A stretch of DNA of 64,000 nt from a virus. The stretch is taken from IMG/VR virus record IMGVR_UViG_3300027370_000003, positions 9,436 through 73,435 of that record; one strand, written 5' to 3'. The translations under genes and the position numbers were made by a program. Every line of letters begins with the position of its first letter. The stretch's first letter is position 1. Positions 1-64,000 of the stretch are shown piece after piece. Under the pieces are notes generated by a model, which did not search any database, was not told the origin of the DNA, and saw only the letters and a list, made by a program, of their open reading frames with translations.

Positions 1-1
1 T

Positions 2-655
2 TGGTCCTAGCAACGGCTCCATGCTGACGAAGCGCACGGCTGCTGGCGTTTCGCGCAAATACTGCCAACGTTCGTCGAGCTCATTCTGGCGTTCAGCGGA
101 GATGCCGAACCAGACGTTAGGAAGGGGCCGGTCGATTAAATCATTGACGGTAATCGCGATGCCATCCGGATCATCCCAAACGCCGAGCCACACTGCAGCT
201 TGAGCCACGGCGACAGAACGTGACGGCAACGCCGAACAATAATCCCGCATCCGCTCCGCGCGCTTCGTCAACACCTGGAACGTATGCTGAGGGCACAGCG
301 CCATGACGGCGAGCGCGCGGTCGATCCATTCGTCGGGGATGGATTCGTGGAAAAGATCACCCATCGAATTGACGAAAATGCGGCGCGGACGCTTCCACGA
401 CAGCGGCTTCAGGAAGAGTTTGTCAGGCGCGATTGCGACTTTGCCAGTCCAAACGGCGCCAGACTTTGAATCCTGCGTCGTCCCGTCATAGTGATTGAGA
501 TAATTTGAATTGCTGCCGCCGCTGACATTCATCTTTTGCAGACGCGCCGCCATCTTCATCGCATAGCAATTGGTGCAGCCGGGAGAAACGATGCTGCAGC
601 CGACGACGGGATTCCATGTCGCGTCTGTCCATTCGATGTTGGATTTATCGGCCAT
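2..655 (-). CDS. DUF5131 / phage Gp37Gp68 family protein (runs off window start)
   Basis: Manual translation from ATG 655: MADKSNIEWTDATWNPVVGCSIVSPGCTNCYA...IFVNSMGDLFHE...FQVLTKR...RFVSMEPLLGP, the family signature; absent from ORF track because truncated. Confidence 0.9.
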   Translation of the reverse strand, partial: MADKSNIEWTDATWNPVVGCSIVSPGCTNCYAMKMAARLQKMNVSGGSNSNYLNHYDGTTQDSKSGAVWTGKVAIAPDKLFLKPLSWKRPRRIFVNSMGDLFHESIPDEWIDRALAVMALCPQHTFQVLTKRAERMRDYCSALPSRSVAVAQAAVWLGVWDDPDGIAITVNDLIDRPLPNVWFGISAERQNELDERWQYLRETPAAVRFVSMEPLLGP

Positions 656-797
656 TCTTTCCTCCGTTAAGCCGTTTTCTTTTGACCGGCTTCTTGCCCG
701 TCGTCTTCGGCAGCGCCGGGACAGTTGCTTTCGCCGGCTTCTCCGCCTCGCGCATGGCGCGGAGGGCTGCTTCGCGCGGGCCAATTTGCTTGCTCAT
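645..797 (-). CDS. small basic hypothetical protein
   Basis: MSKQIGPREAALRAM; start overlaps the upstream stop, fits operon. Confidence 0.55.
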   Translation of the reverse strand: MSKQIGPREAALRAMREAEKPAKATVPALPKTTGKKPVKRKRLNGGKNGR

Positions 798-973
798 GTT
801 GGCACCCCACATTTCGGACAGCCATGTAGCCAAGTATCGGCGATCTTTCTTGTTCGCCAGCCGTCGCGTTTCGCCGCGTCCCATACCTCTTTGAAGTCCG
901 CACTATCGCCGTCGAAGACTTCGGGACAGCTATCGCACTCGATCAGTACCTTGTCGTGCTGCCGATCAATCAT
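794..973 (-). CDS. small Zn-ribbon-like hypothetical protein
   Basis: MIDRQHDKVLIECDSC...CPKC; ATGA coupling. Confidence 0.65.
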   Translation of the reverse strand: MIDRQHDKVLIECDSCPEVFDGDSADFKEVWDAAKRDGWRTRKIADTWLHGCPKCGVPT

Positions 974-1506
974 CGCATCTTCCTTTTCGTCGGCCAGCGG
1001 TTTGCGCTCCGGAGTTGGCGCGACGCCCACTTCCGTTTTGGCCGCCTAACCTTGGCGCCCGATTTGGAAGCGCGCCGTCTTCGCTCCCGCTTGATAAGGA
1101 CGCGGTCGGGATGCTGGCCGTGTTCGCCGCGCACGTTCGTTTTAATATGGTGGTCGTGCTTCTCCCGGTAGATCAGATAATCGGGATCATTGGCGTCGGG
1201 GATGTAGGTTGGCTTAACCACGGAACTGTATTGAAGCCGCTGGCGCGTTGCGAGCGCCGGATCGTGATCGAGGCGTAGGTCTTCGACCTTGCAATCCAGC
1301 AAAACCGCGAGAGCGTCTAGCTTACTCGCGAGAAGAGCGGCGAGGCCTCCGCGCGGAACGAATACACCGATACCTTTGAGGTAGGCGTCGCTCGGCTTCG
1401 GTTTCCATAGCTTGATGACGTCATCCGGCCATAGATCGCCCAACTGCCGAAGGACGACCCGGCAACGGACCTCCAGCGGAATGTGCGGGCGGTACAGGCG
1501 CGGCAT
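970..1506 (-). CDS. HNH-like endonuclease
   Basis: DHDPAL...PDANDP...HDHHIKT motif typical of phage HNH-like proteins; TGATG coupling. Confidence 0.6.
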   Translation of the reverse strand: MPRLYRPHIPLEVRCRVVLRQLGDLWPDDVIKLWKPKPSDAYLKGIGVFVPRGGLAALLASKLDALAVLLDCKVEDLRLDHDPALATRQRLQYSSVVKPTYIPDANDPDYLIYREKHDHHIKTNVRGEHGQHPDRVLIKRERRRRASKSGAKVRRPKRKWASRQLRSANRWPTKRKMR

Positions 1507-1859
1507 CAGAACGGCACTTCGGAACAATAACCCGATGCGGCCGCGCTCGTTCGCCTGAGGGTCGCAACCGCCGCGTCAATTCTTTCTTTGCGAAGATATC
1601 TGCTCGGATCGCCGATTTCGCGCATCAGAGATTGTGCGGCTCTGTAGAACTCGGCCAACGGCCTTTCCGCTTCTTCCCGGCGTTCATTCAGCCACTCGAC
1701 CTGCTCGGTGAGTTTCCGGATCACGATTTTATCTGCGGCCATGATTGCGGCGGCATCTTCCGCCGCCTTGACCGCTCGTCCCAACTGTTGATCGACCGCG
1801 CCGCGCTTGGCGGCCTCGACAATCAGCCTCTCGATCAGTTCCGCTTCGTTGCCAGTCAT
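1506..1859 (-). CDS. hypothetical coiled-coil protein
   Basis: Start ATG 1859 preceded by CAACAGGGAG. Confidence 0.65.
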   Translation of the reverse strand: MTGNEAELIERLIVEAAKRGAVDQQLGRAVKAAEDAAAIMAADKIVIRKLTEQVEWLNERREEAERPLAEFYRAAQSLMREIGDPSRYLRKERIDAAVATLRRTSAAASGYCSEVPF

Positions 1860-1879
1860 TGTCGTTCTCCCTGTTGAAC

Positions 1880-2209
1880 TCACGTCTCTGCTACTTCCCG
1901 CTCGAACTGTTCAAGCGCCTTCCGAATCGTTGGAAACCATCGGCCGCAAACGGCTTCGCAAATCGTCATTGCATTGCCGGCATCGTAGAAGCCGAACCGG
2001 GCTTTCCCTCGGCGCGCGCGGTCGACTTGATCGGTCAATGCCTTCAAAGTGCGACCAGCCTCCGCCGGCGTTTCCGCGCGGAGGTCGACGGCAATCGCTA
2101 GGAGCGCGTCGTAGGTCTCGGACTCCGGCGCGCGCTTCCCTCGGGCCCATCTGAGGTCATCGAGTAGCCGTTCGACGGCGGCGAGTTTCTGTCGCGTCGT
2201 AACCGTCAT
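1880..2209 (-). CDS. hypothetical protein
   Basis: MTVTTRQKLAAVERLL; ATGA coupling. Confidence 0.65.
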   Translation of the reverse strand: MTVTTRQKLAAVERLLDDLRWARGKRAPESETYDALLAIAVDLRAETPAEAGRTLKALTDQVDRARRGKARFGFYDAGNAMTICEAVCGRWFPTIRKALEQFEREVAET

Positions 2210-2463
2210 TGCCATGCCCACAATGCCGTTTGCGGCGGCGCATAGTTGCATTCGACCAGCAGAGACGCCTCGATGACTGCCGTCAGGCCGCGACCGTTGT
2301 TCGTGTCCCATTCGACGTTGTAAAGATGCCATTGCCGATTGAACAAGACGAACGGCTCCTTCGACTGGCATTGTGCCAAGGCAGATTCAACGAGAAGCGG
2401 ATCGAAGGTCTCGATCCTCATCACATTTTGTTGGTCGTATTTCCAACGTACAGTCATTATCAA
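2206..2463 (-). CDS. hypothetical protein
   Basis: ORF tiles operon with 4-nt overlaps. Confidence 0.55.
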   Translation of the reverse strand: MIMTVRWKYDQQNVMRIETFDPLLVESALAQCQSKEPFVLFNRQWHLYNVEWDTNNGRGLTAVIEASLLVECNYAPPQTALWAWQ

Positions 2464-2690
2464 ACCTCATCTGGCGCTGGCGGCAGTGGCGTCCAATGCG
2501 TGTGATAACCGGGCCATCCGCCAAAGTGTTGCGTATAGGTGTAATTTCGCACGCTATCTCTGATCGTTATTTCGACGGGGGTTCCTGCGTCGAGAGGTGA
2601 TCCGACATAGGGCGGTTCGGTGATGGGAAACGTCCACCAAAGAACTGGCCCCATCTCTTCGTGATACTCACTAAGCGGGCGAGCTGTCAT
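2460..2690 (-). CDS. hypothetical protein (DUF551-like C-terminal THWTPLP motif)
   Basis: MTARPLSEYHEE...HTHWTPLPPAP. Confidence 0.6.
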   Translation of the reverse strand: MTARPLSEYHEEMGPVLWWTFPITEPPYVGSPLDAGTPVEITIRDSVRNYTYTQHFGGWPGYHTHWTPLPPAPDEV

Positions 2691-3073
2691 GGCGGCGTCA
2701 CGCTCCCGTCGTTGCGGTAAATCATGCCAAGCTCCTGCTCGGTTGGCACCATGATCCCGCAATAGCCGCCGTCTGCCGAAGCGCGGCATTCGTTTGGCTG
2801 TATCGGATGTGTCGGGTCGGGATCAGGAATCATCATCCAACCGGAAGACGTCCAGCGCACGGCGCCGCGACTCCGAAGAGGCCGGGATTCTGCGCACCCG
2901 GCCATCAGCATCGACCCGCCGATGACGAGGTTGAAAACCCGGCGCGCGCCGTCGGAGCCGTCTCGCGGCTTGCAATCGTCCGGAGACGCGGACCAGACTG
3001 CTATCGCTATGAACGCACCGGCGAAGATGCCGAACGCGACGACGCCGAGCCATTCCTTCGTGATTTTGCTCAT
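2687..3073 (-). CDS. hypothetical membrane protein
   Basis: N-terminal hydrophobic helix; 4-nt overlaps on both sides. Confidence 0.55.
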   Translation of the reverse strand: MSKITKEWLGVVAFGIFAGAFIAIAVWSASPDDCKPRDGSDGARRVFNLVIGGSMLMAGCAESRPLRSRGAVRWTSSGWMMIPDPDPTHPIQPNECRASADGGYCGIMVPTEQELGMIYRNDGSVTPP

Positions 3074-3624
3074 CCCGATCTCCCTGCTTGTCGCTTCAGT
3101 TCGCCGCGCGGGACGCCGACCATGCGGTCCAAGAGCTCCAGAACGGCTTGCTTGGATGCCTGAAAATCATCTTTGCCCATTGCGGCGGCGGATTGTGATT
3201 TAGGCCGGCGCACGATGACCTTCATCCCGACGACTCTGATCCGCGCGTATTCGTTGTCGGTCCTAATCCAGCGCGCAAGCCGCTGCGCCTCCTTGGCAGA
3301 CTCGAAGTCGAACTCGTCCTCGTCGAACCATCCACATTCAATAAGGCACCACTTACGCAGATGTTCTGGCGTCGGCCAGCGGGCAGCAATCGATTCGGGA
3401 AGATTTTGAAACCCCTCATGGATGGCAGCAAAGAATTGCGAGTGACTAGCGCGCGAGCGCGGCTCAATAGGGACGAGAGGATATTCTTCAAGTTCGTGAT
3501 ATTGTCGCGCTGCAAGACTGGCGTGGTTATTGCGTGGCACCATCGCCATTCGACGGGTCGCTACGCCATCATCGTCAATGACGTCGACCTTTCTCCAAAT
3601 GCAAACTACGGGAAAAATTCTCAT
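3070..3624 (-). CDS. putative NinB/DUF1367-like recombination-associated protein
   Basis: RSRASHSQFFAAI...NLPE...PTPEHLRKWCLIECG motif and position beside exonuclease/Erf; family call tentative. Confidence 0.45.
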   Translation of the reverse strand: MRIFPVVCIWRKVDVIDDDGVATRRMAMVPRNNHASLAARQYHELEEYPLVPIEPRSRASHSQFFAAIHEGFQNLPESIAARWPTPEHLRKWCLIECGWFDEDEFDFESAKEAQRLARWIRTDNEYARIRVVGMKVIVRRPKSQSAAAMGKDDFQASKQAVLELLDRMVGVPRGELKRQAGRSG

Positions 3625-4169
3625 GACCTCGCAAACTCCCCGGCGAGGCGGATCGCTTCAGCCCGATAGGCTGCTGCGGCCTGTTCAGCGGTGTCGAAGG
3701 TCCCAACTTGCCGCCATTTGCGATTAAATTGAATAGTCGCGCGGTAGCGGCCGTTCGGTGTAAGGCTGACGCCCTTAAATCCAGATTGGCTATTTTTATT
3801 ACACCCTCTGTTCGCACAGTTCTGGATGGTTGTTGCCTGCCGAAGATTGCGCCATTTATTATTTTCGCCGTCAAGATCGCGATGGTCGACGGTATTGATA
3901 GGCCACTCGCCGGTCACGTACAGGATGGCAAGACGATGCTCGAAGAACGGGTAATCGAAAATGCGAATTACACGGTAGGTCATATCGCTCGGCTGAGCTT
4001 TCCAAACGCTTCCCGCTCGTCTTCCGGCATAACGAGTATTCCAGTTTGCGCGCGCCTCCGGCCGATAGCGCCAAATCCGCTCGCCGGTCTTTTTCGAGTA
4101 GCGAAGGAGCCGCTTTACTATCGCCTGATCGAGGAATGGTTCGCCGGAACCCTTTATCCATGTTCCCAT
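3621..4169 (-). CDS. HNH-AP2 homing endonuclease
   Basis: VDHRDLDGENNKWRNLR (HNH) followed by SGFKGV...YRATI...GTFDTAEQAAAAY...GEFA (AP2); start 4169 by TGATG overlap. Confidence 0.9.
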   Translation of the reverse strand: MGTWIKGSGEPFLDQAIVKRLLRYSKKTGERIWRYRPEARANWNTRYAGRRAGSVWKAQPSDMTYRVIRIFDYPFFEHRLAILYVTGEWPINTVDHRDLDGENNKWRNLRQATTIQNCANRGCNKNSQSGFKGVSLTPNGRYRATIQFNRKWRQVGTFDTAEQAAAAYRAEAIRLAGEFARS

Positions 4170-4858
4170 CACGCCGCTCCCATCTTTCGGATTTTGGCGA
4201 CCAGCGCGCGGAGCTCGTAATCGAAAATCTCGACCTGGCGGGCGAGTTCCTGAATGTAGACGCCGTCGCGCTCGACGCGAAAAACCGGCGTGATTGGCAT
4301 GTTGCGGTAGAAGATCACGAGGTCGCACCACGCCCGGCCTGTGACCCAGAGCGAGCCCTGCACTTGGGCGCGATGCTCCGGCGGGAATCCTGCCGCGCCT
4401 TTTTCGGCGACGTCGATCATCAACTCTGGGATCATCGTTTTGATTTCCAGGACGCCGTCCTTACCGATAAATGAATCGGGTGAGCAGCCGACGACGAATG
4501 ATGCGCCGAGTGGGTTGTGCACGGTGCGCCGGACGAAGCCGATGCGGGAAAGATCGGCGAAGCGAGTCCGGCTGTACCAATCGCGCGCCTCTGGCTCCAT
4601 CGCATTGCCGCGGTCCATCGCGGCGTTGCGATAGGTCTCCGCGACCTCCCCTGTCATGATTTCGCCGGCCAGCCTCCGCATGAGTTTCCGCCGGGTAACG
4701 CTTTCTCCGCCGTCCCTTCCGGATGCGAGGATCGTGGCGAAGTTGGAGGCCGTGCAGCAGCCGCGCCGGATCTCGAACCAATCCAGCGATCCTTGTTCGA
4801 TCTCGTCGAAGACCTCGACCTCATCAGCCTTGGTCTTGATGGCGGTCGCCTTAGCCAC
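4169..4858 (-). CDS. YqaJ/lambda-exonuclease family 5'-3' exonuclease
   Basis: QGSLDWFEIRRGCCTAS...GNAMEPEAR...CSPD...LEIK...QVQGSLWVTGRAWCD. Confidence 0.92.
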   Translation of the reverse strand: MAKATAIKTKADEVEVFDEIEQGSLDWFEIRRGCCTASNFATILASGRDGGESVTRRKLMRRLAGEIMTGEVAETYRNAAMDRGNAMEPEARDWYSRTRFADLSRIGFVRRTVHNPLGASFVVGCSPDSFIGKDGVLEIKTMIPELMIDVAEKGAAGFPPEHRAQVQGSLWVTGRAWCDLVIFYRNMPITPVFRVERDGVYIQELARQVEIFDYELRALVAKIRKMGAA

Positions 4859-5804
4859 GCTTCAACTCCTTCGCTCGCGCGCCGAAATCCTTGCAAGCCT
4901 TGACCGCCTCGTCGAAGCGATTAGCCGGCAATTCATGCACGGCGGTAATGCCGTACTTTTCGAGGAAGGTCGCTGGGCCGACGCCGCACTTGTCGATCTC
5001 GGCGAGCAACTCTTTTGCTTGCTGACCGGTGATCGGAGCATTCGGGTCGGCGGCTTCCGATTCGTCCTTCGCGGCAGCCGCGCCCTTCTTCGGCTTCGGG
5101 CCATGTCCGTCGCGATCATCATCGACCTCGGCGTGGCTAATGATATTGAGAAGCTGAATGACCGCGTACCGCTTCGCGTAGGACAGCGACGAGCCGATGC
5201 CCTGGACGTTGTTCTTGCTGCCGGAGTTTTCGAGGGGAACGGCGATGATTGTCTGCTTGACATGGGTCGCTTTGCCGTACTGCGTCTCGTGCACGCGCGA
5301 GAGAGTACCCCGAACAATGACGCCGACGCCGCTTGGGTTAGGCTCCGAAACGACCATCAGCGCGAACTTGTACTTCTTCAGGATTGGCTTGATGACGCGC
5401 ATGATCTCGTCGTATTTTGCGTAGGGCGTGCTTTGCCCGCGCGAGCCGACCTTGGCCGCGATCTCGATTCGGCCGGTCGCGCTGATGCTCGGCAACTCCT
5501 CCTGCATGTCGATGTAGGCCTCGGTGAAGGCGACCTCCGCCTCCTCGGCCTTCATCTTGTCGACCATGTCGGACAGGGCTTTCATCTTTTCCGGATTGCA
5601 CGCCGGATCGGAAGCCGCCTGTGCGAAGGCGATGAGAAGGTTCGTCGGCCGCGGCTCGAACTTGGCGACGTTCGTTCCCGTCTCGGTTATCGGCACCTTG
5701 CGCGGCTTGGCGACCGCCTTCCCGGCGGCGGCCTGCTCCGCCGTCGGCGGCGCGGTGAAGAGTTCGGCGTCTTGGGCCTTCGGTTTCGTCGTCGTCTTAG
5801 CCAT
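4851..5804 (-). CDS. erf: Erf-family single-strand annealing protein
   Basis: YAKYDEI...QGIGSSLSYAKRYA...DDDG motif; adjacent to exonuclease. Confidence 0.88.
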   Translation of the reverse strand: MAKTTTKPKAQDAELFTAPPTAEQAAAGKAVAKPRKVPITETGTNVAKFEPRPTNLLIAFAQAASDPACNPEKMKALSDMVDKMKAEEAEVAFTEAYIDMQEELPSISATGRIEIAAKVGSRGQSTPYAKYDEIMRVIKPILKKYKFALMVVSEPNPSGVGVIVRGTLSRVHETQYGKATHVKQTIIAVPLENSGSKNNVQGIGSSLSYAKRYAVIQLLNIISHAEVDDDRDGHGPKPKKGAAAAKDESEAADPNAPITGQQAKELLAEIDKCGVGPATFLEKYGITAVHELPANRFDEAVKACKDFGARAKELKRG

Positions 5805-5976
5805 CGGATTTTTCCTCTCGGTCATGGGTTAATTCGATGAAAGCGAAACGGCGAACGAATGTCTCGAACTGTTCCGCCGTAAAGACGAGGTCACCACACT
5901 TCCGCCCGTCGACAAAAAGGCGGCAGTTGATCGACCCGTCCAACTTCGTCGTATGGTGCAAATCAAAGATCATCAT
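5797..5976 (-). CDS. 59-aa hypothetical protein
   Basis: Manual translation MMIFDLHHTTKLDGSINCRLFVDG...; fills the gap with overlaps at both ends. Confidence 0.5.
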   Translation of the reverse strand: MMIFDLHHTTKLDGSINCRLFVDGRKCGDLVFTAEQFETFVRRFAFIELTHDREEKSDG

Positions 5977-6274
5977 TAATTTCCACCATCGGCTGACGTC
6001 CGCCGTTGATCGCCAGCTTGCAGAATAGGCCGCTCGACATCGCGGCGCGGAAGTCCGGACTCTGATCCATGCGGTGGGAGATTTTCTGGTTCTGGTCTTT
6101 CTTCAAGAATCCGATGTGCACGTCGCGCGCCCAGACCTGGACGCAGCGGGAATCGTATTGATTTGTCGGTTCGCGAATCAGCGCTAGCGGCTCACCGTTC
6201 GGGAGCGACGCGAGCATGTCCATTGCCTCCCGGCCGCGGAACTTGGTGCCGACAAGGGCGACGAGAGTCTTCAT
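5963..6274 (-). CDS. stand-alone HIRAN domain protein
   Basis: LVGTKFRG...LALIREPTNQYDSRCVQV...HIGFL, HIRAN signature. Confidence 0.85.
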   Translation of the reverse strand: MKTLVALVGTKFRGREAMDMLASLPNGEPLALIREPTNQYDSRCVQVWARDVHIGFLKKDQNQKISHRMDQSPDFRAAMSSGLFCKLAINGGRQPMVEINDDL

Positions 6275-6576
6275 ATCTCGACCTTGCAATGTTTGAGAGG
6301 GGCCATCTCAGCCTTTGCAAGACTTTCGTTCACTAGGTCGGCCGGGGTTCTGTCATCGCGCGTCTCCGGCAGGATAGGCAGATGGGCCCTGAGGATGATG
6401 ATGAGGTGTTCGACCTCGGCCTGCGTTGGCGGCTTGTCGAACTCAATTCGGAAGCTGTTGGTCGTTGACATTGGCCCACGAAGCTCCTTCGCACCGTGAC
6501 TTCCATCGCGGCCCAAATACATGAGCGCGAGATTCTCTAGTGCCTGCGTCCTTTTTTGCTCAAGCGTTTGCGTCAT
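6271..6576 (-). CDS. hypothetical protein
   Basis: Tiles operon. Confidence 0.55.
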   Translation of the reverse strand: MTQTLEQKRTQALENLALMYLGRDGSHGAKELRGPMSTTNSFRIEFDKPPTQAEVEHLIIILRAHLPILPETRDDRTPADLVNESLAKAEMAPLKHCKVEI

Positions 6577-6803
6577 CGGTCACGTTCCTCCAGCATCGCG
6601 TCTGCCGCCCGGTAGACCTTCTCGGCCATGTCGCGGTAGCTGACGTCGGAAGGCAAGCCGGCCGCGATGTATCCTTGCATCGCCGCCGCCGCGAAATAGT
6701 CCCGGAGTGACATGCCCTGGATCGTCAGAAATTGGGTCTGCGAACGATTAGGATTATCGATGATCATCGGAAAAGCAGAGCCGCCGTCTTTTTGCTTGTT
6801 CAT
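6573..6803 (-). CDS. conserved small phage protein (GGxAFP...GMSLRDYFAA family)
   Basis: DGGSAFP...GMSLRDYFAAAAMQG...YRAADAML. Confidence 0.8.
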   Translation of the reverse strand: MNKQKDGGSAFPMIIDNPNRSQTQFLTIQGMSLRDYFAAAAMQGYIAAGLPSDVSYRDMAEKVYRAADAMLEERDR

Positions 6804-7024
6804 CGAACGGCCTCTGCTTTGAAAGGTTCGACGATCTCGCCGCCGCGATTGCGGACGTTATGGTCCGCGCACATCGCGCACATTCGGATTGCCGGTTCGT
6901 TTCGCCCTTTCCAGCGGACGATGCTGACCGCTGGCCGGTTGCATGGCGCATAGAACGGAATGCAGAGCGCCGCTTCCTGGCAGCATCCAGGTTTTGCGTC
7001 ATCCGGTGTCAGCGGCCAAGTCAT
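6800..7024 (-). CDS. Cys-rich hypothetical protein
   Basis: CCQ...C...CAMCADH; tiles operon. Confidence 0.55.
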   Translation of the reverse strand: MTWPLTPDDAKPGCCQEAALCIPFYAPCNRPAVSIVRWKGRNEPAIRMCAMCADHNVRNRGGEIVEPFKAEAVR

Positions 7025-7944
7025 CGCACGACCGTCTTCGGACGCCGGCCGACGACGGCACCGGGCATCTGCTCGTTATAGTTTGTGACCTTAGCCCAAG
7101 ACCGAAGCGCCTGATCGAGCGCGTCTTGCTTGATGAAGGGGCGGAGCTTGACGATGTCGAGCTTCGCGTAGTCCTCGACCAGCGCGTAGGGCTCGGTCGC
7201 CATCGTGACGGTCGGGCCCTCCTCGATCCGCGTCCGGACCATGTCGGCCGGCCTCGCAAGCGTTTGGATGTGGGCCTCCTGCGCCTTGTCGAGAGCGAGG
7301 CCTGCATCGATCTTCGCAGTCGTTGCGGCCTGTTCCGATTGATCGGCGACGGCGCCCTTTTCCTCGATCTTGACCGGGTTACGCGCGCGCTCCGCTGCGA
7401 GCCGGTCTTCTTCGGCCTGACGGCGCGCTGCCTCTTCCGCCAGCCGCTTTTCCTCGGCCTCGCGCGCGAGTTTGCGGGCCTCGGCCGCGCGCCGCTCCTG
7501 CTCGGCCGCCAGCTTGCGCTGGTTATAGTCGTCGATCCGGGCCAGGAGGATGTCGGCGGCGCCGGGCTTGTTCGTCTTCTGGCGCCGGACGGCCCTGTCC
7601 CACAGGGCGAAGAACCAGTTGTCGACGGCCTGCGCGCTGCGGAAATAGGGCGCCTTAGTCGAAGCGTGGTGCGACTCGATCTCCTTCGTCAGATCGCGCA
7701 GCGCTTTGACGATCTTCGACGCCTTACCCATCGACTCATCGTCGTCGATGGTTGCCGGAATTTCTCGGGCCTGCGCCAGCAGCGCGTCGAGCTCGCGCGG
7801 GATGCGGGCGAAGTTGTCGCCGAGGTAGACTGTGACGTCCGCCGGCAGGTCCGGCGCCTCCGAGATCAGCGACGGGAGATTGGTCGGTTGGTTGTCGCCA
7901 ATTCCGGGCGCGCGGTCAGAACTTGGGGACGAAGTCGGTGCCAT
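7021..7944 (-). CDS. long coiled-coil phage protein (GIGDN start; Gp157/Gam-like context)
   Basis: GIGDNQP...IDDDE...KAPYF...VDNWF and an EARK-rich coil; common beside alphaproteobacterial phage recombination genes. Confidence 0.6.
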   Translation of the reverse strand: MAPTSSPSSDRAPGIGDNQPTNLPSLISEAPDLPADVTVYLGDNFARIPRELDALLAQAREIPATIDDDESMGKASKIVKALRDLTKEIESHHASTKAPYFRSAQAVDNWFFALWDRAVRRQKTNKPGAADILLARIDDYNQRKLAAEQERRAAEARKLAREAEEKRLAEEAARRQAEEDRLAAERARNPVKIEEKGAVADQSEQAATTAKIDAGLALDKAQEAHIQTLARPADMVRTRIEEGPTVTMATEPYALVEDYAKLDIVKLRPFIKQDALDQALRSWAKVTNYNEQMPGAVVGRRPKTVVR

Positions 7945-8416
7945 CGTCTTTCTCCTCGATAAGGGACAGGATAGGCGCCGGGGTTTTCGGCGGCGGTTCA
8001 GGGGCGACAGTCATGCGGACCTTCGCTCCGGCGACGTCGAACGCCGCCTTTTCGCCGGCCGGTTTCTTACGGAACGGCAAAAGCTCGTTGCAATGGAAAA
8101 TGCGGAGGCGGCCGACGGAGCCGCGCGGATCGGCGTCCTCGTCGAGCGCGATGACGGCATGGTCGCCGTGCGTCGAGATGACTTCGCCCCACCATTGCGG
8201 ATGTGCGCGGTGGATGACCCCTTCGCCTTCGCGCCAGGACCGGCGTTTGAGTCGGACATAGATGTCGGTGTCGTCCAGCGTAAAGGCAACATCGGTATAG
8301 GCCCCGAGGACCTTGGTAAAAACGTAGGAATCGTCGCCCTTCACGTCATGCTTGACCACGAGATCGATGGTGAGAATGTCGCCCTCGCGGGGCAGGTATC
8401 CTTTAGGAAGCGGCAT
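7916..8416 (-). CDS. hypothetical protein
   Basis: AAGGAG RBS before ATG 8416 (MPLPKGYLPREG). Confidence 0.65.
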   Translation of the reverse strand: MPLPKGYLPREGDILTIDLVVKHDVKGDDSYVFTKVLGAYTDVAFTLDDTDIYVRLKRRSWREGEGVIHRAHPQWWGEVISTHGDHAVIALDEDADPRGSVGRLRIFHCNELLPFRKKPAGEKAAFDVAGAKVRMTVAPEPPPKTPAPILSLIEEKDDGTDFVPKF

Positions 8417-8597
8417 CGGGTTCTCCTTGGTGAAGGCAACAGATCGCTTCGCCGTTTTTCCAAGTCCATCCGTAAGTCGCGGCTTGGTCATGGGCGCGAG
8501 CCCTCGGCGTCATTAGGGGAAAATCGTCGACCTGCGGGATGTTGAACTTTTGCTCGCGACCGCAGAGGCGACAAACGTAGGTCAGGTGCTCGCTCAT
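8403..8597 (-). CDS. small Zn-binding hypothetical protein
   Basis: CRLC...CCLH. Confidence 0.55.
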   Translation of the reverse strand: MSEHLTYVCRLCGREQKFNIPQVDDFPLMTPRARAHDQAATYGWTWKNGEAICCLHQGEPDAAS

Positions 8598-8794
8598 AGC
8601 GTCGGCCCCTCATATCCGAGCCGCCGCAGCGTCGCGGCTTCCCAGTCCAGGTCGTTAAGTTTCACGTGAAACACTGCGTCGGCGGCTTCGCGCGCCATCG
8701 CGTTGATTGCAGGGTCATCGTTGTAATCGACGCCGGTCCATCTTGCGATGACCTGGATCAGGAGGCGCTCGCGGCGGTCTTCGAAGTTGCTCAT
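8594..8794 (-). CDS. hypothetical protein
   Basis: MSNFEDRRERLLIQ. Confidence 0.55.
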   Translation of the reverse strand: MSNFEDRRERLLIQVIARWTGVDYNDDPAINAMAREAADAVFHVKLNDLDWEAATLRRLGYEGPTL

Positions 8795-8799
8795 CGCGC

Positions 8800-9059
8800 T
8801 CACCAAAACTTCTCAATGAAGTGGATTGCGATGTAGGCCATTGTGCCGACGGCTGTGAGCCAAATGCCGATAGCAAAAACCACGAGTGCGGCGATGAGGA
8901 TGTCCTTTTTCATGGCCGGACCACCAACAAGACGGCCGCGACGTAAGGCGCAACCGATGCGATAATTGCGAGCGTGCCGCCAGCGAGGGCGGCGGTGACG
9001 AAGAACGCCAAGTCGGTAGAGGATGATCGTGGCGCTCGGCGGAAGCCTTGGGGGATCAT
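8800..9059 (-). CDS. two tiny membrane peptides (8910-9059, 49 aa; 8800-8913, 37 aa)
   Basis: MIPQGFRR...LAFFVTAALAGG... and MKKDILIAALVVFAIGIWL...; ATGA overlap. Confidence 0.5.
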
Positions 9060-9437
9060 TTAGGCGGCCTCCTTCTTCGTCAATTTGTCGATGACTTCTT
9101 CCCACGAATCGCCTTCGGCCCTGATCGTAAAGAAGAGGCTGCTCGTCGTGCCGACCGTGATCTTATAATGGCGCGTTATAGACCCCAGCCGGTCCGTCTC
9201 CTTGTGGGCCAATTCATAAGCCGCGCACAGGCTTTGATATTCGGCGTCGGCCGCAAGGACCGCGCGGCATCGAGCATTCTTTTGTTCTTCCAGTTTTTTC
9301 CGTTCCTCGATCGCCGGAGTAAGCGAAGCCCGCGCGGCTTCGCGCTCTTCTCGTGTCGCGGCTTTGGGGTCCAAACGATAGCCTAACGACTTGCCGAGTA
9401 GCTTCCCAAGTTTCCTGATTGCGGCTGATCGTTCCAT
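9060..9437 (-). CDS. 125-aa hypothetical protein, first gene of left operon; paralogue of 19141-19518
   Basis: 96/125 identical residues with 19141-19518 by manual ungapped alignment; GGAGAG RBS. Confidence 0.85.
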   Translation of the reverse strand: MERSAAIRKLGKLLGKSLGYRLDPKAATREEREAARASLTPAIEERKKLEEQKNARCRAVLAADAEYQSLCAAYELAHKETDRLGSITRHYKITVGTTSSLFFTIRAEGDSWEEVIDKLTKKEAA

Positions 9438-9476
9438 CTGTCTCTCCATCGTCCCTCGTGGGATCGAAGCATTCCG

Positions 9477-9541
9477 AATCTAGGGGATTTTTAGCCCGCC
9501 GTCCAGCCCTTCTTGCCCTTTCCGGCGCCACTGTGCTATTT
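9477..9541. promoter_or_regulatory. divergent sigma70-like promoter pair
   Basis: Leftward TGGACG(9505-9500)-N17-TAGATT(9482-9477); rightward TTGCCC(9513)-N17-CTATTT(9536); contains GATTTTTAGCCC at 9486-9497. Confidence 0.55.
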
Positions 9542-9548
9542 CTGGCAC

Positions 9549-9836
9549 ATGATAGTCGAGACCATGACCGCCAACCTCGTCCTGATCGCCCGGGCCTACG
9601 CCAAGGGGAAACGGACCACCCTCGCCGCCGTTGCCCGCAAGTTTTACGGAAACCCCCGTCTTTTCGACGAATTGCAGACCCGGAGGAAGCCTACCGAGGA
9701 CGACCCCCGAAGGTGGGAGCGGTCGATCTCCGTGCAGAAGTACGAGGAGATCGTTGAGGCCATGCGGGCGGATTGGCCGGACGGCGCCCTGTGGCCGCTC
9801 ACGCGCGCGGTGATCATCGAACGCTACGCCCGCTGA
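9549..9836 (+). CDS. Cro-like HTH regulator (alphaproteobacterial phage type)
   Basis: LVLIARAYA...TLAAVARKFYGNPRLF...SISVQKYE...ADWPDGALWP; first gene of divergent operon, probably leaderless. Confidence 0.65.
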   Translation: MIVETMTANLVLIARAYAKGKRTTLAAVARKFYGNPRLFDELQTRRKPTEDDPRRWERSISVQKYEEIVEAMRADWPDGALWPLTRAVIIERYAR

Positions 9837-9896
9837 GCCGAAAATATCCCCACCCGTTCTTGCCCGGACTCGCCGACTCTGTTACGTCCCGCCGCC

Positions 9897-10112
9897 ATGA
9901 GCGAGCCTGAGCAGATCGAAGACGAAGAGGTCGAGCTCGTCCCGGTACCGATGCGCCCGGAGACGCTAGCGGCGCTCGTTCGCTTTGCCGACCGTATCGG
10001 CGAGGCACCCGGCATCGCGCTCGGGATGCTGGTCGAGGATTTGCTCGAGGACGAGACCTTCTGGGACGCGGTCGACGACGAGACCGGCGTCGAACCGCAG
10101 ACGGCCCACTGA
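9897..10112 (+). CDS. acidic hypothetical protein (possible RHH-like)
   Basis: ORF in operon. Confidence 0.55.
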   Translation: MSEPEQIEDEEVELVPVPMRPETLAALVRFADRIGEAPGIALGMLVEDLLEDETFWDAVDDETGVEPQTAH

Positions 10113-10132
10113 ACAACCAAAGGAGAACGGCG

Positions 10133-10525
10133 ATGGCGAAAAAAGGCGATCCGGCGAAGGAAGTCCGTAAGGTCACGTCCGCGCGCAAGCTGAAGGAATT
10201 GCTGGCGTCGGCCAGGTCGGCCAAGAACGACATTTCCGAGATCGCTGGCGGCCTCGGGTCGGAGATCAAGGCCGCCGTTGAGAAAAACCACCTTCACCGC
10301 AAGGCGTTCCGCGCCGCCATCGCCGAGGACCGGATGGAGCCGGAAAAGCTCGCGGAATACTACGAGCAGCTCGAGTATTATCGCGACGTTCTGGGCCTCG
10401 AAGAGCGGGCGAAGAACGCGCCGAAACTGCCGATGGGCGAAGCCACGGAAGGCGACGAGGAAGGCGAGACCGGCAACGGCACGGTCCATTCGTTCCCGGC
10501 GCAGAAGTCCGTCGCTGCGGAATAG
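10133..10525 (+). CDS. GapR/DUF2312-like DNA-binding protein
   Basis: AAGGAG RBS; EIKAAVEK...KAFRAAI...YYRDVLGL pattern; remote similarity only. Confidence 0.5.
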   Translation: MAKKGDPAKEVRKVTSARKLKELLASARSAKNDISEIAGGLGSEIKAAVEKNHLHRKAFRAAIAEDRMEPEKLAEYYEQLEYYRDVLGLEERAKNAPKLPMGEATEGDEEGETGNGTVHSFPAQKSVAAE

Positions 10526-10528
10526 CCG

Positions 10529-11041
10529 GTGCGCGTGGTTGCGATTGATCCGGGGGTTACCGGCGCCGCGGTCCTTTACTGGCCTGATCGGTCGGTCGAA
10601 TCCGGCCTCCGCTGGGTCGTGATGGACCTGCCGACGGTCGGCGACCCCAAGCGGGAACTCAACCCGGCGGCACTCCGGGATTGGCTGCAGCGCCATTCGC
10701 CGGACCACGCCTTTCTTGAGCTCGTTACCGCGATGCCGTCTATTCCCGGCGCTGACGGGGTACGGCGCGGCATGGGAGCGGCCGGCGCCTTCCGATTCGG
10801 CGGCTTTTTTTATGCCCTGAAGGCCGTCATCGCCTGTTGCAACATCCCCTACACGATGGTCACGCCGCAGAGTTGGAAGAAACAGTTTGGCCTAAAGGGC
10901 GGCGACAAGGAGCCATCGCGCAAGCGGGCACTCCAGCTTTTCCCGGATCAGGCGACCATGCTCGCCCGGAAGAAGGATCAGAACCGCGCTGAAGCGATGC
11001 TCTTGGCAAAATACGGGGCTGACAAACTAGGGGTGCAATGA
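10529..11041 (+). CDS. RuvC-like Holliday junction resolvase
   Basis: VVAIDPGVTGA...FLE...AFRFG...VTPQSWKK...RAEAMLLA. Confidence 0.88.
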   Translation: MRVVAIDPGVTGAAVLYWPDRSVESGLRWVVMDLPTVGDPKRELNPAALRDWLQRHSPDHAFLELVTAMPSIPGADGVRRGMGAAGAFRFGGFFYALKAVIACCNIPYTMVTPQSWKKQFGLKGGDKEPSRKRALQLFPDQATMLARKKDQNRAEAMLLAKYGADKLGVQ

Positions 11042-11667
11042 TGTCGAGACACCACAAAATGACGCGGCATGAGCCGCCGAAGCCGCGCAACCGGGCAGTC
11101 GCCTTCGCCATCCTGGTTTTGCTGCTGCTATTCGGGATCGTCTTCTGGCTGTGCGAGCCGCCGGCGCCGAAGCCGGTCCCAGCCCTTCCGCCGGTCACCG
11201 AGCAGCCCGCGCCCGTCCCGGAGCCCGCCGAACCTACGCCAGCGCCGTCCGACTCGCTCCCGACCGCCGCACCGACCGCGATTCCCTCGCTCCCGCCACC
11301 GCCAGAGCCGCCGGACACCGGCGCGCAACCGCTGTCAGAACCGCCCAATAGCGGCGCAACCGCCGCACCGCAGCCGCCAGATGCCGCCCTCCCGGCACCC
11401 CCGGAGCCGGAACCGCCAAAATTAGCCCCTATTAGCCCGGAGACTAAACTTAGCCCAGAAACTAAACTTCCGACCAAATCAGCCCCGCCGCCAGATGGTG
11501 CCGTAATCGCGCCAGCGAGGCCACCGGTAAGCCATCCGGCCGCCCCTCCCCGACATAGGGTCCATCCCCGCCCGACGCACCGCCACGCGCCCCGGCGCGG
11601 ACGTAGGGGCTGCCAAGCGTGCCGGGAGCCGATGCCGGCGGACGAATACTGCCCGGGGATTTACTGA
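11038..11667 (+). CDS. single-pass membrane protein with long proline-rich tail
   Basis: Basic N-terminus, TM AVAFAILVLLLLFGIVFWL, PAP/PEP-rich region, terminal CQAC. Confidence 0.7.
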   Translation: MMSRHHKMTRHEPPKPRNRAVAFAILVLLLLFGIVFWLCEPPAPKPVPALPPVTEQPAPVPEPAEPTPAPSDSLPTAAPTAIPSLPPPPEPPDTGAQPLSEPPNSGATAAPQPPDAALPAPPEPEPPKLAPISPETKLSPETKLPTKSAPPPDGAVIAPARPPVSHPAAPPRHRVHPRPTHRHAPRRGRRGCQACREPMPADEYCPGIY

Positions 11668-12263
11668 TGGCCCTGGTCGAAGCGGAATTGCCCAAAAACG
11701 CCGTTTCGAAGATCGGCGCGCACAAGTTCAAACGCCAGCGCCATGAGCACTATGTCGACGAGGCGTGGTGCAGCGTGCGGCTTTTGGAGGAGGAGGCTTT
11801 CACTTGGCCGATCTGGGACCCCTCCTGCGGTTGGGGCCGAATCGGTGATGCGGCGAGCGCGCGCGGTGGCGGCTGTATTTCAACGGATCTGGTCCGACGC
11901 GGCTATGGCACCGGCGGCGTCGATTTTCTCAAGACCGCGAAAATGCGCGGCGGCGCCCTATCCATCGTTTGCAACCCGCCGTTCGATCTGTCCCAGGCGT
12001 TTGCCGAACATGCGCTCGGGCTCGGCGCCGAGAAGATTGCGATGATTGCGCTGGTCCGGCGCCTCCCCGCCGCGCGGTGGCTGCAAAAGACGCCACTTTC
12101 CCGCGTCTGGCTGATGTCGCCCCGGCCATCAATGCCGACCGGCACCCATATCCGCAACGGCGGCTACGTCGGCGGCGGCACACAGGACTTTTGCTGGCTG
12201 GTCTGGACGAAGGGTTGGACGGCGCCGGCCGAAATGCGCTGGCTTTTCCGGGACAAAACCTAG
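11667..12263 (+). CDS. SAM-dependent DNA amino-methyltransferase
   Basis: IWDPSCGWG (motif I) and IVCNPPF (motif IV). Confidence 0.85.
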   Translation: MALVEAELPKNAVSKIGAHKFKRQRHEHYVDEAWCSVRLLEEEAFTWPIWDPSCGWGRIGDAASARGGGCISTDLVRRGYGTGGVDFLKTAKMRGGALSIVCNPPFDLSQAFAEHALGLGAEKIAMIALVRRLPAARWLQKTPLSRVWLMSPRPSMPTGTHIRNGGYVGGGTQDFCWLVWTKGWTAPAEMRWLFRDKT

Positions 12264-12329
12264 ACCTAGCGTCAACCCCGGAAAAATACGCAGCCGGTAT
12301 GGCTTGGCACCCCCTATAGAATCGATTTA

Positions 12330-12710
12330 CAAAACAATGCCCGGCTGAGATTGCGGTCCCAGCCGGGCTTATCCCGATGCGATTCGAACCCAAATCGGGA
12401 TTGCGTGCAGAGAATCTAGGTGACCTGATTCTGCGCGTCAAGATTGGGTAGCCCGGCATCCCCCATGCCGATCGAGCCTCGCAATTAAAAAATCCGCAGC
12501 GGGTCTCGGCGCGTCCGAGGGACGAAGCGCGGGGAACTTTTGCCCGAAAGGGACTTTCCGACCCCGGCAAGTGCGGCATGACGACTTGTCGAAAACCAGG
12601 GACTTCTAAGGCATTGTTGCGTAGTCGCCGTCGGACAGTTCGACGGGCCGGCGATTGGCCCACGATACGGGCATCCCTTGGCTATAGCGTTAATCATGCT
12701 TCCCAGTCCG
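12330..12710 (+). ncRNA. candidate structured non-coding RNA or structured origin
   Basis: No credible ORF; successive hairpins at 12339-12368, 12371-12401, 12411-12432, 12454-12470, 12505-12519 and 12530-12566 (with CCC-GAAA-GGG); strand is a guess. Confidence 0.4.
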
Positions 12711-12788
12711 CAATGGCTCAGAGCCTAGCCCAAGCGAGGGCAGGCAGAGGGGGCCGGAAGTTGCGGAAAGCGGCTATGGAGGAGCCAA

Positions 12789-12950
12789 ATGCGCAAGCCG
12801 TGTCCGAACTGCAAAACCGGAACCGCAGTCTGCGACGTTGTGGATAACGGCGTCGGTGAGCAACAATGCGGTCCCTATGTCTGCGAATCATGTGGCTGGA
12901 TTGAGCAACGACCAAAATTCGATGAACTCGGCGACGAAGTGGAGTTTTAG
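12789..12950 (+). CDS. 53-aa Zn-finger protein
   Basis: GGAGGAG RBS; MRKPCPNC...QCGPYVCESC; manual translation. Confidence 0.7.
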   Translation: MRKPCPNCKTGTAVCDVVDNGVGEQQCGPYVCESCGWIEQRPKFDELGDEVEF

Positions 12951-12952
12951 AG

Positions 12953-13336
12953 ATGGTAAACGGAGTCGCGCTTCCGGAAGAGTGGCAACCGAAAAACGTA
13001 GACCGCGACTATGGGCGGCTGGTTTTGCATCTGAACGATTCGCAAATCGACGACATGGCCGAGGACATGCGACTTTGGGCGGCGGCGAATGCGAATCGCC
13101 AGATTGCGCGCAAGGCGAATTGGTCGGCGGCATTTCGAGGATGGATGCGTCGCGTGGCAAAGCAACAGGGAGGACCAAATGGAACGGGACCAAACAGAAG
13201 CGCAAGCGCGGCTGCAGGTCGACTCGCCGACCATATCCGAGGCGGAGCGACAATCCCGCCTCGACCAACTCTATTGCGCGGACCGAGCGAGACTCCTGCT
13301 GGGCTCTTATCGGCGGGACGACGCGAACAATCCTGA
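12953..13336 (+). CDS. replication protein, DnaT/O-C-terminal-like domain only
   Basis: LPEEWQP...WAAAN...KANWSAAFRGWMR motif of lambdoid initiator C-termini. Confidence 0.65.
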   Translation: MVNGVALPEEWQPKNVDRDYGRLVLHLNDSQIDDMAEDMRLWAAANANRQIARKANWSAAFRGWMRRVAKQQGGPNGTGPNRSASAAAGRLADHIRGGATIPPRPTLLRGPSETPAGLLSAGRREQS

Positions 13337-13847
13337 TATTTACGTTCAAGCGATCACGATGGTGCTGAGCGAATACCCGCGCGCCGTGGTCGAATATGCC
13401 ACCGACCCGCGTACCGGGATTCAGAGCCAGGAACAGTTTCGGGCGTGGCCGCCGAACTCTGGCGAGGTAAAAAAATTCTGCGACGATGAGATGGTGAGGA
13501 TTCATCGGATGTCAGAGCCGGTCTATAAATTCCGCGCTCCAGATTACATTCCTCCGCGCAACGATCCCGGCTGCTGGGCGAACGTCTTCGTCGGGCCGTC
13601 ATCGCCGAACTACGCTGCGGCGCTCGCGTTCACCGAATCGCCGGACGCCGATCGCCGAGCGTGGCGGTTCGGAGATTTCCGCGGCATCAACGGGATATGG
13701 CTCTCGTTGAACGATTATGAACGCGCGCGCGGCGGCGTCGGCCTAGCGAAGACATGGCAGTCCCCGAGCGACGCCGCGATGCGCGCGCATTACAGCGCCG
13801 AGGAAGCGAAGCGCAGATCCGCCGAGACGGAGAACCCCGCACCATGA
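13179..13847 (+). CDS. putative helicase-loader (P-like) replication protein
   Basis: LLGSYRRDDANNPDIY...DPRTGI...WPPNSGEV; CAACAGGGAGG before ATG 13179. Confidence 0.6.
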   Translation: MERDQTEAQARLQVDSPTISEAERQSRLDQLYCADRARLLLGSYRRDDANNPDIYVQAITMVLSEYPRAVVEYATDPRTGIQSQEQFRAWPPNSGEVKKFCDDEMVRIHRMSEPVYKFRAPDYIPPRNDPGCWANVFVGPSSPNYAAALAFTESPDADRRAWRFGDFRGINGIWLSLNDYERARGGVGLAKTWQSPSDAAMRAHYSAEEAKRRSAETENPAP

Positions 13848-14119
13848 GCGCAGCAAGCGATAACCTTCGCGCCAATCAGCGCCAACTCGATATGGACGGC
13901 TGCGAGGTCGGCGTCTCGCGGCAGGCGGTCGAAGAGACCTTGGCGGAATACGACGCGATGGTCGAAGCAATGTCCGAACTGTTCAAACTCCACGGGCAAG
14001 CCAAACGCGACGAATGGTTGAGCGATCAAGCATGGGAGCACGCGATCATCGTCACAGAGAAAGCCGCCGTCGCTCTTGCCACCGCACTTTTGCCGATGCC
14101 AGTGCCGGAGGAGCCATGA
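13844..14119 (+). CDS. hypothetical protein
   Basis: ATGA coupling. Confidence 0.6.
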   Translation: MSAASDNLRANQRQLDMDGCEVGVSRQAVEETLAEYDAMVEAMSELFKLHGQAKRDEWLSDQAWEHAIIVTEKAAVALATALLPMPVPEEP

Positions 14120-14448
14120 CCGAAACCCCGCTCCTCGACTGGACGCCACCGAATGTCCGGATGTCCGACCCGGACACCAGCCGCAAGGCGGCTGCGCGCG
14201 CGCCGAGCCTGCGGGCGCACGATCGGCGGCAAGCATTGGCCGCCCACCGGGCCCACCCCGAAGGCTTGACGGACTTCGAGCTCGGCGACTTGATCGGCCG
14301 GCAGCAGACATCCGCCGGGAAGCGCCGGGGCGAACTGCGCGACCTCGGCCTGGTCCGGGATTCCGGTGCCCGTCGGGCCTCCCCGAGCGGGAGCAGCGCC
14401 ATTGTGTGGATGATCACCGAGGCCGGGAAGGAGGCCGCCGATGGTTAG
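14116..14448 (+). CDS. winged-helix DNA-binding phage protein
   Basis: RMSDPDTSRKAA...GLTDFEL...KRRGELRDLGLVRDSG...VW. Confidence 0.75.
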   Translation: MTETPLLDWTPPNVRMSDPDTSRKAAARAPSLRAHDRRQALAAHRAHPEGLTDFELGDLIGRQQTSAGKRRGELRDLGLVRDSGARRASPSGSSAIVWMITEAGKEAADG

Positions 14449-14807
14449 GTTCCCCGACAGCGAGACGGACGAGAAGGGACTCGTGGTTCAGAAAGAGCCG
14501 CGGCCGATCATCGAGCGTTCCGACGACATCGGGACCGTCACCGAAGGACCGATCGTCGGTGCGCTGGTATTGGTATTCCGCCAACTCGGAGCGAAGCGCC
14601 ATGGTCGCGATCAATGAATCCGTGATCTACAAAAGCATGGCTGGCGAGCCGTGGGACGCCACTGTGGTCCGCGTCCGCGACGCCAACTTCGTCGACGTCA
14701 CGCTTTCCGGCCCATTCCTTCGTGAGCCGTTCGAACTTCACGCCGTAAGATGGTACGACGATCCGGACGAGCCGAAGTCCGGTGCGCGGCCGAGGAAAGC
14801 AGCATGA
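14441..14807 (+). CDS. two small hypothetical proteins (14441-14617, 14601-14807)
   Basis: MVRFPDSETDEKG... and MVAINESVIYKS...; overlapping tiling. Confidence 0.5.
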
Positions 14808-16159
14808 CGGCGAAGCTCAAGATCGAGCACTGGGCAATTGATCGCGTGCTGCCGTATGCGAAGAACGCGCGGCTCCATTCCGACGCACAGGTTGCAGCCG
14901 TCGCGAAGAGCATCGCCGAGTTTGGCTTCGTCAATCCATGCCTTGTCGATGCCGATGGCGTTCTGATCGCCGGACATTGCCGCGTCCTGTCGGCCAAGTC
15001 GCTCAGCCTCGAGACCGTCCCAGTTATTCGGCTGGGTCACCTCACCGAACTGCAGGCTCGCGCGCTTCGTCTAGCTGACAATGCCCTGCCTATGCAGGCA
15101 ACGTGGTCGAACGATCTTGTCACCGCCGAACTGCAAAGCCTCAAACTCGAAGGCTACGACATTCCATTAATCGGCTTTCCGGAATCTCAACTGCGTGGCT
15201 GGGGCGTCTCTCTCGGAACCGATTCCGCGCAAGACCCGGAAGCCGTACCGGAGCGGCCGAAGAAGCCGGTGGTGCGGAAGGGTGATCTCTGGGTCCTCGG
15301 CGATCATCGGCTGCTCTGCGGGGATGCTACGTCCGAATCTGACGTGGCAACGTGCCTTGGCGATGCGAAGCCACATTTGATGATTGTCGATCCACCGTAT
15401 GGTGTTTCCTACGATCCGAATTGGCGCAACGAAGCCAATCGATGGAGTGGGTCAAACGTGAAACTAGGCGCCGCCGCTTTGGGCACCGTTCGCAATGATA
15501 ATTTTGCCGACTGGACAAAAGCATGGAAACTATTCGAGGGGGACGTCGCCTACGTGTGGCACGCCGCATTGATGAGTGCTGCCGTCGAAGTGTCTCTGAC
15601 TGCAGTCAACCTAATTCCTCGATCAAATATCATCTGGAACAAGACGCGTGGCGTCATCGGGCGCGGCGATTATCATTGGCAACACGAACCGTGCTGGTAT
15701 GCCGTCCGCAAAGGAAAGCGCGGCCACTGGCAGGGGAGCCGCAGCCAGACAACGGTCTGGGACATACCCAAATCTCAAACCTCCGAGACCGGACATGGCA
15801 CGCAAAAACCGATCGAATGCATGAAGCGGCCGATGGAAAACAACAGCCGCAAAGGCGACGCGGTTTATGATCCTTTCGTCGGATCTGGGACCACGATCAT
15901 CGCCGCCGAGATGACCGGCCGAAAGGCGCTGGCGATCGAGATCGACCCGACCTACGTCCAGGTCGCGATCGAACGCTGGCAAACCTTCACATCAAAATTA
16001 GCAACATGCGACGGCAAGACTCTCGAACAAGTCGCCGCAGCAAGACGGAAGGGGAAGGCCAATGGATCGAAGCGAAAGCATCCACCGCTACGCGCCAATC
16101 GCAAACGCGATGGATTACGTGATGCTGGGGTGGATGCCGCAGCCGAGCCTGGCAAATAG
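14804..16159 (+). CDS. ParB-like domain + N4/N6 DNA methyltransferase
   Basis: PYAKNARLHS...GFVNP...IAGH; DPPYG; HGTQKP; YDPFVGSGTT. Confidence 0.93.
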   Translation: MTAKLKIEHWAIDRVLPYAKNARLHSDAQVAAVAKSIAEFGFVNPCLVDADGVLIAGHCRVLSAKSLSLETVPVIRLGHLTELQARALRLADNALPMQATWSNDLVTAELQSLKLEGYDIPLIGFPESQLRGWGVSLGTDSAQDPEAVPERPKKPVVRKGDLWVLGDHRLLCGDATSESDVATCLGDAKPHLMIVDPPYGVSYDPNWRNEANRWSGSNVKLGAAALGTVRNDNFADWTKAWKLFEGDVAYVWHAALMSAAVEVSLTAVNLIPRSNIIWNKTRGVIGRGDYHWQHEPCWYAVRKGKRGHWQGSRSQTTVWDIPKSQTSETGHGTQKPIECMKRPMENNSRKGDAVYDPFVGSGTTIIAAEMTGRKALAIEIDPTYVQVAIERWQTFTSKLATCDGKTLEQVAAARRKGKANGSKRKHPPLRANRKRDGLRDAGVDAAAEPGK

Positions 16160-16274
16160 CGTGCACGGCGATTATTTGGTGCACGTCACTTCGATTGCGG
16201 TTTGTGCCTGCGGTCGGTCAGCAAGGACGCCGCTGGGTTCGTTCACGAGCGCCCCGCCTAGCGTGGCGTTGTAG
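16062..16274 (+). CDS. hypothetical protein
   Basis: GGGGAAGG RBS; overlaps the MTase end and the convergent gene. Confidence 0.4.
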   Translation: MDRSESIHRYAPIANAMDYVMLGWMPQPSLANSVHGDYLVHVTSIAVCACGRSARTPLGSFTSAPPSVAL

Positions 16275-16621
16275 CGCAACTCCTCGACCCGCCATCCCGC
16301 CCGCACCAAGGTATTTGCATAATCGGCCAGGACGCGCCGCAGCGCGGCCCTCCCCGCCTCGGTGATGACGGTGTGCGTCGGCCGGAAGACCTTGGTCGGC
16401 CTCCCGCTCGGCTTCGCCGGCCGAACGAACCCGCGGTTGACCAGCGCGGTCAGGCTCTTTTGGATTTGGCAAGCACGATCACGCTCGTCCGAGTCGATAA
16501 TGGAAGTGGGTTGAATGATCGGGACAAAAACCCCGTCGACGTGCTCCATCAGCAAATCCCGCATCCCCGCGGAAACGTAATCGTCCTTGTTGTAGCGAAG
16601 TCGCTTGCGCTGAAGTGCCAT
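16172..16621 (-). CDS. putative winged-helix protein, antisense to flanking operons
   Basis: SLTALVNRGFV...TVITEAGRAAL wHTH wing pattern; own upstream promoter. Confidence 0.55.
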   Translation of the reverse strand: MALQRKRLRYNKDDYVSAGMRDLLMEHVDGVFVPIIQPTSIIDSDERDRACQIQKSLTALVNRGFVRPAKPSGRPTKVFRPTHTVITEAGRAALRRVLADYANTLVRAGWRVEELRYNATLGGALVNEPSGVLADRPQAQTAIEVTCTK

Positions 16622-16655
16622 GGCTTTTCCCTTTTCCCGGAGTTATCCCCAAGGC

Positions 16656-16728
16656 AACCTAGCGTCATTTGAGGGCGGCCGTCCAGCGGGACGGGGGACT
16701 AGCGCGGCGTGATTTTTAGCCCTATAAT
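16656..16728. promoter_or_regulatory. second divergent promoter region
   Basis: Leftward TGGACG-N18-TAGGTT (16685-16656); rightward TATAAT 16723-16728 directly after GATTTTTAGCCC 16711-16722. Confidence 0.5.
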
Positions 16729-16787
16729 TGGGAATCGCTACGGAATGGGAAAGCGGCGAGTTTCGACAGGTTAGCAGGGAGATTCAG

Positions 16788-17153
16788 ATGACCGACAGAC
16801 CGAAGTGTGAGTGCTGCGATACCGAGCTTTGCGTCCAATGGTGCGACACGCACGGCGTGGGCGCCTGTACGACCTGCGGGATGCCCTACACGATCTATCA
16901 CTACGAGGAAATCGACGGCAAGCGCGAGCGCGTCACGAAACCACCGGCCATCGCCTTGTCGCCAATTGGCCTAGAGATTGCCAAACGATACTGGACCGAA
17001 CAACACGGCCGCGTTTTCCCGGCATGTTACGACATGGGGATCGGCCGCAGCGGGCGTTCGTATTCGGGGGCGACGCCAGAGGAATGCGAAAAGTTCGGTG
17101 CTTGGTACAAAGAGCACGAAGCCGAATTTCCGCGAGAGGAAGCTGCCGCTTAG
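16788..17153 (+). CDS. Cys-rich hypothetical protein
   Basis: CECC...C...CTTC; CAGGGAG RBS. Confidence 0.65.
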   Translation: MTDRPKCECCDTELCVQWCDTHGVGACTTCGMPYTIYHYEEIDGKRERVTKPPAIALSPIGLEIAKRYWTEQHGRVFPACYDMGIGRSGRSYSGATPEECEKFGAWYKEHEAEFPREEAAA

Positions 17154-17191
17154 CAAACAGGCACAAACAACAAGTTAACAGGGAGAATTAG

Positions 17192-17640
17192 GTGCCGACG
17201 CCGCGAGAATGCCTTGAAGAAGCTCAGCACCAAGTTTGGCTGATCGAGAGTGCTTTGGCGACCTTATCGGAGGCCGAATTGGCAAAACTCAAATGGTGGG
17301 CGCCAAGCAAACAAGGCACTTGGCATATCTGCGATCAGTATCACGATGGTGAAGTTGTTCTTCCCCGGTGCCATTTCAGTTTGAAGGTGGACAAAAGCAA
17401 ATTGACACCATTCAAGCCAAAGGATGCCGTGGAGTGCAAGTCGTGCACCACGAGAGTACGGGACCGATCATGATCGAAACGAAAAAGTCTCGCGCTGAAA
17501 TAGTGGCCGATGCCATCGTGGCCTATATCAATTCGCGCGACGTGCGATATGCGGAAGTGCAGAAAGCCATGTCAGTCGCGCGCCAGGGTTTAGTGGACGC
17601 GCTTGATTTGGCACTTAATCCCACCAGCAAAATCGACTGA
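17192..17640 (+). CDS. two hypothetical proteins (17192-17473, 17470-17640)
   Basis: AACAGGGAG before GTG 17192; ATGA coupling. Confidence 0.55.
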
Positions 17641-17664
17641 TACGGAATTAACAGGGAGGATCAA

Positions 17665-18069
17665 ATGTCTGGCCGCAGGAAGGTGCCCTCAAAAACAAGT
17701 TCGCTGACGTTGCCAGCCTACATCGAGGAAAAAATCAATTCCTTGACACTCAGCGACAATTTGACCGAGGCAGTCCTAGCGCTTCGGAAGGCGATTTTAG
17801 AGACATTCTACCCGGCAGCAGGTGATCGCTGTTCGATGTGCGGCGGCAGCGGGCTTTACCGTTACGAGAAGCGTGGTCGAAAAATAGAAGAGGGTTGCGA
17901 TGAATGCGGCGGCACCGGCCATACCGCCGAGCCATCTACAATTCGTCCGCTCCGAATGGCGCTTGGAATAATTTGCGGTCGTGAGAGCGCACCCACCGAT
18001 GAGCTGGCAAAAATAACCAGCAGCGAACTTGCCGCGTTGGTGCTTGACGGCAAAATTCTCGCCGACTGA
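17665..18069 (+). CDS. DnaJ-type Zn-finger motif protein
   Basis: CSMCGGSG...CDECGGTG; AACAGGGAGG RBS. Confidence 0.7.
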   Translation: MSGRRKVPSKTSSLTLPAYIEEKINSLTLSDNLTEAVLALRKAILETFYPAAGDRCSMCGGSGLYRYEKRGRKIEEGCDECGGTGHTAEPSTIRPLRMALGIICGRESAPTDELAKITSSELAALVLDGKILAD

Positions 18070-18228
18070 TGACAGAACAGCAGGCAACTTTGTGATGAAG
18101 CAGCCAATCGATAGCTCTCTTTGGACAGGTCGCAAGAGCCGCCCGCGACCACGATATGTAACTTGGGTAATCCAAATAGATATGCGAATTTTTCAAACTC
18201 CGCTTTGGTTTTGGGAGTGAAAACCGCC

Positions 18229-18615
18229 ATGAACATTCTGCCACCTGCCAGCTATGAATCGCTTTACGTGTGTTTCGTGAGCCGGTTAAGCGCGCGGGCG
18301 GCTGCCAAAAAATGTGACATTGATCGGGGAACGGCCACACTTTATTACCGCAGGTTTAAGAGTGGCGAGAGTCCTTCCGCCCAACCTTCTACCGAGCCTT
18401 CCACCAAGCTAGGACCAAACGATTTTCCGCCAGGGTGCCGCGTGCGCTTGAATGAAACTTACATCTATGGCGGCGCTGGGCAGATGGGAACCGTGATTAA
18501 GCCTAGTCGGCAAGGCTGGGACGAGGGAATGGGGTGGCTCGAAGTTAGAATGGACGACAGCGCATATGTGTCGGAGTGGCATTACAGCTACTTCGACCGA
18601 CATACTTCTGCTTAA
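18229..18615 (+). CDS. HTH + SH3/KOW-like hypothetical protein
   Basis: LSARAAAKKCDIDRGTATLYY HTH-like; FPPGCRVRL...GTV. Confidence 0.55.
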   Translation: MNILPPASYESLYVCFVSRLSARAAAKKCDIDRGTATLYYRRFKSGESPSAQPSTEPSTKLGPNDFPPGCRVRLNETYIYGGAGQMGTVIKPSRQGWDEGMGWLEVRMDDSAYVSEWHYSYFDRHTSA

Positions 18616-18625
18616 CAGGTGAACC

Positions 18626-19039
18626 ATGAGCCGCAGCGGATATATGGATGATATCGAGCAATGGGATTTGATCCGCTGGCGCGGTCAGGTCGCAAGCGCG
18701 ATCCGTGGCAAACGCGGTCAAGCCTTCCTGCTGGAACTGTGGCGCGCGATGCAAGCGTTGCCTGCTCACAAGCTCACCCGCGATGAGTTTGAAAACGAAT
18801 ACGATGGCACCGTTTGTGCGCTCGGCGCGGTCGGGAAGGCGCGCGGTCTCGATATGTCGAAGATCGACATTGAGGACTACGAGGCAGTAGCCGCTGCTTT
18901 CGGCATCCCGCACCAACTCGCCCAGGAAATCATGTTTATGAACGACGAGGCGTGGTGGAGAATTTCGGAAGAACAACGGTTTGCCAGAATGGCAAAATGG
19001 GTCGCCGAAAATCTCAAACCCGTCGAAGTTGCCGAGTAA
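18626..19039 (+). CDS. conserved phage hypothetical protein
   Basis: MSRSGYMDD...RWRGQVASAIRGKRGQAFL...VCALG. Confidence 0.75.
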   Translation: MSRSGYMDDIEQWDLIRWRGQVASAIRGKRGQAFLLELWRAMQALPAHKLTRDEFENEYDGTVCALGAVGKARGLDMSKIDIEDYEAVAAAFGIPHQLAQEIMFMNDEAWWRISEEQRFARMAKWVAENLKPVEVAE

Positions 19040-19052
19040 CTGAGGTTTAGCA

Positions 19053-19096
19053 TGGACCTAGGTCCACTTGACACCTAGGCCCGAGTGTGCTATGCT
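19053..19096 (+). promoter_or_regulatory. near-consensus sigma70 promoter with palindromic operator
   Basis: TTGACA(19068)-N17-TATGCT(19091); perfect 14-bp palindrome TGGACCTAGGTCCA 19053-19066; second CCTAGG at 19074. Confidence 0.85.
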
Positions 19097-19140
19097 CTGT
19101 AAATCGGAAGGGCAATCCTGCCCGCTGATAGGAGAGACAG

Positions 19141-19518
19141 ATGCAACGCGCTGACGCAATTAAGAAGCTTGGGAAGATGCTGGGTAAGAACCTCGGCTAC
19201 CGCGTAGATGACAAGGCGGCCACGCGAGAGGAACGCCAAGCCGCGCGGGCCGAGCTTACCCCAGCGATTGCCGAACGGAAAAAATTGGAAGAACAAAAGG
19301 ATGAACGGCGCCGCGCAATCCTCGCGGCTGACACCGAATACCAAAATCTATGCGCAGCCTATGAAGCGGCTCGCAAGAATACGGATCGGCTGGGGTCTAT
19401 AATGAGCCACTTCAAGATCACAGTCGGCACCACGACAAGCATGTTCTTTCACGTCAGGGCCGAAGGCGATTCTTGGGAAGAAGTCATCGACCAATTGACC
19501 AAGAAAGACGCCGCCTAA
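19141..19518 (+). CDS. 125-aa hypothetical protein, paralogue of 9060-9437
   Basis: 77% identity to 9060-9437; identical GGAGAGACAGATG leader. Confidence 0.85.
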   Translation: MQRADAIKKLGKMLGKNLGYRVDDKAATREERQAARAELTPAIAERKKLEEQKDERRRAILAADTEYQNLCAAYEAARKNTDRLGSIMSHFKITVGTTTSMFFHVRAEGDSWEEVIDQLTKKDAA

Positions 19519-19724
19519 TGACCGCCGCTCAATTCCGCACCGCGCTCGGGCGCCTCAAGCTCAGTCAGCTTGGGGCGGGTCGCTTGTTCGGTGCAGAAAG
19601 CGAGCGCACTCCCCGCCGTTGGGCATCAGGCGAACGCAGCGTCCCGACTTCCGTTGCGATCTTGCTTCGCCTGATGCTCGCCGGAAAAGTTTCAGTTGAG
19701 GATGTACAAAATGCGTCTGAGTGA
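19518..19724 (+). CDS. small XRE-family HTH regulator
   Basis: MTAAQFRTALGRLKLSQLGAGRLFG...RTPRRWASGERSVP; TAATG coupling. Confidence 0.85.
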   Translation: MTAAQFRTALGRLKLSQLGAGRLFGAESERTPRRWASGERSVPTSVAILLRLMLAGKVSVEDVQNASE

Positions 19725-20709
19725 ACTGATGGAATCCTACCGCACCGACCCGGTATCGAACTTCGCCAAGCTCGAATACTGCACGCGGCGGTATTACGTC
19801 CGGCTCATGGCGCAGATCGAGCGCGCCCACGGCGACGTGGACGTGGCGACCATCAAGGGCCGCACGATCTACGAATGGCACCAAGCCTGGACTAACGGCG
19901 GCCGGAAGGTCTCCATGGGCCACGCCCTTGTCGGGATGCTGCGCACACTCGCCAACTTCGGATTCTTCGCGCTCGATGACGAAGCGTGCCAGCGGCTCGG
20001 GCTGCTACTGAGCAAAGGCCGCTTCGCCAACGGCAAGCCGCGGACGGTCCACATCACGCGCGAGCAAGCCACCGCGATTTGCAACGCCGCGCGCCCGCGC
20101 CTCCCAATGGTCGGGCTCGCACAAGCCCTGCAATTTGAATGCACTTGGCGACAAAAGGACGTGCTTGGCGAATGGCTTCCGATTGGGGAGCCGGGACTGT
20201 CCGACGTTTGCTCGATGCACCCGAAAAGAGGCCCTATGAAGTGGCTCAAGGGTTTGCGCTGGGAAGAAATCGGCCCTGATTTTGTCGTTCACCACGTCAC
20301 CAGCAAGCGCAAGAAACTGTCGGAGCCGGACCTGAGATTGGCGCTGCTGGTCATGGCCGAACTTGAGCATATGTGGCCGGGATGCTCTGCCGATCGATCA
20401 TTGCTGCCGGCGAGCGGTCCCGTCATCATCGATGAATATACCGGCTTCCCCTACAAGGCCGATGACTTCCGCGAGGAATGGCGGATCATCGCGACTGAAT
20501 GCGGCGTGCCATTGAACGTACAGAACCGGGATGCGCGGGCTGGCGCAATCAGTGAAGCCATCGCCATGGGCGCGCAAGCTGCGCACGTCCGGGATGCCGC
20601 AACGCATTCCGACGTTTCACAGACGATGGACTACAGCCGCGCCAGCCGGGAGAACACCCATACCGTGCAGCGGATGCGGATGGAAAAGAGCAGCGAGAAG
20701 GTGGCGTGA
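19711..20709 (+). CDS. int: tyrosine recombinase / integrase
   Basis: Catalytic set WRQKD (R), TSKR (K), NRDAR (H/N-x-x-R), THS (H), MDY (Y). Confidence 0.82.
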   Translation: MRLSELMESYRTDPVSNFAKLEYCTRRYYVRLMAQIERAHGDVDVATIKGRTIYEWHQAWTNGGRKVSMGHALVGMLRTLANFGFFALDDEACQRLGLLLSKGRFANGKPRTVHITREQATAICNAARPRLPMVGLAQALQFECTWRQKDVLGEWLPIGEPGLSDVCSMHPKRGPMKWLKGLRWEEIGPDFVVHHVTSKRKKLSEPDLRLALLVMAELEHMWPGCSADRSLLPASGPVIIDEYTGFPYKADDFREEWRIIATECGVPLNVQNRDARAGAISEAIAMGAQAAHVRDAATHSDVSQTMDYSRASRENTHTVQRMRMEKSSEKVA

Positions 20710-20942
20710 TGGCAATACTGGCGCCGACGAAACGGTTGGATGGAAGCGCCTGCGAATGCGGGCGCCCGACCGGCAAGTGCATAAAGGGCGACATGGCCTA
20801 TTGCGACGCTTGGGAAGAACAAGACTGTCCGTCGTGCGGCGGGAGCGGCGTCCGTGATGATGAGTGCACCTGCATGGATGACACTTGTTGCTGCCTATAT
20901 CCGACGCCGCCCGTCTGCTCTGAGTGCGGCGGCCGAGGATAG
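20709..20942 (+). CDS. Cys-rich Zn-finger protein
   Basis: CECG...CPSCGGSG...CSECGGRG. Confidence 0.65.
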   Translation: MAILAPTKRLDGSACECGRPTGKCIKGDMAYCDAWEEQDCPSCGGSGVRDDECTCMDDTCCCLYPTPPVCSECGGRG

Positions 20943-20983
20943 ATGCATTTGCGTCGTTACTCGCCAACTTCACGAGGCTAACT

Positions 20984-21547
20984 ATGACCGTCAATCCTCC
21001 GCGCTTCACTCCCGCCGACGCCGACCGCGCCTATGAAGAATGGGGCATGAATTGCGGTCCTAGCGCGCTCGCGGCAGTCATGGGCATGACGTTCGATGAG
21101 GTCCGGCCGCACATGGGCGACTTTGAGCGCAAGCACTACACCAATCCGAGCCTGATGAATGCCGCGCTGCGAAGCATCGGGCGCCCGTGGCGCAAGATCG
21201 GAGCGGAGTGGCCGCGTTTCGGCCTAGCCCGAATTCAATGGGAAGGCCCATGGACGAAGCCCGGCGTGCCGATGCGCGCCCGCTATCGCTACACCCATTG
21301 GGTGGGCGTCTGTAAGAGCCAGACCACCGGTATCTTCGACATCAACTGCATGAACAACGGCACCGGGTGGTGCTCCCTGGACGACTGGGTTTTGGTGATC
21401 GTGCCGTACCTAACCGCGCAATATCCGCGCGCCACCGGCGGCTGGCACATCACGCACGCAATCGAAATTGAGAAGGCCGGGAAGATCGCACGCACCGTGC
21501 TTAGCTTTCCAGGCGATCCCGATCTTGAACTGACGGCAGCAGAGTAA
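20984..21547 (+). CDS. papain-fold (C39-like) peptidase-like protein
   Basis: NCGPSALAAV (Cys), THWVGV (His), IFDIN (Asp). Confidence 0.55.
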   Translation: MTVNPPRFTPADADRAYEEWGMNCGPSALAAVMGMTFDEVRPHMGDFERKHYTNPSLMNAALRSIGRPWRKIGAEWPRFGLARIQWEGPWTKPGVPMRARYRYTHWVGVCKSQTTGIFDINCMNNGTGWCSLDDWVLVIVPYLTAQYPRATGGWHITHAIEIEKAGKIARTVLSFPGDPDLELTAAE

Positions 21548-21563
21548 CACGGGGTTAATCACT

Positions 21564-24500
21564 ATGAGCGCTCCAAAGATGCGTGTGTCCTGGCGAGAAG
21601 ACCGCCGCCGCTGGGAAGTGTGGGAGGAATACCGACTCGGCCCGGCGAAACACCATTCCTTCCATCGGACGGAAGGTGAAGCTAAAAGCGCAGCCCGCGC
21701 ACAAGCTGCCCAGGACAAAATAGATCAGGCACTATCAGGACGGCAGTCATGAGGACCACGATCACATTGCTTGATGGCACCGAACTTCGCGTTGGCAATG
21801 AATGCCGCGTGCAAATGGTTGCTCATGGACGCTGGCGCGTCGCAGAACTTATCGAGATCGCGCAAGGAACCGGCGTCGAGCGGACATTCGTCAAGCTGAA
21901 AGACGGAACCAAAATCGGCCCGGTATCCCGCTACAAGCTGCGGCCGACATCAAGACAGTAGCAGGACGTATGTCGCTATGAGCAACAGAACCTTGGTTAG
22001 GAGTATCCAGGCCGAGAAGCGTGACGCGGCAGAGCGCGTGACGGCGCTAAGTCTGCAGGCGATGGCTTGGCGCCAACTTGCGCTGATCGGTCTTGTCGAT
22101 CAGGAATATGCGCGAAAGACGGCTCAGTGGCTTTTGTGGCAGACGGTTCCTTTTACAAACGGGCCGGCCATCGAGCAATTCATTGCTGAGACGGCAGATC
22201 GCGCTCGGCAATGCGCCATAGATGCCGGCGTCTGTAGCGACTAACCGCCGAGGAACCGCTAGGAGCAAACATGCGTTTAGAGCAACACAAATTCGCGGCA
22301 TGGCTTAGAGCAAAGCCGCCAGAAACAATCGTTGGCGAGAACCGCGATTGCCATTGTTGCCCGATCGCCAAGTTCTATGCCGAAATATGCGGCGGCGAGA
22401 TTGTGATCTTCGAGAGGCTTGGGGAAGGCTATTTCATAGATCGGGGCTACGATGCCCGTCTGGCGCCTCAGTGGGCGGCCAGATTTATTTCGTCAGTCGA
22501 TGGTGACGACAACGGCAAGATCACCGCACGCCGCGCACTCGAAATTCTAACCGACTGACCCGTCCAAAGCAGGGAGATTGAAAATGATGAAGGCCGTCGA
22601 ATCTCTGAGCAGGTTGCCATTCGGGACCGCCAGAGAAATTCTCAATCAGCTTGAAGCGGACGGCTTTACCATTGTCCCGAAAGAGCCGACCGATGCGCAG
22701 GTCATCAATGCTCTTGATTGGGCGCTGGAATGGATGCGCCAGCACAAGGTCGATGGACTGTCGCCGTTCAAAGATTATCCGCCGGTTGGCGAAACTACCA
22801 AGGGTATGTACCGCGCAATGATCCTAGCGGCTAATCAGTAGAGAACAGCTATGGGCATCAACCAATTAGACTCTCCCCTCCTTGTCACGACGCCGCTCGG
22901 CGAAGCGGTCTGTCATTTCGTCTATGATGGAGGCGACGAGACCTATTGGGGCTGTTTCCAAAAACAAACCTGCGAGCTTTGGTGGTGGCGCGGTCAATTT
23001 ATACGCTACGCTGTCCATCTTTCGGAAGGATTTTGTAAGCAGAGCCCGATCAAGGAAGAACCGGACATGGGGTCCGCGCTGGCCCCACATCGCGAACGAT
23101 ACGCGCGATGACATCACAAATGCAGGGAACTGAAATGAGCGACTGGCAATCTAAAGAGACAATGCCGAAAGAGGGTCGGTTCTTGGCCACGCTTCGCGTC
23201 TATAGCAACAGCACAAAGAAATTCAGTCATTGGGACACACATGTTCTCTATCTCGATGAGTTCGGCGATCTTGAAGATGACCAGGGCTGGGAACTCAGCG
23301 ATTACGAGTATTGGTGCCCAATTCCGCCTTACCCGCCAGAAGAACCTGTCGTCTCAAACGACGGTTAAACCCCCAACAGCATGGGACTGAAATGAACCCA
23401 ACCGAACGCGCTGCGGCCGACATCATGGAAATTCTAAATGGCCTCCAATCGCCGCGCCACGCAGCGGCCGCCATCGCGATAGTGCGTGCCAACCTGTTCG
23501 TCGGCGGTGGTGCCACAGATGCAGCGGACGTTGCCAATATGATGAACGATGACGATAGAGCCGCCGTTGAAATATGGGAAGCAATCGCGCAACGTGGGCA
23601 CTGACGATGACTGAGCAGGAGAAAGTTGTTGATCTGGAAGCTTGGAGGAATCGGTACATCGCCAATTGGATACAAAGTGTGTTCAATCAACTTCCAGCCG
23701 CCGCGATCAAACGCCTGATGCGTGAGGCTAAGAAAATGGATGCTGACGCCGAGATAGTCGGGAGCAACAAATGACCGATGACGTTGAGCGGCCCCTTGCC
23801 TATGTCCCCATTCGCGGCCCTGGCGTAGATCGCCTTGAGCGCCGCAAGGAGCGCGGCAGTCTCAAAGAAATCACAGAAAGAGAACTGCGGGCTTCGGTAG
23901 AGCGTTCCATAGGCCGCATTACCAAAGCGATCAAACAACTCGTCACCGCCTTTAATTCGCGCACTGATCCCTGAACAGCAGGCAAAACATATGCGAGACA
24001 TGCCCTACATCGACGCGCTGATAGCTGCCTTCTGTACATCATGCGATGAGTCGAGCGCGGCCGATCAAGCCATTCTGTTTGATGCCAGCCTTGAAAAATC
24101 AGGATGGGCGATTGTTCGTACTACGGAGATCGCCAGCCTGCGGGCCGCGCTAGAAATGATCGCCGGCCGGCGACAGTGTCTCGACAATCTCATGAGTAAT
24201 GTAACCATTGCGGAAACTGCGTTAGATGCTAATGAGCAGAATGTCGGGAAAGACATGAGCATCATTACAATCGACCCGGCCAGTCTATCGGAAAAGTCGG
24301 TAGCAGAAATCGACGCCGAACTTTCGGTTCTCTATAATTACGCCGCCATGGCGCTTGGGTTGCGCGCACTGCGGGCTAAGTCCACTGACGGCTACCCGCC
24401 AATGCCGGTTGATTTGTCGCCGCGAGTTGAGGTGGTGTTCCAGCCGACCAAACACGACAGTTAAGCGATTACTCGGGAGAATCTGATGCCGTTCTGCAAA

Positions 24501-24998
24501 GACTGTGACGAGCACTATCTCACCACGCACACGTGTCCTCCGCTTTGGGAGGCGCGAATTTACGACAAAAAATATCCGAATGACTGGACAGAGGTTCACG
24601 GTATTGATCCCGAGCGCGCCGCTGCAAGATTTGCGGAATGCTACGACCGGAACGGCGATTACGACATCATCAGGCGCGGTGGCGATGAGATCGAGGTTCG
24701 GAAGCCGGGAGAAGATAAGATCGTCCTGGTCAACGTATCCGCTGAAACCGTGCCGCACTACTACGGCCACATTCAAGCGGCGCGCTAATGGCCAACAAGC
24801 AGGGAAATCATGAAAACATTCGCAGGAATTGCACTAGGCTTCGCGCTTATGCCGGCAACTCTTGGGCTGATTGGCACTTTTGCTTGGACAGGTATTCACT
24901 TTGAACTGTCCAGAACTGATACCGTGCTGGGCGCCGCTCTAGGCATCGTAACGCTGATTATAGCTGCGGCTGTTGGATTCAAGTATTTGGCCAGTTAA
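21564..24998 (+). other. run of about 13 small co-oriented hypothetical CDS (21564-21752, 21749-21961, 21978-22244, 22271-22558, 22584-22841, 22851-23111, 23108-23368, 23392-23604, 23607-23774, 23771-23974, 23991-24464, 24486-24788, 24810-24998)
   Basis: Tight tiling, SD motifs and stop/start overlaps; no family recognised except a DUF551-like WQS...WCPIP protein (23108) and a 2-TM peptide (24810). Confidence 0.65.
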
Positions 24999-25088
24999 CA
25001 AGAGATCAGCCTCTTGCCTCCCGCCCAGGTTCCGCCTAAAAGCCCGGGTAGCGGCGTAGCGCAGTGATGCGTGAGTCCCTTTTCCCCG

Positions 25089-25128
25089 AGGCGGTCCGGA
25101 TTAAAACCCCGGGCCGCCTTTCCCTTTT
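25089..25128 (+). terminator. GC hairpin, likely terminator of the accessory operon
   Basis: AGGCGGTCCGG...CCGGGCCGCCT followed by TTCCCTTTT. Confidence 0.55.
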
Positions 25129-25244
25129 CAGCCCATCAGGACCGAGATCGTCACCGCCCAGACCGCGACCGTCGCCAGAAACGCCGCCAGAGCGACGAAC
25201 TCCTCCGGCCCGAGCAATATCCAGATCAGCCTCAATTTATGCAT
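25128..25244 (-). CDS. 38-aa hydrophobic peptide
   Basis: GGAGGG RBS; MHKLRLIWILLGPEEFVALAAFLATVAVWAVTISVLMG. Confidence 0.55.
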   Translation of the reverse strand: MHKLRLIWILLGPEEFVALAAFLATVAVWAVTISVLMG

Positions 25245-25350
25245 CGAACCCTCCGTTTATGCACGAGCAACCATAGGGCCGAAGGGTTAAGGCTTTCCTA
25301 ATTCGGAGCCTCTCGCCAAACCTATCCGAACCTATATGCTCGGAGACGCT

Positions 25351-25998
25351 ATGAATGAGACCCTAAAACCACCGCCAGAGCCCCCAGGACGGCCCGCAGA
25401 GGCCCCGCCTGTTGCGCCAAAACTGACCAAGGCAGGTCTACCGCGGAAAAAAACGGGCCCACCCAAGGGCGTCCGGCCGGGCGGCAAACAGAAGGGATCG
25501 AAGAACAAGGCTACGCTCGCGCGCGAAAAAAAGGCGCGCGAGGAGTTGGAACGGCTCAAGGCCCAGGAAGCGGCCGCGCAAGCAGCGATAACTGCGGAGG
25601 TTGAGAAGGCGACTGGGAAGCCTCCGGTGTCGGGCAAGGACGTGCTCATCCAGCTCGTGAGCGTTTACATGGGGCTGACGGCGTTTTACCAGCCGTGGGC
25701 GCAGTGGAACATGGTCAACGGGATGCGGACGAACTCGAACCCGAATTACGACGAGGCCATGTTCCGGCACTACTCAGCGATGGCGAAGGAAACCGCGGCG
25801 GTCCTGACGCCGTTCCAACACCCGCGCTATTCGGCGATGGTAGTTGGAGCCTCGGTTGTCACGAAGGTCGAGATCGACGGCGGCTTCCCATCCGATTTCA
25901 GGGCGCCGGTTGGGCTCGGGACCGTGTTACCGGCCCTCACCGTGATTTCGGCAGAGGATGAGGAACCGCCGGCGCTGCCAAAGGTCGTGAACGAATGA
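25351..25998 (+). CDS. terminase small subunit (putative)
   Basis: GGKQKGSKNKAT motif; directly upstream of terL. Confidence 0.7.
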   Translation: MNETLKPPPEPPGRPAEAPPVAPKLTKAGLPRKKTGPPKGVRPGGKQKGSKNKATLAREKKAREELERLKAQEAAAQAAITAEVEKATGKPPVSGKDVLIQLVSVYMGLTAFYQPWAQWNMVNGMRTNSNPNYDEAMFRHYSAMAKETAAVLTPFQHPRYSAMVVGASVVTKVEIDGGFPSDFRAPVGLGTVLPALTVISAEDEEPPALPKVVNE

Positions 25999-26062
25999 TG
26001 GCGTTCGTGCGAATGCTGGTCGAAGGGTGTCGGCTCCGCTGTGCGCGGCGGAGATGGCGCCG

Positions 26063-27409
26063 ATGAGCGACGTCGGCATGGTGCCGTTCGAGGCGCAGAC
26101 CGCCCGCGTGACGCTTCCCACGTTCCACCCCGCCCAGGCGAAGCTCCGCTGGCTCATGTCCCAAGCGCCCTACGTCGTGGCCCGCTGCGGTCGCCGGTGG
26201 GGCAAAAACGTGATCGGCGAATCGGTGGCGATCGATGACGCCGCGAAAGGCCGCTACGTCGGGTGGTTTGCCCCGGAGCGGAACCGACTTTTGGAATCCT
26301 ACAACGTCATCGTCGAGGCGCTCGACCCGATCAAGAAAAGCTCCGATAAGACGCATGGTATCATTCGGACGATCACCGGCGGACGGGTCGACTTCTGGTC
26401 GCTCGAGGACGAAAACGCCGGCCGCTCCCGAAAGTATCACCGCGTCATCGGCGACGAGATCGCTTTCACCAAACCCAACACGATCGATATCTGGACCAAG
26501 TCGATCAAGCCGACGCTCCTCGACTACGGCGGCCGGGCATTGATGATGTCAAATACGAATGGAATCGATAGCACCAACTTTCTCTATGCGCTTTGCCACG
26601 ACGCCGCCTACGGGTTTGTCCAGTTTCATGCGCCGACCCGATCAAATCCGTTCCTGCCTAGAGATGCGATCGAGGCGTTGCAAAGGGACAATCTACCACT
26701 GGTTTATCAGCAAGAATTTCTCGCAGAATTTGTCGACTGGTCAGGTTCCGCCTTTTTCTCGCGGGATAAGCTGTTGGTGAACGGCGAGCCGATGGACATG
26801 CCGATCCGCTGCGAAGCGGTCTATGCGGTCATCGACTCAGCCACGAAGACCGGGAAGACAAACGATGGCACTGGCGTGGTGTTTTTCGCCCTGGTCCGCA
26901 ATCACATCCGGCCGGTCGGCGTAGATGGCCAAGTCGGCCCCGCCTATCGGCTGGTCATCATCGACTGGGATCTGGTCCAGATCGAAGGCGCGCTGCTCGA
27001 GACTTGGTTGCCGACGGTCTTTCAAATCCTCGGCGATCTTGCGGTAAAATGCCAAGCCAATCGCGGAAGCCTTGGCGTTTTCATCGAGGACAAGTCCTCG
27101 GGCATGATTCTGCTACAGCAGGCGCGACGTCGTGGTTGGCCCGCGTTCCCGATCGAATCGCCGCTCACAAAGGTGGGCAAAGACGAGCGCTGCATTTCGG
27201 TTTCGGGCTATGTGTACAAGGAACTCTGCAAGATAGCGCGCCCGGCCTACGACAAGGTCACAAATTACAAGGGGACCGTGCGGAATCATCTTCTCGGCCA
27301 GGTCGTCGGTTTTCGGGTCGGGGACAAGGATTCCACACGGGAAGACGATTTGACAGACTGCTTCGCCTACGGCCTAGCGATTGCCCTTGGAAACGCCGAA
27401 GGTTTTTAA
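26063..27409 (+). CDS. terL: terminase large subunit
   Basis: Walker A CGRRWGKN, Walker B IGDE, QEFLAEF, nuclease IDSA...DDLTD. Confidence 0.95.
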   Translation: MSDVGMVPFEAQTARVTLPTFHPAQAKLRWLMSQAPYVVARCGRRWGKNVIGESVAIDDAAKGRYVGWFAPERNRLLESYNVIVEALDPIKKSSDKTHGIIRTITGGRVDFWSLEDENAGRSRKYHRVIGDEIAFTKPNTIDIWTKSIKPTLLDYGGRALMMSNTNGIDSTNFLYALCHDAAYGFVQFHAPTRSNPFLPRDAIEALQRDNLPLVYQQEFLAEFVDWSGSAFFSRDKLLVNGEPMDMPIRCEAVYAVIDSATKTGKTNDGTGVVFFALVRNHIRPVGVDGQVGPAYRLVIIDWDLVQIEGALLETWLPTVFQILGDLAVKCQANRGSLGVFIEDKSSGMILLQQARRRGWPAFPIESPLTKVGKDERCISVSGYVYKELCKIARPAYDKVTNYKGTVRNHLLGQVVGFRVGDKDSTREDDLTDCFAYGLAIALGNAEGF

Positions 27410-27437
27410 GTCGGTCGAACCCTGCTATGGTGCATCT

Positions 27438-28158
27438 ATGTGGGCTTCGCTCTTCACGATCTTCTTCCTCGCCGCGCTGTGGGTCGTGTGGGCGCTGATC
27501 TTCTGGGGCAAGGCGCCGAACGTGACGGAGGTCGCTGGGCGGCGGCTCGTCAACCAAGCTCGGCGCCGGCGGCCGTTCTGATTCAACAGGGAGATACTGC
27601 AATGGACGACAGGGAAATTCGTGTTCGATGTATCGAAGCTGCGGTGAAGATGACGGAATCAGTCAGGGCGAGCGGCTATACCGCTTTCGATCCGCTCGAC
27701 AAGGCCAAGCAATTCTATGCCTGGGCCACCGAACCGGCACCGGGCATTATCGATCTTGTAATGGGCGTGAAGTCGCCCACAGATGCCGCAAAGAGGGGCG
27801 CGCAGTGACCGAATCACCAATGAACGGCGCGGCTACCGAGGAGCAAGTTCTCCCCGCACTCCCCGACGCAGCCCCGCCGCCCGATCCGAACGCTATAATC
27901 GACGCGCAGCTAGGCCCTATCGTCGGCGTCATGGTCCGCGGCATCATGTCCGGCGCTACCGGGATTCCGGCGGGGCTCATCCTCAACGCGATCGCCCGGC
28001 AGACCGGCAAGATGCTGGCGCTGAGCGTGGTCGGTAATCCGGTCGACCAGGTCGCCAAGGCCCGGCGGGACTTTGTCGATTCATTCCGCGACGGCCTCGC
28101 CAAGGTCTCAATCCTGCAGGCGGGGAACCTGCCGCAGCAGCCACCGCCCCGAGGATAG
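27438..28158 (+). CDS. three small hypothetical proteins (27438-27581 membrane, 27602-27808, 27805-28158)
   Basis: Tiling between terL and portal; CAACAGGGAG before 27602. Confidence 0.55.
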
Positions 28159-28161
28159 CGA

Positions 28162-29727
28162 ATGTTCGGCCAGATCGACCTCAACAGCTCCGGCCTCGGC
28201 AACGCGCTGACGGAGATATTGACTTGCCCGGACATCGAACCCGGCGATCAGCCGTCATACGGCATTTGTAAAACGCTCTGGCTCTACCACGTCCTCGGAG
28301 GAAAACTCGTCGAAGGGCCGATCAAGATAGCCCAATCGCAGCCGCGCGAAATTGCCATTCCTGATTCACCGGAAGACGCAGTTCGTGATCAGTTCGTAAA
28401 GCAGTGGGAAACCGACCGTTGTGATGAAGTGATCTACAACGTGGTCGCTGTTTCCCGGGCCTATGGCATTGGGTCGCTGGCGGTCGTCGCGGAAGGCGTG
28501 CCTCCCGAAGAACCTATCGAGGGGGCAAAGCTCGCTGACCTGCAGATAGCGTTCTCGGTCTTTGACCCGCTGAACACCGCAGGAAGTCTCGTCCTCAATC
28601 AGGACCCGGCGTCGATCGACTTCATGAAGGTCACGGCGATAGCGGTGTCGGGCAAGCCGTACCATCGCAGCCGCACCGTCACGATAATGAACGAGCGGCC
28701 GGTCTATATCGCCTATACGGCGTCGGCCTTCGGTTTCGTCGGTCGTTCCGTCTTCCAGCGGACGCTGTACCCGCTCAAGTCGTTCATTCAGACGATGATG
28801 ACCGATGATTTGGTGACCAAGAAGGCGGGCGTCTTCATCCTCAAACTATCGACCGCTGGCGCGATCATCGACCAGATCATGCAGGCCTCGGCGGCTTTGA
28901 AGCGCGTCTTCATCAAGATTGCCACCATCGGCAACGTGATCTCTATCGGAAAGGACGAGGAGGTCGAGACGCTGAACATGCAGAACATCGACAAGGCGTT
29001 CGGTATGGCGCGGCAGGACATTTTGGAGAACATCGCGACCGGCGCCGACATGCCCGCGATCATCCTAAAGCAAGAGACGTTCGCGGAGGGCTTCGGCGAA
29101 GGGTCGGAAGACGCAAAGATGGTTGCCGGCTACATCGATTCGTTTCGTCGGCACATCCAGCCGGTCTATTCGTTCATGGACGGCATCACGATGCGCAGGG
29201 CCTGGAACAAAGACTTCTACAAGACAATTCAGAGGAAATACCCCGAGGCCTACGGGTCGATGCGCTACGAGGATGCGTTTTATCAGTGGTCCCAGTCGTT
29301 CACGGCGAAATGGCCGAACCTGCTGACCGAGCCCGATTCGGAGAAGGTCAAGACCGACGACGTCAAGCTGAAGGCGATCATTGCGACGGTCGAGGTTTTC
29401 GGCCCGATGCTCGACCCGGAGAACAAGGCGACGCTGATCGGGTGGGCGCAGGACAACATCAACCAGAACAAGCTGATGTTCCAGGAGCCGATGATTCTCG
29501 ACTTGGAGGCGCTGAAGAACTACGAACCGCCGGTCCCGGCCGCGGAGCCGAACGAACCGAAGCCGTTCGCGGCAACCGATTCGGCGACGGCGCGTTCAGT
29601 TCGCCGGCGGGTCATGCGCAAGCTCGACGACGCGGAACTCGACGACCTCGTGACGATGATGAGCCAGAACCCGGCCGGATTGCCCAAGCCGAACGGCCAC
29701 ATTAAGGCCCTGGCGCCGTCGAACTAG
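28162..29727 (+). CDS. portal protein (DUF1073 family)
   Basis: Size, position after terL, HRSR...YTASAFGFVGRSV...GFGEGSED motifs. Confidence 0.9.
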   Translation: MFGQIDLNSSGLGNALTEILTCPDIEPGDQPSYGICKTLWLYHVLGGKLVEGPIKIAQSQPREIAIPDSPEDAVRDQFVKQWETDRCDEVIYNVVAVSRAYGIGSLAVVAEGVPPEEPIEGAKLADLQIAFSVFDPLNTAGSLVLNQDPASIDFMKVTAIAVSGKPYHRSRTVTIMNERPVYIAYTASAFGFVGRSVFQRTLYPLKSFIQTMMTDDLVTKKAGVFILKLSTAGAIIDQIMQASAALKRVFIKIATIGNVISIGKDEEVETLNMQNIDKAFGMARQDILENIATGADMPAIILKQETFAEGFGEGSEDAKMVAGYIDSFRRHIQPVYSFMDGITMRRAWNKDFYKTIQRKYPEAYGSMRYEDAFYQWSQSFTAKWPNLLTEPDSEKVKTDDVKLKAIIATVEVFGPMLDPENKATLIGWAQDNINQNKLMFQEPMILDLEALKNYEPPVPAAEPNEPKPFAATDSATARSVRRRVMRKLDDAELDDLVTMMSQNPAGLPKPNGHIKALAPSN

Positions 29728-29779
29728 ACTTTAGCCATTGAATGGGCTAAAAATCCCAGGTCAACAGGGGAAGCCAATT

Positions 29780-30664
29780 ATGAGTCACCGATGGGACTGC
29801 CCAGACGATTACGAGGCGCGGCAACGGGCACGCCGCGATGCTGAGCGCGACCTGCCGTATAGCGCCGGTTTTACGCCGCACGGTCCTTTCGACTGTGATG
29901 AAGGCAACGAGACCTATCGGCGCGAATATCGCTACGAGTTTGACCGCCTTGAAGAGGAGCGCCGGATCGAACAGCGCCAGCAAGAGCGGCGCCGTCATGA
30001 GCACGAAGAATCGGAACACTACGAGCAGCAGGCGCTGGAAAGCTACGACCAGATGATGGCCGAGCAAGAGTTTCTGTCGCGGCAGGAATCGTGACCACGC
30101 CCGGCAACGGCGAAAGCCGGGACATCGCTCTAAGGGCAGAGCGCGTCCACAAGCTCGCGGTCGACGGCTATATCCGACACGAGAAGGGCCAATGGCTCTT
30201 GACGCTTAAAGGCTGGGCGGTCCTGTTCGCCGAGGCGGAGGGGCCGATTTATAGGCCGAAAGGGAAAAGCCCATGACGGACGAATTAGACCGTAAGCGGC
30301 TAGCTATTTGGGATGAGATGCGAAGCGCACTCAAGGCGTCGATGGTTATCCTTGAAAATGTTCCGTGGCCAGATGATCTAGGAGAAATTCGCCCAATTCT
30401 CGAAAGACGTCGCGATCAGATAAAAAGCACTTTAGAAAAAGTCGACGCCATTAAAGATTCGAAGGGGAAGTCGCCATGGCTGTACTGAAGGCCACAATTT
30501 GCGAATGCTGCGGGACGCTTCTCGTTGACGGCGATTGCACTCCTTGCGCGACCGCCGAGAGGGAAGGCCGTGAATTTGCGGAGCGAACCAATCTGGACGA
30601 GCGCATGAAATTGCACGAACGCCTTTGGACGGAAGCTACGACCAAATCTGACCTAGGGGCATGA
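29780..30664 (+). CDS. four small hypothetical proteins (29780-30094, 30091-30276, 30273-30488, 30476-30664)
   Basis: Tiled insert between portal and MuF. Confidence 0.55.
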
Positions 30665-30665
30665 T

Positions 30666-30935
30666 ATGCTGCGAAGAACCTTTCTCGGAAATATGATCGC
30701 ATCCGCCGCGGCGGCCGTCGCGGGGTTGCCATGGCCCACGCTCGCCGCTACTGCCGTCGCGGGGATTCCGGCGCCGGAAATCGACCCGGAAGATATGCTG
30801 CGCTGTGAGGCCTGCGGCGGCGTCGGCTGGGTCAATGGCGGCGGGTACAGATACCCGGATTGTAGGCATTGCGATGGTTCCGGCGTCATGACCAAAGACC
30901 AAGTCAATGCGTATTGGGATCGGAATATTGGATGA
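30666..30935 (+). CDS. Tat-like signal + CxxCxGxG Zn-ribbon protein
   Basis: MLRRTFLG...AAAAVAG; CEACGGVG...CRHCDGSG. Confidence 0.6.
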   Translation: MLRRTFLGNMIASAAAAVAGLPWPTLAATAVAGIPAPEIDPEDMLRCEACGGVGWVNGGGYRYPDCRHCDGSGVMTKDQVNAYWDRNIG

Positions 30936-31264
30936 GCAGCCCCGATGCTCCGCTTGTGATTCCGCGATTGCCCGAGGGCGATTCCGTCTACAAAGATTTT
31001 CCGGTTGTTGGCAAACCGGGATGGTGGAAAACCATCGACAGCGACGGGCATCCGTTGAAGCCCATAATTCGCTGTAACTGCGGGCACGTCTCCGGCATCG
31101 GCCTGCACTACGTTCATGCCGACGGCCGGGTGACGGCTTCGTTCTACCACAAGCGCGGCAACACCTATCCCGAAGACCCGGAAGGCTGCGAATGGCATGA
31201 ATGGATTAAGCTTGCGGATTGGGACATGGGTGACATTGCGCCCGATCCGAAACGCACGATGTAG
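30932..31264 (+). CDS. Zn-binding protein, remote DUF6527-like
   Basis: RCNCGH...TASF...CEWHEWI. Confidence 0.45.
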   Translation: MSSPDAPLVIPRLPEGDSVYKDFPVVGKPGWWKTIDSDGHPLKPIIRCNCGHVSGIGLHYVHADGRVTASFYHKRGNTYPEDPEGCEWHEWIKLADWDMGDIAPDPKRTM

Positions 31265-31276
31265 GGCATGATCTAA

Positions 31277-32107
31277 ATGCCCAAGCCACAGACCTTTCAG
31301 GAAGTCCTAGCCGCTGCAATCGCGGACATCGCGGAATCGGGATATGACAGCGCAGAGCGTGTTGAAGGTTGGATGCGTAAACTACGCCTTGCCGCCGAAA
31401 CGTCGCTGATCTCCGCCGCCTCGCTCGAACAGCAACTCCGCGACGGCCTAGCCGCCATCTACCGCCGGATGGTCGATCAAGGCGGGGCGCTCCGCTACAA
31501 CCCCGGGATCGAGCGGTTCACGCTGGAGAAGCTCCGGCCGGCGCTGCGCGGGGAACTCGACCGCCGTATCCTGGCGTCCGCGAACCTCATCAAGCTCAAC
31601 CGGGCCCAGGCAATCGACAAGACCCTGCAACGGTTTCAGGGCTGGTCGACGTCGATCCCGAAGGGCGGCGTGTCGGGGGAGACGAAGGCCGAGGTTAAGG
31701 CCAATGTGCGAAAGTCGCTCGCGTCTTTGCCCTTCACCGAACGCCGACTTTTGACGGACCAGGGCCATAAACTTATCGCGTCGATAAACGACATAATCGC
31801 CGCTGACGGAGGTGCCATCGCTGGGCAATGGTCGAGCAGGTGGCGCCAAGCAGGATATGATTATCGGGAAGATCACAAAGAACGCGACGGAAAATTCTTT
31901 CTCATCCGCGATTGTTGGGCTCATGTGGCCGGCCTCGTCAAAAAGGGGAAGGCTGGCTACGTCGATGAAAGCACCGCTCCCGCTCAGGAGCCATTTTGCC
32001 GTTGCAGTTATAAATATGTGTACAATATCAGAGATTTACCTGATGACATGGTGACGGTAAAAGGCAAGAATGCGCTTCGAGAAGTTCGAGAGAAAATGAG
32101 CGCATGA
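31277..32107 (+). CDS. MuF/SPP1 gp7-like head morphogenesis protein
   Basis: IDKTLQRFQGW...DQGHKL...W...YREDHKERDG...PAQEPFCRC. Confidence 0.88.
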   Translation: MPKPQTFQEVLAAAIADIAESGYDSAERVEGWMRKLRLAAETSLISAASLEQQLRDGLAAIYRRMVDQGGALRYNPGIERFTLEKLRPALRGELDRRILASANLIKLNRAQAIDKTLQRFQGWSTSIPKGGVSGETKAEVKANVRKSLASLPFTERRLLTDQGHKLIASINDIIAADGGAIAGQWSSRWRQAGYDYREDHKERDGKFFLIRDCWAHVAGLVKKGKAGYVDESTAPAQEPFCRCSYKYVYNIRDLPDDMVTVKGKNALREVREKMSA

Positions 32108-32922
32108 CCGACCTCCTAATCCACTACATCTACGTGGCCTTCTATCCAAACGGCATCCCTTGCTATGTCGGGAAAGGGAAAGGGGGCCGGTGGCTGCATC
32201 ATCTCACGAAAAGTCATAACAAGCGGCTTGCCGGAGTTGTGAGAAAGGCAGGTGGCAGTATACCGATCATAAAACTCCGCGAAAACTTGACTGAGGCGGA
32301 AGCGTTTGAAATCGAGATTGCGCTTATTGCCGCGATTGGCCGTCGCGATCTGGGAACGGGGCCACTGCTTAATCTGACGGCCGGTGGGGATGGCGTTGTT
32401 GGACATCGACGAACGCCCGCGCAGCGCAAGCAAATGAGCGTATCTAGAAAGGGTATCGTCCCTACCAGGGAGACGGCGGCCAAGATCAGCGCCAAACTGA
32501 AAAACGTTCCGAAAACCCCGGCACATTGCGCCGCCGTCAGCGCGGCTAAAAAGAACGTTCCGCTCGGACCAATGAGCGCATTGCAACGAATGGCAATCGG
32601 CGATGGCCATCGGGGCAGAAAACGTTCGGCAGAGGAATGTGCATCGCTAAAGATAGCGGCTGAAAAACTACGAAATGATCCGGTTCGAAGCGCCCAAAAG
32701 AGTGCAAGAATCAGTGCTGCGCTCACCGGCCGAAAACTATCGCCTCAGACCTGCGCCAAGATCAGTGCCGTCCAGAAGAACAAGCCCAAGGGGCCGATGA
32801 AGGAAACGACGAAGCTGAAACTTCGAGTCGGCAGGATTATAAAACGCTGGTTCGCGGAGCAGCCGGTTTTCGTTTCCGAATATGCGAAGTGGGGAGACGG
32901 CGCGTCGGCCGGCTTGCTATGA
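32104..32922 (+). CDS. GIY-YIG homing endonuclease with NUMOD3-like repeats
   Basis: YIYV...CYVGKG...RW...EAFEIEIALI...GPLLNLTAGGDG. Confidence 0.88.
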   Translation: MTDLLIHYIYVAFYPNGIPCYVGKGKGGRWLHHLTKSHNKRLAGVVRKAGGSIPIIKLRENLTEAEAFEIEIALIAAIGRRDLGTGPLLNLTAGGDGVVGHRRTPAQRKQMSVSRKGIVPTRETAAKISAKLKNVPKTPAHCAAVSAAKKNVPLGPMSALQRMAIGDGHRGRKRSAEECASLKIAAEKLRNDPVRSAQKSARISAALTGRKLSPQTCAKISAVQKNKPKGPMKETTKLKLRVGRIIKRWFAEQPVFVSEYAKWGDGASAGLL

Positions 32923-33389
32923 GCGACCACTTCGACGGGACGCGCAAATCGTGGCTGGCCTATACGGGGCCGGAGAAGAGCCACGCCCGCGCCGATTCGG
33001 CAGGACCAGAAATCGCCCCGAAGATCGGCCCCGAGGCGGAGCGGTATCGGCTGCAGAAAATGGTGGACGGGCTGAAGCGGGACTACGCGCGGATTTACGG
33101 GGCGCCACCAGCCGCCTAAAGTCTGGGAATCAACAGGGAGACTGAAACTATGAAAGCCTCTATCGTCAGCACTGATCGAATCGTCGACGTCAAAGCTGTC
33201 GGCCATCCTGGAATGACGAAAGCCCGCGTATGGGAGGGCATTACCGAGGGCGCCGTTCGGTTCACCGCCTACATCCCTATCGTGCAAGTCCACAAGAGCG
33301 ACGACAACTCGCAATTCGAGCGAGAATTATCCGAACACAAAGCACCGGAAGATTGGACGCGCCGAGCAATCGACGCGCGAATGCTCTGA
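32919..33389 (+). CDS. two small hypothetical proteins (32919-33119, 33150-33389)
   Basis: Tiling; CAACAGGGAG before 33150. Confidence 0.55.
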
Positions 33390-33952
33390 TGAGACTCCGC
33401 GACACGAACAAGCACCAAGACCTCGAAGAACTCAAAGCCTTCGTCAATCTCGCGGTTGAACTCGACGTTCGGCGGTATCTCGAAATCGGGAGCCGCAACG
33501 GGGATTCGTTTTTCGCGGTGATGGCGAACCTGCGGCCGGGCGCGTTCGGGATGTCGATCGACCTGCCGGAGAACGCGGAGACGATGGGCCGGATGGCTGC
33601 GACGCTTATCGAACTGCGCAACATGGGCCAGCGGACGGCCTTGCTCTATGAATCATCGCGGGAAACGTCCGCACTGTGGGCGGCGAAGGCAAACGCGCCG
33701 TTCGACCTCGTCCTGATCGACGGCGACCACACCTACGGCGGCGTGATCTCGGACTGGACCGATTATCAGACGTTCGGGAAGGTCGTGGCCGTGCACGATA
33801 TTGACGCGCCTCCAGGATGGAAATCGAGCGGCCTGCCGAACGAGGTCGGGCGGTTCTGGCACGACCTGAAGGCGATCCTGCGGCCGGAGTTCAAGACCCG
33901 CGAAATCATCACGCCGGGGTCGAAGATGGGCTATGGGGTTGTTTTCCGATGA
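33389..33952 (+). CDS. class I SAM methyltransferase (Methyltransf_24-like, small-molecule/glycan type)
   Basis: YLEIGSRNGDS...LIDGDHTYGGV..DW...VVAVHDI. Confidence 0.88.
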   Translation: MRLRDTNKHQDLEELKAFVNLAVELDVRRYLEIGSRNGDSFFAVMANLRPGAFGMSIDLPENAETMGRMAATLIELRNMGQRTALLYESSRETSALWAAKANAPFDLVLIDGDHTYGGVISDWTDYQTFGKVVAVHDIDAPPGWKSSGLPNEVGRFWHDLKAILRPEFKTREIITPGSKMGYGVVFR

Positions 33953-34362
33953 AAGCAAAAGCCAAAAAACGTGTTAATATTTTTGACGCCTGCGAGCGAG
34001 CTGGAAAAATGCTGCTCGATGCCGGCTTTGAATTTCGCTATCAGTCGAAGATCACCGAGACAAAATACTACGGCCTGCCGGGGCGCCCGCATAATCTCCG
34101 TGTCTCGGCCCATCGATCAAAGCGCGGGCCTATTGGGATGCCCGAGACGGTTGCCAAAATCACTTTCCACGAAGGCGGCTGTGAGACGCCACAATCCATC
34201 GCAATTTCGGATGAGGCGTTTGAGCACATGGTGGCCGTCGCTGTCGGCTTCTACGTGATGAAATCGAACCGGCCGATGGTTTCAAGTTGGCGCGGTAAGA
34301 AAGGCACCTGGGCAACCGTTCATGGCTCTGCGACCGTCGAAGGCGTTCGAGAAGAAGCGTGA
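33949..34362 (+). CDS. hypothetical protein
   Basis: ATGA coupling. Confidence 0.6.
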   Translation: MKAKAKKRVNIFDACERAGKMLLDAGFEFRYQSKITETKYYGLPGRPHNLRVSAHRSKRGPIGMPETVAKITFHEGGCETPQSIAISDEAFEHMVAVAVGFYVMKSNRPMVSSWRGKKGTWATVHGSATVEGVREEA

Positions 34363-35268
34363 ATGCGCGAGGTTTTCATCTCGATTCCAGCGTGGGGTCG
34401 CCACTACGTCGAGATGGCGACCCGCTACACGCTACCGGCGATCTGGGCGTCGCTGCTGGCTTGGGACCGTGATGTCCGGGCAACGTTCATCGTCCACACC
34501 GACGAGCGCACGCTGTTTCGGAGATCGGTCCCCGGCCTGCGGATCGACTTCCGCCCGGTTCAGCGGGGCATAGGGGCGGGCAACCTCGGGGACTGGGTCG
34601 CGTTCGAGCGCGCGCACCGGGAAGCAATTGAGCGGACGCCATCAGGGGCGCTTCTCGTCCTCCTGAACTCCGACACCGTTGTGTCGATCGAGACCATGCG
34701 GGTCGTCGACGCGGCGCTGCGGGGGAAGGTCAAGGTCGGCGTCTCGGTGGGAATCCGGACGCTGATCGACGGCAACGTCTGCCCGATAGGCGTGACTGCG
34801 GATGTCCTAGCGCGGTGGTGCTGGTCGCATCGGCATCACCTGACCGACGATATGCTGTGGGGAACCGGGGCCGCGCAGCAGCCGACGCAGATGTTCTTCC
34901 AGCACGACGACCAAGACCGGGACGTCTCGATGCACTGCTTCCACCTGACGCCGATGTTCATCGTCAAGGACCGGGAATTGAAGTTCGGCGGGACCATCGA
35001 TGACGGGATGCTGGCGAACTACGACGACCACGAGATCGCCTATTTCCGGGACCGGCCGTTCGTGGTGGCGGAGCTTTCGCCGTTCGACAAGCATCACCCG
35101 CACGGCAAGCCTTTGACCAGCGTCGAGGCGGTGACGATGGACGGGACGCGCCGGGTCCAGCCGGCCCACTTGCGGAATTTCAAGCAGCAGTTCACCGTGT
35201 TCGGGAAGCCGCCGCTGCATCCCGCCGCGCAGGCGATCATCGGGGCGCTGGAGAAAATCCGTGTTTGA
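34363..35268 (+). CDS. glycosyltransferase-like (GT-A fold?) protein, paralogue of 47280-48224
   Basis: VFISIPAWG, HTD, HREAI, LLNSD, WGTG, FH..P..IVKDR shared with 47280. Confidence 0.6.
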   Translation: MREVFISIPAWGRHYVEMATRYTLPAIWASLLAWDRDVRATFIVHTDERTLFRRSVPGLRIDFRPVQRGIGAGNLGDWVAFERAHREAIERTPSGALLVLLNSDTVVSIETMRVVDAALRGKVKVGVSVGIRTLIDGNVCPIGVTADVLARWCWSHRHHLTDDMLWGTGAAQQPTQMFFQHDDQDRDVSMHCFHLTPMFIVKDRELKFGGTIDDGMLANYDDHEIAYFRDRPFVVAELSPFDKHHPHGKPLTSVEAVTMDGTRRVQPAHLRNFKQQFTVFGKPPLHPAAQAIIGALEKIRV

Positions 35269-35701
35269 GTGGCGCCGCGTCTTGGACTACCATCGCTGGC
35301 ATCGAAGGCGCCACGTCTTCCTGTTCGTCGACGGGTACGTGCACGAGCTTCACCCGCACAAAAGGATTTGCATCATGGTTCAAGTCACCGCCGGCCACGA
35401 GATCGACATGGCGATCGGCCAACTCGATACTCAGGGGAATCCGATGATCACGCCGGTGGCGTTCGATTCGCCTCCCGTCTGGACGAACGCCCCGAGCGCC
35501 CCGGGCATCGACACGCTGACACCATCTTCGGACGGCACCACGGCGGTCCTGACGACCCTGCCGGGCGACGCGAACTCGACCGACACGGTCACCTTGGCCT
35601 GCCTCGTCGGCGGCGTGTCCTACGGCGCGACGCTCGCGGTCGCGATCTCGGTCGCGCCTCAAGTGCTCGGCAGCGTGACGATTCTCTCCACCGTGAAGTG
35701 A
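35261..35701 (+). CDS. Ig-like beta-sandwich protein (possible virion decoration)
   Basis: QLDTQGNP...PPVWT...TLTPSSDGTTAVL...VTLAC pattern. Confidence 0.55.
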   Translation: MFEWRRVLDYHRWHRRRHVFLFVDGYVHELHPHKRICIMVQVTAGHEIDMAIGQLDTQGNPMITPVAFDSPPVWTNAPSAPGIDTLTPSSDGTTAVLTTLPGDANSTDTVTLACLVGGVSYGATLAVAISVAPQVLGSVTILSTVK

Positions 35702-35985
35702 TCGAACTCCGCCTCACCGACCAAGAGCTTCAGGCGCTCGTCGCGCCGCGCCTCGTCGCGCGGCTCCGCAAGGCCGGGTTCAAGATGGGCCGGACGGAAG
35801 GCGAGTTCCCGTCGTCGATGTTCGTTCCGATCAGCCTGGATCTGGTCGGTTGGTGCAGTTTCACGCGGGACGCCGACGGGTTCTGGACGATTCAGCAGGA
35901 CGAGACCCGGATCGCGGAGGTCGTCGCGGACGCGCACGAGATGCACTACGAGGCGATCACCGGGCGGGAATCGCCGCGGGCTTAG
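35698..35985 (+). CDS. hypothetical protein
   Basis: GTGA overlap with previous gene. Confidence 0.55.
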   Translation: MIELRLTDQELQALVAPRLVARLRKAGFKMGRTEGEFPSSMFVPISLDLVGWCSFTRDADGFWTIQQDETRIAEVVADAHEMHYEAITGRESPRA

Positions 35986-36643
35986 GTCGCCGGGCCGAAG
36001 AAGGTCTTCCACCAACTCGGTTTCGCCGGCGCGATCTCGACGACGCCCCTCTCGGGATCGTGGACGATCATCGGAACGTGGTCGGGCGGCAGTTTGACCT
36101 GAAGCATGGCGGTAGGCTCGAGCGCGACCTTCTTGATCTTCACCTTCGGCTTTTTCTTCGACACGATGGCCTCCTATTTCTCCGGGGCAGCGATGTTGGG
36201 CAACGGCTCGCGGTCGGGCGGGATGGGCCGGACCTGGCTCTGGTGGTTGCGCTGGAAGTCTTCGCATAGGTCGTGCTGATGGCCGGTCATGGCATTGCAG
36301 CGACCAGACGATTCGAACGAATCGTTGACCAAGATCACGTAGAAAACGCCCGCCGTGACGCAAAGCAGCACCACCAAAAGCAAGATGGTGCCGCCGATTC
36401 GGAGGGCGCGTTTCATGGGCCGGGAGGGTTCGGGCCCCGACCCCACCAGTTGTAACCCGATAGTGAGGGCCAAAAGAGCTGGTAGAGGATCAGGATGACG
36501 ACCAGCACGAAGATCACCTTGAGGATGACGATGACCATGCCCGGGAGAACAAGGCCGATGGTCGTTAGCACCCAAAGGATGAGATAGAACGCGAGCGCGA
36601 CGAAGCAGATGTAGATCAACGCTCGAACGACTTGTCCAAACAT
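35982..36643 (-). CDS. antisense three-gene moron: 36413-36643 (2-TM), 36174-36416 (1-TM), 35982-36164
   Basis: Strong RBS (AAGGAGG, AGGAGG), ATGA overlap, extended -10 TGG-TATGAT at 36711-36719. Confidence 0.7.
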
Positions 36644-36747
36644 GGTTTCCTCCTTCGGAGGGAGAGCGCGAGCATATTTTGTCGCTCCCGTAATCCTGTG
36701 GTAAGGAACCATCATACCACCTTTTAAGTTCCAGAGGGTTGGGGACC

Positions 36748-37412
36748 ATGCCGCTCGAATCGGGTTCATCCCGCGAAACGATCAGCCACAACATCAAGGA
36801 AATGGTCGAAAGCGGCCACCCGCAAAGCCAAGCCGTTGCGGCCGCACTTTCAAAATCTCGCGGCGACACTATCCCCGCTGGCCTGAATACCGTCATCGAC
36901 GCGGTCTGCTCGATGTGCGACAGCATCGACAAGATGACCGCGCGGCTCGGGGCGCACTGCGATGACCGACGGGTGATTGGCGGTGTCGGGCACGGCGATG
37001 TCGAGAAAATAACGGCGGTGGACGAGTGGTCAGAAGAAGCCCGAGAAGCGGCCGCGCGTGCGAAAGGCAAAGGCGTCGCTGAACGGCTGGCGGCGAGAAA
37101 AAAGGAACGCGAAGCCGGGAGAGATCGGGACCTTACGAATCTGGGCAACGGACCGATGGCCTGGAGCGGGGTTAATAAAAAATGACCCGCGGCGAACGGT
37201 TTACCATCGGTCGTCAGCTCTGTCAGGATTTTCTGCGCGGCGACGCTGATATTGCGGCGCTCGGAGAAGGCAATCGCCGGAATCTTCATCAATGCCCGAA
37301 GTGTGAAGGCAATCGGGCATGGTACGACAACTGCCACGGCGACCATCACGACGGCGGCTGGGAGACGTGCCAGCCCGGTGCCTATGCTGACCCGCCGGAA
37401 GAAGACGAATGA
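36748..37412 (+). CDS. head-region small proteins (36748-37185, 37182-37412)
   Basis: [34 protein letters not shown] motif commonly found upstream of DUF2213 proteases. Confidence 0.65.
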
Positions 37413-39325
37413 AAGCCGCCGGAATCCTTTTCGTTTCGATGAACGGCAACGCGCTCTTCCTGCGCCGGACCGCGAGCGCACCCGATTGTGCGGCGTGCTG
37501 GGATTTCCCCGGCGGCGGCCAAGAAGGCGAAGAGACGGCCGAACAGACCGCCATCCGCGAGACCCGCGAGGAGATCGGCCACGTCCCTGACGGCATCCGA
37601 ATACTGCACACCCGAACCCGATCCGGCTCCGCGCTGCAAGGCGTGGCTGGTCCCGGCGCGTCGCCGCTTGGCAACCCTGTTGACGGCGGCGCGCCGACGG
37701 CCCCTTCGATCATTCCGGCGATGCCGGTCGATGTGGATTACACGACGTTCCTGCAAAAAGTGACGAACGAGTTTGTCCCGGAGCTCAACGACGAGCACGA
37801 CGGCTACGCCTGGTCGCCGATCACGGCGCCGCCCGAGCCGCTGCATCCGGGGTGTCGCATCGCGCTCGACCGTCTGTCGATGGACGAACTCGCCGTCGCG
37901 CGCGCCATTTCCGAAGGTCGGCTGACGTCGCCGCAACGCTACGAGAACGTCACTTTGTGGGCGATTCGCATCACCGGGACGGGCGCTTCGTATCGGCCGA
38001 AGGTCAACGAGTTCGTCTTTCGCGACCCTACCGACCACATCAATCCCGACGCACTGGCCCGCTGCAACGGCCTGCCGGTTATCTTCAAACACCCCGCCAA
38101 GGCGCTCCTGAACAGCGAGGAGTTTGCTAATCGTATTGTGGGGACCATTTTTTTGCCGTATGTTGCCGGCGATGAGGTCTGGGGCATCGCCAAAATCTAC
38201 GACGATGAAACCAACCGGCTTTTAGACGAGGAGAACCTTTCCACTTCCCCCGGCGTGAACTTCAAGGACTTCAAGGTCAATCGAAGTCTGCGCATGGAGG
38301 ACGGTTCGAAGGTTCTCATCGAAGGCAAACCGAGTCTCGTCGACCACGTCGCGATCTGCGAGTTGGGCGTCTGGGACAAGGGCGGCGACCCGAGCGGCAT
38401 TCGTTCCGAATCACGAGAGGACACAGCGATGGCTGACGAAGACGAGAAGGAAAAGAAAGCCAAGGAAGACGCCGCGAAGGCCGATGCAGCCAAAAAGGAT
38501 GCCGAAGAGGCCGAGAAGAAGGCCAAGGAAGACGCCGCCCGCAAGGACGCGGACGCCGGAAAGTCCCTCGACGAAAAGCTCTCCCACGTTCTTGACGCCG
38601 TCACCGGTTGCATGGACGCCGTGAAGCGGGTCGACGCCCGGATGGACGCGATGGACGAGGAGAAGAAAAAAGCCGACGCGGCCAAGAAGGACGAGTTCCC
38701 CGACAAAGAGGCCGAAAAGACCGCCGCCGATAAGGCGAAGAAGGACGCGGCCGACAAGGAGGAGGAGGAAAAAAAGAAGGCCGATGCCGCCAAGAAAGAC
38801 GAAGAGGACAAGGCGAAAACCGACTCCGCTGGGCTGGGTGATCGGATCGCCGCCGTCGAGCGCGCCGTCAAGGCGACCGACGCGAAGATCACCCCGATCC
38901 CGGACGACGACCATTCCCGCCTCGCCGACGCTTGGGCGATCGCGGACGACGCCTGCCGGGCGCTCGGCATGAACGGTCCCCGCGCCATGCCGGGCGAGAC
39001 CTCCGCGCAGTTCCGGCGCCGGGTGGTCAAGCTGCTCAAGCCGCACAGCGCGACCTGGAAGGACGTCGACATCGCCACGGCCGCCTACGCAGACGAAGCG
39101 ATGTTCGCCGTGGTCGAGAAACAGGTCCTCACCGATGCCGCGAGGGCCGCGCGCGACCCAGCCAACGTCGCCGGCGACAAGCTCCGGATGATCGAGCGCA
39201 AGAACGATGGCCACACGATCCGCGAGTTCGTGGGCCAGCCGAGGACTTGGATGAACGACTTTGCCGGGCCGATCCAACTACGGGGCGAAGGCAAGTTTCT
39301 TCACGAGAACCTCGGCAAGAACTGA
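37409..39325 (+). CDS. Nudix hydrolase - DUF2213 prohead protease - scaffold fusion
   Basis: Intact Nudix box GGQEGEETAEQTAIRETREEIG; AIRITGTG...STSPG...DHVAIC..GVWDKGG; D/K/A/E-rich scaffold repeats. Confidence 0.9.
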   Translation: MKAAGILFVSMNGNALFLRRTASAPDCAACWDFPGGGQEGEETAEQTAIRETREEIGHVPDGIRILHTRTRSGSALQGVAGPGASPLGNPVDGGAPTAPSIIPAMPVDVDYTTFLQKVTNEFVPELNDEHDGYAWSPITAPPEPLHPGCRIALDRLSMDELAVARAISEGRLTSPQRYENVTLWAIRITGTGASYRPKVNEFVFRDPTDHINPDALARCNGLPVIFKHPAKALLNSEEFANRIVGTIFLPYVAGDEVWGIAKIYDDETNRLLDEENLSTSPGVNFKDFKVNRSLRMEDGSKVLIEGKPSLVDHVAICELGVWDKGGDPSGIRSESREDTAMADEDEKEKKAKEDAAKADAAKKDAEEAEKKAKEDAARKDADAGKSLDEKLSHVLDAVTGCMDAVKRVDARMDAMDEEKKKADAAKKDEFPDKEAEKTAADKAKKDAADKEEEEKKKADAAKKDEEDKAKTDSAGLGDRIAAVERAVKATDAKITPIPDDDHSRLADAWAIADDACRALGMNGPRAMPGETSAQFRRRVVKLLKPHSATWKDVDIATAAYADEAMFAVVEKQVLTDAARAARDPANVAGDKLRMIERKNDGHTIREFVGQPRTWMNDFAGPIQLRGEGKFLHENLGKN

Positions 39326-39375
39326 CATCCGCTCAACAGGGTCCCGAAGGCTAGAGAACACTTTAGGAGAACCAG

Positions 39376-40278
39376 ATGGTCGCGTCCGTCACCTTCCAGC
39401 CCTACGTCCAGAGCGGCGGCAATACTGGGCTTTTCAACGTTCAGTCCAGCGGCTATCGGCAGGGCACGGCTATGCCCGATCCTTCCACGCGCTACCGCCT
39501 TCGCGGTGCGCTTCTGGCGACGACCGAAACGCTTCCGATGTGGGGCGGTGTCGGTGTCTATGCCAACGTCCCCGGCGGCGGCTATCCCGGCACTCAAGGC
39601 GTTCCTGGTTCCCCGAGCGGATCGCTCGGGCCCATCGTCGGCCGCGCGACGGCGCTGACGGGCACGTTCAAACTCGCCGGCTTCTCGGTCACCGACGAAG
39701 CCTATGGCATGATCACGTCGCCGCAGTCTCCGGTCCCCCTCGCGGGCTCCGGGATGCAGGTCAACTACTATCCGCTCGGTTCGCTGGCGCGTATCGTTGT
39801 TGCCTGCGACCCCGGCTTGGTTTCACTCCGCGGCGGCACGACCTACCAGCCGGCGGTCGCATGGGATTTCACGAACCAGCTTCTTGTCCCCGAACTCGGA
39901 ACGCTGGTGATCTCGTCCGGCACCTACGTCTCCGCCACCGGCGTGATCACGCTGACGATGGCGGTCGCTCCGACCTTCAGCCCCGGCGACTCGCTCACTC
40001 TTGCATCGCTCACCGGCACCGGCGCTTTTGCCACGCTCGACGGCACCTGGACGGTTCTGACCGTTGTCGGTTCCGTGGTCACTTTGCAGGGTCCGGTTGC
40101 TGCCGGCGCGGCGACCATCACCGGCGGCAACGCCACGGTCGGCGGCGTCGCAAGCGCAGCCCTTCCGGTCAATGTCCTCGACATCAACCCATCGAACTCG
40201 GAGACGGTCGTCTACAACGCGACGACGGGGTTTGCGACGTACAACTTTTCGGGGGCGTGTGCCCTTATCCAGATCTGA
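39376..40278 (+). CDS. capsid cement/decoration protein with inserted beta-module
   Basis: ETLPMWGGVG...PQSPVP...GSLARI...WDFTNQ; position before MCP. Confidence 0.8.
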   Translation: MVASVTFQPYVQSGGNTGLFNVQSSGYRQGTAMPDPSTRYRLRGALLATTETLPMWGGVGVYANVPGGGYPGTQGVPGSPSGSLGPIVGRATALTGTFKLAGFSVTDEAYGMITSPQSPVPLAGSGMQVNYYPLGSLARIVVACDPGLVSLRGGTTYQPAVAWDFTNQLLVPELGTLVISSGTYVSATGVITLTMAVAPTFSPGDSLTLASLTGTGAFATLDGTWTVLTVVGSVVTLQGPVAAGAATITGGNATVGGVASAALPVNVLDINPSNSETVVYNATTGFATYNFSGACALIQI

Positions 40279-40331
40279 TTCGGAAAACTGAAAACGCGAA
40301 AGTCTCGCGATCAAAACGAGGAGAATGAAAA

Positions 40332-41351
40332 GTGATCCAGGCCCACGCGTATGTCACATTGAACCCCTCGTTCATCGAGCCGGAGTTTCTCATCCAGTAC
40401 AGCCAAGCGTCGGGGTTCATCGACCTCCTCGCTGAAGGTCAGATGCGGGTTCGGCTCTCGGAGGACGATCTGATCGTCTACATGAAGCAGATGAACTTCC
40501 GGTCGAAGATAGCGGCCAATACCGCCGGCTCGCAGGAACTTCCGGGCGTCGACATCGCGACCTCGATGATCTCGGCTCCGACCTATCTGCTTCAGGTCCG
40601 CAACCAGTACAATCACCACGACGTCGCCGCCGGCTCCCGGTGGGGCTTCGCGGTGCCGGAGGCCTACCGTCTCGGTGGCCGGCAAGCGAACTACCAGCTC
40701 GCCCGCGACGCTTGCCTTTTCGGCATGAACCCGCAGAACGGCGAAGGTATTATCAACGCGCCGGGCGCGACCGCCATCAACCTGCCGCCGGACACGTTTG
40801 GTAACTCGACGGTCGTGACCTACGACAACGGGCAGTTTGCCTTCCTGATTGCGCAGCTCGTTTTGAATATCAAGTCGCGGACCTACCAGCTTGGTCTCGG
40901 CAAGAAGATCACGATCCTTGGGCCGCAGCGTACGCTCGGCTTGTTCGAGTACAACATCGTCCAGCTTGTCCAGTATCAGCGCCCGGGCGCCGGCACGACG
41001 TCGACCGCCGGAACCATCAAGGAAATCTTGATGGCGAACGGCGACACACTGATCTGGGCCTACGACGATACGCTGATCGGCGCCGGCGCTGGCGGGACGG
41101 ACGCGATCATCATCTGTATGCCCGAGGTCGACAAGCCGAAGGGCGACCAGCCGGTCAACACGAACATCTTCGCCAGCCTGCTTCCCGGCTCGAAGGTTTG
41201 CCTGACGCAATATTGCGACATGGCAGCCCCGCGTGAGATCGTATCGCCGATGGCCGGCGGCGCGACGGACTTCCTGCAGGAATGGAGAATAAGTTCAGGC
41301 TGGGCAGTACGTTCGGCTGCGCTCACGATTTTGAGTGCCCAGTACCAATAA
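40332..41351 (+). CDS. major capsid protein (DUF2184-like)
   Basis: 339 aa, position after protease/cement; IQYSQASG...AAPREI...SSGWAVR. Confidence 0.85.
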   Translation: MIQAHAYVTLNPSFIEPEFLIQYSQASGFIDLLAEGQMRVRLSEDDLIVYMKQMNFRSKIAANTAGSQELPGVDIATSMISAPTYLLQVRNQYNHHDVAAGSRWGFAVPEAYRLGGRQANYQLARDACLFGMNPQNGEGIINAPGATAINLPPDTFGNSTVVTYDNGQFAFLIAQLVLNIKSRTYQLGLGKKITILGPQRTLGLFEYNIVQLVQYQRPGAGTTSTAGTIKEILMANGDTLIWAYDDTLIGAGAGGTDAIIICMPEVDKPKGDQPVNTNIFASLLPGSKVCLTQYCDMAAPREIVSPMAGGATDFLQEWRISSGWAVRSAALTILSAQYQ

Positions 41352-41375
41352 ACCCCGCCGCAAACTAAAGCCGGA

Positions 41376-41408
41376 GGGGAGTGGGCGATTCTAGATAGCC
41401 CACTCCCC
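41376..41408 (+). other. 11-bp perfect hairpin after MCP (mRNA stabiliser or partial terminator)
   Basis: GGGGAGTGGGC-N11-GCCCACTCCCC with no immediate U-tract. Confidence 0.65.
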
Positions 41409-41453
41409 CGAGGCGTGCAGGGGTCGCTTTTTCAACAGGGAAACGAAAACACC

Positions 41454-42035
41454 ATGGCGAAGCTGTACATTTCGAACGTCTCGCGGCAAGAGCAGATCGT
41501 TTGCTATCGGCTGGACTACGGCAAAGACGGCGAGCTGAAAGACACCAATCGCCGATTTGAGCCCGCGAAGCAGCAGCCGATTCCGCCTGGTCGACAGGTC
41601 ATGATCGGCGGCGACATGCACATGCGCCAGATCGAGGACATCGTCGAGCAACTCAAGCCCTATGGCCTGATTGGCGCGCTTGATGCGCCGCGGCAGCACA
41701 GAGTTGCGACGCTGGTATTCAATATCGTCAACCCGGTCCCGACGAAGGTGATGGAAAGCGTCCGTGATACAAACGCGGAGCTGCAAACCGCTGAAGGCAT
41801 TGAACGTCGCAAGAAGGCTGCTGTAGCGACGAATGAGATGGTCCAAAGCGCGGTTGCAAGCCAATTCCTCGAAAAGGGAATCCCGGACGAGCCGGCCGAC
41901 AAGACGATCATCACATTCGAGCAGCAGGAACAGAGCGACGCCGGGGAGAAGACCATCGCGGAGGGCTACCGCGTCGAGGCCGGCGCCGCCGCCCCGCCGA
42001 AGAACAAGGGCGGCCGTCCGCGCAAGATTCGGTGA
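41454..42035 (+). CDS. head-associated structural protein
   Basis: Position after MCP; CAACAGGGAA before ATG. Confidence 0.6.
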   Translation: MAKLYISNVSRQEQIVCYRLDYGKDGELKDTNRRFEPAKQQPIPPGRQVMIGGDMHMRQIEDIVEQLKPYGLIGALDAPRQHRVATLVFNIVNPVPTKVMESVRDTNAELQTAEGIERRKKAAVATNEMVQSAVASQFLEKGIPDEPADKTIITFEQQEQSDAGEKTIAEGYRVEAGAAAPPKNKGGRPRKIR

Positions 42036-42038
42036 GCG

Positions 42039-42581
42039 ATGACGGCCCCGCAGCCGACGCTCGCTGGTTTTCAGGATTTCATCGTCAACACGATGCAGAT
42101 CAGCACGACGGTCCTACCGTCGAGCTCGCCGGTCATCCCGTTTGCGCTTTCCGTTGCGATGGGAATCGTTAACCAGCAGCTATGGTGCATCCCTATCCCG
42201 AACACCGATGCGGCGGGCGTCCAACTTAATACTGGCGGGTTTTCGATCTACTCGCTGGCGGTCTACAATCTCGCAGGATCGAACCTGCTGTCCTACGCGC
42301 AAGACCTACCGAACGCGGCTATCATCCCTGGTAGTGTGAGCGACCGATACCCGAAGGGGCTTCCGTTCTTCGCCTATTCTCGGCTGCAATGGCAGATCAA
42401 CGCCTTTGTCTCAGGCGTTGTTCAATCGACGGCCGACGAATCGACTTCGATGTCGCTGGTCGTCCAAGATGCGGCGAAGAACTTTACCCTTGCCAACCTT
42501 CAAGCCTTGAAAGACCCGTGGGGTCGGCAGTACCTTTCGCTGGCCCAAAGTTACGGACCATCGACGTTCGGCATCAGTTAA
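42039..42581 (+). CDS. head-tail adaptor (DUF4054-like)
   Basis: YSLAVYNLAG..L..YAQD...STADESTS...LKDPWGRQYL. Confidence 0.8.
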   Translation: MTAPQPTLAGFQDFIVNTMQISTTVLPSSSPVIPFALSVAMGIVNQQLWCIPIPNTDAAGVQLNTGGFSIYSLAVYNLAGSNLLSYAQDLPNAAIIPGSVSDRYPKGLPFFAYSRLQWQINAFVSGVVQSTADESTSMSLVVQDAAKNFTLANLQALKDPWGRQYLSLAQSYGPSTFGIS

Positions 42582-42590
42582 GGAACCGCT

Positions 42591-42881
42591 ATGACCGCGA
42601 CATCATTCGGCAGCGCCGGACTCGTCAATACGCAGCTCAACATCAACCAGCCGATGGTCCTAAAGACCTCGGCAGGAGGGGTTCTAACGGTGAACGTCAC
42701 GGTCGCTGGGTCGACCGCTGGCGCCATCTATGACTCGCCAACCACAGGCGGAAACGGGACCGGCAGTCTCATCGCGACGCTGCCGAATACGGTTGGTCCG
42801 ATTAACATCTCGTTCCCCTGCCAGACCGGCATTACGGTCGTCCCGGGCTCGGGGCAATGCGTTTCTGTCGTCTACCAATAG
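42591..42881 (+). CDS. small beta-rich virion protein, paralogue of 48243-48542
   Basis: LNINQP...IYDS...GI...PG.GQ..SVVY shared. Confidence 0.7.
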   Translation: MTATSFGSAGLVNTQLNINQPMVLKTSAGGVLTVNVTVAGSTAGAIYDSPTTGGNGTGSLIATLPNTVGPINISFPCQTGITVVPGSGQCVSVVYQ

Positions 42882-42891
42882 GCGGGTAGCG

Positions 42892-42936
42892 ATGCCCATA
42901 CTTCACCTCGGAGTAATTGACCGAATCGCGCTATAA
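42892..42936 (+). pseudogene. orphaned original N-terminus (MPILHLGVID) of the 43750 gene
   Basis: Encodes LHLGV.D like 43750 MILHLGVQD, separated from it by the GIY-YIG gene. Confidence 0.7.
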
Positions 42937-42943
42937 TTGGCCT

Positions 42944-43753
42944 ATGGGGCTGATTTATTACGGCTATCTGCACGCGCGTCCAGACGGCTCAATCTTTTAT
43001 GTCGGAAAGGGCAAAGGGCGCCGTGCTTGGGACTTCTCCCCCAAGCACCGTTCACCGCGCCATCGCGAGATCATGCGCGAATATGGGGTCTCGACTATCC
43101 AAGTCAGTCTAATTTACGCTGAAACGGAAACTGAAGCGTTCGCTATTGAGCGGGAGTGGATCTCATCGCTTCAGAGAGCTGGTATTCGGCTCATAAATCT
43201 AACTGAGGGCGGAGAAGGAGTTCCTTTGACGCCAGAGATGATTAAACAGCGTGCTGCTACTCTAAGAGCAACCAATTTGTTACCAGAGGTAAAGCGGCGG
43301 CGCAGCAAAACGATAAGCCTCAGGTATCAGGACCCGGAATACAAAGAGCGGTTTGACGTTCTCATGGCAACCGTTGCACGTCGCCCTGATGTTTTGCCAA
43401 AAAAGCAAGCGGCTATTGAACGTGTTCGTGCTGACCCGGAAATTGAGACGCGTCGAATTAAATCAATGAAATTGGCATTCAGTAAGCCGGAATATAGAGA
43501 ACTAAAACGCCAGATCTCCCTTAAAGGTGGCAATAGACCGCCGACCTATCATGGAGGTGATCATCCAATGGCGAAAAAAGTGATCTGCATCGAAACGGGA
43601 ACGATCTTTCCGACTGTGAGGGCCGCGATAGCGTGGTTGAAGGCAAACGGGTCATCGCGCAAAGCGGAGCCATGTGCTATTGTCGCAGCCTGCCGTGGCC
43701 GTCAAAAATCGGCTTATAAATTTCATTGGAAATATGTGAAGCCCGTCAAATGA
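42944..43753 (+). CDS. GIY-YIG homing endonuclease with NUMOD1-like C-terminus
   Basis: YYGYLH...FYVGKGKGRRA...EAFAIERE...NLTEGGEG; AKKVICIETGTIF. Confidence 0.9.
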   Translation: MGLIYYGYLHARPDGSIFYVGKGKGRRAWDFSPKHRSPRHREIMREYGVSTIQVSLIYAETETEAFAIEREWISSLQRAGIRLINLTEGGEGVPLTPEMIKQRAATLRATNLLPEVKRRRSKTISLRYQDPEYKERFDVLMATVARRPDVLPKKQAAIERVRADPEIETRRIKSMKLAFSKPEYRELKRQISLKGGNRPPTYHGGDHPMAKKVICIETGTIFPTVRAAIAWLKANGSSRKAEPCAIVAACRGRQKSAYKFHWKYVKPVK

Positions 43754-44256
43754 TTTTGCATTTAGGTGTCCAGGACATTTTGTACCAACCTCCGCAGCCG
43801 ACGGGACCACAGCGCAAGGCTCCGAAGCGCGTCCCGAAGAAGCCGCGCGCGAAGATTCATAAGCGGTGGGCGGCGAAGTATCAGAACATCACGACGGGCG
43901 ACGTCGCGGAAATCCTCGAAGCGAAGTACCACATCTTCGAGATTTTCTACCGCGAACACGAGCAGGACGTGGCGAACGACGTGACCGACTCGATGCGAGG
44001 CGCGGTCGAAAGCTATCTCATGGGCGCGCCGCTGAACCTCAACCCGTTCGGCTCGGCGACGTCGTCGATTGAAAATCGGATGAAGCAGTTCTTGGCGAAC
44101 AGCGAGATGGAGAAGATCGGTTTCCCCGGCGTGCCGACGCAGGCCGCGATCGAAGGGATCAGCCACCGTTTCAAAAACCCGCGGACCGGCGTCCGGCGCC
44201 CGAGTTTCGTGGACACTGGATTATATTTGGCTAGTATGACCGCATGGGTCGATTAG
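43750..44256 (+). CDS. tail-completion/neck protein
   Basis: LHLGV...TTGDVAEILEAKY...PTQAA..G...RPSFVDTGLY. Confidence 0.75.
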   Translation: MILHLGVQDILYQPPQPTGPQRKAPKRVPKKPRAKIHKRWAAKYQNITTGDVAEILEAKYHIFEIFYREHEQDVANDVTDSMRGAVESYLMGAPLNLNPFGSATSSIENRMKQFLANSEMEKIGFPGVPTQAAIEGISHRFKNPRTGVRRPSFVDTGLYLASMTAWVD

Positions 44257-44891
44257 CCTACGTCTACATCGTCTTTCGGCCGAATGGCGTCCCGCTTTAT
44301 GTCGGCAAAGGCTCTGGCGAACGTCTAGGCCGCCACGCTGCGCGTGCGCAATCAAACCCGCACTATGGCGCAGTTCTGAAACAAGCTGGTGGAAAGTTGC
44401 CCGTCGCTGTCGTCGCTCGTGGGTTAACAGACCGCGAAGCCTATGCGCTCGAAAAACTTCTCACATGGGCTATTGGCATCGAATCGGAAGGTGGACCACT
44501 CGTGAACTGCGGCCACGGGGGCCATGGAGGGCCGTCCGGTGTTAAGAGATCGAAGGAGTTTCGCGCTAATCGACGAGTCAAGGCGATCGAGGCGTGGCAA
44601 GACGAAACGTTTCGGGCGAAGATGCTTCGGCCAGATCGCCTCCGGTACCGAAACACGAGCCCCAGATCGGAAGCATTCAAGGCCGCCGTATCCAAAACGA
44701 TGATGGGGAATACTCATACGCTCGGGTTTAATCATTCCGAGGAATCGAAAGCTTTGATGAGGGAGAGGTGGGCTGATCCGGAATGGAGAGAGCGTGAGAT
44801 GGAGCGCCGTCGGTTAGAGCAGGACTATTCGGGAAATGCCAAAAAGGGTTGGGTAACGCGAAAAGCAAATATCGCCAAGAGGAACGCATAA
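44244..44891 (+). CDS. GIY-YIG homing endonuclease
   Basis: YVYIVFRPNGVPLYVGKG...EAYALEK...GPLVN..HGG; NUMOD3-like tail. Confidence 0.88.
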   Translation: MGRLAYVYIVFRPNGVPLYVGKGSGERLGRHAARAQSNPHYGAVLKQAGGKLPVAVVARGLTDREAYALEKLLTWAIGIESEGGPLVNCGHGGHGGPSGVKRSKEFRANRRVKAIEAWQDETFRAKMLRPDRLRYRNTSPRSEAFKAAVSKTMMGNTHTLGFNHSEESKALMRERWADPEWREREMERRRLEQDYSGNAKKGWVTRKANIAKRNA

Positions 44892-45922
44892 TGGCCGGCG
44901 CACAGGAAGCCCTCACCGCGAAGAACCCTATGGCGGCCGACTTGGCTGCTGGCGTCGAGGCCTTATCGCGCGTCCAAGAAATCACGTTCACCAAATATAT
45001 CCGTCTTGTTCTTCCCCTCGATGGCTACGTTTTCTTTGTGAATGCTGCAATCGTCAGCCGGTCCGCACTCGCCAACTCGGCCCTCGTTAACAAGGTGCGG
45101 CCGGACCAATTTCCCGAGACGGTAGCCGACGCTCCGACGTTCAACGCCAAGGGCTCGCTGCACTACGCGACGGACCTGCGCCAGGAGGCCGGGGAATATT
45201 ACGGCGCCGAACGCATGGTCTTCACGGCCGAGGAGCCGGTGAACGATCTCTCGGCCATCGCGCCGGGCACGCTCTGGATTGGCGAGTTTGAAGGCAAACG
45301 TTTCGCGTTCTCGAGCCGGTCGTCATTCTACATGCAAGCCGATCTTTTCCATTACGTCGGATTTGCAGTTTATCCCGATATGGAGACGCAGATCATCGAC
45401 AATCTGTCGGGCTTCGACTCAACGAACGTTATCGTCTCGAACAGCCTCCCGGCGTGGCTGGCGCTCAACGGCCGCAACCCGGTCTACGGGTTCAATACGC
45501 TCGGGGTCACGCTCTTCCCGTCTTTCCTCTCCCCGCAGAACGAGCCGCCGCCGTTCGGAACGGTCGACATTCCGCCGGAGTCGACCGAGGCGCTGGCATC
45601 GGCACCGACGATTGACCCGGCAACCTCGACGCACGTCCAGCTTTGCGCGGAAACGGTCAAGATCACGCTGTGGGGAACGCGCAATTTCAGGGCGCTCGAT
45701 TTTGTCGATGCCGTCTATCAGTACAGTTCCGACTTTGAGCCGTTCGGAATTATGAACATGCCGGTGGTGCAGGACGAAAAACGGACGCAAGCCGAACTCG
45801 GGACCATTGCGATGAAGAAGTCCGTGACTTTCAAGGTGAGTTATTTACAGAACCGCATAAACGACATCGCGCGGCAGTACATCACCAGCGCAATCCCGAG
45901 TTTTTACATCGGGTCGTCCTAA
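44891..45922 (+). CDS. neck/tail structural protein
   Basis: Position before sheath; LPLDGYVFFV...GSLHY...FAFS conserved pattern. Confidence 0.7.
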   Translation: MAGAQEALTAKNPMAADLAAGVEALSRVQEITFTKYIRLVLPLDGYVFFVNAAIVSRSALANSALVNKVRPDQFPETVADAPTFNAKGSLHYATDLRQEAGEYYGAERMVFTAEEPVNDLSAIAPGTLWIGEFEGKRFAFSSRSSFYMQADLFHYVGFAVYPDMETQIIDNLSGFDSTNVIVSNSLPAWLALNGRNPVYGFNTLGVTLFPSFLSPQNEPPPFGTVDIPPESTEALASAPTIDPATSTHVQLCAETVKITLWGTRNFRALDFVDAVYQYSSDFEPFGIMNMPVVQDEKRTQAELGTIAMKKSVTFKVSYLQNRINDIARQYITSAIPSFYIGSS

Positions 45923-45939
45923 CGTCTTTTGTAAAGTGA

Positions 45940-46016
45940 TGGTGCCAGCGGCACGGATTCGAACCTGCGACCTGAGCCTTACAAGGACCCTGCTCTACCA
46001 TCTGAGCTACGCCGGC
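45940..46016 (-). tRNA. tRNA-Thr(UGU)
   Basis: Cloverleaf GCCGGCGTAGCTCAGATGGTAGAGC...CTTGTAA...GTTCGAATCC...GGCACCA; CCA encoded. Confidence 0.95.
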
Positions 46017-46028
46017 GTATTGTGGTTT

Positions 46029-46106
46029 TGGTCTGGGCGGCCGGATTTGAACCAGCGACCTCCTGATTCCAAGTCAGGCACTCTAACCAAGCTGAGCTAC
46101 GCCCAG
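46029..46106 (-). tRNA. tRNA-Pro(UGG)
   Basis: CTGGGCGTAGCTCAGCTTGGTTAGAG...CTTGGAA...GTTCAAATCC...CAGACCA. Confidence 0.95.
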
Positions 46107-46145
46107 ATGCGCCCTACCGCGCTGGCGTCGTCGGTGTAGGGTAGC

Positions 46146-46219
46146 TGGCGGCCCTGCATGGATTTGAACCACGATCTCGGCGTTCAAAGCGCCGCGTCCT
46201 GCCGTTGAACGACAGGGCC
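46146..46219 (-). tRNA. tRNA-Gln(UUG)
   Basis: GGCCCTGTCGTTCAACGGCAGGAC...CTTTGAA...GTTCAAATCC...GGCCGCCA. Confidence 0.93.
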
Positions 46220-46321
46220 GCGCTTCGTTGCTGGTCGGTGGCGATCATGGTGCGGGCCGGATAGCACCTATCCTTGAACGTAGCAACCGCCCACGGTATT
46301 GTGGCCGAAGGGGTTGCCGTC

Positions 46322-47035
46322 ATGGACATCGCTGATCCGACGAACGTCGTCGCGCCCGCCTATCTCGGGGCAATGTGGTTCGATGCCGCTTCGAACGTGT
46401 TCTACCAGGCGCGCGGGCTCACCGCGGCGGACTGGCGGTTCGTCCCGCCGGCGGACATGGTCGGGTCGTTCGTCAAGATTTACGACCAGTTCTACGGCAT
46501 CCCCGAAGACGACCCCAAGAACGCCGATGCCGCGACCAGATACGGCGATGCCAAACTGGTCCGGGACACGATGGCGCTGTCCGGCGTCGAGGTCCTCGGG
46601 CTCGGCGGTCTTCGCTGGCGCGCGGCAAACGGGACCGATGTTTTCATGGTCCGGCTGCGGTTCCGCAAGGTCAACGGATTCATGCTGTTCGCCGGCTTTG
46701 CCAAGGAGGCGCGGGCCTACGCGATGCCGGAGGGCGTCGGGTTCGAGATGTCGAATGGGTTCTTGCGGTTTGCCAGCAATAGTCGGGAAGTCTATCCAGG
46801 GGAGATCGTCGTGTTGCGCATTGAAGCGGAGCATTGGGCCGCTAAGGCGTTTGTCAATGATGATCCGCTCGGTGAGATTTCGATCGAATCATTGCCGCCG
46901 ACTCCGGTCGTCGCACTCCTCGACATCGGCCCGGGCCCGCGGCCGGTGGCGCCGGGATACGAGCACGCGCTCAAGCGGAATGTGGAGCGATTACCAGTTT
47001 CGGTGGTCAATGTCGGCGCACCGCTGAAAGCCTGA
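46322..47035 (+). CDS. hypothetical protein
   Basis: P.YLGAMWFD...Y.A.G...DW N-terminal motif seen in tail-associated proteins; start uncertain (ORF opens at 46274). Confidence 0.6.
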   Translation: MDIADPTNVVAPAYLGAMWFDAASNVFYQARGLTAADWRFVPPADMVGSFVKIYDQFYGIPEDDPKNADAATRYGDAKLVRDTMALSGVEVLGLGGLRWRAANGTDVFMVRLRFRKVNGFMLFAGFAKEARAYAMPEGVGFEMSNGFLRFASNSREVYPGEIVVLRIEAEHWAAKAFVNDDPLGEISIESLPPTPVVALLDIGPGPRPVAPGYEHALKRNVERLPVSVVNVGAPLKA

Positions 47036-47069
47036 ATCAAGCGCCGACCTTTTTCGGAGATAGAACCCG

Positions 47070-47219
47070 ATGAGCGACTCCAAAACGGAAGTGAAGGAAC
47101 TAATCGCCAAGGCGGCTAAGGCCGAGAGGCCTGACGACGCCATGAAGTTTGCCCAGGCGGCTCTCAATGCGGCGAATGCCTTATGCTCGCTGGGCGAGGC
47201 TAAGGGCACCGGATTTTAG
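47070..47219 (+). CDS. 49-aa helical phage protein
   Basis: MSDSKTEVKELIAKAAKAERPDDAMKFAQAALNAANAL; GGAGA upstream. Confidence 0.65.
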   Translation: MSDSKTEVKELIAKAAKAERPDDAMKFAQAALNAANALCSLGEAKGTGF

Positions 47220-47225
47220 AAAAAT

Positions 47226-47258
47226 GGGGCCGCGTCCTCACGGCGCGGCCCCGCATTT
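47226..47258 (+). terminator. GC hairpin, probable terminator
   Basis: GGGGCCGCG-N9-CGCGGCCCC, with A-run before and ATTT after. Confidence 0.55.
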
Positions 47259-47279
47259 AACCGCCGACAGAGGACCAAA

Positions 47280-48224
47280 ATGATCCAGCACGGCATCAAG
47301 CGCCGGATGGTCATAGCCGTCCCGGCATGGGGGGATTACGTCAAGGTCTTCCTCGGCCCCGTTTTGCGCAGCCACAGGGCGGCCATAGCCGAGCTTCAGC
47401 GCGAGACGGGCGGGACGGTCGATATTCGGTACGTCGTGATGACGGACGCGCCAGAGGCCGTCTCTAGGGCGCTGGGGGGCTATCCGCTGACCCTCGTCCC
47501 GCTGCCCACCTCGTCCGGCCTCGTCTTCCAAACCCTATGCGACGGCCACCGGGAGGCCATAGAGGCGGCCCGGGAGGGTGACCGGGTCGTTCTCCTCAAT
47601 GCCGACATCATGGTCTCGACGGGCGCCTTCGCGGCCATCGAGCGCGCCTTCCGGCGGGGCAAGAAGGCCGTGGTCTGCGGCGGGACGCGGACGCTGCTCC
47701 GCCCTTGGCACCGGTATCCTCCGCCGCTGCCTGGGCGCGCGCTCGCCTGGTGGGCGTACCAGCACGCGCACCCGATTACGAAACTGATGTTTTGGGGCAC
47801 CGGCACGACCGGCTATCCGTGCACGGTCTATTTCAGGAAGGGTGACAACGTCGTGCTGCGAGGTTTTCACATCCACCCGATCGCCATCGTCAAGGACCGG
47901 GATCTTCCGTTCTCAGGCTCGATCGACCTCAACCTGATGGACAACTACCGCTTCGAGGAGACGCATCTCGTGACCGATTCGGCTGAACTCGCCATCGCCG
48001 AAATCTCCGCCGAGTGGAAGAAGCACGACGATTCGGGGAGACCTTTCGATGTCGCGACGATCACGGAGTGGGCAATCAGGGGCGCGCGATCAAGCCACTG
48101 GTGGAATTTCCGCCATCGTATTATCATCGCCGGAGATGCAACGGCCGACGCAGGGGACACGGCGGTCGCCGAGGAAGTTCTAAGGCTCTGTCCCTATACC
48201 GCTGCCCTTGAGGCGGCGCTCTGA
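47280..48224 (+). CDS. glycosyltransferase-like protein, paralogue of 34363-35268
   Basis: VIAVPAWG, MTD, HREAI, LLNAD, WGTG, FHIHPIAIVKDR. Confidence 0.6.
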   Translation: MIQHGIKRRMVIAVPAWGDYVKVFLGPVLRSHRAAIAELQRETGGTVDIRYVVMTDAPEAVSRALGGYPLTLVPLPTSSGLVFQTLCDGHREAIEAAREGDRVVLLNADIMVSTGAFAAIERAFRRGKKAVVCGGTRTLLRPWHRYPPPLPGRALAWWAYQHAHPITKLMFWGTGTTGYPCTVYFRKGDNVVLRGFHIHPIAIVKDRDLPFSGSIDLNLMDNYRFEETHLVTDSAELAIAEISAEWKKHDDSGRPFDVATITEWAIRGARSSHWWNFRHRIIIAGDATADAGDTAVAEEVLRLCPYTAALEAAL

Positions 48225-48242
48225 CACAGAGGAACTGCCGCT

Positions 48243-48542
48243 ATGCCCCAAGGTCCCATTCAGGTCATCGACTTTGCCGACGGCACGAAAACCGCCCTCA
48301 ACGTTAACCAGCCGATTGCGCTATCCGGCAGAATGCTCGCCAGCATCAACGTGGTCACGGCCGGGACCGGCGTCGGCACGATCTACGACTCGGCATCGAC
48401 GGCGAACTGCACCACGGCGAACGCGGTCTGCCCGATTCCGGACACGGCCGGCGGGACCACGGTTGCTCTCGGCATTCCCGTTCAGAACGGCATCGCCATC
48501 CAGCCCGGCGCGGGGCAGATGCTCACGGTGGTCTACCGCTGA
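48243..48542 (+). CDS. small beta-rich virion protein, paralogue of 42591-42881
   Basis: LNVNQP...IYDS...GIAIQPGAGQMLTVVY. Confidence 0.7.
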   Translation: MPQGPIQVIDFADGTKTALNVNQPIALSGRMLASINVVTAGTGVGTIYDSASTANCTTANAVCPIPDTAGGTTVALGIPVQNGIAIQPGAGQMLTVVYR

Positions 48543-48580
48543 TCCGCGGCTTCTGATTCGCCCTCGAAGGGAAGGCCGCC

Positions 48581-50227
48581 ATGACAAATCCCATAGTCAG
48601 CGTAAGCGTGAGCGTACAAATCGCGCCGGCGCCATCGACGCTGCAAAAGCAGGGTGCCTTCATCTCGCAAGGATCGACGAACACGTCCCCGGGGACGATG
48701 TCGCTGCTGACGCAGTATTCGGGGCTCGCGTCCTTGCTCAAGGGCGCGCTGGCAATCTCTTCGCTGACCTACGCCGGCGGCACGATCACGGCGATCACGG
48801 CGACCCCGCACGGTTTTGCTATCGGCGACACGATCGAACTGACGATCGCGGCGGCGGCTCCTTCCGGCTACAACGGCACGTTCCTCTGCCAGATCACCGG
48901 CACGTCGTCCTTCGCTTACGTCGTTCCGTCGAACCCCGGCGCCAACACCGCGCCCGGAACTTACACCGAGGAAGACGTCGCCGAACTCGTCGCGATGGCG
49001 ACCACGTTCTTCGCCCAAGGTTCCGCGCAGGCAGTCTCCATCCTCGAGCTTGGGCCCGGCAACGCCTCCGACGGCGTGACCTTCCTGACGGCTTGGATCG
49101 CGGCGAATCCCGGCACGTTCTATTCCTTTCTTGTTCCTCGCTACTGGGATGGCAACGCCTCGTTCCTGGCGATGCTCGGCAACTTCAATGCCACGACGGC
49201 AAAACTCTACTTCTTCGTCACGACGACGCTTGCCACCTACGGCCTCTACACGTCGCTCCAGAAGTGCTGCGTGCCGCTGATCGAGGCGCCGGCCTACGGC
49301 GCGTGGGCGGCGAACGCTCTCACAGCGCTTTCCTTCAGCGCCGGGTCCGGGGCGGGCAACGTCACCGCGACGACCACAACGGCTCACGGCGTCCTACCGG
49401 GGCAGTATTTCACGATCTCGGGATGCATCCCGGCCGCCTACAACGGGACCTTCCTGGCGTTGCCCGGCACGACCGGAAGCACGCTGGTCTACGCGGTGGC
49501 CTCGAACCCCGGACCGGAGACGACGCTCGGCACGCTCGTTGCCAGCCAGTACACGTCGGGCGGAATCCCGGTCACCGAGTTCAGCCTCGCGGCGGTCTTC
49601 TGGGTGACGCTGAACTACAGCCCGTCGTCGACGAACAAGGTGACGCAACTCAACCAAGCCTTCGTGGTTGGGGTGACGCCGTTCCCGTTGCAGGGCAACG
49701 CGGCACTGCTGACGACGCTCAACGGCGCGGCGATCAACGTGATCGGAACCGGCGCGCAGGGCGGCATCTCGAACACGCTGGTCCAGGGCGGATTCACCAA
49801 GGACGGGAATCCGTTCAAGTACTGGTATTCGATCGACTGGGTACAGATAAACCTCGCCCAAGCCGTCACCGCGGCGATCATCAACGGCGCGAACAATCCG
49901 CAAAACCCGGTCGATTACAATCAAGCCGGCGTCAACGTCCTGCAGCAAGCGGCCGTCAACACGATGAACACCGGCATCGGCGACGGCCTCGTTCTCTATC
50001 CGACCAAGGGAACGACACTGAGCGCACCTGCTTTCCAAGCCGCGCTCGACGCCGGGACCTACAACACGAACACGCTGGTCAACGCTGATCCGTTCGCGAG
50101 CTACGTGGTCGAGAACCCGAACGATTACGGGCTCGGGCGCTACAACGGCATCTCCGTGATTTACACGCCGCTGCGGGGATTCCAGACGGTGCTTATCAAC
50201 GTCGTGGTGTCGAACTTCGCGGGATGA
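48581..50227 (+). CDS. tail sheath protein (DUF3383-like) with two inserted beta-modules
   Basis: IVSVSVSVQIAP...WYSIDWVQINL...YNQAGV; position before tube. Confidence 0.88.
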   Translation: MTNPIVSVSVSVQIAPAPSTLQKQGAFISQGSTNTSPGTMSLLTQYSGLASLLKGALAISSLTYAGGTITAITATPHGFAIGDTIELTIAAAAPSGYNGTFLCQITGTSSFAYVVPSNPGANTAPGTYTEEDVAELVAMATTFFAQGSAQAVSILELGPGNASDGVTFLTAWIAANPGTFYSFLVPRYWDGNASFLAMLGNFNATTAKLYFFVTTTLATYGLYTSLQKCCVPLIEAPAYGAWAANALTALSFSAGSGAGNVTATTTTAHGVLPGQYFTISGCIPAAYNGTFLALPGTTGSTLVYAVASNPGPETTLGTLVASQYTSGGIPVTEFSLAAVFWVTLNYSPSSTNKVTQLNQAFVVGVTPFPLQGNAALLTTLNGAAINVIGTGAQGGISNTLVQGGFTKDGNPFKYWYSIDWVQINLAQAVTAAIINGANNPQNPVDYNQAGVNVLQQAAVNTMNTGIGDGLVLYPTKGTTLSAPAFQAALDAGTYNTNTLVNADPFASYVVENPNDYGLGRYNGISVIYTPLRGFQTVLINVVVSNFAG

Positions 50228-50238
50228 GGAACTGAAAC

Positions 50239-50688
50239 ATGGCCGGTCCAGGAAATCCCCTCGTCGCGCAAGGTGTTTTGAACCGGATTCGCGGCTCAGT
50301 CGTCTGGGCAAACTTCTCTGCGCTGAACGTCACGGCGCCTTATCTCGACAAGGAAGGTATTAACCTTCGGCTCGAAGGTGAGATGTCGATGCAGCACGGC
50401 ACGATGTCGGGTATCGTGCAATCGCCCGAACCATACGTTCCAGTGTCGGTCGTCATCGCCCTGTTGAAGACGCAGGCGCTATCCGATTCCTATAAGACGC
50501 AGTTCGAAGCAAACGCAGTGCTCGGCCCAGGAACCGTCTGGCCGGACGTTTCGACTGGATTGTCGCAGTTCAACCTGCACAACATGTCGATCCAGAGCGT
50601 CGGAGACCTTCTCTTCAACGGCACCACGCCGATTTTTGCTGTGACCTGCCGCGGGTTCTACTTGGTAAATTCGTCCATCTGGAATTAA
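50239..50688 (+). CDS. tail tube protein
   Basis: 149 aa after sheath; QGVLNRIRGSV...SPEPY...LLKTQAL. Confidence 0.8.
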   Translation: MAGPGNPLVAQGVLNRIRGSVVWANFSALNVTAPYLDKEGINLRLEGEMSMQHGTMSGIVQSPEPYVPVSVVIALLKTQALSDSYKTQFEANAVLGPGTVWPDVSTGLSQFNLHNMSIQSVGDLLFNGTTPIFAVTCRGFYLVNSSIWN

Positions 50689-50720
50689 ATCGTCGTCAAG
50701 TAGTCAACAGGGGCATTACT

Positions 50721-51425
50721 TTGCGCATCGACCGCCGCTTGAATCTCATTGTGCCGATCTACGGCGAGGAGGTGCCGCGGCGCGACGCCTCCGGCGCCAT
50801 CGTCATGGCAGACGGCGAGCCGGTAATGGATCAGCCGGTGATCGCCCATGTTCACTCGATACCGTTATCGACCGATGTGGTTGATCGGTACTTCATGATT
50901 CTCGGACAGACCTACACGACGATTTTCACGCAAGGACTCGGCATTGTTGGGGGACCACCCTTCGCGATGCGAATCCTCAAGATGCTCGCGACACAGCAGA
51001 AGATTTGGGAAGACGATCCCCAATCCGGGCTGGTCGGCGTCAAGCACGGTGTGATCGACGAAATGATAAGATTGACGACCGTTGCCGTTCCAGAGGGCAA
51101 TGGCTGGATGGGCGTTCCGCTCGACATTGCTGTGGGTCGCAATTTCATCACGGCGGAGGACAAGGCGGAGGTCGAGAACGCCATCGTTTTTTTTATTGTC
51201 GGTTCGGCGACGCTGCCTCTCGCGCAGCGCAAGGCGGTACTGATAGCCGCAGCAAATGCGTCGGGTGCTCAAATATCGCCGTTGAGCTTTACGGAGTTCA
51301 CGGATTCCTTGAAGACGTCGACCGGGATCGTCAGTTCTGGCGAGAAGTCCCCTGCTCCTGCTCCCGCCGCGCCCGGACCTGCGAATGCGATGGTGGACGG
51401 GAAACCTGTATCGGTGCCAGTTTAA
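50721..51425 (+). CDS. tail assembly chaperone, with -1 frame extension to 51547
   Basis: Between tube and tape measure; T8 run at 51187-51194; open -1 frame 51005-51547. Confidence 0.7.
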   Translation: MRIDRRLNLIVPIYGEEVPRRDASGAIVMADGEPVMDQPVIAHVHSIPLSTDVVDRYFMILGQTYTTIFTQGLGIVGGPPFAMRILKMLATQQKIWEDDPQSGLVGVKHGVIDEMIRLTTVAVPEGNGWMGVPLDIAVGRNFITAEDKAEVENAIVFFIVGSATLPLAQRKAVLIAAANASGAQISPLSFTEFTDSLKTSTGIVSSGEKSPAPAPAAPGPANAMVDGKPVSVPV

Positions 51426-51548
51426 GCTACGCCGCCGGAGAGGGCTTCGCGGAGTTCGTCGGCGACGTCGAGGGCTTCCGCTACGCGACCGCGGCGGAGT
51501 GGCGTGATAGGCTGCTCCTCGCCCTCCTGATGAAGAAGGCGCCGTGAC

Positions 51549-53222
51549 GTGACTGTAAAATCGATCATCGATGTGGATTTGAACGATGCCAAGTTCATGG
51601 CGTTCAAAAAGCTGCACGACCAATACACGGCCGCGCTCGCGAAGGCGCCAGCCCAATGGTCGATGGTCAATGCTGCAATCGGGAAGACCACAGAGTCGAC
51701 GCGCAAGCAGTTGACCGTAACGCGCCAACTCGCGGCGGAGGCGGCGAAGGTCCCGGCGTCGCTCGAAGCCGCTGTCGTGAAGTGGACAGCAATCGACCGA
51801 ATCACCCGGAACGTCGCGGGGACGGTCGGCTCGATCGCGCAGTCGATCTTCCGCATCGGGGCGGTGACCGGTGTGGTTGGGGGTTTGTTAGGGCTGGGAG
51901 GCCTCTTCGGCATTGATCGGATGGCCTACGGCGCTGCGGCGGGGCGGCGATCATCGCTCGGCCTAGGCCTCGGCTACGGCTCACAGCAGTCCTTCGGCGC
52001 GAACTTCGGCCGGCTGGTCGACCCCGAGTCGTTCCTGTCCGCCGTCGCCGGAGCGAAGTTCGACGTCAACCAGCGGGTCGGCCTCCTCGGCGCCGGGCTG
52101 ACGCAGGGAGACTTGGCTGGCGATACGGCGCAGACCGCCGTCGCCTTGCTGCAGAACCTCAAGCGGATCGCCGACACGACGAACCCGGTGCTATTCGGCC
52201 AGGTCATCGGTGCCCGCCGCTTGGGGCAGTTCGTCTCCCCGGAAGACCTGGAACGGCTCCGCAACACGTCGCCGCAGGAGTTTCAGCAGCTCCTCCGCGG
52301 CTACCAGACCAACGTCGGGAAAAACAACGTTCCGGGAGACGTCCTGAAGGGTTGGCAGGACTTCACGACGCAGCTTCAGAACGCCGGAAACTCGATCTTC
52401 AACACGTTCGTTCGGGGACTTTCCCCTCTCGCCCCGGGACTGACGCGGCTGTCCGACGCGGCGGAAAAGACGATCCACAGCTTCATGGCGTCGCCGGCTC
52501 TCGGGGATTGGATCAAGAAGGTCGACGTCGGGCTCGAGAAGTTCGCCGGCTACGTTGGCACGCCGGAGTTTCAGAAGAACGTCGAATCGTTCGTCGAGGG
52601 GCTTTCGAAGCTCGCGTCGACGGTATGGCGATTCGTCCAATGGTTCGGCGGCGGGACGGGCGGTGCGCACGTCGCAGACCGCGCCAAATGGGCGCGGCTT
52701 CACGGTATGGGCCTCGAAACGTCAGGGGAGATGCGCGCGCGCCGGGCGGCCGGAACGGAAACCGCGCTCGGGCAACTCGGCCGCATCTTCGGGATCGGCG
52801 GCGGCACGATGACGATGGACCAGCTTATGGGCGTGGTCCGCAAATCCGAGGCGAGCGGCGACCAAGCAGTCAGCCCGAAGGGCGCGATCGGCCGTTACCA
52901 GATCATGCCGGGGACCGGGGCGATGTACGGTGCAACTCCGCAGCAGCTTATGGACCCGGCGACGAACGAGGCGGTGGCGCGAAAATATCTCGCCTCGCTT
53001 GTCCAAAAGTACCACGGCGACACGCAGAAGGTTCTCGCGGCCTATAACTCAGGACCGGGGCGAGAGGATGCTGTCCTTGCCGGCAAGCAGAGAATGCCGA
53101 ACGAAACCGCTCGATATGTCGACCGTGCAAAAGGTCTTGACGGCTACGCGCCCACGGTGGTGACCATCGAGAACAAGGCCGGCGCCGATGTCGCGGTGTC
53201 GATTAACGGATTGAAAAACTAA
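51549..53222 (+). CDS. tape measure protein with C-terminal lytic transglycosylase (SLT)
   Basis: SEASG...SPKGAIGRYQIMPGT...DP..N...YL...ALA-type AYNSGPG. Confidence 0.92.
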   Translation: MTVKSIIDVDLNDAKFMAFKKLHDQYTAALAKAPAQWSMVNAAIGKTTESTRKQLTVTRQLAAEAAKVPASLEAAVVKWTAIDRITRNVAGTVGSIAQSIFRIGAVTGVVGGLLGLGGLFGIDRMAYGAAAGRRSSLGLGLGYGSQQSFGANFGRLVDPESFLSAVAGAKFDVNQRVGLLGAGLTQGDLAGDTAQTAVALLQNLKRIADTTNPVLFGQVIGARRLGQFVSPEDLERLRNTSPQEFQQLLRGYQTNVGKNNVPGDVLKGWQDFTTQLQNAGNSIFNTFVRGLSPLAPGLTRLSDAAEKTIHSFMASPALGDWIKKVDVGLEKFAGYVGTPEFQKNVESFVEGLSKLASTVWRFVQWFGGGTGGAHVADRAKWARLHGMGLETSGEMRARRAAGTETALGQLGRIFGIGGGTMTMDQLMGVVRKSEASGDQAVSPKGAIGRYQIMPGTGAMYGATPQQLMDPATNEAVARKYLASLVQKYHGDTQKVLAAYNSGPGREDAVLAGKQRMPNETARYVDRAKGLDGYAPTVVTIENKAGADVAVSINGLKN

Positions 53223-53223
53223 A

Positions 53224-53964
53224 ATGGGCATATCCGCCGGTTATGACGCATTTCGATTATCGTTCGAAATTTGCCCACTGATTCTCACAGGTGGCATCGC
53301 AACGCTGATTCCCGGCGGCGCCCTTCCAATAATTTCAATTACGGAGAGCCTGAATTTTGTCGATGGACTTTTGTCCGGCGGCGATGACCTCGACCTCGAC
53401 GACTTCTTCGCGCACTTCGTCCCGATGCCCGGGTCATCTCTGATCGACCAGCAGGTCGCGAAGTATCCGCTGGCGAACCAGACCGTGGCGGCGAACGCGG
53501 TGATCACGCAACCGCTCACGATCTCGATGAGGATGATCTGCCCCGCCAAAGGTCCGGGAGGTTACGCGACGAAGCTCGCGACGATCATGGCGCTGCAGGC
53601 GGTTTTGAAGCAGCACAACGCCTCCGGGGGAACGTACATCGTCGCGACGCCGTCCTACTTTTACACGAACTGCCTCATGGTCGGGATGAAGGACACGTCG
53701 AACAGCGGCAGCGCGCAGGCGCAGAACACCTATCAACTCGATTTCGAGCAGCCGCTTTTGACGCTCGCGGCCGCGCAGGCGGCGCAAAATAATCTGATGT
53801 CGCAGATCACGTCGGGCGTTCCGATCAGCGGAGTGCCAGCGTGGAGCGGTCTCGGACCGCCGACCGGAAATCCACAAAGCCTCGCGGCAGTCGGAACTAT
53901 TCCAGCGGCGTCCAATACCGCAGGAACCGGCGTCGGTGTGCCGCTGATCGGGGGCGGCCAGTGA
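53224..53964 (+). CDS. tail/baseplate initiator protein
   Basis: FRLSFEICPLILTGGIA...YP.ANQ.VAANA.I.QPL..SMRM. Confidence 0.7.
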   Translation: MGISAGYDAFRLSFEICPLILTGGIATLIPGGALPIISITESLNFVDGLLSGGDDLDLDDFFAHFVPMPGSSLIDQQVAKYPLANQTVAANAVITQPLTISMRMICPAKGPGGYATKLATIMALQAVLKQHNASGGTYIVATPSYFYTNCLMVGMKDTSNSGSAQAQNTYQLDFEQPLLTLAAAQAAQNNLMSQITSGVPISGVPAWSGLGPPTGNPQSLAAVGTIPAASNTAGTGVGVPLIGGGQ

Positions 53965-54470
53965 CAACGATAATCAACTTTGCCCCATCGGCGGTTCAGC
54001 CGTTCCAGTTCAGCCCGACGCTCGACGGGCAGCAGTACAACGCGATCATCACTTGGAACATCTTCCGCGGGCCGAACAACGCGACTTTCGGTTTTTATTT
54101 GAATTTGTACGATTTGAGCGGAAATTTGATCGTGTCTCGCGCGCTTTCCGGATCAGCCATCGGCCTCAATTTGCAGGCGCTCACATGGTCGAACGGAATT
54201 GCAACTGCGGTGACAGTTACCCCTCACAATTATAAAATCGGCAAATCGATTCCGCTCGCGATAGCTGGCGCAGTTCCCGATGGCTTCAATGGCGTCGCGC
54301 AGTGCTACATCATCAGCCCGACGAGTTTCACCTTCGCGCTCGCGACAAATCCAGGAGCGGCGACTGCATTCGGCTCGGCAAGTTACAATATAAATTTGGT
54401 GGGCGGATATTTTTTAACGTCGAGTCTCGTTTTCAGGACTCAGAACAGACAATTTGAGGTCAGTCCGTAG
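53961..54470 (+). CDS. baseplate protein with inserted beta-module
   Basis: FQFSPTLDGQQY...WN...YLNLYD; NLVGGYF..S.LVFR. Confidence 0.7.
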   Translation: MTTIINFAPSAVQPFQFSPTLDGQQYNAIITWNIFRGPNNATFGFYLNLYDLSGNLIVSRALSGSAIGLNLQALTWSNGIATAVTVTPHNYKIGKSIPLAIAGAVPDGFNGVAQCYIISPTSFTFALATNPGAATAFGSASYNINLVGGYFLTSSLVFRTQNRQFEVSP

Positions 54471-54714
54471 ATTCAGGCTTTGGCCAGTTCGGATATTTTT
54501 CGCGGTCTATAACCGGTCGAGTTACAGCCCAAATTTTTTCTGGATGGTCAGGCCACTTCTCATACCGGAAGTGATAGTCCATCAGGAGCGCGAATTGAAC
54601 TTCTGGCGGCGTATCGTGCCATGATAATTTTCCGACTAAAACGACGGCTGGCATTTCCTTGCCAATGCATTCTGGGTCGAAGGTGATTTGGCCGATCATT
54701 GAGAACATTGTCAT
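54460..54714 (-). CDS. antisense moron, hypothetical protein
   Basis: CAACAGGGAG 54734-54725 before ATG; A/T-richer; sits between baseplate genes. Confidence 0.65.
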   Translation of the reverse strand: MTMFSMIGQITFDPECIGKEMPAVVLVGKLSWHDTPPEVQFALLMDYHFRYEKWPDHPEKIWAVTRPVIDREKYPNWPKPESTD

Positions 54715-54780
54715 AGGCGTGAATCTCCCTGTTGACCATGCTAGGATAGGCTCGAAGCCGTCGAGGGGCTAGAGGCCAAA

Positions 54781-55851
54781 TTGCGTTACTATTCCATCAA
54801 GATCACGAATCCGAGCAACGGGCAACTCATTCAACCGCCTGGATTTCAAGGGCTTTTGGGGGACCAAACCTACGGATCGTTCGTGAACGGCCAATCGCTC
54901 CCGGAGGCATGGGATTTCACCTGCGATATTCCGATCATCGATGCCGCAACTTCACAGGGATTCGGGCTCGCTACGGTTTGGGGAATCAGCAATGCCGAAA
55001 TCAGCCAATCGAACAATCTGAACGGCATGAATATTGCGGTTTATGGTGGGATGATGAAAGGCCTGCCTTTAGCAAATCCGGCGCAGTCCGGGCTTCTCGT
55101 TCAGGGTTCGATCCTTCAGTGCTATGGCAACAATATCGGCGTCGACCGGACATTGGATTTTGTCATCAGCCCAGTTCTGGCGACCACGGATAATCCCGGC
55201 GGCCTCGGCACGCTGGCGAAGCCGAAAAACATTGTCCTCAACTGGAAGGCCGGACAGACACTCGCGACCGCGTTGGCAACAACGCTCTCGACCGCTTTCC
55301 CTTCCGTGCAGCAAAGTATCGCTATTTCGAACAACCTCGTTCGGGCGAGCGATGATGTCAGTTTTTTCCCGACGCTCGAACAGCTTGCGCAATACTGCCG
55401 CCGGGTCAGTTTCGACATCGTCAAAACGTCCGGCTATGCGGGCGTGAGCATCGTCCCGTTCAATGGGACGCTTGCCGTCTACGACGGGAGTGCCGCGCAG
55501 ACTCAGACGACGCAGATTGCCTTTCAGGACTTAATCGGACAGCCAACGTGGTTGGATGGTGGCGTCATTCAGTTCAAGACGGTGATGAGGGCTGATCTAA
55601 ACCTCACGTCCAACAAAGGAATTATGCTGCCGCAAACGCAGATCATCAACACGTCGCAGGCCAATTCCAATATCATCAACCAGAAACTCACGTTTCAAGG
55701 CGGCTTCGACATCATCAGCGCGCGGCATGTGGGGCACTTTCGGCAACCTTCCGCCGATGCTTGGGTCAGCATTTTTGAGGCGGCGCCGCGCCAACAAGTC
55801 GGAGCGTCGCCTACGCTTGATACGACGACCAGCGCCGGTGCGATTCGTTAA
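54781..55851 (+). CDS. baseplate hub protein
   Basis: MRYYSIKI...GGM.KGLPLANP.Q.G...DLIGQPTW...MRADL. Confidence 0.8.
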   Translation: MRYYSIKITNPSNGQLIQPPGFQGLLGDQTYGSFVNGQSLPEAWDFTCDIPIIDAATSQGFGLATVWGISNAEISQSNNLNGMNIAVYGGMMKGLPLANPAQSGLLVQGSILQCYGNNIGVDRTLDFVISPVLATTDNPGGLGTLAKPKNIVLNWKAGQTLATALATTLSTAFPSVQQSIAISNNLVRASDDVSFFPTLEQLAQYCRRVSFDIVKTSGYAGVSIVPFNGTLAVYDGSAAQTQTTQIAFQDLIGQPTWLDGGVIQFKTVMRADLNLTSNKGIMLPQTQIINTSQANSNIINQKLTFQGGFDIISARHVGHFRQPSADAWVSIFEAAPRQQVGASPTLDTTTSAGAIR

Positions 55852-55862
55852 AGGAAAATGCC

Positions 55863-56438
55863 TTGTCCACAAGCGCCCAGAAGCTCCCGATAGCGCGTTC
55901 CTTAGAGCGGTTTGCAAATCGCAAAGTGCAGGGCGCGCTCGCCGCTTTGGGCCAATCGCTCCCGGCGACGGTGGTGTCGGTCAGCGGAGGAATCGTCACG
56001 GTCAAATTCGCGCTGATGTCGCCCTACACGCTGCCGAACGTCACGGTGCCTATCGTCGGGTCGGAATACGTCCGGCTTCCGATCCAGGCAGGATGCCCCG
56101 GCTTCGTGCTGAGCGCGGACGCTTACCTCGGCGGCATGTCTGGCCTTGGCGGAGGGACGGCGGACCTTTCCCCGCGCGGCAATCTCTCGATGCTGGTCTG
56201 GACGCCTATCGGCAACAAGGCGTGGCAGGCGGTGATCGATGCCAACGCGATCGAGCTTTACGGTCCCGACGGCGGCATCATCCGAACTGCGGACAAGGCG
56301 AGCATCGTGAGAGTCTCGTCCGCCGGCACTAAGGTGACGCTCCCCGCCGGCGGCAATTTCGTGGTAAGCACGTTGCCGGTCGCCCCGGGACCGCCGGGGA
56401 CACTTTGGAATAGCGGCGGGCAGGTCATGGTGTCGTGA
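55863..56438 (+). CDS. baseplate spike (gpV-like)
   Basis: LPATVVSV.GGIVTV...P..GSEYVRLPIQ.G..G...ADAYLGG. Confidence 0.8.
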   Translation: MSTSAQKLPIARSLERFANRKVQGALAALGQSLPATVVSVSGGIVTVKFALMSPYTLPNVTVPIVGSEYVRLPIQAGCPGFVLSADAYLGGMSGLGGGTADLSPRGNLSMLVWTPIGNKAWQAVIDANAIELYGPDGGIIRTADKASIVRVSSAGTKVTLPAGGNFVVSTLPVAPGPPGTLWNSGGQVMVS

Positions 56439-56439
56439 G

Positions 56440-56787
56440 ATGCGAACTTTTGGCCGCGTGGTCAATCCAGACGGAAGCAAATCGTGGGTGGAAGTCACCA
56501 CCGACGCTAACGGTTTTGACGACGCTGTGTGGATCACCACGCTTTGCCAAAACTTCCTATTGAATCTCAACGAATCTCCGTTCGACGCCAACTGGGGATT
56601 GCCGGCGCAGCAATCCGTCCTTCAGCAGGTTCAGCCGGACTATTACGTCGCGCAAATTCAGCGGCAGTTCGCGCAGTATTTCGCCAGCCTAATTGTCGCC
56701 AAGGTGCCCGATGCGACAACCCCAACCTATAAGGTGTCGGTGACCACAAATCAGGGCTCAAAAATTATCGTCCAGGTGCCGACATGA
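56440..56787 (+). CDS. baseplate wedge (gpW-like)
   Basis: MRTFGR...TTLCQ.F.LNLNESPF.ANWGLPA. Confidence 0.8.
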   Translation: MRTFGRVVNPDGSKSWVEVTTDANGFDDAVWITTLCQNFLLNLNESPFDANWGLPAQQSVLQQVQPDYYVAQIQRQFAQYFASLIVAKVPDATTPTYKVSVTTNQGSKIIVQVPT

Positions 56788-57098
56788 GCGATGCCAAAGT
56801 CACTTTTGCTCGGCTCGATTCTCTCGATGCTCCCACCGGGCAAGAGCAGACTTTCGGCTTCGCTTGCCCGATCAAGAAAGGCCATCGCTGCGAAGGCCTC
56901 ATCATGGCCGGCCGGACAATACTCAAGCGAGACCCGCAGGGACAAAACGGCGGCATCGCACAATGGGATTGGAACGGCAACCGCACGGCGCCGACCTTCA
57001 CGCCGTCGATCAACGACGGGTTTTGCGGCTGGCACGGATACCTCCGCAACGGCCGCTGTGTTAACGCCCAAAGTGCAGACGAGCCGGAGCCGACATGA
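56784..57098 (+). CDS. DUF6527-family protein
   Basis: FACP...C...WDWNGN..APTFTPSI...CGWHGYLRNG. Confidence 0.75.
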   Translation: MSDAKVTFARLDSLDAPTGQEQTFGFACPIKKGHRCEGLIMAGRTILKRDPQGQNGGIAQWDWNGNRTAPTFTPSINDGFCGWHGYLRNGRCVNAQSADEPEPT

Positions 57099-58549
57099 GC
57101 AACACCGACTTCGAGTTCCCGGTCGTCATCACGTCGGCGGGAGTTCAGCCGACGCCGCCGGCGACAATCCTCACCGAACTCATTGCCAACGTCAGCGCGA
57201 CGAATCCTGGATATACGGCAGTTTTGCCCGGCTCATTGATTCGCGACGTATCGACCACGGAGGTCGGCGGCATCGCCTTGATCGATGCGGCGCGGGTCGA
57301 GACGCTGAACTCGATTTCGCCCTACGCGGCGAACGACTTCCTGCTCTTGGAACTCGGGCAAATCTACATCGGGCCCGGGGCGGCTCCGGGAGTTCCGACC
57401 AACACGTCGGTGTCGGTTGTTTTCACAGCCATAGACCCAAACACCAGCGCGCCGCTCGGCGGCCAAGTGATCGCGGTCGGCTTCACGGTCGGCGACGGGA
57501 CCTACCAGTACATCGTCCAGGACGGCGGGGTCACATCCTCGAACGGCCAAAGCCTGCCGCTGTTCTGCATCGCTACGATTCCCGGATCGTGGGCGGTCCC
57601 GTCGGGAAGCGTAACGCAATTGGTCACGGCGGCGCCGCCGGGCGTCAACCTGACGTGCTCGAACCCGCAGCCGGGATTTGCCGGCCTCGCCGCGGAGACG
57701 ACGGAGCAATTCCGCGCGCGCGTCCTGATGGCGGGCCAGGCGATAGCAACCGGGACGGAATCGCTCCTCAAGACGCTCCTGTTCCAGGTCTCCGGCGTCC
57801 AGCAGCGGCTCGTCTCCGTGCGCCAGCAGGGGGCGGCTTGGGAAGTGATCGTCGGAGGCGGTGACCCCTATCAGGTTGCCGGGGCCATCTACGCCTCGGG
57901 GGTGAACATCGCCGGCCTGGTCGGATCGACGCTTTCGGTGACGAACATCACTAACGCAAACCCCGGCGTGGTGACGACGAACCTCAACCACGGCTTTGCC
58001 ACCGGCCAAGTCATAACGATGGCCGGCATCGTCGGGATGACGCCGCTCAACGGCATCCCGCTCACGATCACGGTTCTCACCGAGAAGACCTTCAGCATCG
58101 GTGTCGACACGACGGGTTATCCGCTCTACGTCAGCGGCGGCGTGGTTTCCCCGAACCTGCGCAACGCGACGCCGAATATCAGGGACGCGCCCGACCTTTA
58201 CACGGTCCCCTTCGTGATCCCGCCGCAGCAGACCGTGACCATAGCGGTGACGTGGAACACGACTCTGCCGAACTTCGTCTCGCAGGCGGCAGTGGCGCAA
58301 CTCGCCTCGACAGCGATCGCGGCCTACATCAACGGCATCGAGGTCGGGGCACCGATCAGCCTGCTCGAGCTAGGGACGACGTTCGCCGCCGCGGTGATTT
58401 CAGTCATTGACCCGTCGACGATCTCTGTCTTGACCTTTGCGGTGTCAATAAACGGAGTTTCGACGGCACCGACCGGACAGTTAGTCCAGGGCGATCCGGA
58501 GAGCTACATGTTTTCAACGGTCGCCGGCATCGCCGTAACGCAGGTCTAG
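57095..58549 (+). CDS. baseplate J-like protein with inserted FCCH-like module
   Basis: PG.LI.DVSTT...N.ISPY.AN...GG...ET.EQFRARV...GGDPY.VA.AI. Confidence 0.9.
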   Translation: MSNTDFEFPVVITSAGVQPTPPATILTELIANVSATNPGYTAVLPGSLIRDVSTTEVGGIALIDAARVETLNSISPYAANDFLLLELGQIYIGPGAAPGVPTNTSVSVVFTAIDPNTSAPLGGQVIAVGFTVGDGTYQYIVQDGGVTSSNGQSLPLFCIATIPGSWAVPSGSVTQLVTAAPPGVNLTCSNPQPGFAGLAAETTEQFRARVLMAGQAIATGTESLLKTLLFQVSGVQQRLVSVRQQGAAWEVIVGGGDPYQVAGAIYASGVNIAGLVGSTLSVTNITNANPGVVTTNLNHGFATGQVITMAGIVGMTPLNGIPLTITVLTEKTFSIGVDTTGYPLYVSGGVVSPNLRNATPNIRDAPDLYTVPFVIPPQQTVTIAVTWNTTLPNFVSQAAVAQLASTAIAAYINGIEVGAPISLLELGTTFAAAVISVIDPSTISVLTFAVSINGVSTAPTGQLVQGDPESYMFSTVAGIAVTQV

Positions 58550-58550
58550 C

Positions 58551-59624
58551 ATGGCGAGCCCGGTCTCCCTTTACGCGCCAGCGGCGACCGTCGTTACGGT
58601 GGGCGGCCAGCCGATCACGGCGGCTTATGGGCCGCTGCTCGGCGGATTCATCCAGAATCCGTACAGCAATATCGACCAGGGAACGATCTTCGCGGAGCCG
58701 CTGTTCGTCAGCATCGACGGCCCAGCCGCGCTCTCCGACACCGGAACCACGACACGCCTCGAGGCCGGGGGCATTTTCCAGATCCCGCCGGGGCTGACGG
58801 GGAACGTCAGCGTCAACGCGAAAACCTCCGGGCACAAGTTCTCCGGGGTGGTGTTCCAATCGCCCACCCCGTTCCCGCCGACGCCGCAGCCCGGCACTTT
58901 CCCGCCGTCCGAGCCGACGGTGGTGACGACGGTCATCCCGTCCTACCTCTACCAGCAGTACCAGGACGACGACGACCTCCAGGCCTTCGTCGAGGCTTAC
59001 AACGCCCTGGCGCAGGGCTACGTCGACTGGTTCGTAAACACGCCGCTACCGGTCTACACGAACCCTCTGATCGCCGGGCCGCTCCTGGATTGGGTCGCCG
59101 GCGGCGTCTACGGCATGATTCGGCCGGCTCTCTCGTCCGGGCGCAACCGGGACATCGGTCCGGTGAACACCTACGGACCGAACACGTTGGAGCCGAACCG
59201 GCGGAAGGAGATCGGTCCCCGGAACGTGGTCGCGACCTCCGACGACGTCTTCAAGCGGATCATGACGTGGAATTATTACAAGGGCGACGGCAACGTTTTC
59301 GACGTTCGATGGCTAAAGCGGCGGATCAAGCGGTTCTTGATCGGGGTCAATGGGACGGCGCCGAACGTCGATGAGACCTACGAGATCAGCGTGACCTACG
59401 GCAACGGGGTTATCGCCATCCGGATCAGCGTGGGGACGAGAACCATAACCGGCGGCGCGCTCCCGAACCGCTTCGGCTGCAATAGGCTGACGCCGAACGC
59501 GCTGAAGACCTTGTTCGTCCCGTCGCCGACGGTTCCTTTTCCGCTCGCGCCCGTGCTACAACAAGCCCTGCAGTCGGGCGTGTTGCAGCTTCCTTTTCAA
59601 TACGCGGTGGGAATAGCGATATGA
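58551..59624 (+). CDS. baseplate wedge (DUF2612-like) with extra N-terminal domain
   Basis: IPSYLYQQY.DDDDLQAF...LDWVA.G.YG..RP...DD.FKR..TWN.YKGDG. Confidence 0.85.
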   Translation: MASPVSLYAPAATVVTVGGQPITAAYGPLLGGFIQNPYSNIDQGTIFAEPLFVSIDGPAALSDTGTTTRLEAGGIFQIPPGLTGNVSVNAKTSGHKFSGVVFQSPTPFPPTPQPGTFPPSEPTVVTTVIPSYLYQQYQDDDDLQAFVEAYNALAQGYVDWFVNTPLPVYTNPLIAGPLLDWVAGGVYGMIRPALSSGRNRDIGPVNTYGPNTLEPNRRKEIGPRNVVATSDDVFKRIMTWNYYKGDGNVFDVRWLKRRIKRFLIGVNGTAPNVDETYEISVTYGNGVIAIRISVGTRTITGGALPNRFGCNRLTPNALKTLFVPSPTVPFPLAPVLQQALQSGVLQLPFQYAVGIAI

Positions 59625-59637
59625 GGAGCAGGGGTCC

Positions 59638-60270
59638 ATGACCGTTTTTCTCATGGCGAATAATGCGTCAAGCACGCTCGCCGCGCCGATCTCGAACTCC
59701 GCAACGACGGTGTCCCTTGCGGTTGGAACCGGGGCGCTGTTTCCCAACCCGAGCGCCGGCCAGCAGTTTCCCCTCACCTTCAACGACGCCGCCACCGGAT
59801 TGCTGGATGAAATCGTTTATTGCACGTCGAGAACCGGGGACACGCTCACCATCGTCCGGGCGCAGGAAGGAACGACCGCGCAGTCATGGCTTGCCGGCGA
59901 TCTCGCGGCGAATCTCATCACGGAAGGGTTGCTCGCATCCTATCAGCAAAGCTCCGCGCTGAGCCCGGCGCGGACGGTCACGGCCTCCGGCGCTTTTGCG
60001 ATGAGCACGGCCGATGCCGGGGGTGGTGTCGGTCTTGACAGGATCGTCGGGCCCGCAGTTTCATCGACAACGCTTCCGGTCTCGACCGACGGGCAAACCT
60101 ACTGGATCGAGGATCTCTCGCGGAACTTCAACGCATTCCCGGTGGCGGTCACTTTCCCCGGTGGCACGACGGGGCCGAACGGGGCCGCGACGGTCACGCT
60201 CAACGTCAACGGCCAATGCGCGCAGTTCCGCTTCTACGCCGACAGCAACATCTGGAGCTTCAAGCCATGA
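59638..60270 (+). CDS. tail-fibre baseplate anchor (no signal peptide)
   Basis: ANNASSTLA..IS..AT...G.GALFP...EIV.CT.R.GDTLTIVRAQEGT.A..W.AG, typical fibre N-terminus. Confidence 0.8.
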   Translation: MTVFLMANNASSTLAAPISNSATTVSLAVGTGALFPNPSAGQQFPLTFNDAATGLLDEIVYCTSRTGDTLTIVRAQEGTTAQSWLAGDLAANLITEGLLASYQQSSALSPARTVTASGAFAMSTADAGGGVGLDRIVGPAVSSTTLPVSTDGQTYWIEDLSRNFNAFPVAVTFPGGTTGPNGAATVTLNVNGQCAQFRFYADSNIWSFKP

Positions 60271-61652
60271 GAATCGTCGCTTTCATCCTCGGGCTTTTCC
60301 TGCTCGGCGTCGTGCCGGCGGCGGCGCAGTTCGATCAGGCGTCCTACGCCGGGACCGGGGCAGGCTCAGCGAACGCGCAGACGATCACGCTGCCGAACGC
60401 GACGCAGTATTCCGATTTGCTTGGCGTGCTGGTCAAGTACATCCCGGGCGCGACGAACACCGCGGCCGCAACGTTGGCGGTATCCGGCAACGGCGGCACA
60501 TTGACCGGCGGTCCGATCTCCTTCCGCAAGCCATCCATCGGCGGTCTGGTCGCTCTGACCGGCACCGAACTGATCATCGGGCAACCCGTCTGGATCATGT
60601 ACGACGGGACCTATTTCGACGTTTTGAGTGTGACCAGCAGCACGGTGACGGCGGCGAATCTCGCAAACTCGGCGATCGGTTTTATGCCGGTCAATTCGCA
60701 GCTAAATGCTGCGGTGTCGGCGAACGCGCTAACGATCTCGCTGTGTTCGGCCAACTCCGGCAGCAATACCTGCATCAATCCGAGCGCGACGAGTCCGGTC
60801 CTGATCCCGTTCCGTGATTCCACGATTGCCTTTGGTGATCCGACTATCGTTCCGGTCACTGGCGCGCTCAGCTTCACCATCGCGTCCGGGCAGACGATGG
60901 GCTGCGTCAACAATCAGATGTGCCGTCTCTGGGTCTTGGGCTTCAATAATGCCGGGACAGTCCAGCTTTGCGCCTATAACGCCTTGATCGGGACTTCCGT
61001 TGGCCCGATCAATGAGGGCGTCCTCCAGACCAGCCAATCCGGCACGTCGGGCGGCTCGTCGGCGCAGCTTTACTATTGCAACGCCTCGGCGGTCACGAAC
61101 AAGGCGGTCCGCATCCTCGGCTACGTCGAGATCAGCGAGTCCACGGCGGGGACCTGGGCGACGGGACCCACCTACGTCCAATTGTTCGGCCCCGGCGTGA
61201 AGAAGCCGGGCGAGACCGTTCAACGCGCCTTTTCACCTAACAGCACGAGCTATGCCTCTACGACATCATACGCGCCGGCGACGAACTTCAGCCAAGCCAT
61301 CACACCTACGTCGGCGGCAAACCCGATCTTTATCCACGCAGAAGCTAACTATCAAACCACCGCTAACGACGGTAGCAACGCCCAGATCGGCCGAACGAGT
61401 TGCTCAAATCTGGTCGGTAACAACGCGGTGCTGAGCGGAAGTACGGCCGTGATCGGCATGGCGCCGATATCGGCCATCGATTCTCCGAACACCACGTCCT
61501 CCGTGACTTACGTTCTATGTCTGAAAGCAGCCGTCGGGGGCGCAACTTCTATAAACAACAACACAGGCAACATCAGTTCGATGAGCGTTGAGGAGATCAT
61601 GGGCGCGCTCGAACCGGCGAACGACGACCAACCGCTCCGCATGGTAGGCTGA
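60267..61652 (+). CDS. tail fibre protein with Sec-type signal peptide
   Basis: MRIVAFILGLFLLGVVPAAA|Q; ATGA overlap fixes the start; fibre motif ANA.T.T...NT.AATL...YDGT.F; 8 Cys. Confidence 0.8.
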   Translation: MRIVAFILGLFLLGVVPAAAQFDQASYAGTGAGSANAQTITLPNATQYSDLLGVLVKYIPGATNTAAATLAVSGNGGTLTGGPISFRKPSIGGLVALTGTELIIGQPVWIMYDGTYFDVLSVTSSTVTAANLANSAIGFMPVNSQLNAAVSANALTISLCSANSGSNTCINPSATSPVLIPFRDSTIAFGDPTIVPVTGALSFTIASGQTMGCVNNQMCRLWVLGFNNAGTVQLCAYNALIGTSVGPINEGVLQTSQSGTSGGSSAQLYYCNASAVTNKAVRILGYVEISESTAGTWATGPTYVQLFGPGVKKPGETVQRAFSPNSTSYASTTSYAPATNFSQAITPTSAANPIFIHAEANYQTTANDGSNAQIGRTSCSNLVGNNAVLSGSTAVIGMAPISAIDSPNTTSSVTYVLCLKAAVGGATSINNNTGNISSMSVEEIMGALEPANDDQPLRMVG

Positions 61653-61653
61653 C

Positions 61654-61980
61654 ATGGCAGCGACTCCCGTCACGCCGGTCCCGGCGCTCAACTCTCAGGT
61701 CGCCGTCGGCGGCACTGCGGTTACGGTCTTTGGGCCGGCGCCGAACGGCGGCTATCTCCAGAACCCGGCGTCGGCGAACGATCAGGGCATCGGCGCCGCG
61801 GAGGACTTGATCGTCAATCCCGTCACTGCGGCAGTCGCGCCAGGCGTCGCCGGCGGCGTCAACGGGACGAACTTCCGCATCCCGCCCGGCGGCGGATGGA
61901 ATCTCATCGCTGGACAGACGACCCCTACTTCGATGAACGCGGCAACATCGGGCCACAAGATAAGCGGCGTGTCTTATTGA
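61654..61980 (+). CDS. small virion protein, stand-alone copy of the 58551 N-terminal domain
   Basis: VGG...GG.LQNP....DQG..AE.L.V...NA.TSGHK.SGV shared. Confidence 0.75.
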   Translation: MAATPVTPVPALNSQVAVGGTAVTVFGPAPNGGYLQNPASANDQGIGAAEDLIVNPVTAAVAPGVAGGVNGTNFRIPPGGGWNLIAGQTTPTSMNAATSGHKISGVSY

Positions 61981-61990
61981 GGAACGAAAA

Positions 61991-64000
61991 ATGCTGAGTA
62001 TCGCGCGCGCATTTGCGTTCCTTGCCGTCGTCGCATTCGGCGGTTCCGCCGTTGCACAACCCGGTCCGGGACAAAATGGCGGTCCGGTCCCGCCACCGTC
62101 GCCTTGGCTCTATGCGGCGCCGCAAATCTATCCGCCGGCCGGAAGCTGCTTGACGATGCCGCAGACCGTCACCGGCGGGTGCGAAGGTTCGAACACAATC
62201 AATGCGCAGGGAGTGTTTGTTTCTGGCAATCCCGTCGCGGCGGCAGGAGCCAGCGCCCCTCTCGGCGGCCTGCCGCTCTACGCTAGCCCGACCGGGTCCG
62301 GGAATTGTCTGAGCCCCGGCGCGGGCGCGTGCTCGCTCGCTACGGCGTGTTCGTTTGTAAGACAGATTGCAACGTTCATTGGAAGCGCAGGGCCGATCAA
62401 TCTTGCGGACGGCACCTATTCGACGGCAGTTAGCGGCGCGCTTTGTAGCATCAACGGTAATGGCGGCGGCAGTTCATCGCAACTTGTTTCCATCATTGGC
62501 GATGTAGCCACGCCGACGAATGTCGTTCTCGCGGTCCCGAATAATTCCATCGGCGTCATCGCTCAAGACGGCGGTGAGGTAGGCATTAATAGCCTTGAAT
62601 TTACCGGCGGCAACGGCTCGGTGGGCATTCAAGCCCGGCAGTTTGCAGTTGCCGATTATTCTTTCGTGTCATGGGGAAGCTGGGGCACGGGTGGCTCACA
62701 TTTTTCTGTCAACCAAAACGCTTCGGCTAATCTACTGAATACCGAGACGATCCTAGCCAACTTCACCGGCAGCAATCATTGGACGATCACAGGTGGAGGT
62801 TCTTTCAGTGCGGGCGCAGCAACAAATATCCCATCCGCCGTTTCATGGTCAGGTGGCGAATTTCTAGGAGCGACGGGAAATGTTTTTATTGACCTGAGCG
62901 GGTGGTCAACAACCGGATCGGGTGTGTCAGGATCGACGGGTGTACGGGCTACGTTGCAAGGGCCGGGCTACTTGGTAGTGGCCGGGTCGTGTGCGTCGGT
63001 CTTGCCCGGCACAGCTTTGGGTGGCTGCTCATTTAGCTATGGCTTTCAGGACAGCAACGGCGACGGGATGACCGGCACTGGCATCGTGGTCGGTCAATCG
63101 CAGCCGACTATTGATGGTCAGATCGTTGCGCCTCATACCTACGCAGGCTTGCCCGGCTCGCCAACAGCAGGTCAAATCGAACACATCATTGACGGCCTCG
63201 CAGCAAATTGCGGCGACGGCACATGCACCGCGCCGAACACGACAGTCACCGGCGGTGGCGGCTCGCTCGATCTTCTTATTGGATGGAGCGGAGCAAATTG
63301 GCGTATGTTCCGCGCGGCAGGAACACAGAGCACGACCGGGACAGGCGCCCTTGTACTTCGCGTTTCGCCGACTCTTGTAGGAACGCCTATCATATCGAAT
63401 AACGCGACAACGCTAGGTGCTCCGCAGTCTGGAACCGCGCTTCTCATCAGCAGCGCCGATGCGGCAATCACGAGAATCCAACTCGACAGCTTCGCCAATG
63501 TCGGCGGCGTCTCTTGCGTCCGCGCCGATGGCACGAACGCCTCGCCGACGGCGCTCCAGAACAACGATCAAATCTGCACCTACAATGCGTGGGGTTACGA
63601 CGGCACCGCCATCAGCGCGACCTCGCAGGCATCAATCGAAATGTATGCCTCGCAGAATTGGGCGGTTGGCGCGCACGGGACTTACGTCCAAATCTCAACC
63701 ACTCCGAATGGCAGCGTCACGCGTGCCGCACGGCTGAACATCGAGAATGATGGCGGCATCGACTGCACTGGGGTCACCGGCGGCGATCAGGGCGCTGCCA
63801 CGCTCAACTGCACAAAGCTCTATCAGGCCGGCGTCCAGGTCGCGGCGTTCAACGCGTCGACAACCGTCAACGGACAAAACTGCGCGCTCGGTGGAACCTG
63901 CACCGTCCCAACCACGAGCATCACGGTCGGCACTACGACGATCGGCAGCGGAACACCGAACGGTCTCCTCTACGACAATGCTGGCGTGCTTGGGAATCTC
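61991..64000 (+). CDS. tail fibre / tailspike (beta-helix-like) with signal peptide; runs off window end
   Basis: Manual translation open for 670 codons; GAGGA RBS; MLSIARAFAFLAVVAFGGSAVA|Q; LYASPTG...INLADGTY; 16 Cys; G/S/T-rich. Confidence 0.85.
   Translation, partial: MLSIARAFAFLAVVAFGGSAVAQPGPGQNGGPVPPPSPWLYAAPQIYPPAGSCLTMPQTVTGGCEGSNTINAQGVFVSGNPVAAAGASAPLGGLPLYASPTGSGNCLSPGAGACSLATACSFVRQIATFIGSAGPINLADGTYSTAVSGALCSINGNGGGSSSQLVSIIGDVATPTNVVLAVPNNSIGVIAQDGGEVGINSLEFTGGNGSVGIQARQFAVADYSFVSWGSWGTGGSHFSVNQNASANLLNTETILANFTGSNHWTITGGGSFSAGAATNIPSAVSWSGGEFLGATGNVFIDLSGWSTTGSGVSGSTGVRATLQGPGYLVVAGSCASVLPGTALGGCSFSYGFQDSNGDGMTGTGIVVGQSQPTIDGQIVAPHTYAGLPGSPTAGQIEHIIDGLAANCGDGTCTAPNTTVTGGGGSLDLLIGWSGANWRMFRAAGTQSTTGTGALVLRVSPTLVGTPIISNNATTLGAPQSGTALLISSADAAITRIQLDSFANVGGVSCVRADGTNASPTALQNNDQICTYNAWGYDGTAISATSQASIEMYASQNWAVGAHGTYVQISTTPNGSVTRAARLNIENDGGIDCTGVTGGDQGAATLNCTKLYQAGVQVAAFNASTTVNGQNCALGGTCTVPTTSITVGTTTIGSGTPNGLLYDNAGVLGNL

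Follow-up and report, generated by a model that had tools for sequence, protein, structure and literature searches.

Organization of the Target Locus

The DNA analyzed here, hereafter the window, is a 64,000-nt stretch corresponding to positions 9436 to 73435 of a 74,160-bp viral record (IMGVR_UViG_3300027370_000003) that was rated complete by CheckV, and it covers most of the ~74-kb genome of a phage whose host is uncultured. All features of the locus are encoded on the + strand. At the center of the locus is a gene of the head-tail module, referred to here as the target gene (43750 to 44256), whose 168-aa product belongs to phrog_6560. Directly upstream lies HEG1 (42944 to 43753), which is predicted to encode a 269-aa GIY-YIG homing endonuclease, and upstream of HEG1 is a second, orphaned start of the target gene. 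Here, an ATG at 42892 opens a run of ten native-type codons (42892 to 42921) that match the start of the same gene in a nuclease-free relative (locus L002) and in homologs P0002-P0006. The native ribosome-binding region of the target gene, near-identical to that of L002, was kept 5' of this orphan start (42874 to 42891).

After codon 10, the orphan reading frame continues through four cassette codons to a cassette-derived TAA (42934 to 42936), forming a 14-codon stub ORF (42892 to 42936). The sequence that follows codon 10 is a 5' leader (42922 to 42943), recognized by its likeness to a second nuclease-bearing locus (L013), and includes a TATAAT hexamer and the stub stop codon. A gap of 7 nt separates the stub TAA from the HEG1 ATG at 42944. 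At the other end of HEG1, the TGA ending at 43753 overlaps the target ATG at 43750 as ATGA, and HEG1, read in a different frame from the target gene, is a separate ORF. The working gene then opens with the same N-terminal motif as the orphan, specified by re-spelled codons 1 to 9 (43750 to 43776). The original prediction had been built on an orphan start that runs through ten native-type codons into a stop and on a nuclease stop overlapping the ATG of the full gene, and both features were present. Leader, HEG1, and re-spelled start together form a cassette that begins at 42922, directly after codon 10, and ends at about 43790 (~0.87 kb). GC content is reduced in the cassette, at 0.46-0.55 in HEG1 compared with 0.56-0.65 in the flanks. 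The same proteins were present on three contigs.

HEG1 Is Predicted to Encode an Intact I-TevI-Like Nuclease

In PHROGs, HEG1 was assigned to phrog_314, annotated as 'homing endonuclease', at 3e-13. Pfam returned no significant family for HEG1, HEG2 (a second nuclease gene, downstream of the target gene), or the target gene, with weak matches at most, and in a sequence-profile search of the PDB the best GIY-YIG entry for HEG1 reached only E ~0.3; the fold was settled by structure comparison. An AF2 model of HEG1, built on 22 homologs, had a pLDDT of 88.8. Residues 3-89 of this model superposed on the I-TevI catalytic domain (1ln0_B; Z 9.2, rmsd 2.4 Å, 83/94 residues), with further catalytic-domain matches to PD-T4-3 (Z 8.6), UvrC (Z 7.4), and T4 EndoII (Z 6.3). 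Toward the C terminus, residues 187-268 matched the DNA-binding part of I-HmuI (Z 7.8) and residues 205-266 the DNA-binding domain of I-TevI (1i3j; Z 5.8, rmsd 2.0), while residues 97-194 were modeled as a helical linker.

Across the 22 homologs, E69, N85, and G21 were invariant and Y8, Y19, and R27 were at least 90% conserved; in the five close homologs R27, E69, and N85 were all invariant. We take these three residues to be the equivalents of I-TevI R27, E75, and N90. Because the model superposes on the catalytic part of I-TevI and on the DNA-binding parts of I-HmuI and I-TevI, and because these residues are conserved, HEG1 is predicted to be an intact two-domain enzyme of the I-TevI type. 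A third nuclease paralog is encoded elsewhere in the window (32104 to 32922).

The Target Gene Encodes a Highly Conserved N-Terminal Motif

The target protein family, phrog_6560, is of unknown function, and 352 homologs were found in a large protein collection. In annotated phages, the homolog is encoded between the major capsid/decoration genes and the tail genes, as exemplified by gp10 of Pantoea phage PdC23. In an alignment of 38 sequences, the N-terminal motif was the best-conserved part of the protein, L3 and G6 being invariant and H4, L5, V7, and D9 at least 90% conserved, and this motif was modeled as a confident beta-strand. Given its genomic position and its conservation, it is plausible that the target gene is both structural and essential. 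Since the motif is invariant or nearly so in 38 homologs and forms a confident strand in the model, an element that displaces the native gene start would need to provide a replacement.

The model of the whole target protein was mediocre (pLDDT 67), and a Foldseek search with it gave no match. An identity as an adaptor protein was considered and not adopted: VIA Z scores were 5.0 or lower, and portal and adaptor chains were mixed with unrelated helical proteins. Among GenBank phages, only distant homologs of the target protein were found, which aligned without the N-terminal part.

A Nuclease-Free Relative Places the Left Junction Exactly after Codon 10

The closest relative of the window, with ~85% DNA identity genome-wide, is a 73.5-kb viral contig (loci L002/L008) that encodes a target protein 87% identical at the amino acid level and lacks both nucleases. 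Here, the target gene is contiguous and the next gene begins after one base. HEG1 was absent in L002 and L001 and present in the window and L013, a presence/absence pattern at the same locus. Using BLAST, window positions 37410 to 42921 aligned to L002 positions 516 to 6024, 42921 being the last base of codon 10, and the alignment resumed from 43774 to 44195 (L002 6022 to 6443), a position corresponding to codon 10 of the downstream copy. Homology to L002 is therefore broken immediately 3' of codon 10, where the insertion had originally been proposed.

The two sides of the insertion differed markedly in their similarity to this relative. The left flank up to codon 10 was 92-98% identical to L002, and the orphan codons themselves matched the native L002 start at 26/30 nt and 10/10 aa, whereas the first 46 nt 3' of HEG1 were only ~55% identical. 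The cassette leader (42922 to 42943) had no similarity to L002. As predicted, the ten stub residues were followed contiguously by I/V/L-x-Y in each of the five closest homologs, and none of the 44-46 distinct nuclease-free alleles carried both copies of the gene start. The orphan start thus belongs to the window lineage, and the working start is of foreign origin and accompanies the nuclease.

The Same Architecture Occurs in a Second, Distant Genome

A nuclease 50% identical to HEG1 (P0124) was found on IMGVR_UViG_3300044714_000074 (locus L013), directly 5' of a target gene whose product is ~50% identical to that of the window. The cassette architecture is the same. An orphan start at 2155, bearing the same N-terminal motif, opens a stub of 14 codons that ends in TAA and is followed by a 7-nt spacer; the nuclease gene occupies 2207 to 3004 and overlaps the target start at 3001, in this case as GTGA. 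The gene upstream of this arrangement is unrelated in the two genomes, encoding 703 aa in L013 and 96 aa in the window. Between the window leader and L013 positions 2185 to 2206, 17/22 bases were identical, including 14/16 in the first 16. With the leader common to both genomes, the point at which resemblance to the nuclease-free relative gives way to resemblance to the cassette is precisely the end of codon 10.

We scrutinized viral, metagenome, and genome contigs for further occurrences. Among ~70 target-gene loci, two copies of the motif were found only in the two genomes encoding a HEG1-family nuclease. Three further nuclease homologs were recovered at the protein level only, namely P0122 (68% amino acid identity), P0123 (from a 79-kb ENA contig), and P0125. 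Searching viral contigs with HEG1 returned no additional instance, and a nuclease-profile search of viral, metagenome, and genome contigs recovered only the L013 contig and distant paralogs. Nucleotide patterns gave a comparable picture: a 14-base leader pattern had >119 chance matches and no additional instance, a 20-base left-junction pattern retrieved only the L013 contig and one chance match in a primase-like ORF (L215), and a right-junction pattern retrieved the L013 contig only.

The Re-Spelled Gene Start Is Linked to the Nuclease

All five LHLGV codons differ synonymously between the orphan and working copies in the window, as initially noted, and the longest run of bases common to the two copies is 3 nt. 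This difference is weak evidence when taken alone. When nuclease-free alleles of different phages were compared in 946 pairs, 11.6% likewise differed at all five codons, so the observation shows only that the two copies differ as much as alleles of unrelated phages do.

More informative was the comparison of the working start with that of the second genome. Working codons 1 to 9 of the window had 52% nucleotide identity to L002 (22% at third positions) and 70% identity to the nuclease-linked copy of L013 (56% at third positions). In addition, the 12-base spelling of H-L-G-V, CATTTAGGTGTC, is common to both nuclease-linked copies and occurred in 0/44 nuclease-free alleles; within it, the TTA codon was present in one and the GGT codon in four of these 44 alleles. 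The common 12-base spelling, together with the greater similarity of codons 1 to 9 to L013 than to L002, indicates that the replacement start and the nuclease move together. The proposal that the element itself carries a replacement start was supported by L013, in which both the geometry and the re-spelling recur.

The stub of L013 is also spelled TTA-GGT, and an 8-nt run is common to the L013 stub and its working copy, which means that re-spelling is not uniformly thorough. The spelling of the L013 stub may reflect gene conversion, or the cassette may have originated in the L013 lineage.

Translation Signals Suggest a Termination-Restart Relay

Predicted pairing with the anti-Shine-Dalgarno (anti-SD) sequence was strong at the orphan start of the window (-6.8 kcal/mol), equal to that at the nuclease-free start of L002 (also -6.8 kcal/mol). 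The corresponding values were -1.5 kcal/mol at the nuclease ATG and -0.2 kcal/mol, i.e., no SD, at the new target start. The pattern recurred in L013, where values of -6.9, -2.2, and -2.9 kcal/mol were obtained for the orphan start, the nuclease ATG, and the new gene start, respectively. Because of this SD pattern and the conserved stub length, stop codon, and 7-nt gap, the data suggest a termination-restart relay in which ribosomes would pass from the stub to the nuclease and on to the target gene.

Both genomes retain an in-frame TTG 27 nt 5' of the nuclease ATG, preceded by GGAG/GGTG. This codon could be the real nuclease start, and if so the restart model would be weakened. A sigma-70 scan identified no promoter at the HEG1 cassette; a promoter role for the leader TATAAT was unsupported, there being no suitably spaced -35.

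HEG2 and the Mosaic Structure of the Target Gene

A second GIY-YIG-type endonuclease gene, HEG2 (44244 to 44891; 215 aa), begins inside the last four target codons, and its stop overlaps by one base the ATG (44891) of the next structural gene (phrog_6359; 44891 to 45922). This gene forms the right flank of HEG2 and is 88.6% identical to L002 from the ATG on. HEG2, which is absent in L002, was assigned to phrog_314 at 7e-7 with a hint of NUMOD3. A homolog with 59% amino acid identity occupies the same site in L009, and weaker relatives were found in the same intergenic site in L011, L052, and L080.

The 3' end of the target gene adjoining HEG2 (44156 to 44256) is also re-spelled, and was identified as a putative co-conversion tract by comparing its identity to L002 and L009. 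While codons 70-129 of the target gene were 80-100% identical to L002, positions 44156 to 44256 were only 52-63% identical to this relative, and codons 150-159 were 90% identical to L009 versus 50% to L002. HEG2 is an ordinary free-standing intergenic element, with the 3' end of its neighbor apparently replaced by co-conversion and no orphan left behind. The identity pattern makes the target gene a three-part mosaic consisting of a HEG1-cassette start, a native core, and a HEG2-linked end. One small gene is hence assembled from three parts, and both of its conserved termini are occupied by different nucleases.

A Start-Replacing Cassette Is the Favored Explanation

On the strength of these sequence comparisons, we consider it highly probable that a mobile cassette comprising the leader, HEG1, and the re-spelled target start was inserted after codon 10 of the target gene by a homing mechanism. 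During mixed infection, alleles lacking the nuclease would be cut by it within or close to the highly conserved LHLGV(I/V)D codons. Repair would then copy the cassette into the cut allele, the orphan codons and upstream DNA serving as the left arm and the gene body as the right arm. An invaded allele would escape further cleavage, as the native left half-site now precedes cassette DNA and the right half-site follows re-spelled codons. Re-spelling would also abolish a direct repeat able to delete the cassette precisely. In the invaded genome, translation would initiate at the orphan start, the only one with an SD, terminate at the end of the stub, restart 7 nt on at the nuclease, and restart again through ATGA at the target gene. 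Under such a relay, the host gene would itself be starved if the cassette were lost or silenced.

Other explanations were weighed against this scenario. A single ancient, imprecise insertion might have duplicated the gene start by illegitimate recombination and been inherited vertically ever since, without remaining mobile. Co-divergence would fit the ~50% identity that both the nuclease and the target protein show between the two genomes, and only two instances were found; moreover, the L013 stub and working copy are both spelled TTA-GGT, as expected for an old in situ duplication. Such a history is nevertheless unlikely, since the closest relative (~85% DNA identity) has a seamless gene and no cassette, and the stub, 87% identical to the start of that relative, is too well kept for a neutral 30-nt relic predating 50% protein divergence. 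The differing upstream genes of the two genomes, the foreign GC content of the cassette, and an intact nuclease with conserved catalytic residues likewise argue against a fossil.

The original prediction also held that the insertion is intron-less, and the evidence agrees. If 42922 to 43776 were a self-splicing intron bearing an endonuclease, codon 10 would be joined to codon 10/11, the second start would be irrelevant, and a native-type protein would result from the joining to 43777; moreover, introns are the classical location of genes for I-TevI-type GIY-YIG nucleases (PMC2988022). In a search of 42500 to 46400 on both strands, however, Rfam identified no group I, group II, or other intron family at E<=1, only three tRNAs. 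The stub ORF runs into a stop, and in both genomes the gene 3' of the nuclease opens with a start codon that overlaps the nuclease stop and encodes an entire, conserved N terminus, features that would be superfluous in an intron, making this explanation very improbable. Scarcely credible, finally, is the notion that HEG1 is an ordinary intergenic free-standing endonuclease and the upstream stub a product of chance or assembly. Genes of the seg and mob type do normally lie between genes and ride on host transcripts (PMC2988022), and HEG2 in the same window is such an element, but the stub reproduces the N terminus of relatives at 10/10 aa and 26/30 nt and no stub occurs at any nuclease-free locus (~70 loci). 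The presence of the same proteins on three contigs and the identical geometry in an independent assembly (L013) are equally at odds with an artifact.

The start-replacing cassette, which we favor, has several implications. Its geometry is preserved in two independent genomes, and it yields a precise prediction of the recognition site, placed in the conserved stretch encoding LHLGV(I/V)D, around the codon 10/11 junction. The locus offers a candidate natural example of synonymous re-spelling as self-immunity, and the proposed translational relay may tie expression of a host gene to retention of its parasite. An arrangement of this kind also accounts for orphan mini-ORFs and for local departures in codon usage where genes end next to nuclease genes, which is of use in annotation. 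More broadly, the locus could represent a third general route into coding sequences for phage homing endonucleases, besides introns and inteins, in which a start-replacing cassette would impose an obligatory relay, removal of the parasite would silence the host gene, and re-spelling would provide both cleavage immunity and protection from excision. We put this generalization forward tentatively, as a serious possibility that falls a little short of probable.

Comparison with Known Systems

The prevailing view is that homing endonucleases gain access to essential coding sequences only via introns or inteins or by splitting the protein. HEG1 appears to avoid both, hiding in no intron or intein and leaving the protein unsplit, by bringing a replacement gene start. 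A related principle operates in prophages and islands that integrate within genes and carry a replacement gene end, including e14 and phage 21 in icd and elements that integrate in tRNA genes. As in these cases, a mobile element within a gene restores the displaced end with its own diverged copy. The e14- and phage 21-type elements rely on site-specific integrases and restore 3' ends, whereas HEG1 would act through nuclease-driven gene conversion and replaces a 5' end.

Intronless homing, co-conversion of flanks, and promoter-less cassettes are established for the free-standing seg and mob genes of T4-type phages (PMC2988022, PMC2790892, PMC2330249). HEG1 resembles these genes in its GIY-YIG nuclease and I-TevI-like two-domain build, in being present or absent between related phages with diverged flanking tracts, and in having neither a promoter nor an SD of its own, thereby depending on the expression signals of the host gene. 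HEG2 fits this type fully. Unlike the seg and mob genes, which lie between genes, HEG1 interrupts a coding sequence and makes up for this with a substitute for the gene start.

Free-standing nucleases have also been described within genes that they split, namely mobE in nrdA of Aeromonas phage Aeh1, mobA in T4 gene 39/60, and a seg gene in gene 43 of phage 25 (PMC2988022, PMC3045599). They resemble HEG1 in that a free-standing nuclease gene, carried by neither an intron nor an intein, occupies a coding region of functional importance. Those insertions involve no duplication, and the two polypeptide halves have to come together again; at the HEG1 locus, in contrast, a 10-residue piece is discarded and replaced, and the protein remains in one piece.

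The closest parallels are the mORF gene hybrids of fungal mitochondria, known from atp6 of Allomyces macrogynus, atp6, atp9, cox2, and nad3 of Glomus sp., atp9 of Rhizopus oryzae, and cox2 of Mortierella verticillata (PMC3630166 and work cited there). These mORFs bring a foreign C terminus, and the native C terminus is left alongside (PMC3630166). In both systems, a protein-coding gene is interrupted by an endonuclease ORF that is not carried by an intron; the gene stays complete owing to a diverged end of foreign origin that comes with the element, and the native end lies orphaned beside it. The degrees of divergence are also alike in kind, the native end being 91-98% identical to its nearest relative for mORFs and 87% for the HEG1 locus, and the inserted copy 64-81% and 52%, respectively. 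A search of full-text literature, the coverage of which was incomplete such that absence is not proven, found neither an N-terminal version nor any such hybrid for phages.

The HEG1 locus differs from these hybrids in several respects. Its host is a tailed phage rather than an organelle, and HEG1 is a separate ORF coupled to the target gene through ATGA, while the reading frame of mORFs is often continuous with that of the gene. The phage also retains the orphan piece, as a 14-codon leader predicted to be translated. The N terminus is duplicated at the HEG1 locus and the C terminus in mORFs, so the phage element has the added task of providing a start codon and translation initiation. The HEG1 locus is the phage counterpart of the mitochondrial mORF gene hybrid, with a GIY-YIG nuclease and with the N terminus as the duplicated end.

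The 168-aa protein of the target gene (phrog_6560, head-tail module) is most highly conserved, and modelled with the highest confidence, at both of its ends, which are predicted to form short beta-strands (residues 3-7 and 163-167; window 43750-43770 and 44236-44253). The positions of HEG1, the GIY-YIG homing endonuclease gene inserted at the 5' end of the target gene (42944-43753), and HEG2, the second GIY-YIG-type gene downstream of it (44244-44891), coincide exactly with these two best conserved ends. This placement fits the view that the nucleases choose the least mutable DNA. A third GIY-YIG-type paralogue of 272 aa was found at 32104-32922, with a catalytic domain 39% identical to that of HEG1, and its ATG overlaps the stop codon of the upstream 276-aa gene (ATGA).

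Further downstream, a segment of approximately 380 bp (45913-46293) separates two structural genes and holds three tRNA genes, Thr-TGT (45940-46016), Pro-TGG (46029-46106), and Gln-TTG (46146-46219), each on the minus strand. The equivalent segment in L002, a close nuclease-free relative, is only about 33 bp. The region has the appearance of a small tRNA cassette whose presence differs between near relatives through gain or loss.

In L013, a locus of a distant genome with a HEG1-type layout (IMGVR_UViG_3300044714_000074), the position equivalent to HEG2 is a gap of approximately 370 nt that separates the target gene from the gene following it and contains a 117-aa ORF (3478-3831) for which tblastn revealed no nuclease likeness. 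Across several distant phages, the junction between these two genes forms a GIY-YIG gene hot spot. In other relatives, such genes lie one gene away, either downstream or upstream of the junction. The loci showing these arrangements are L009, L011, L052, and L080 (about 3430-4050), L003 and L071 (8401 and 5401, respectively), and L035 and L036 (1338).
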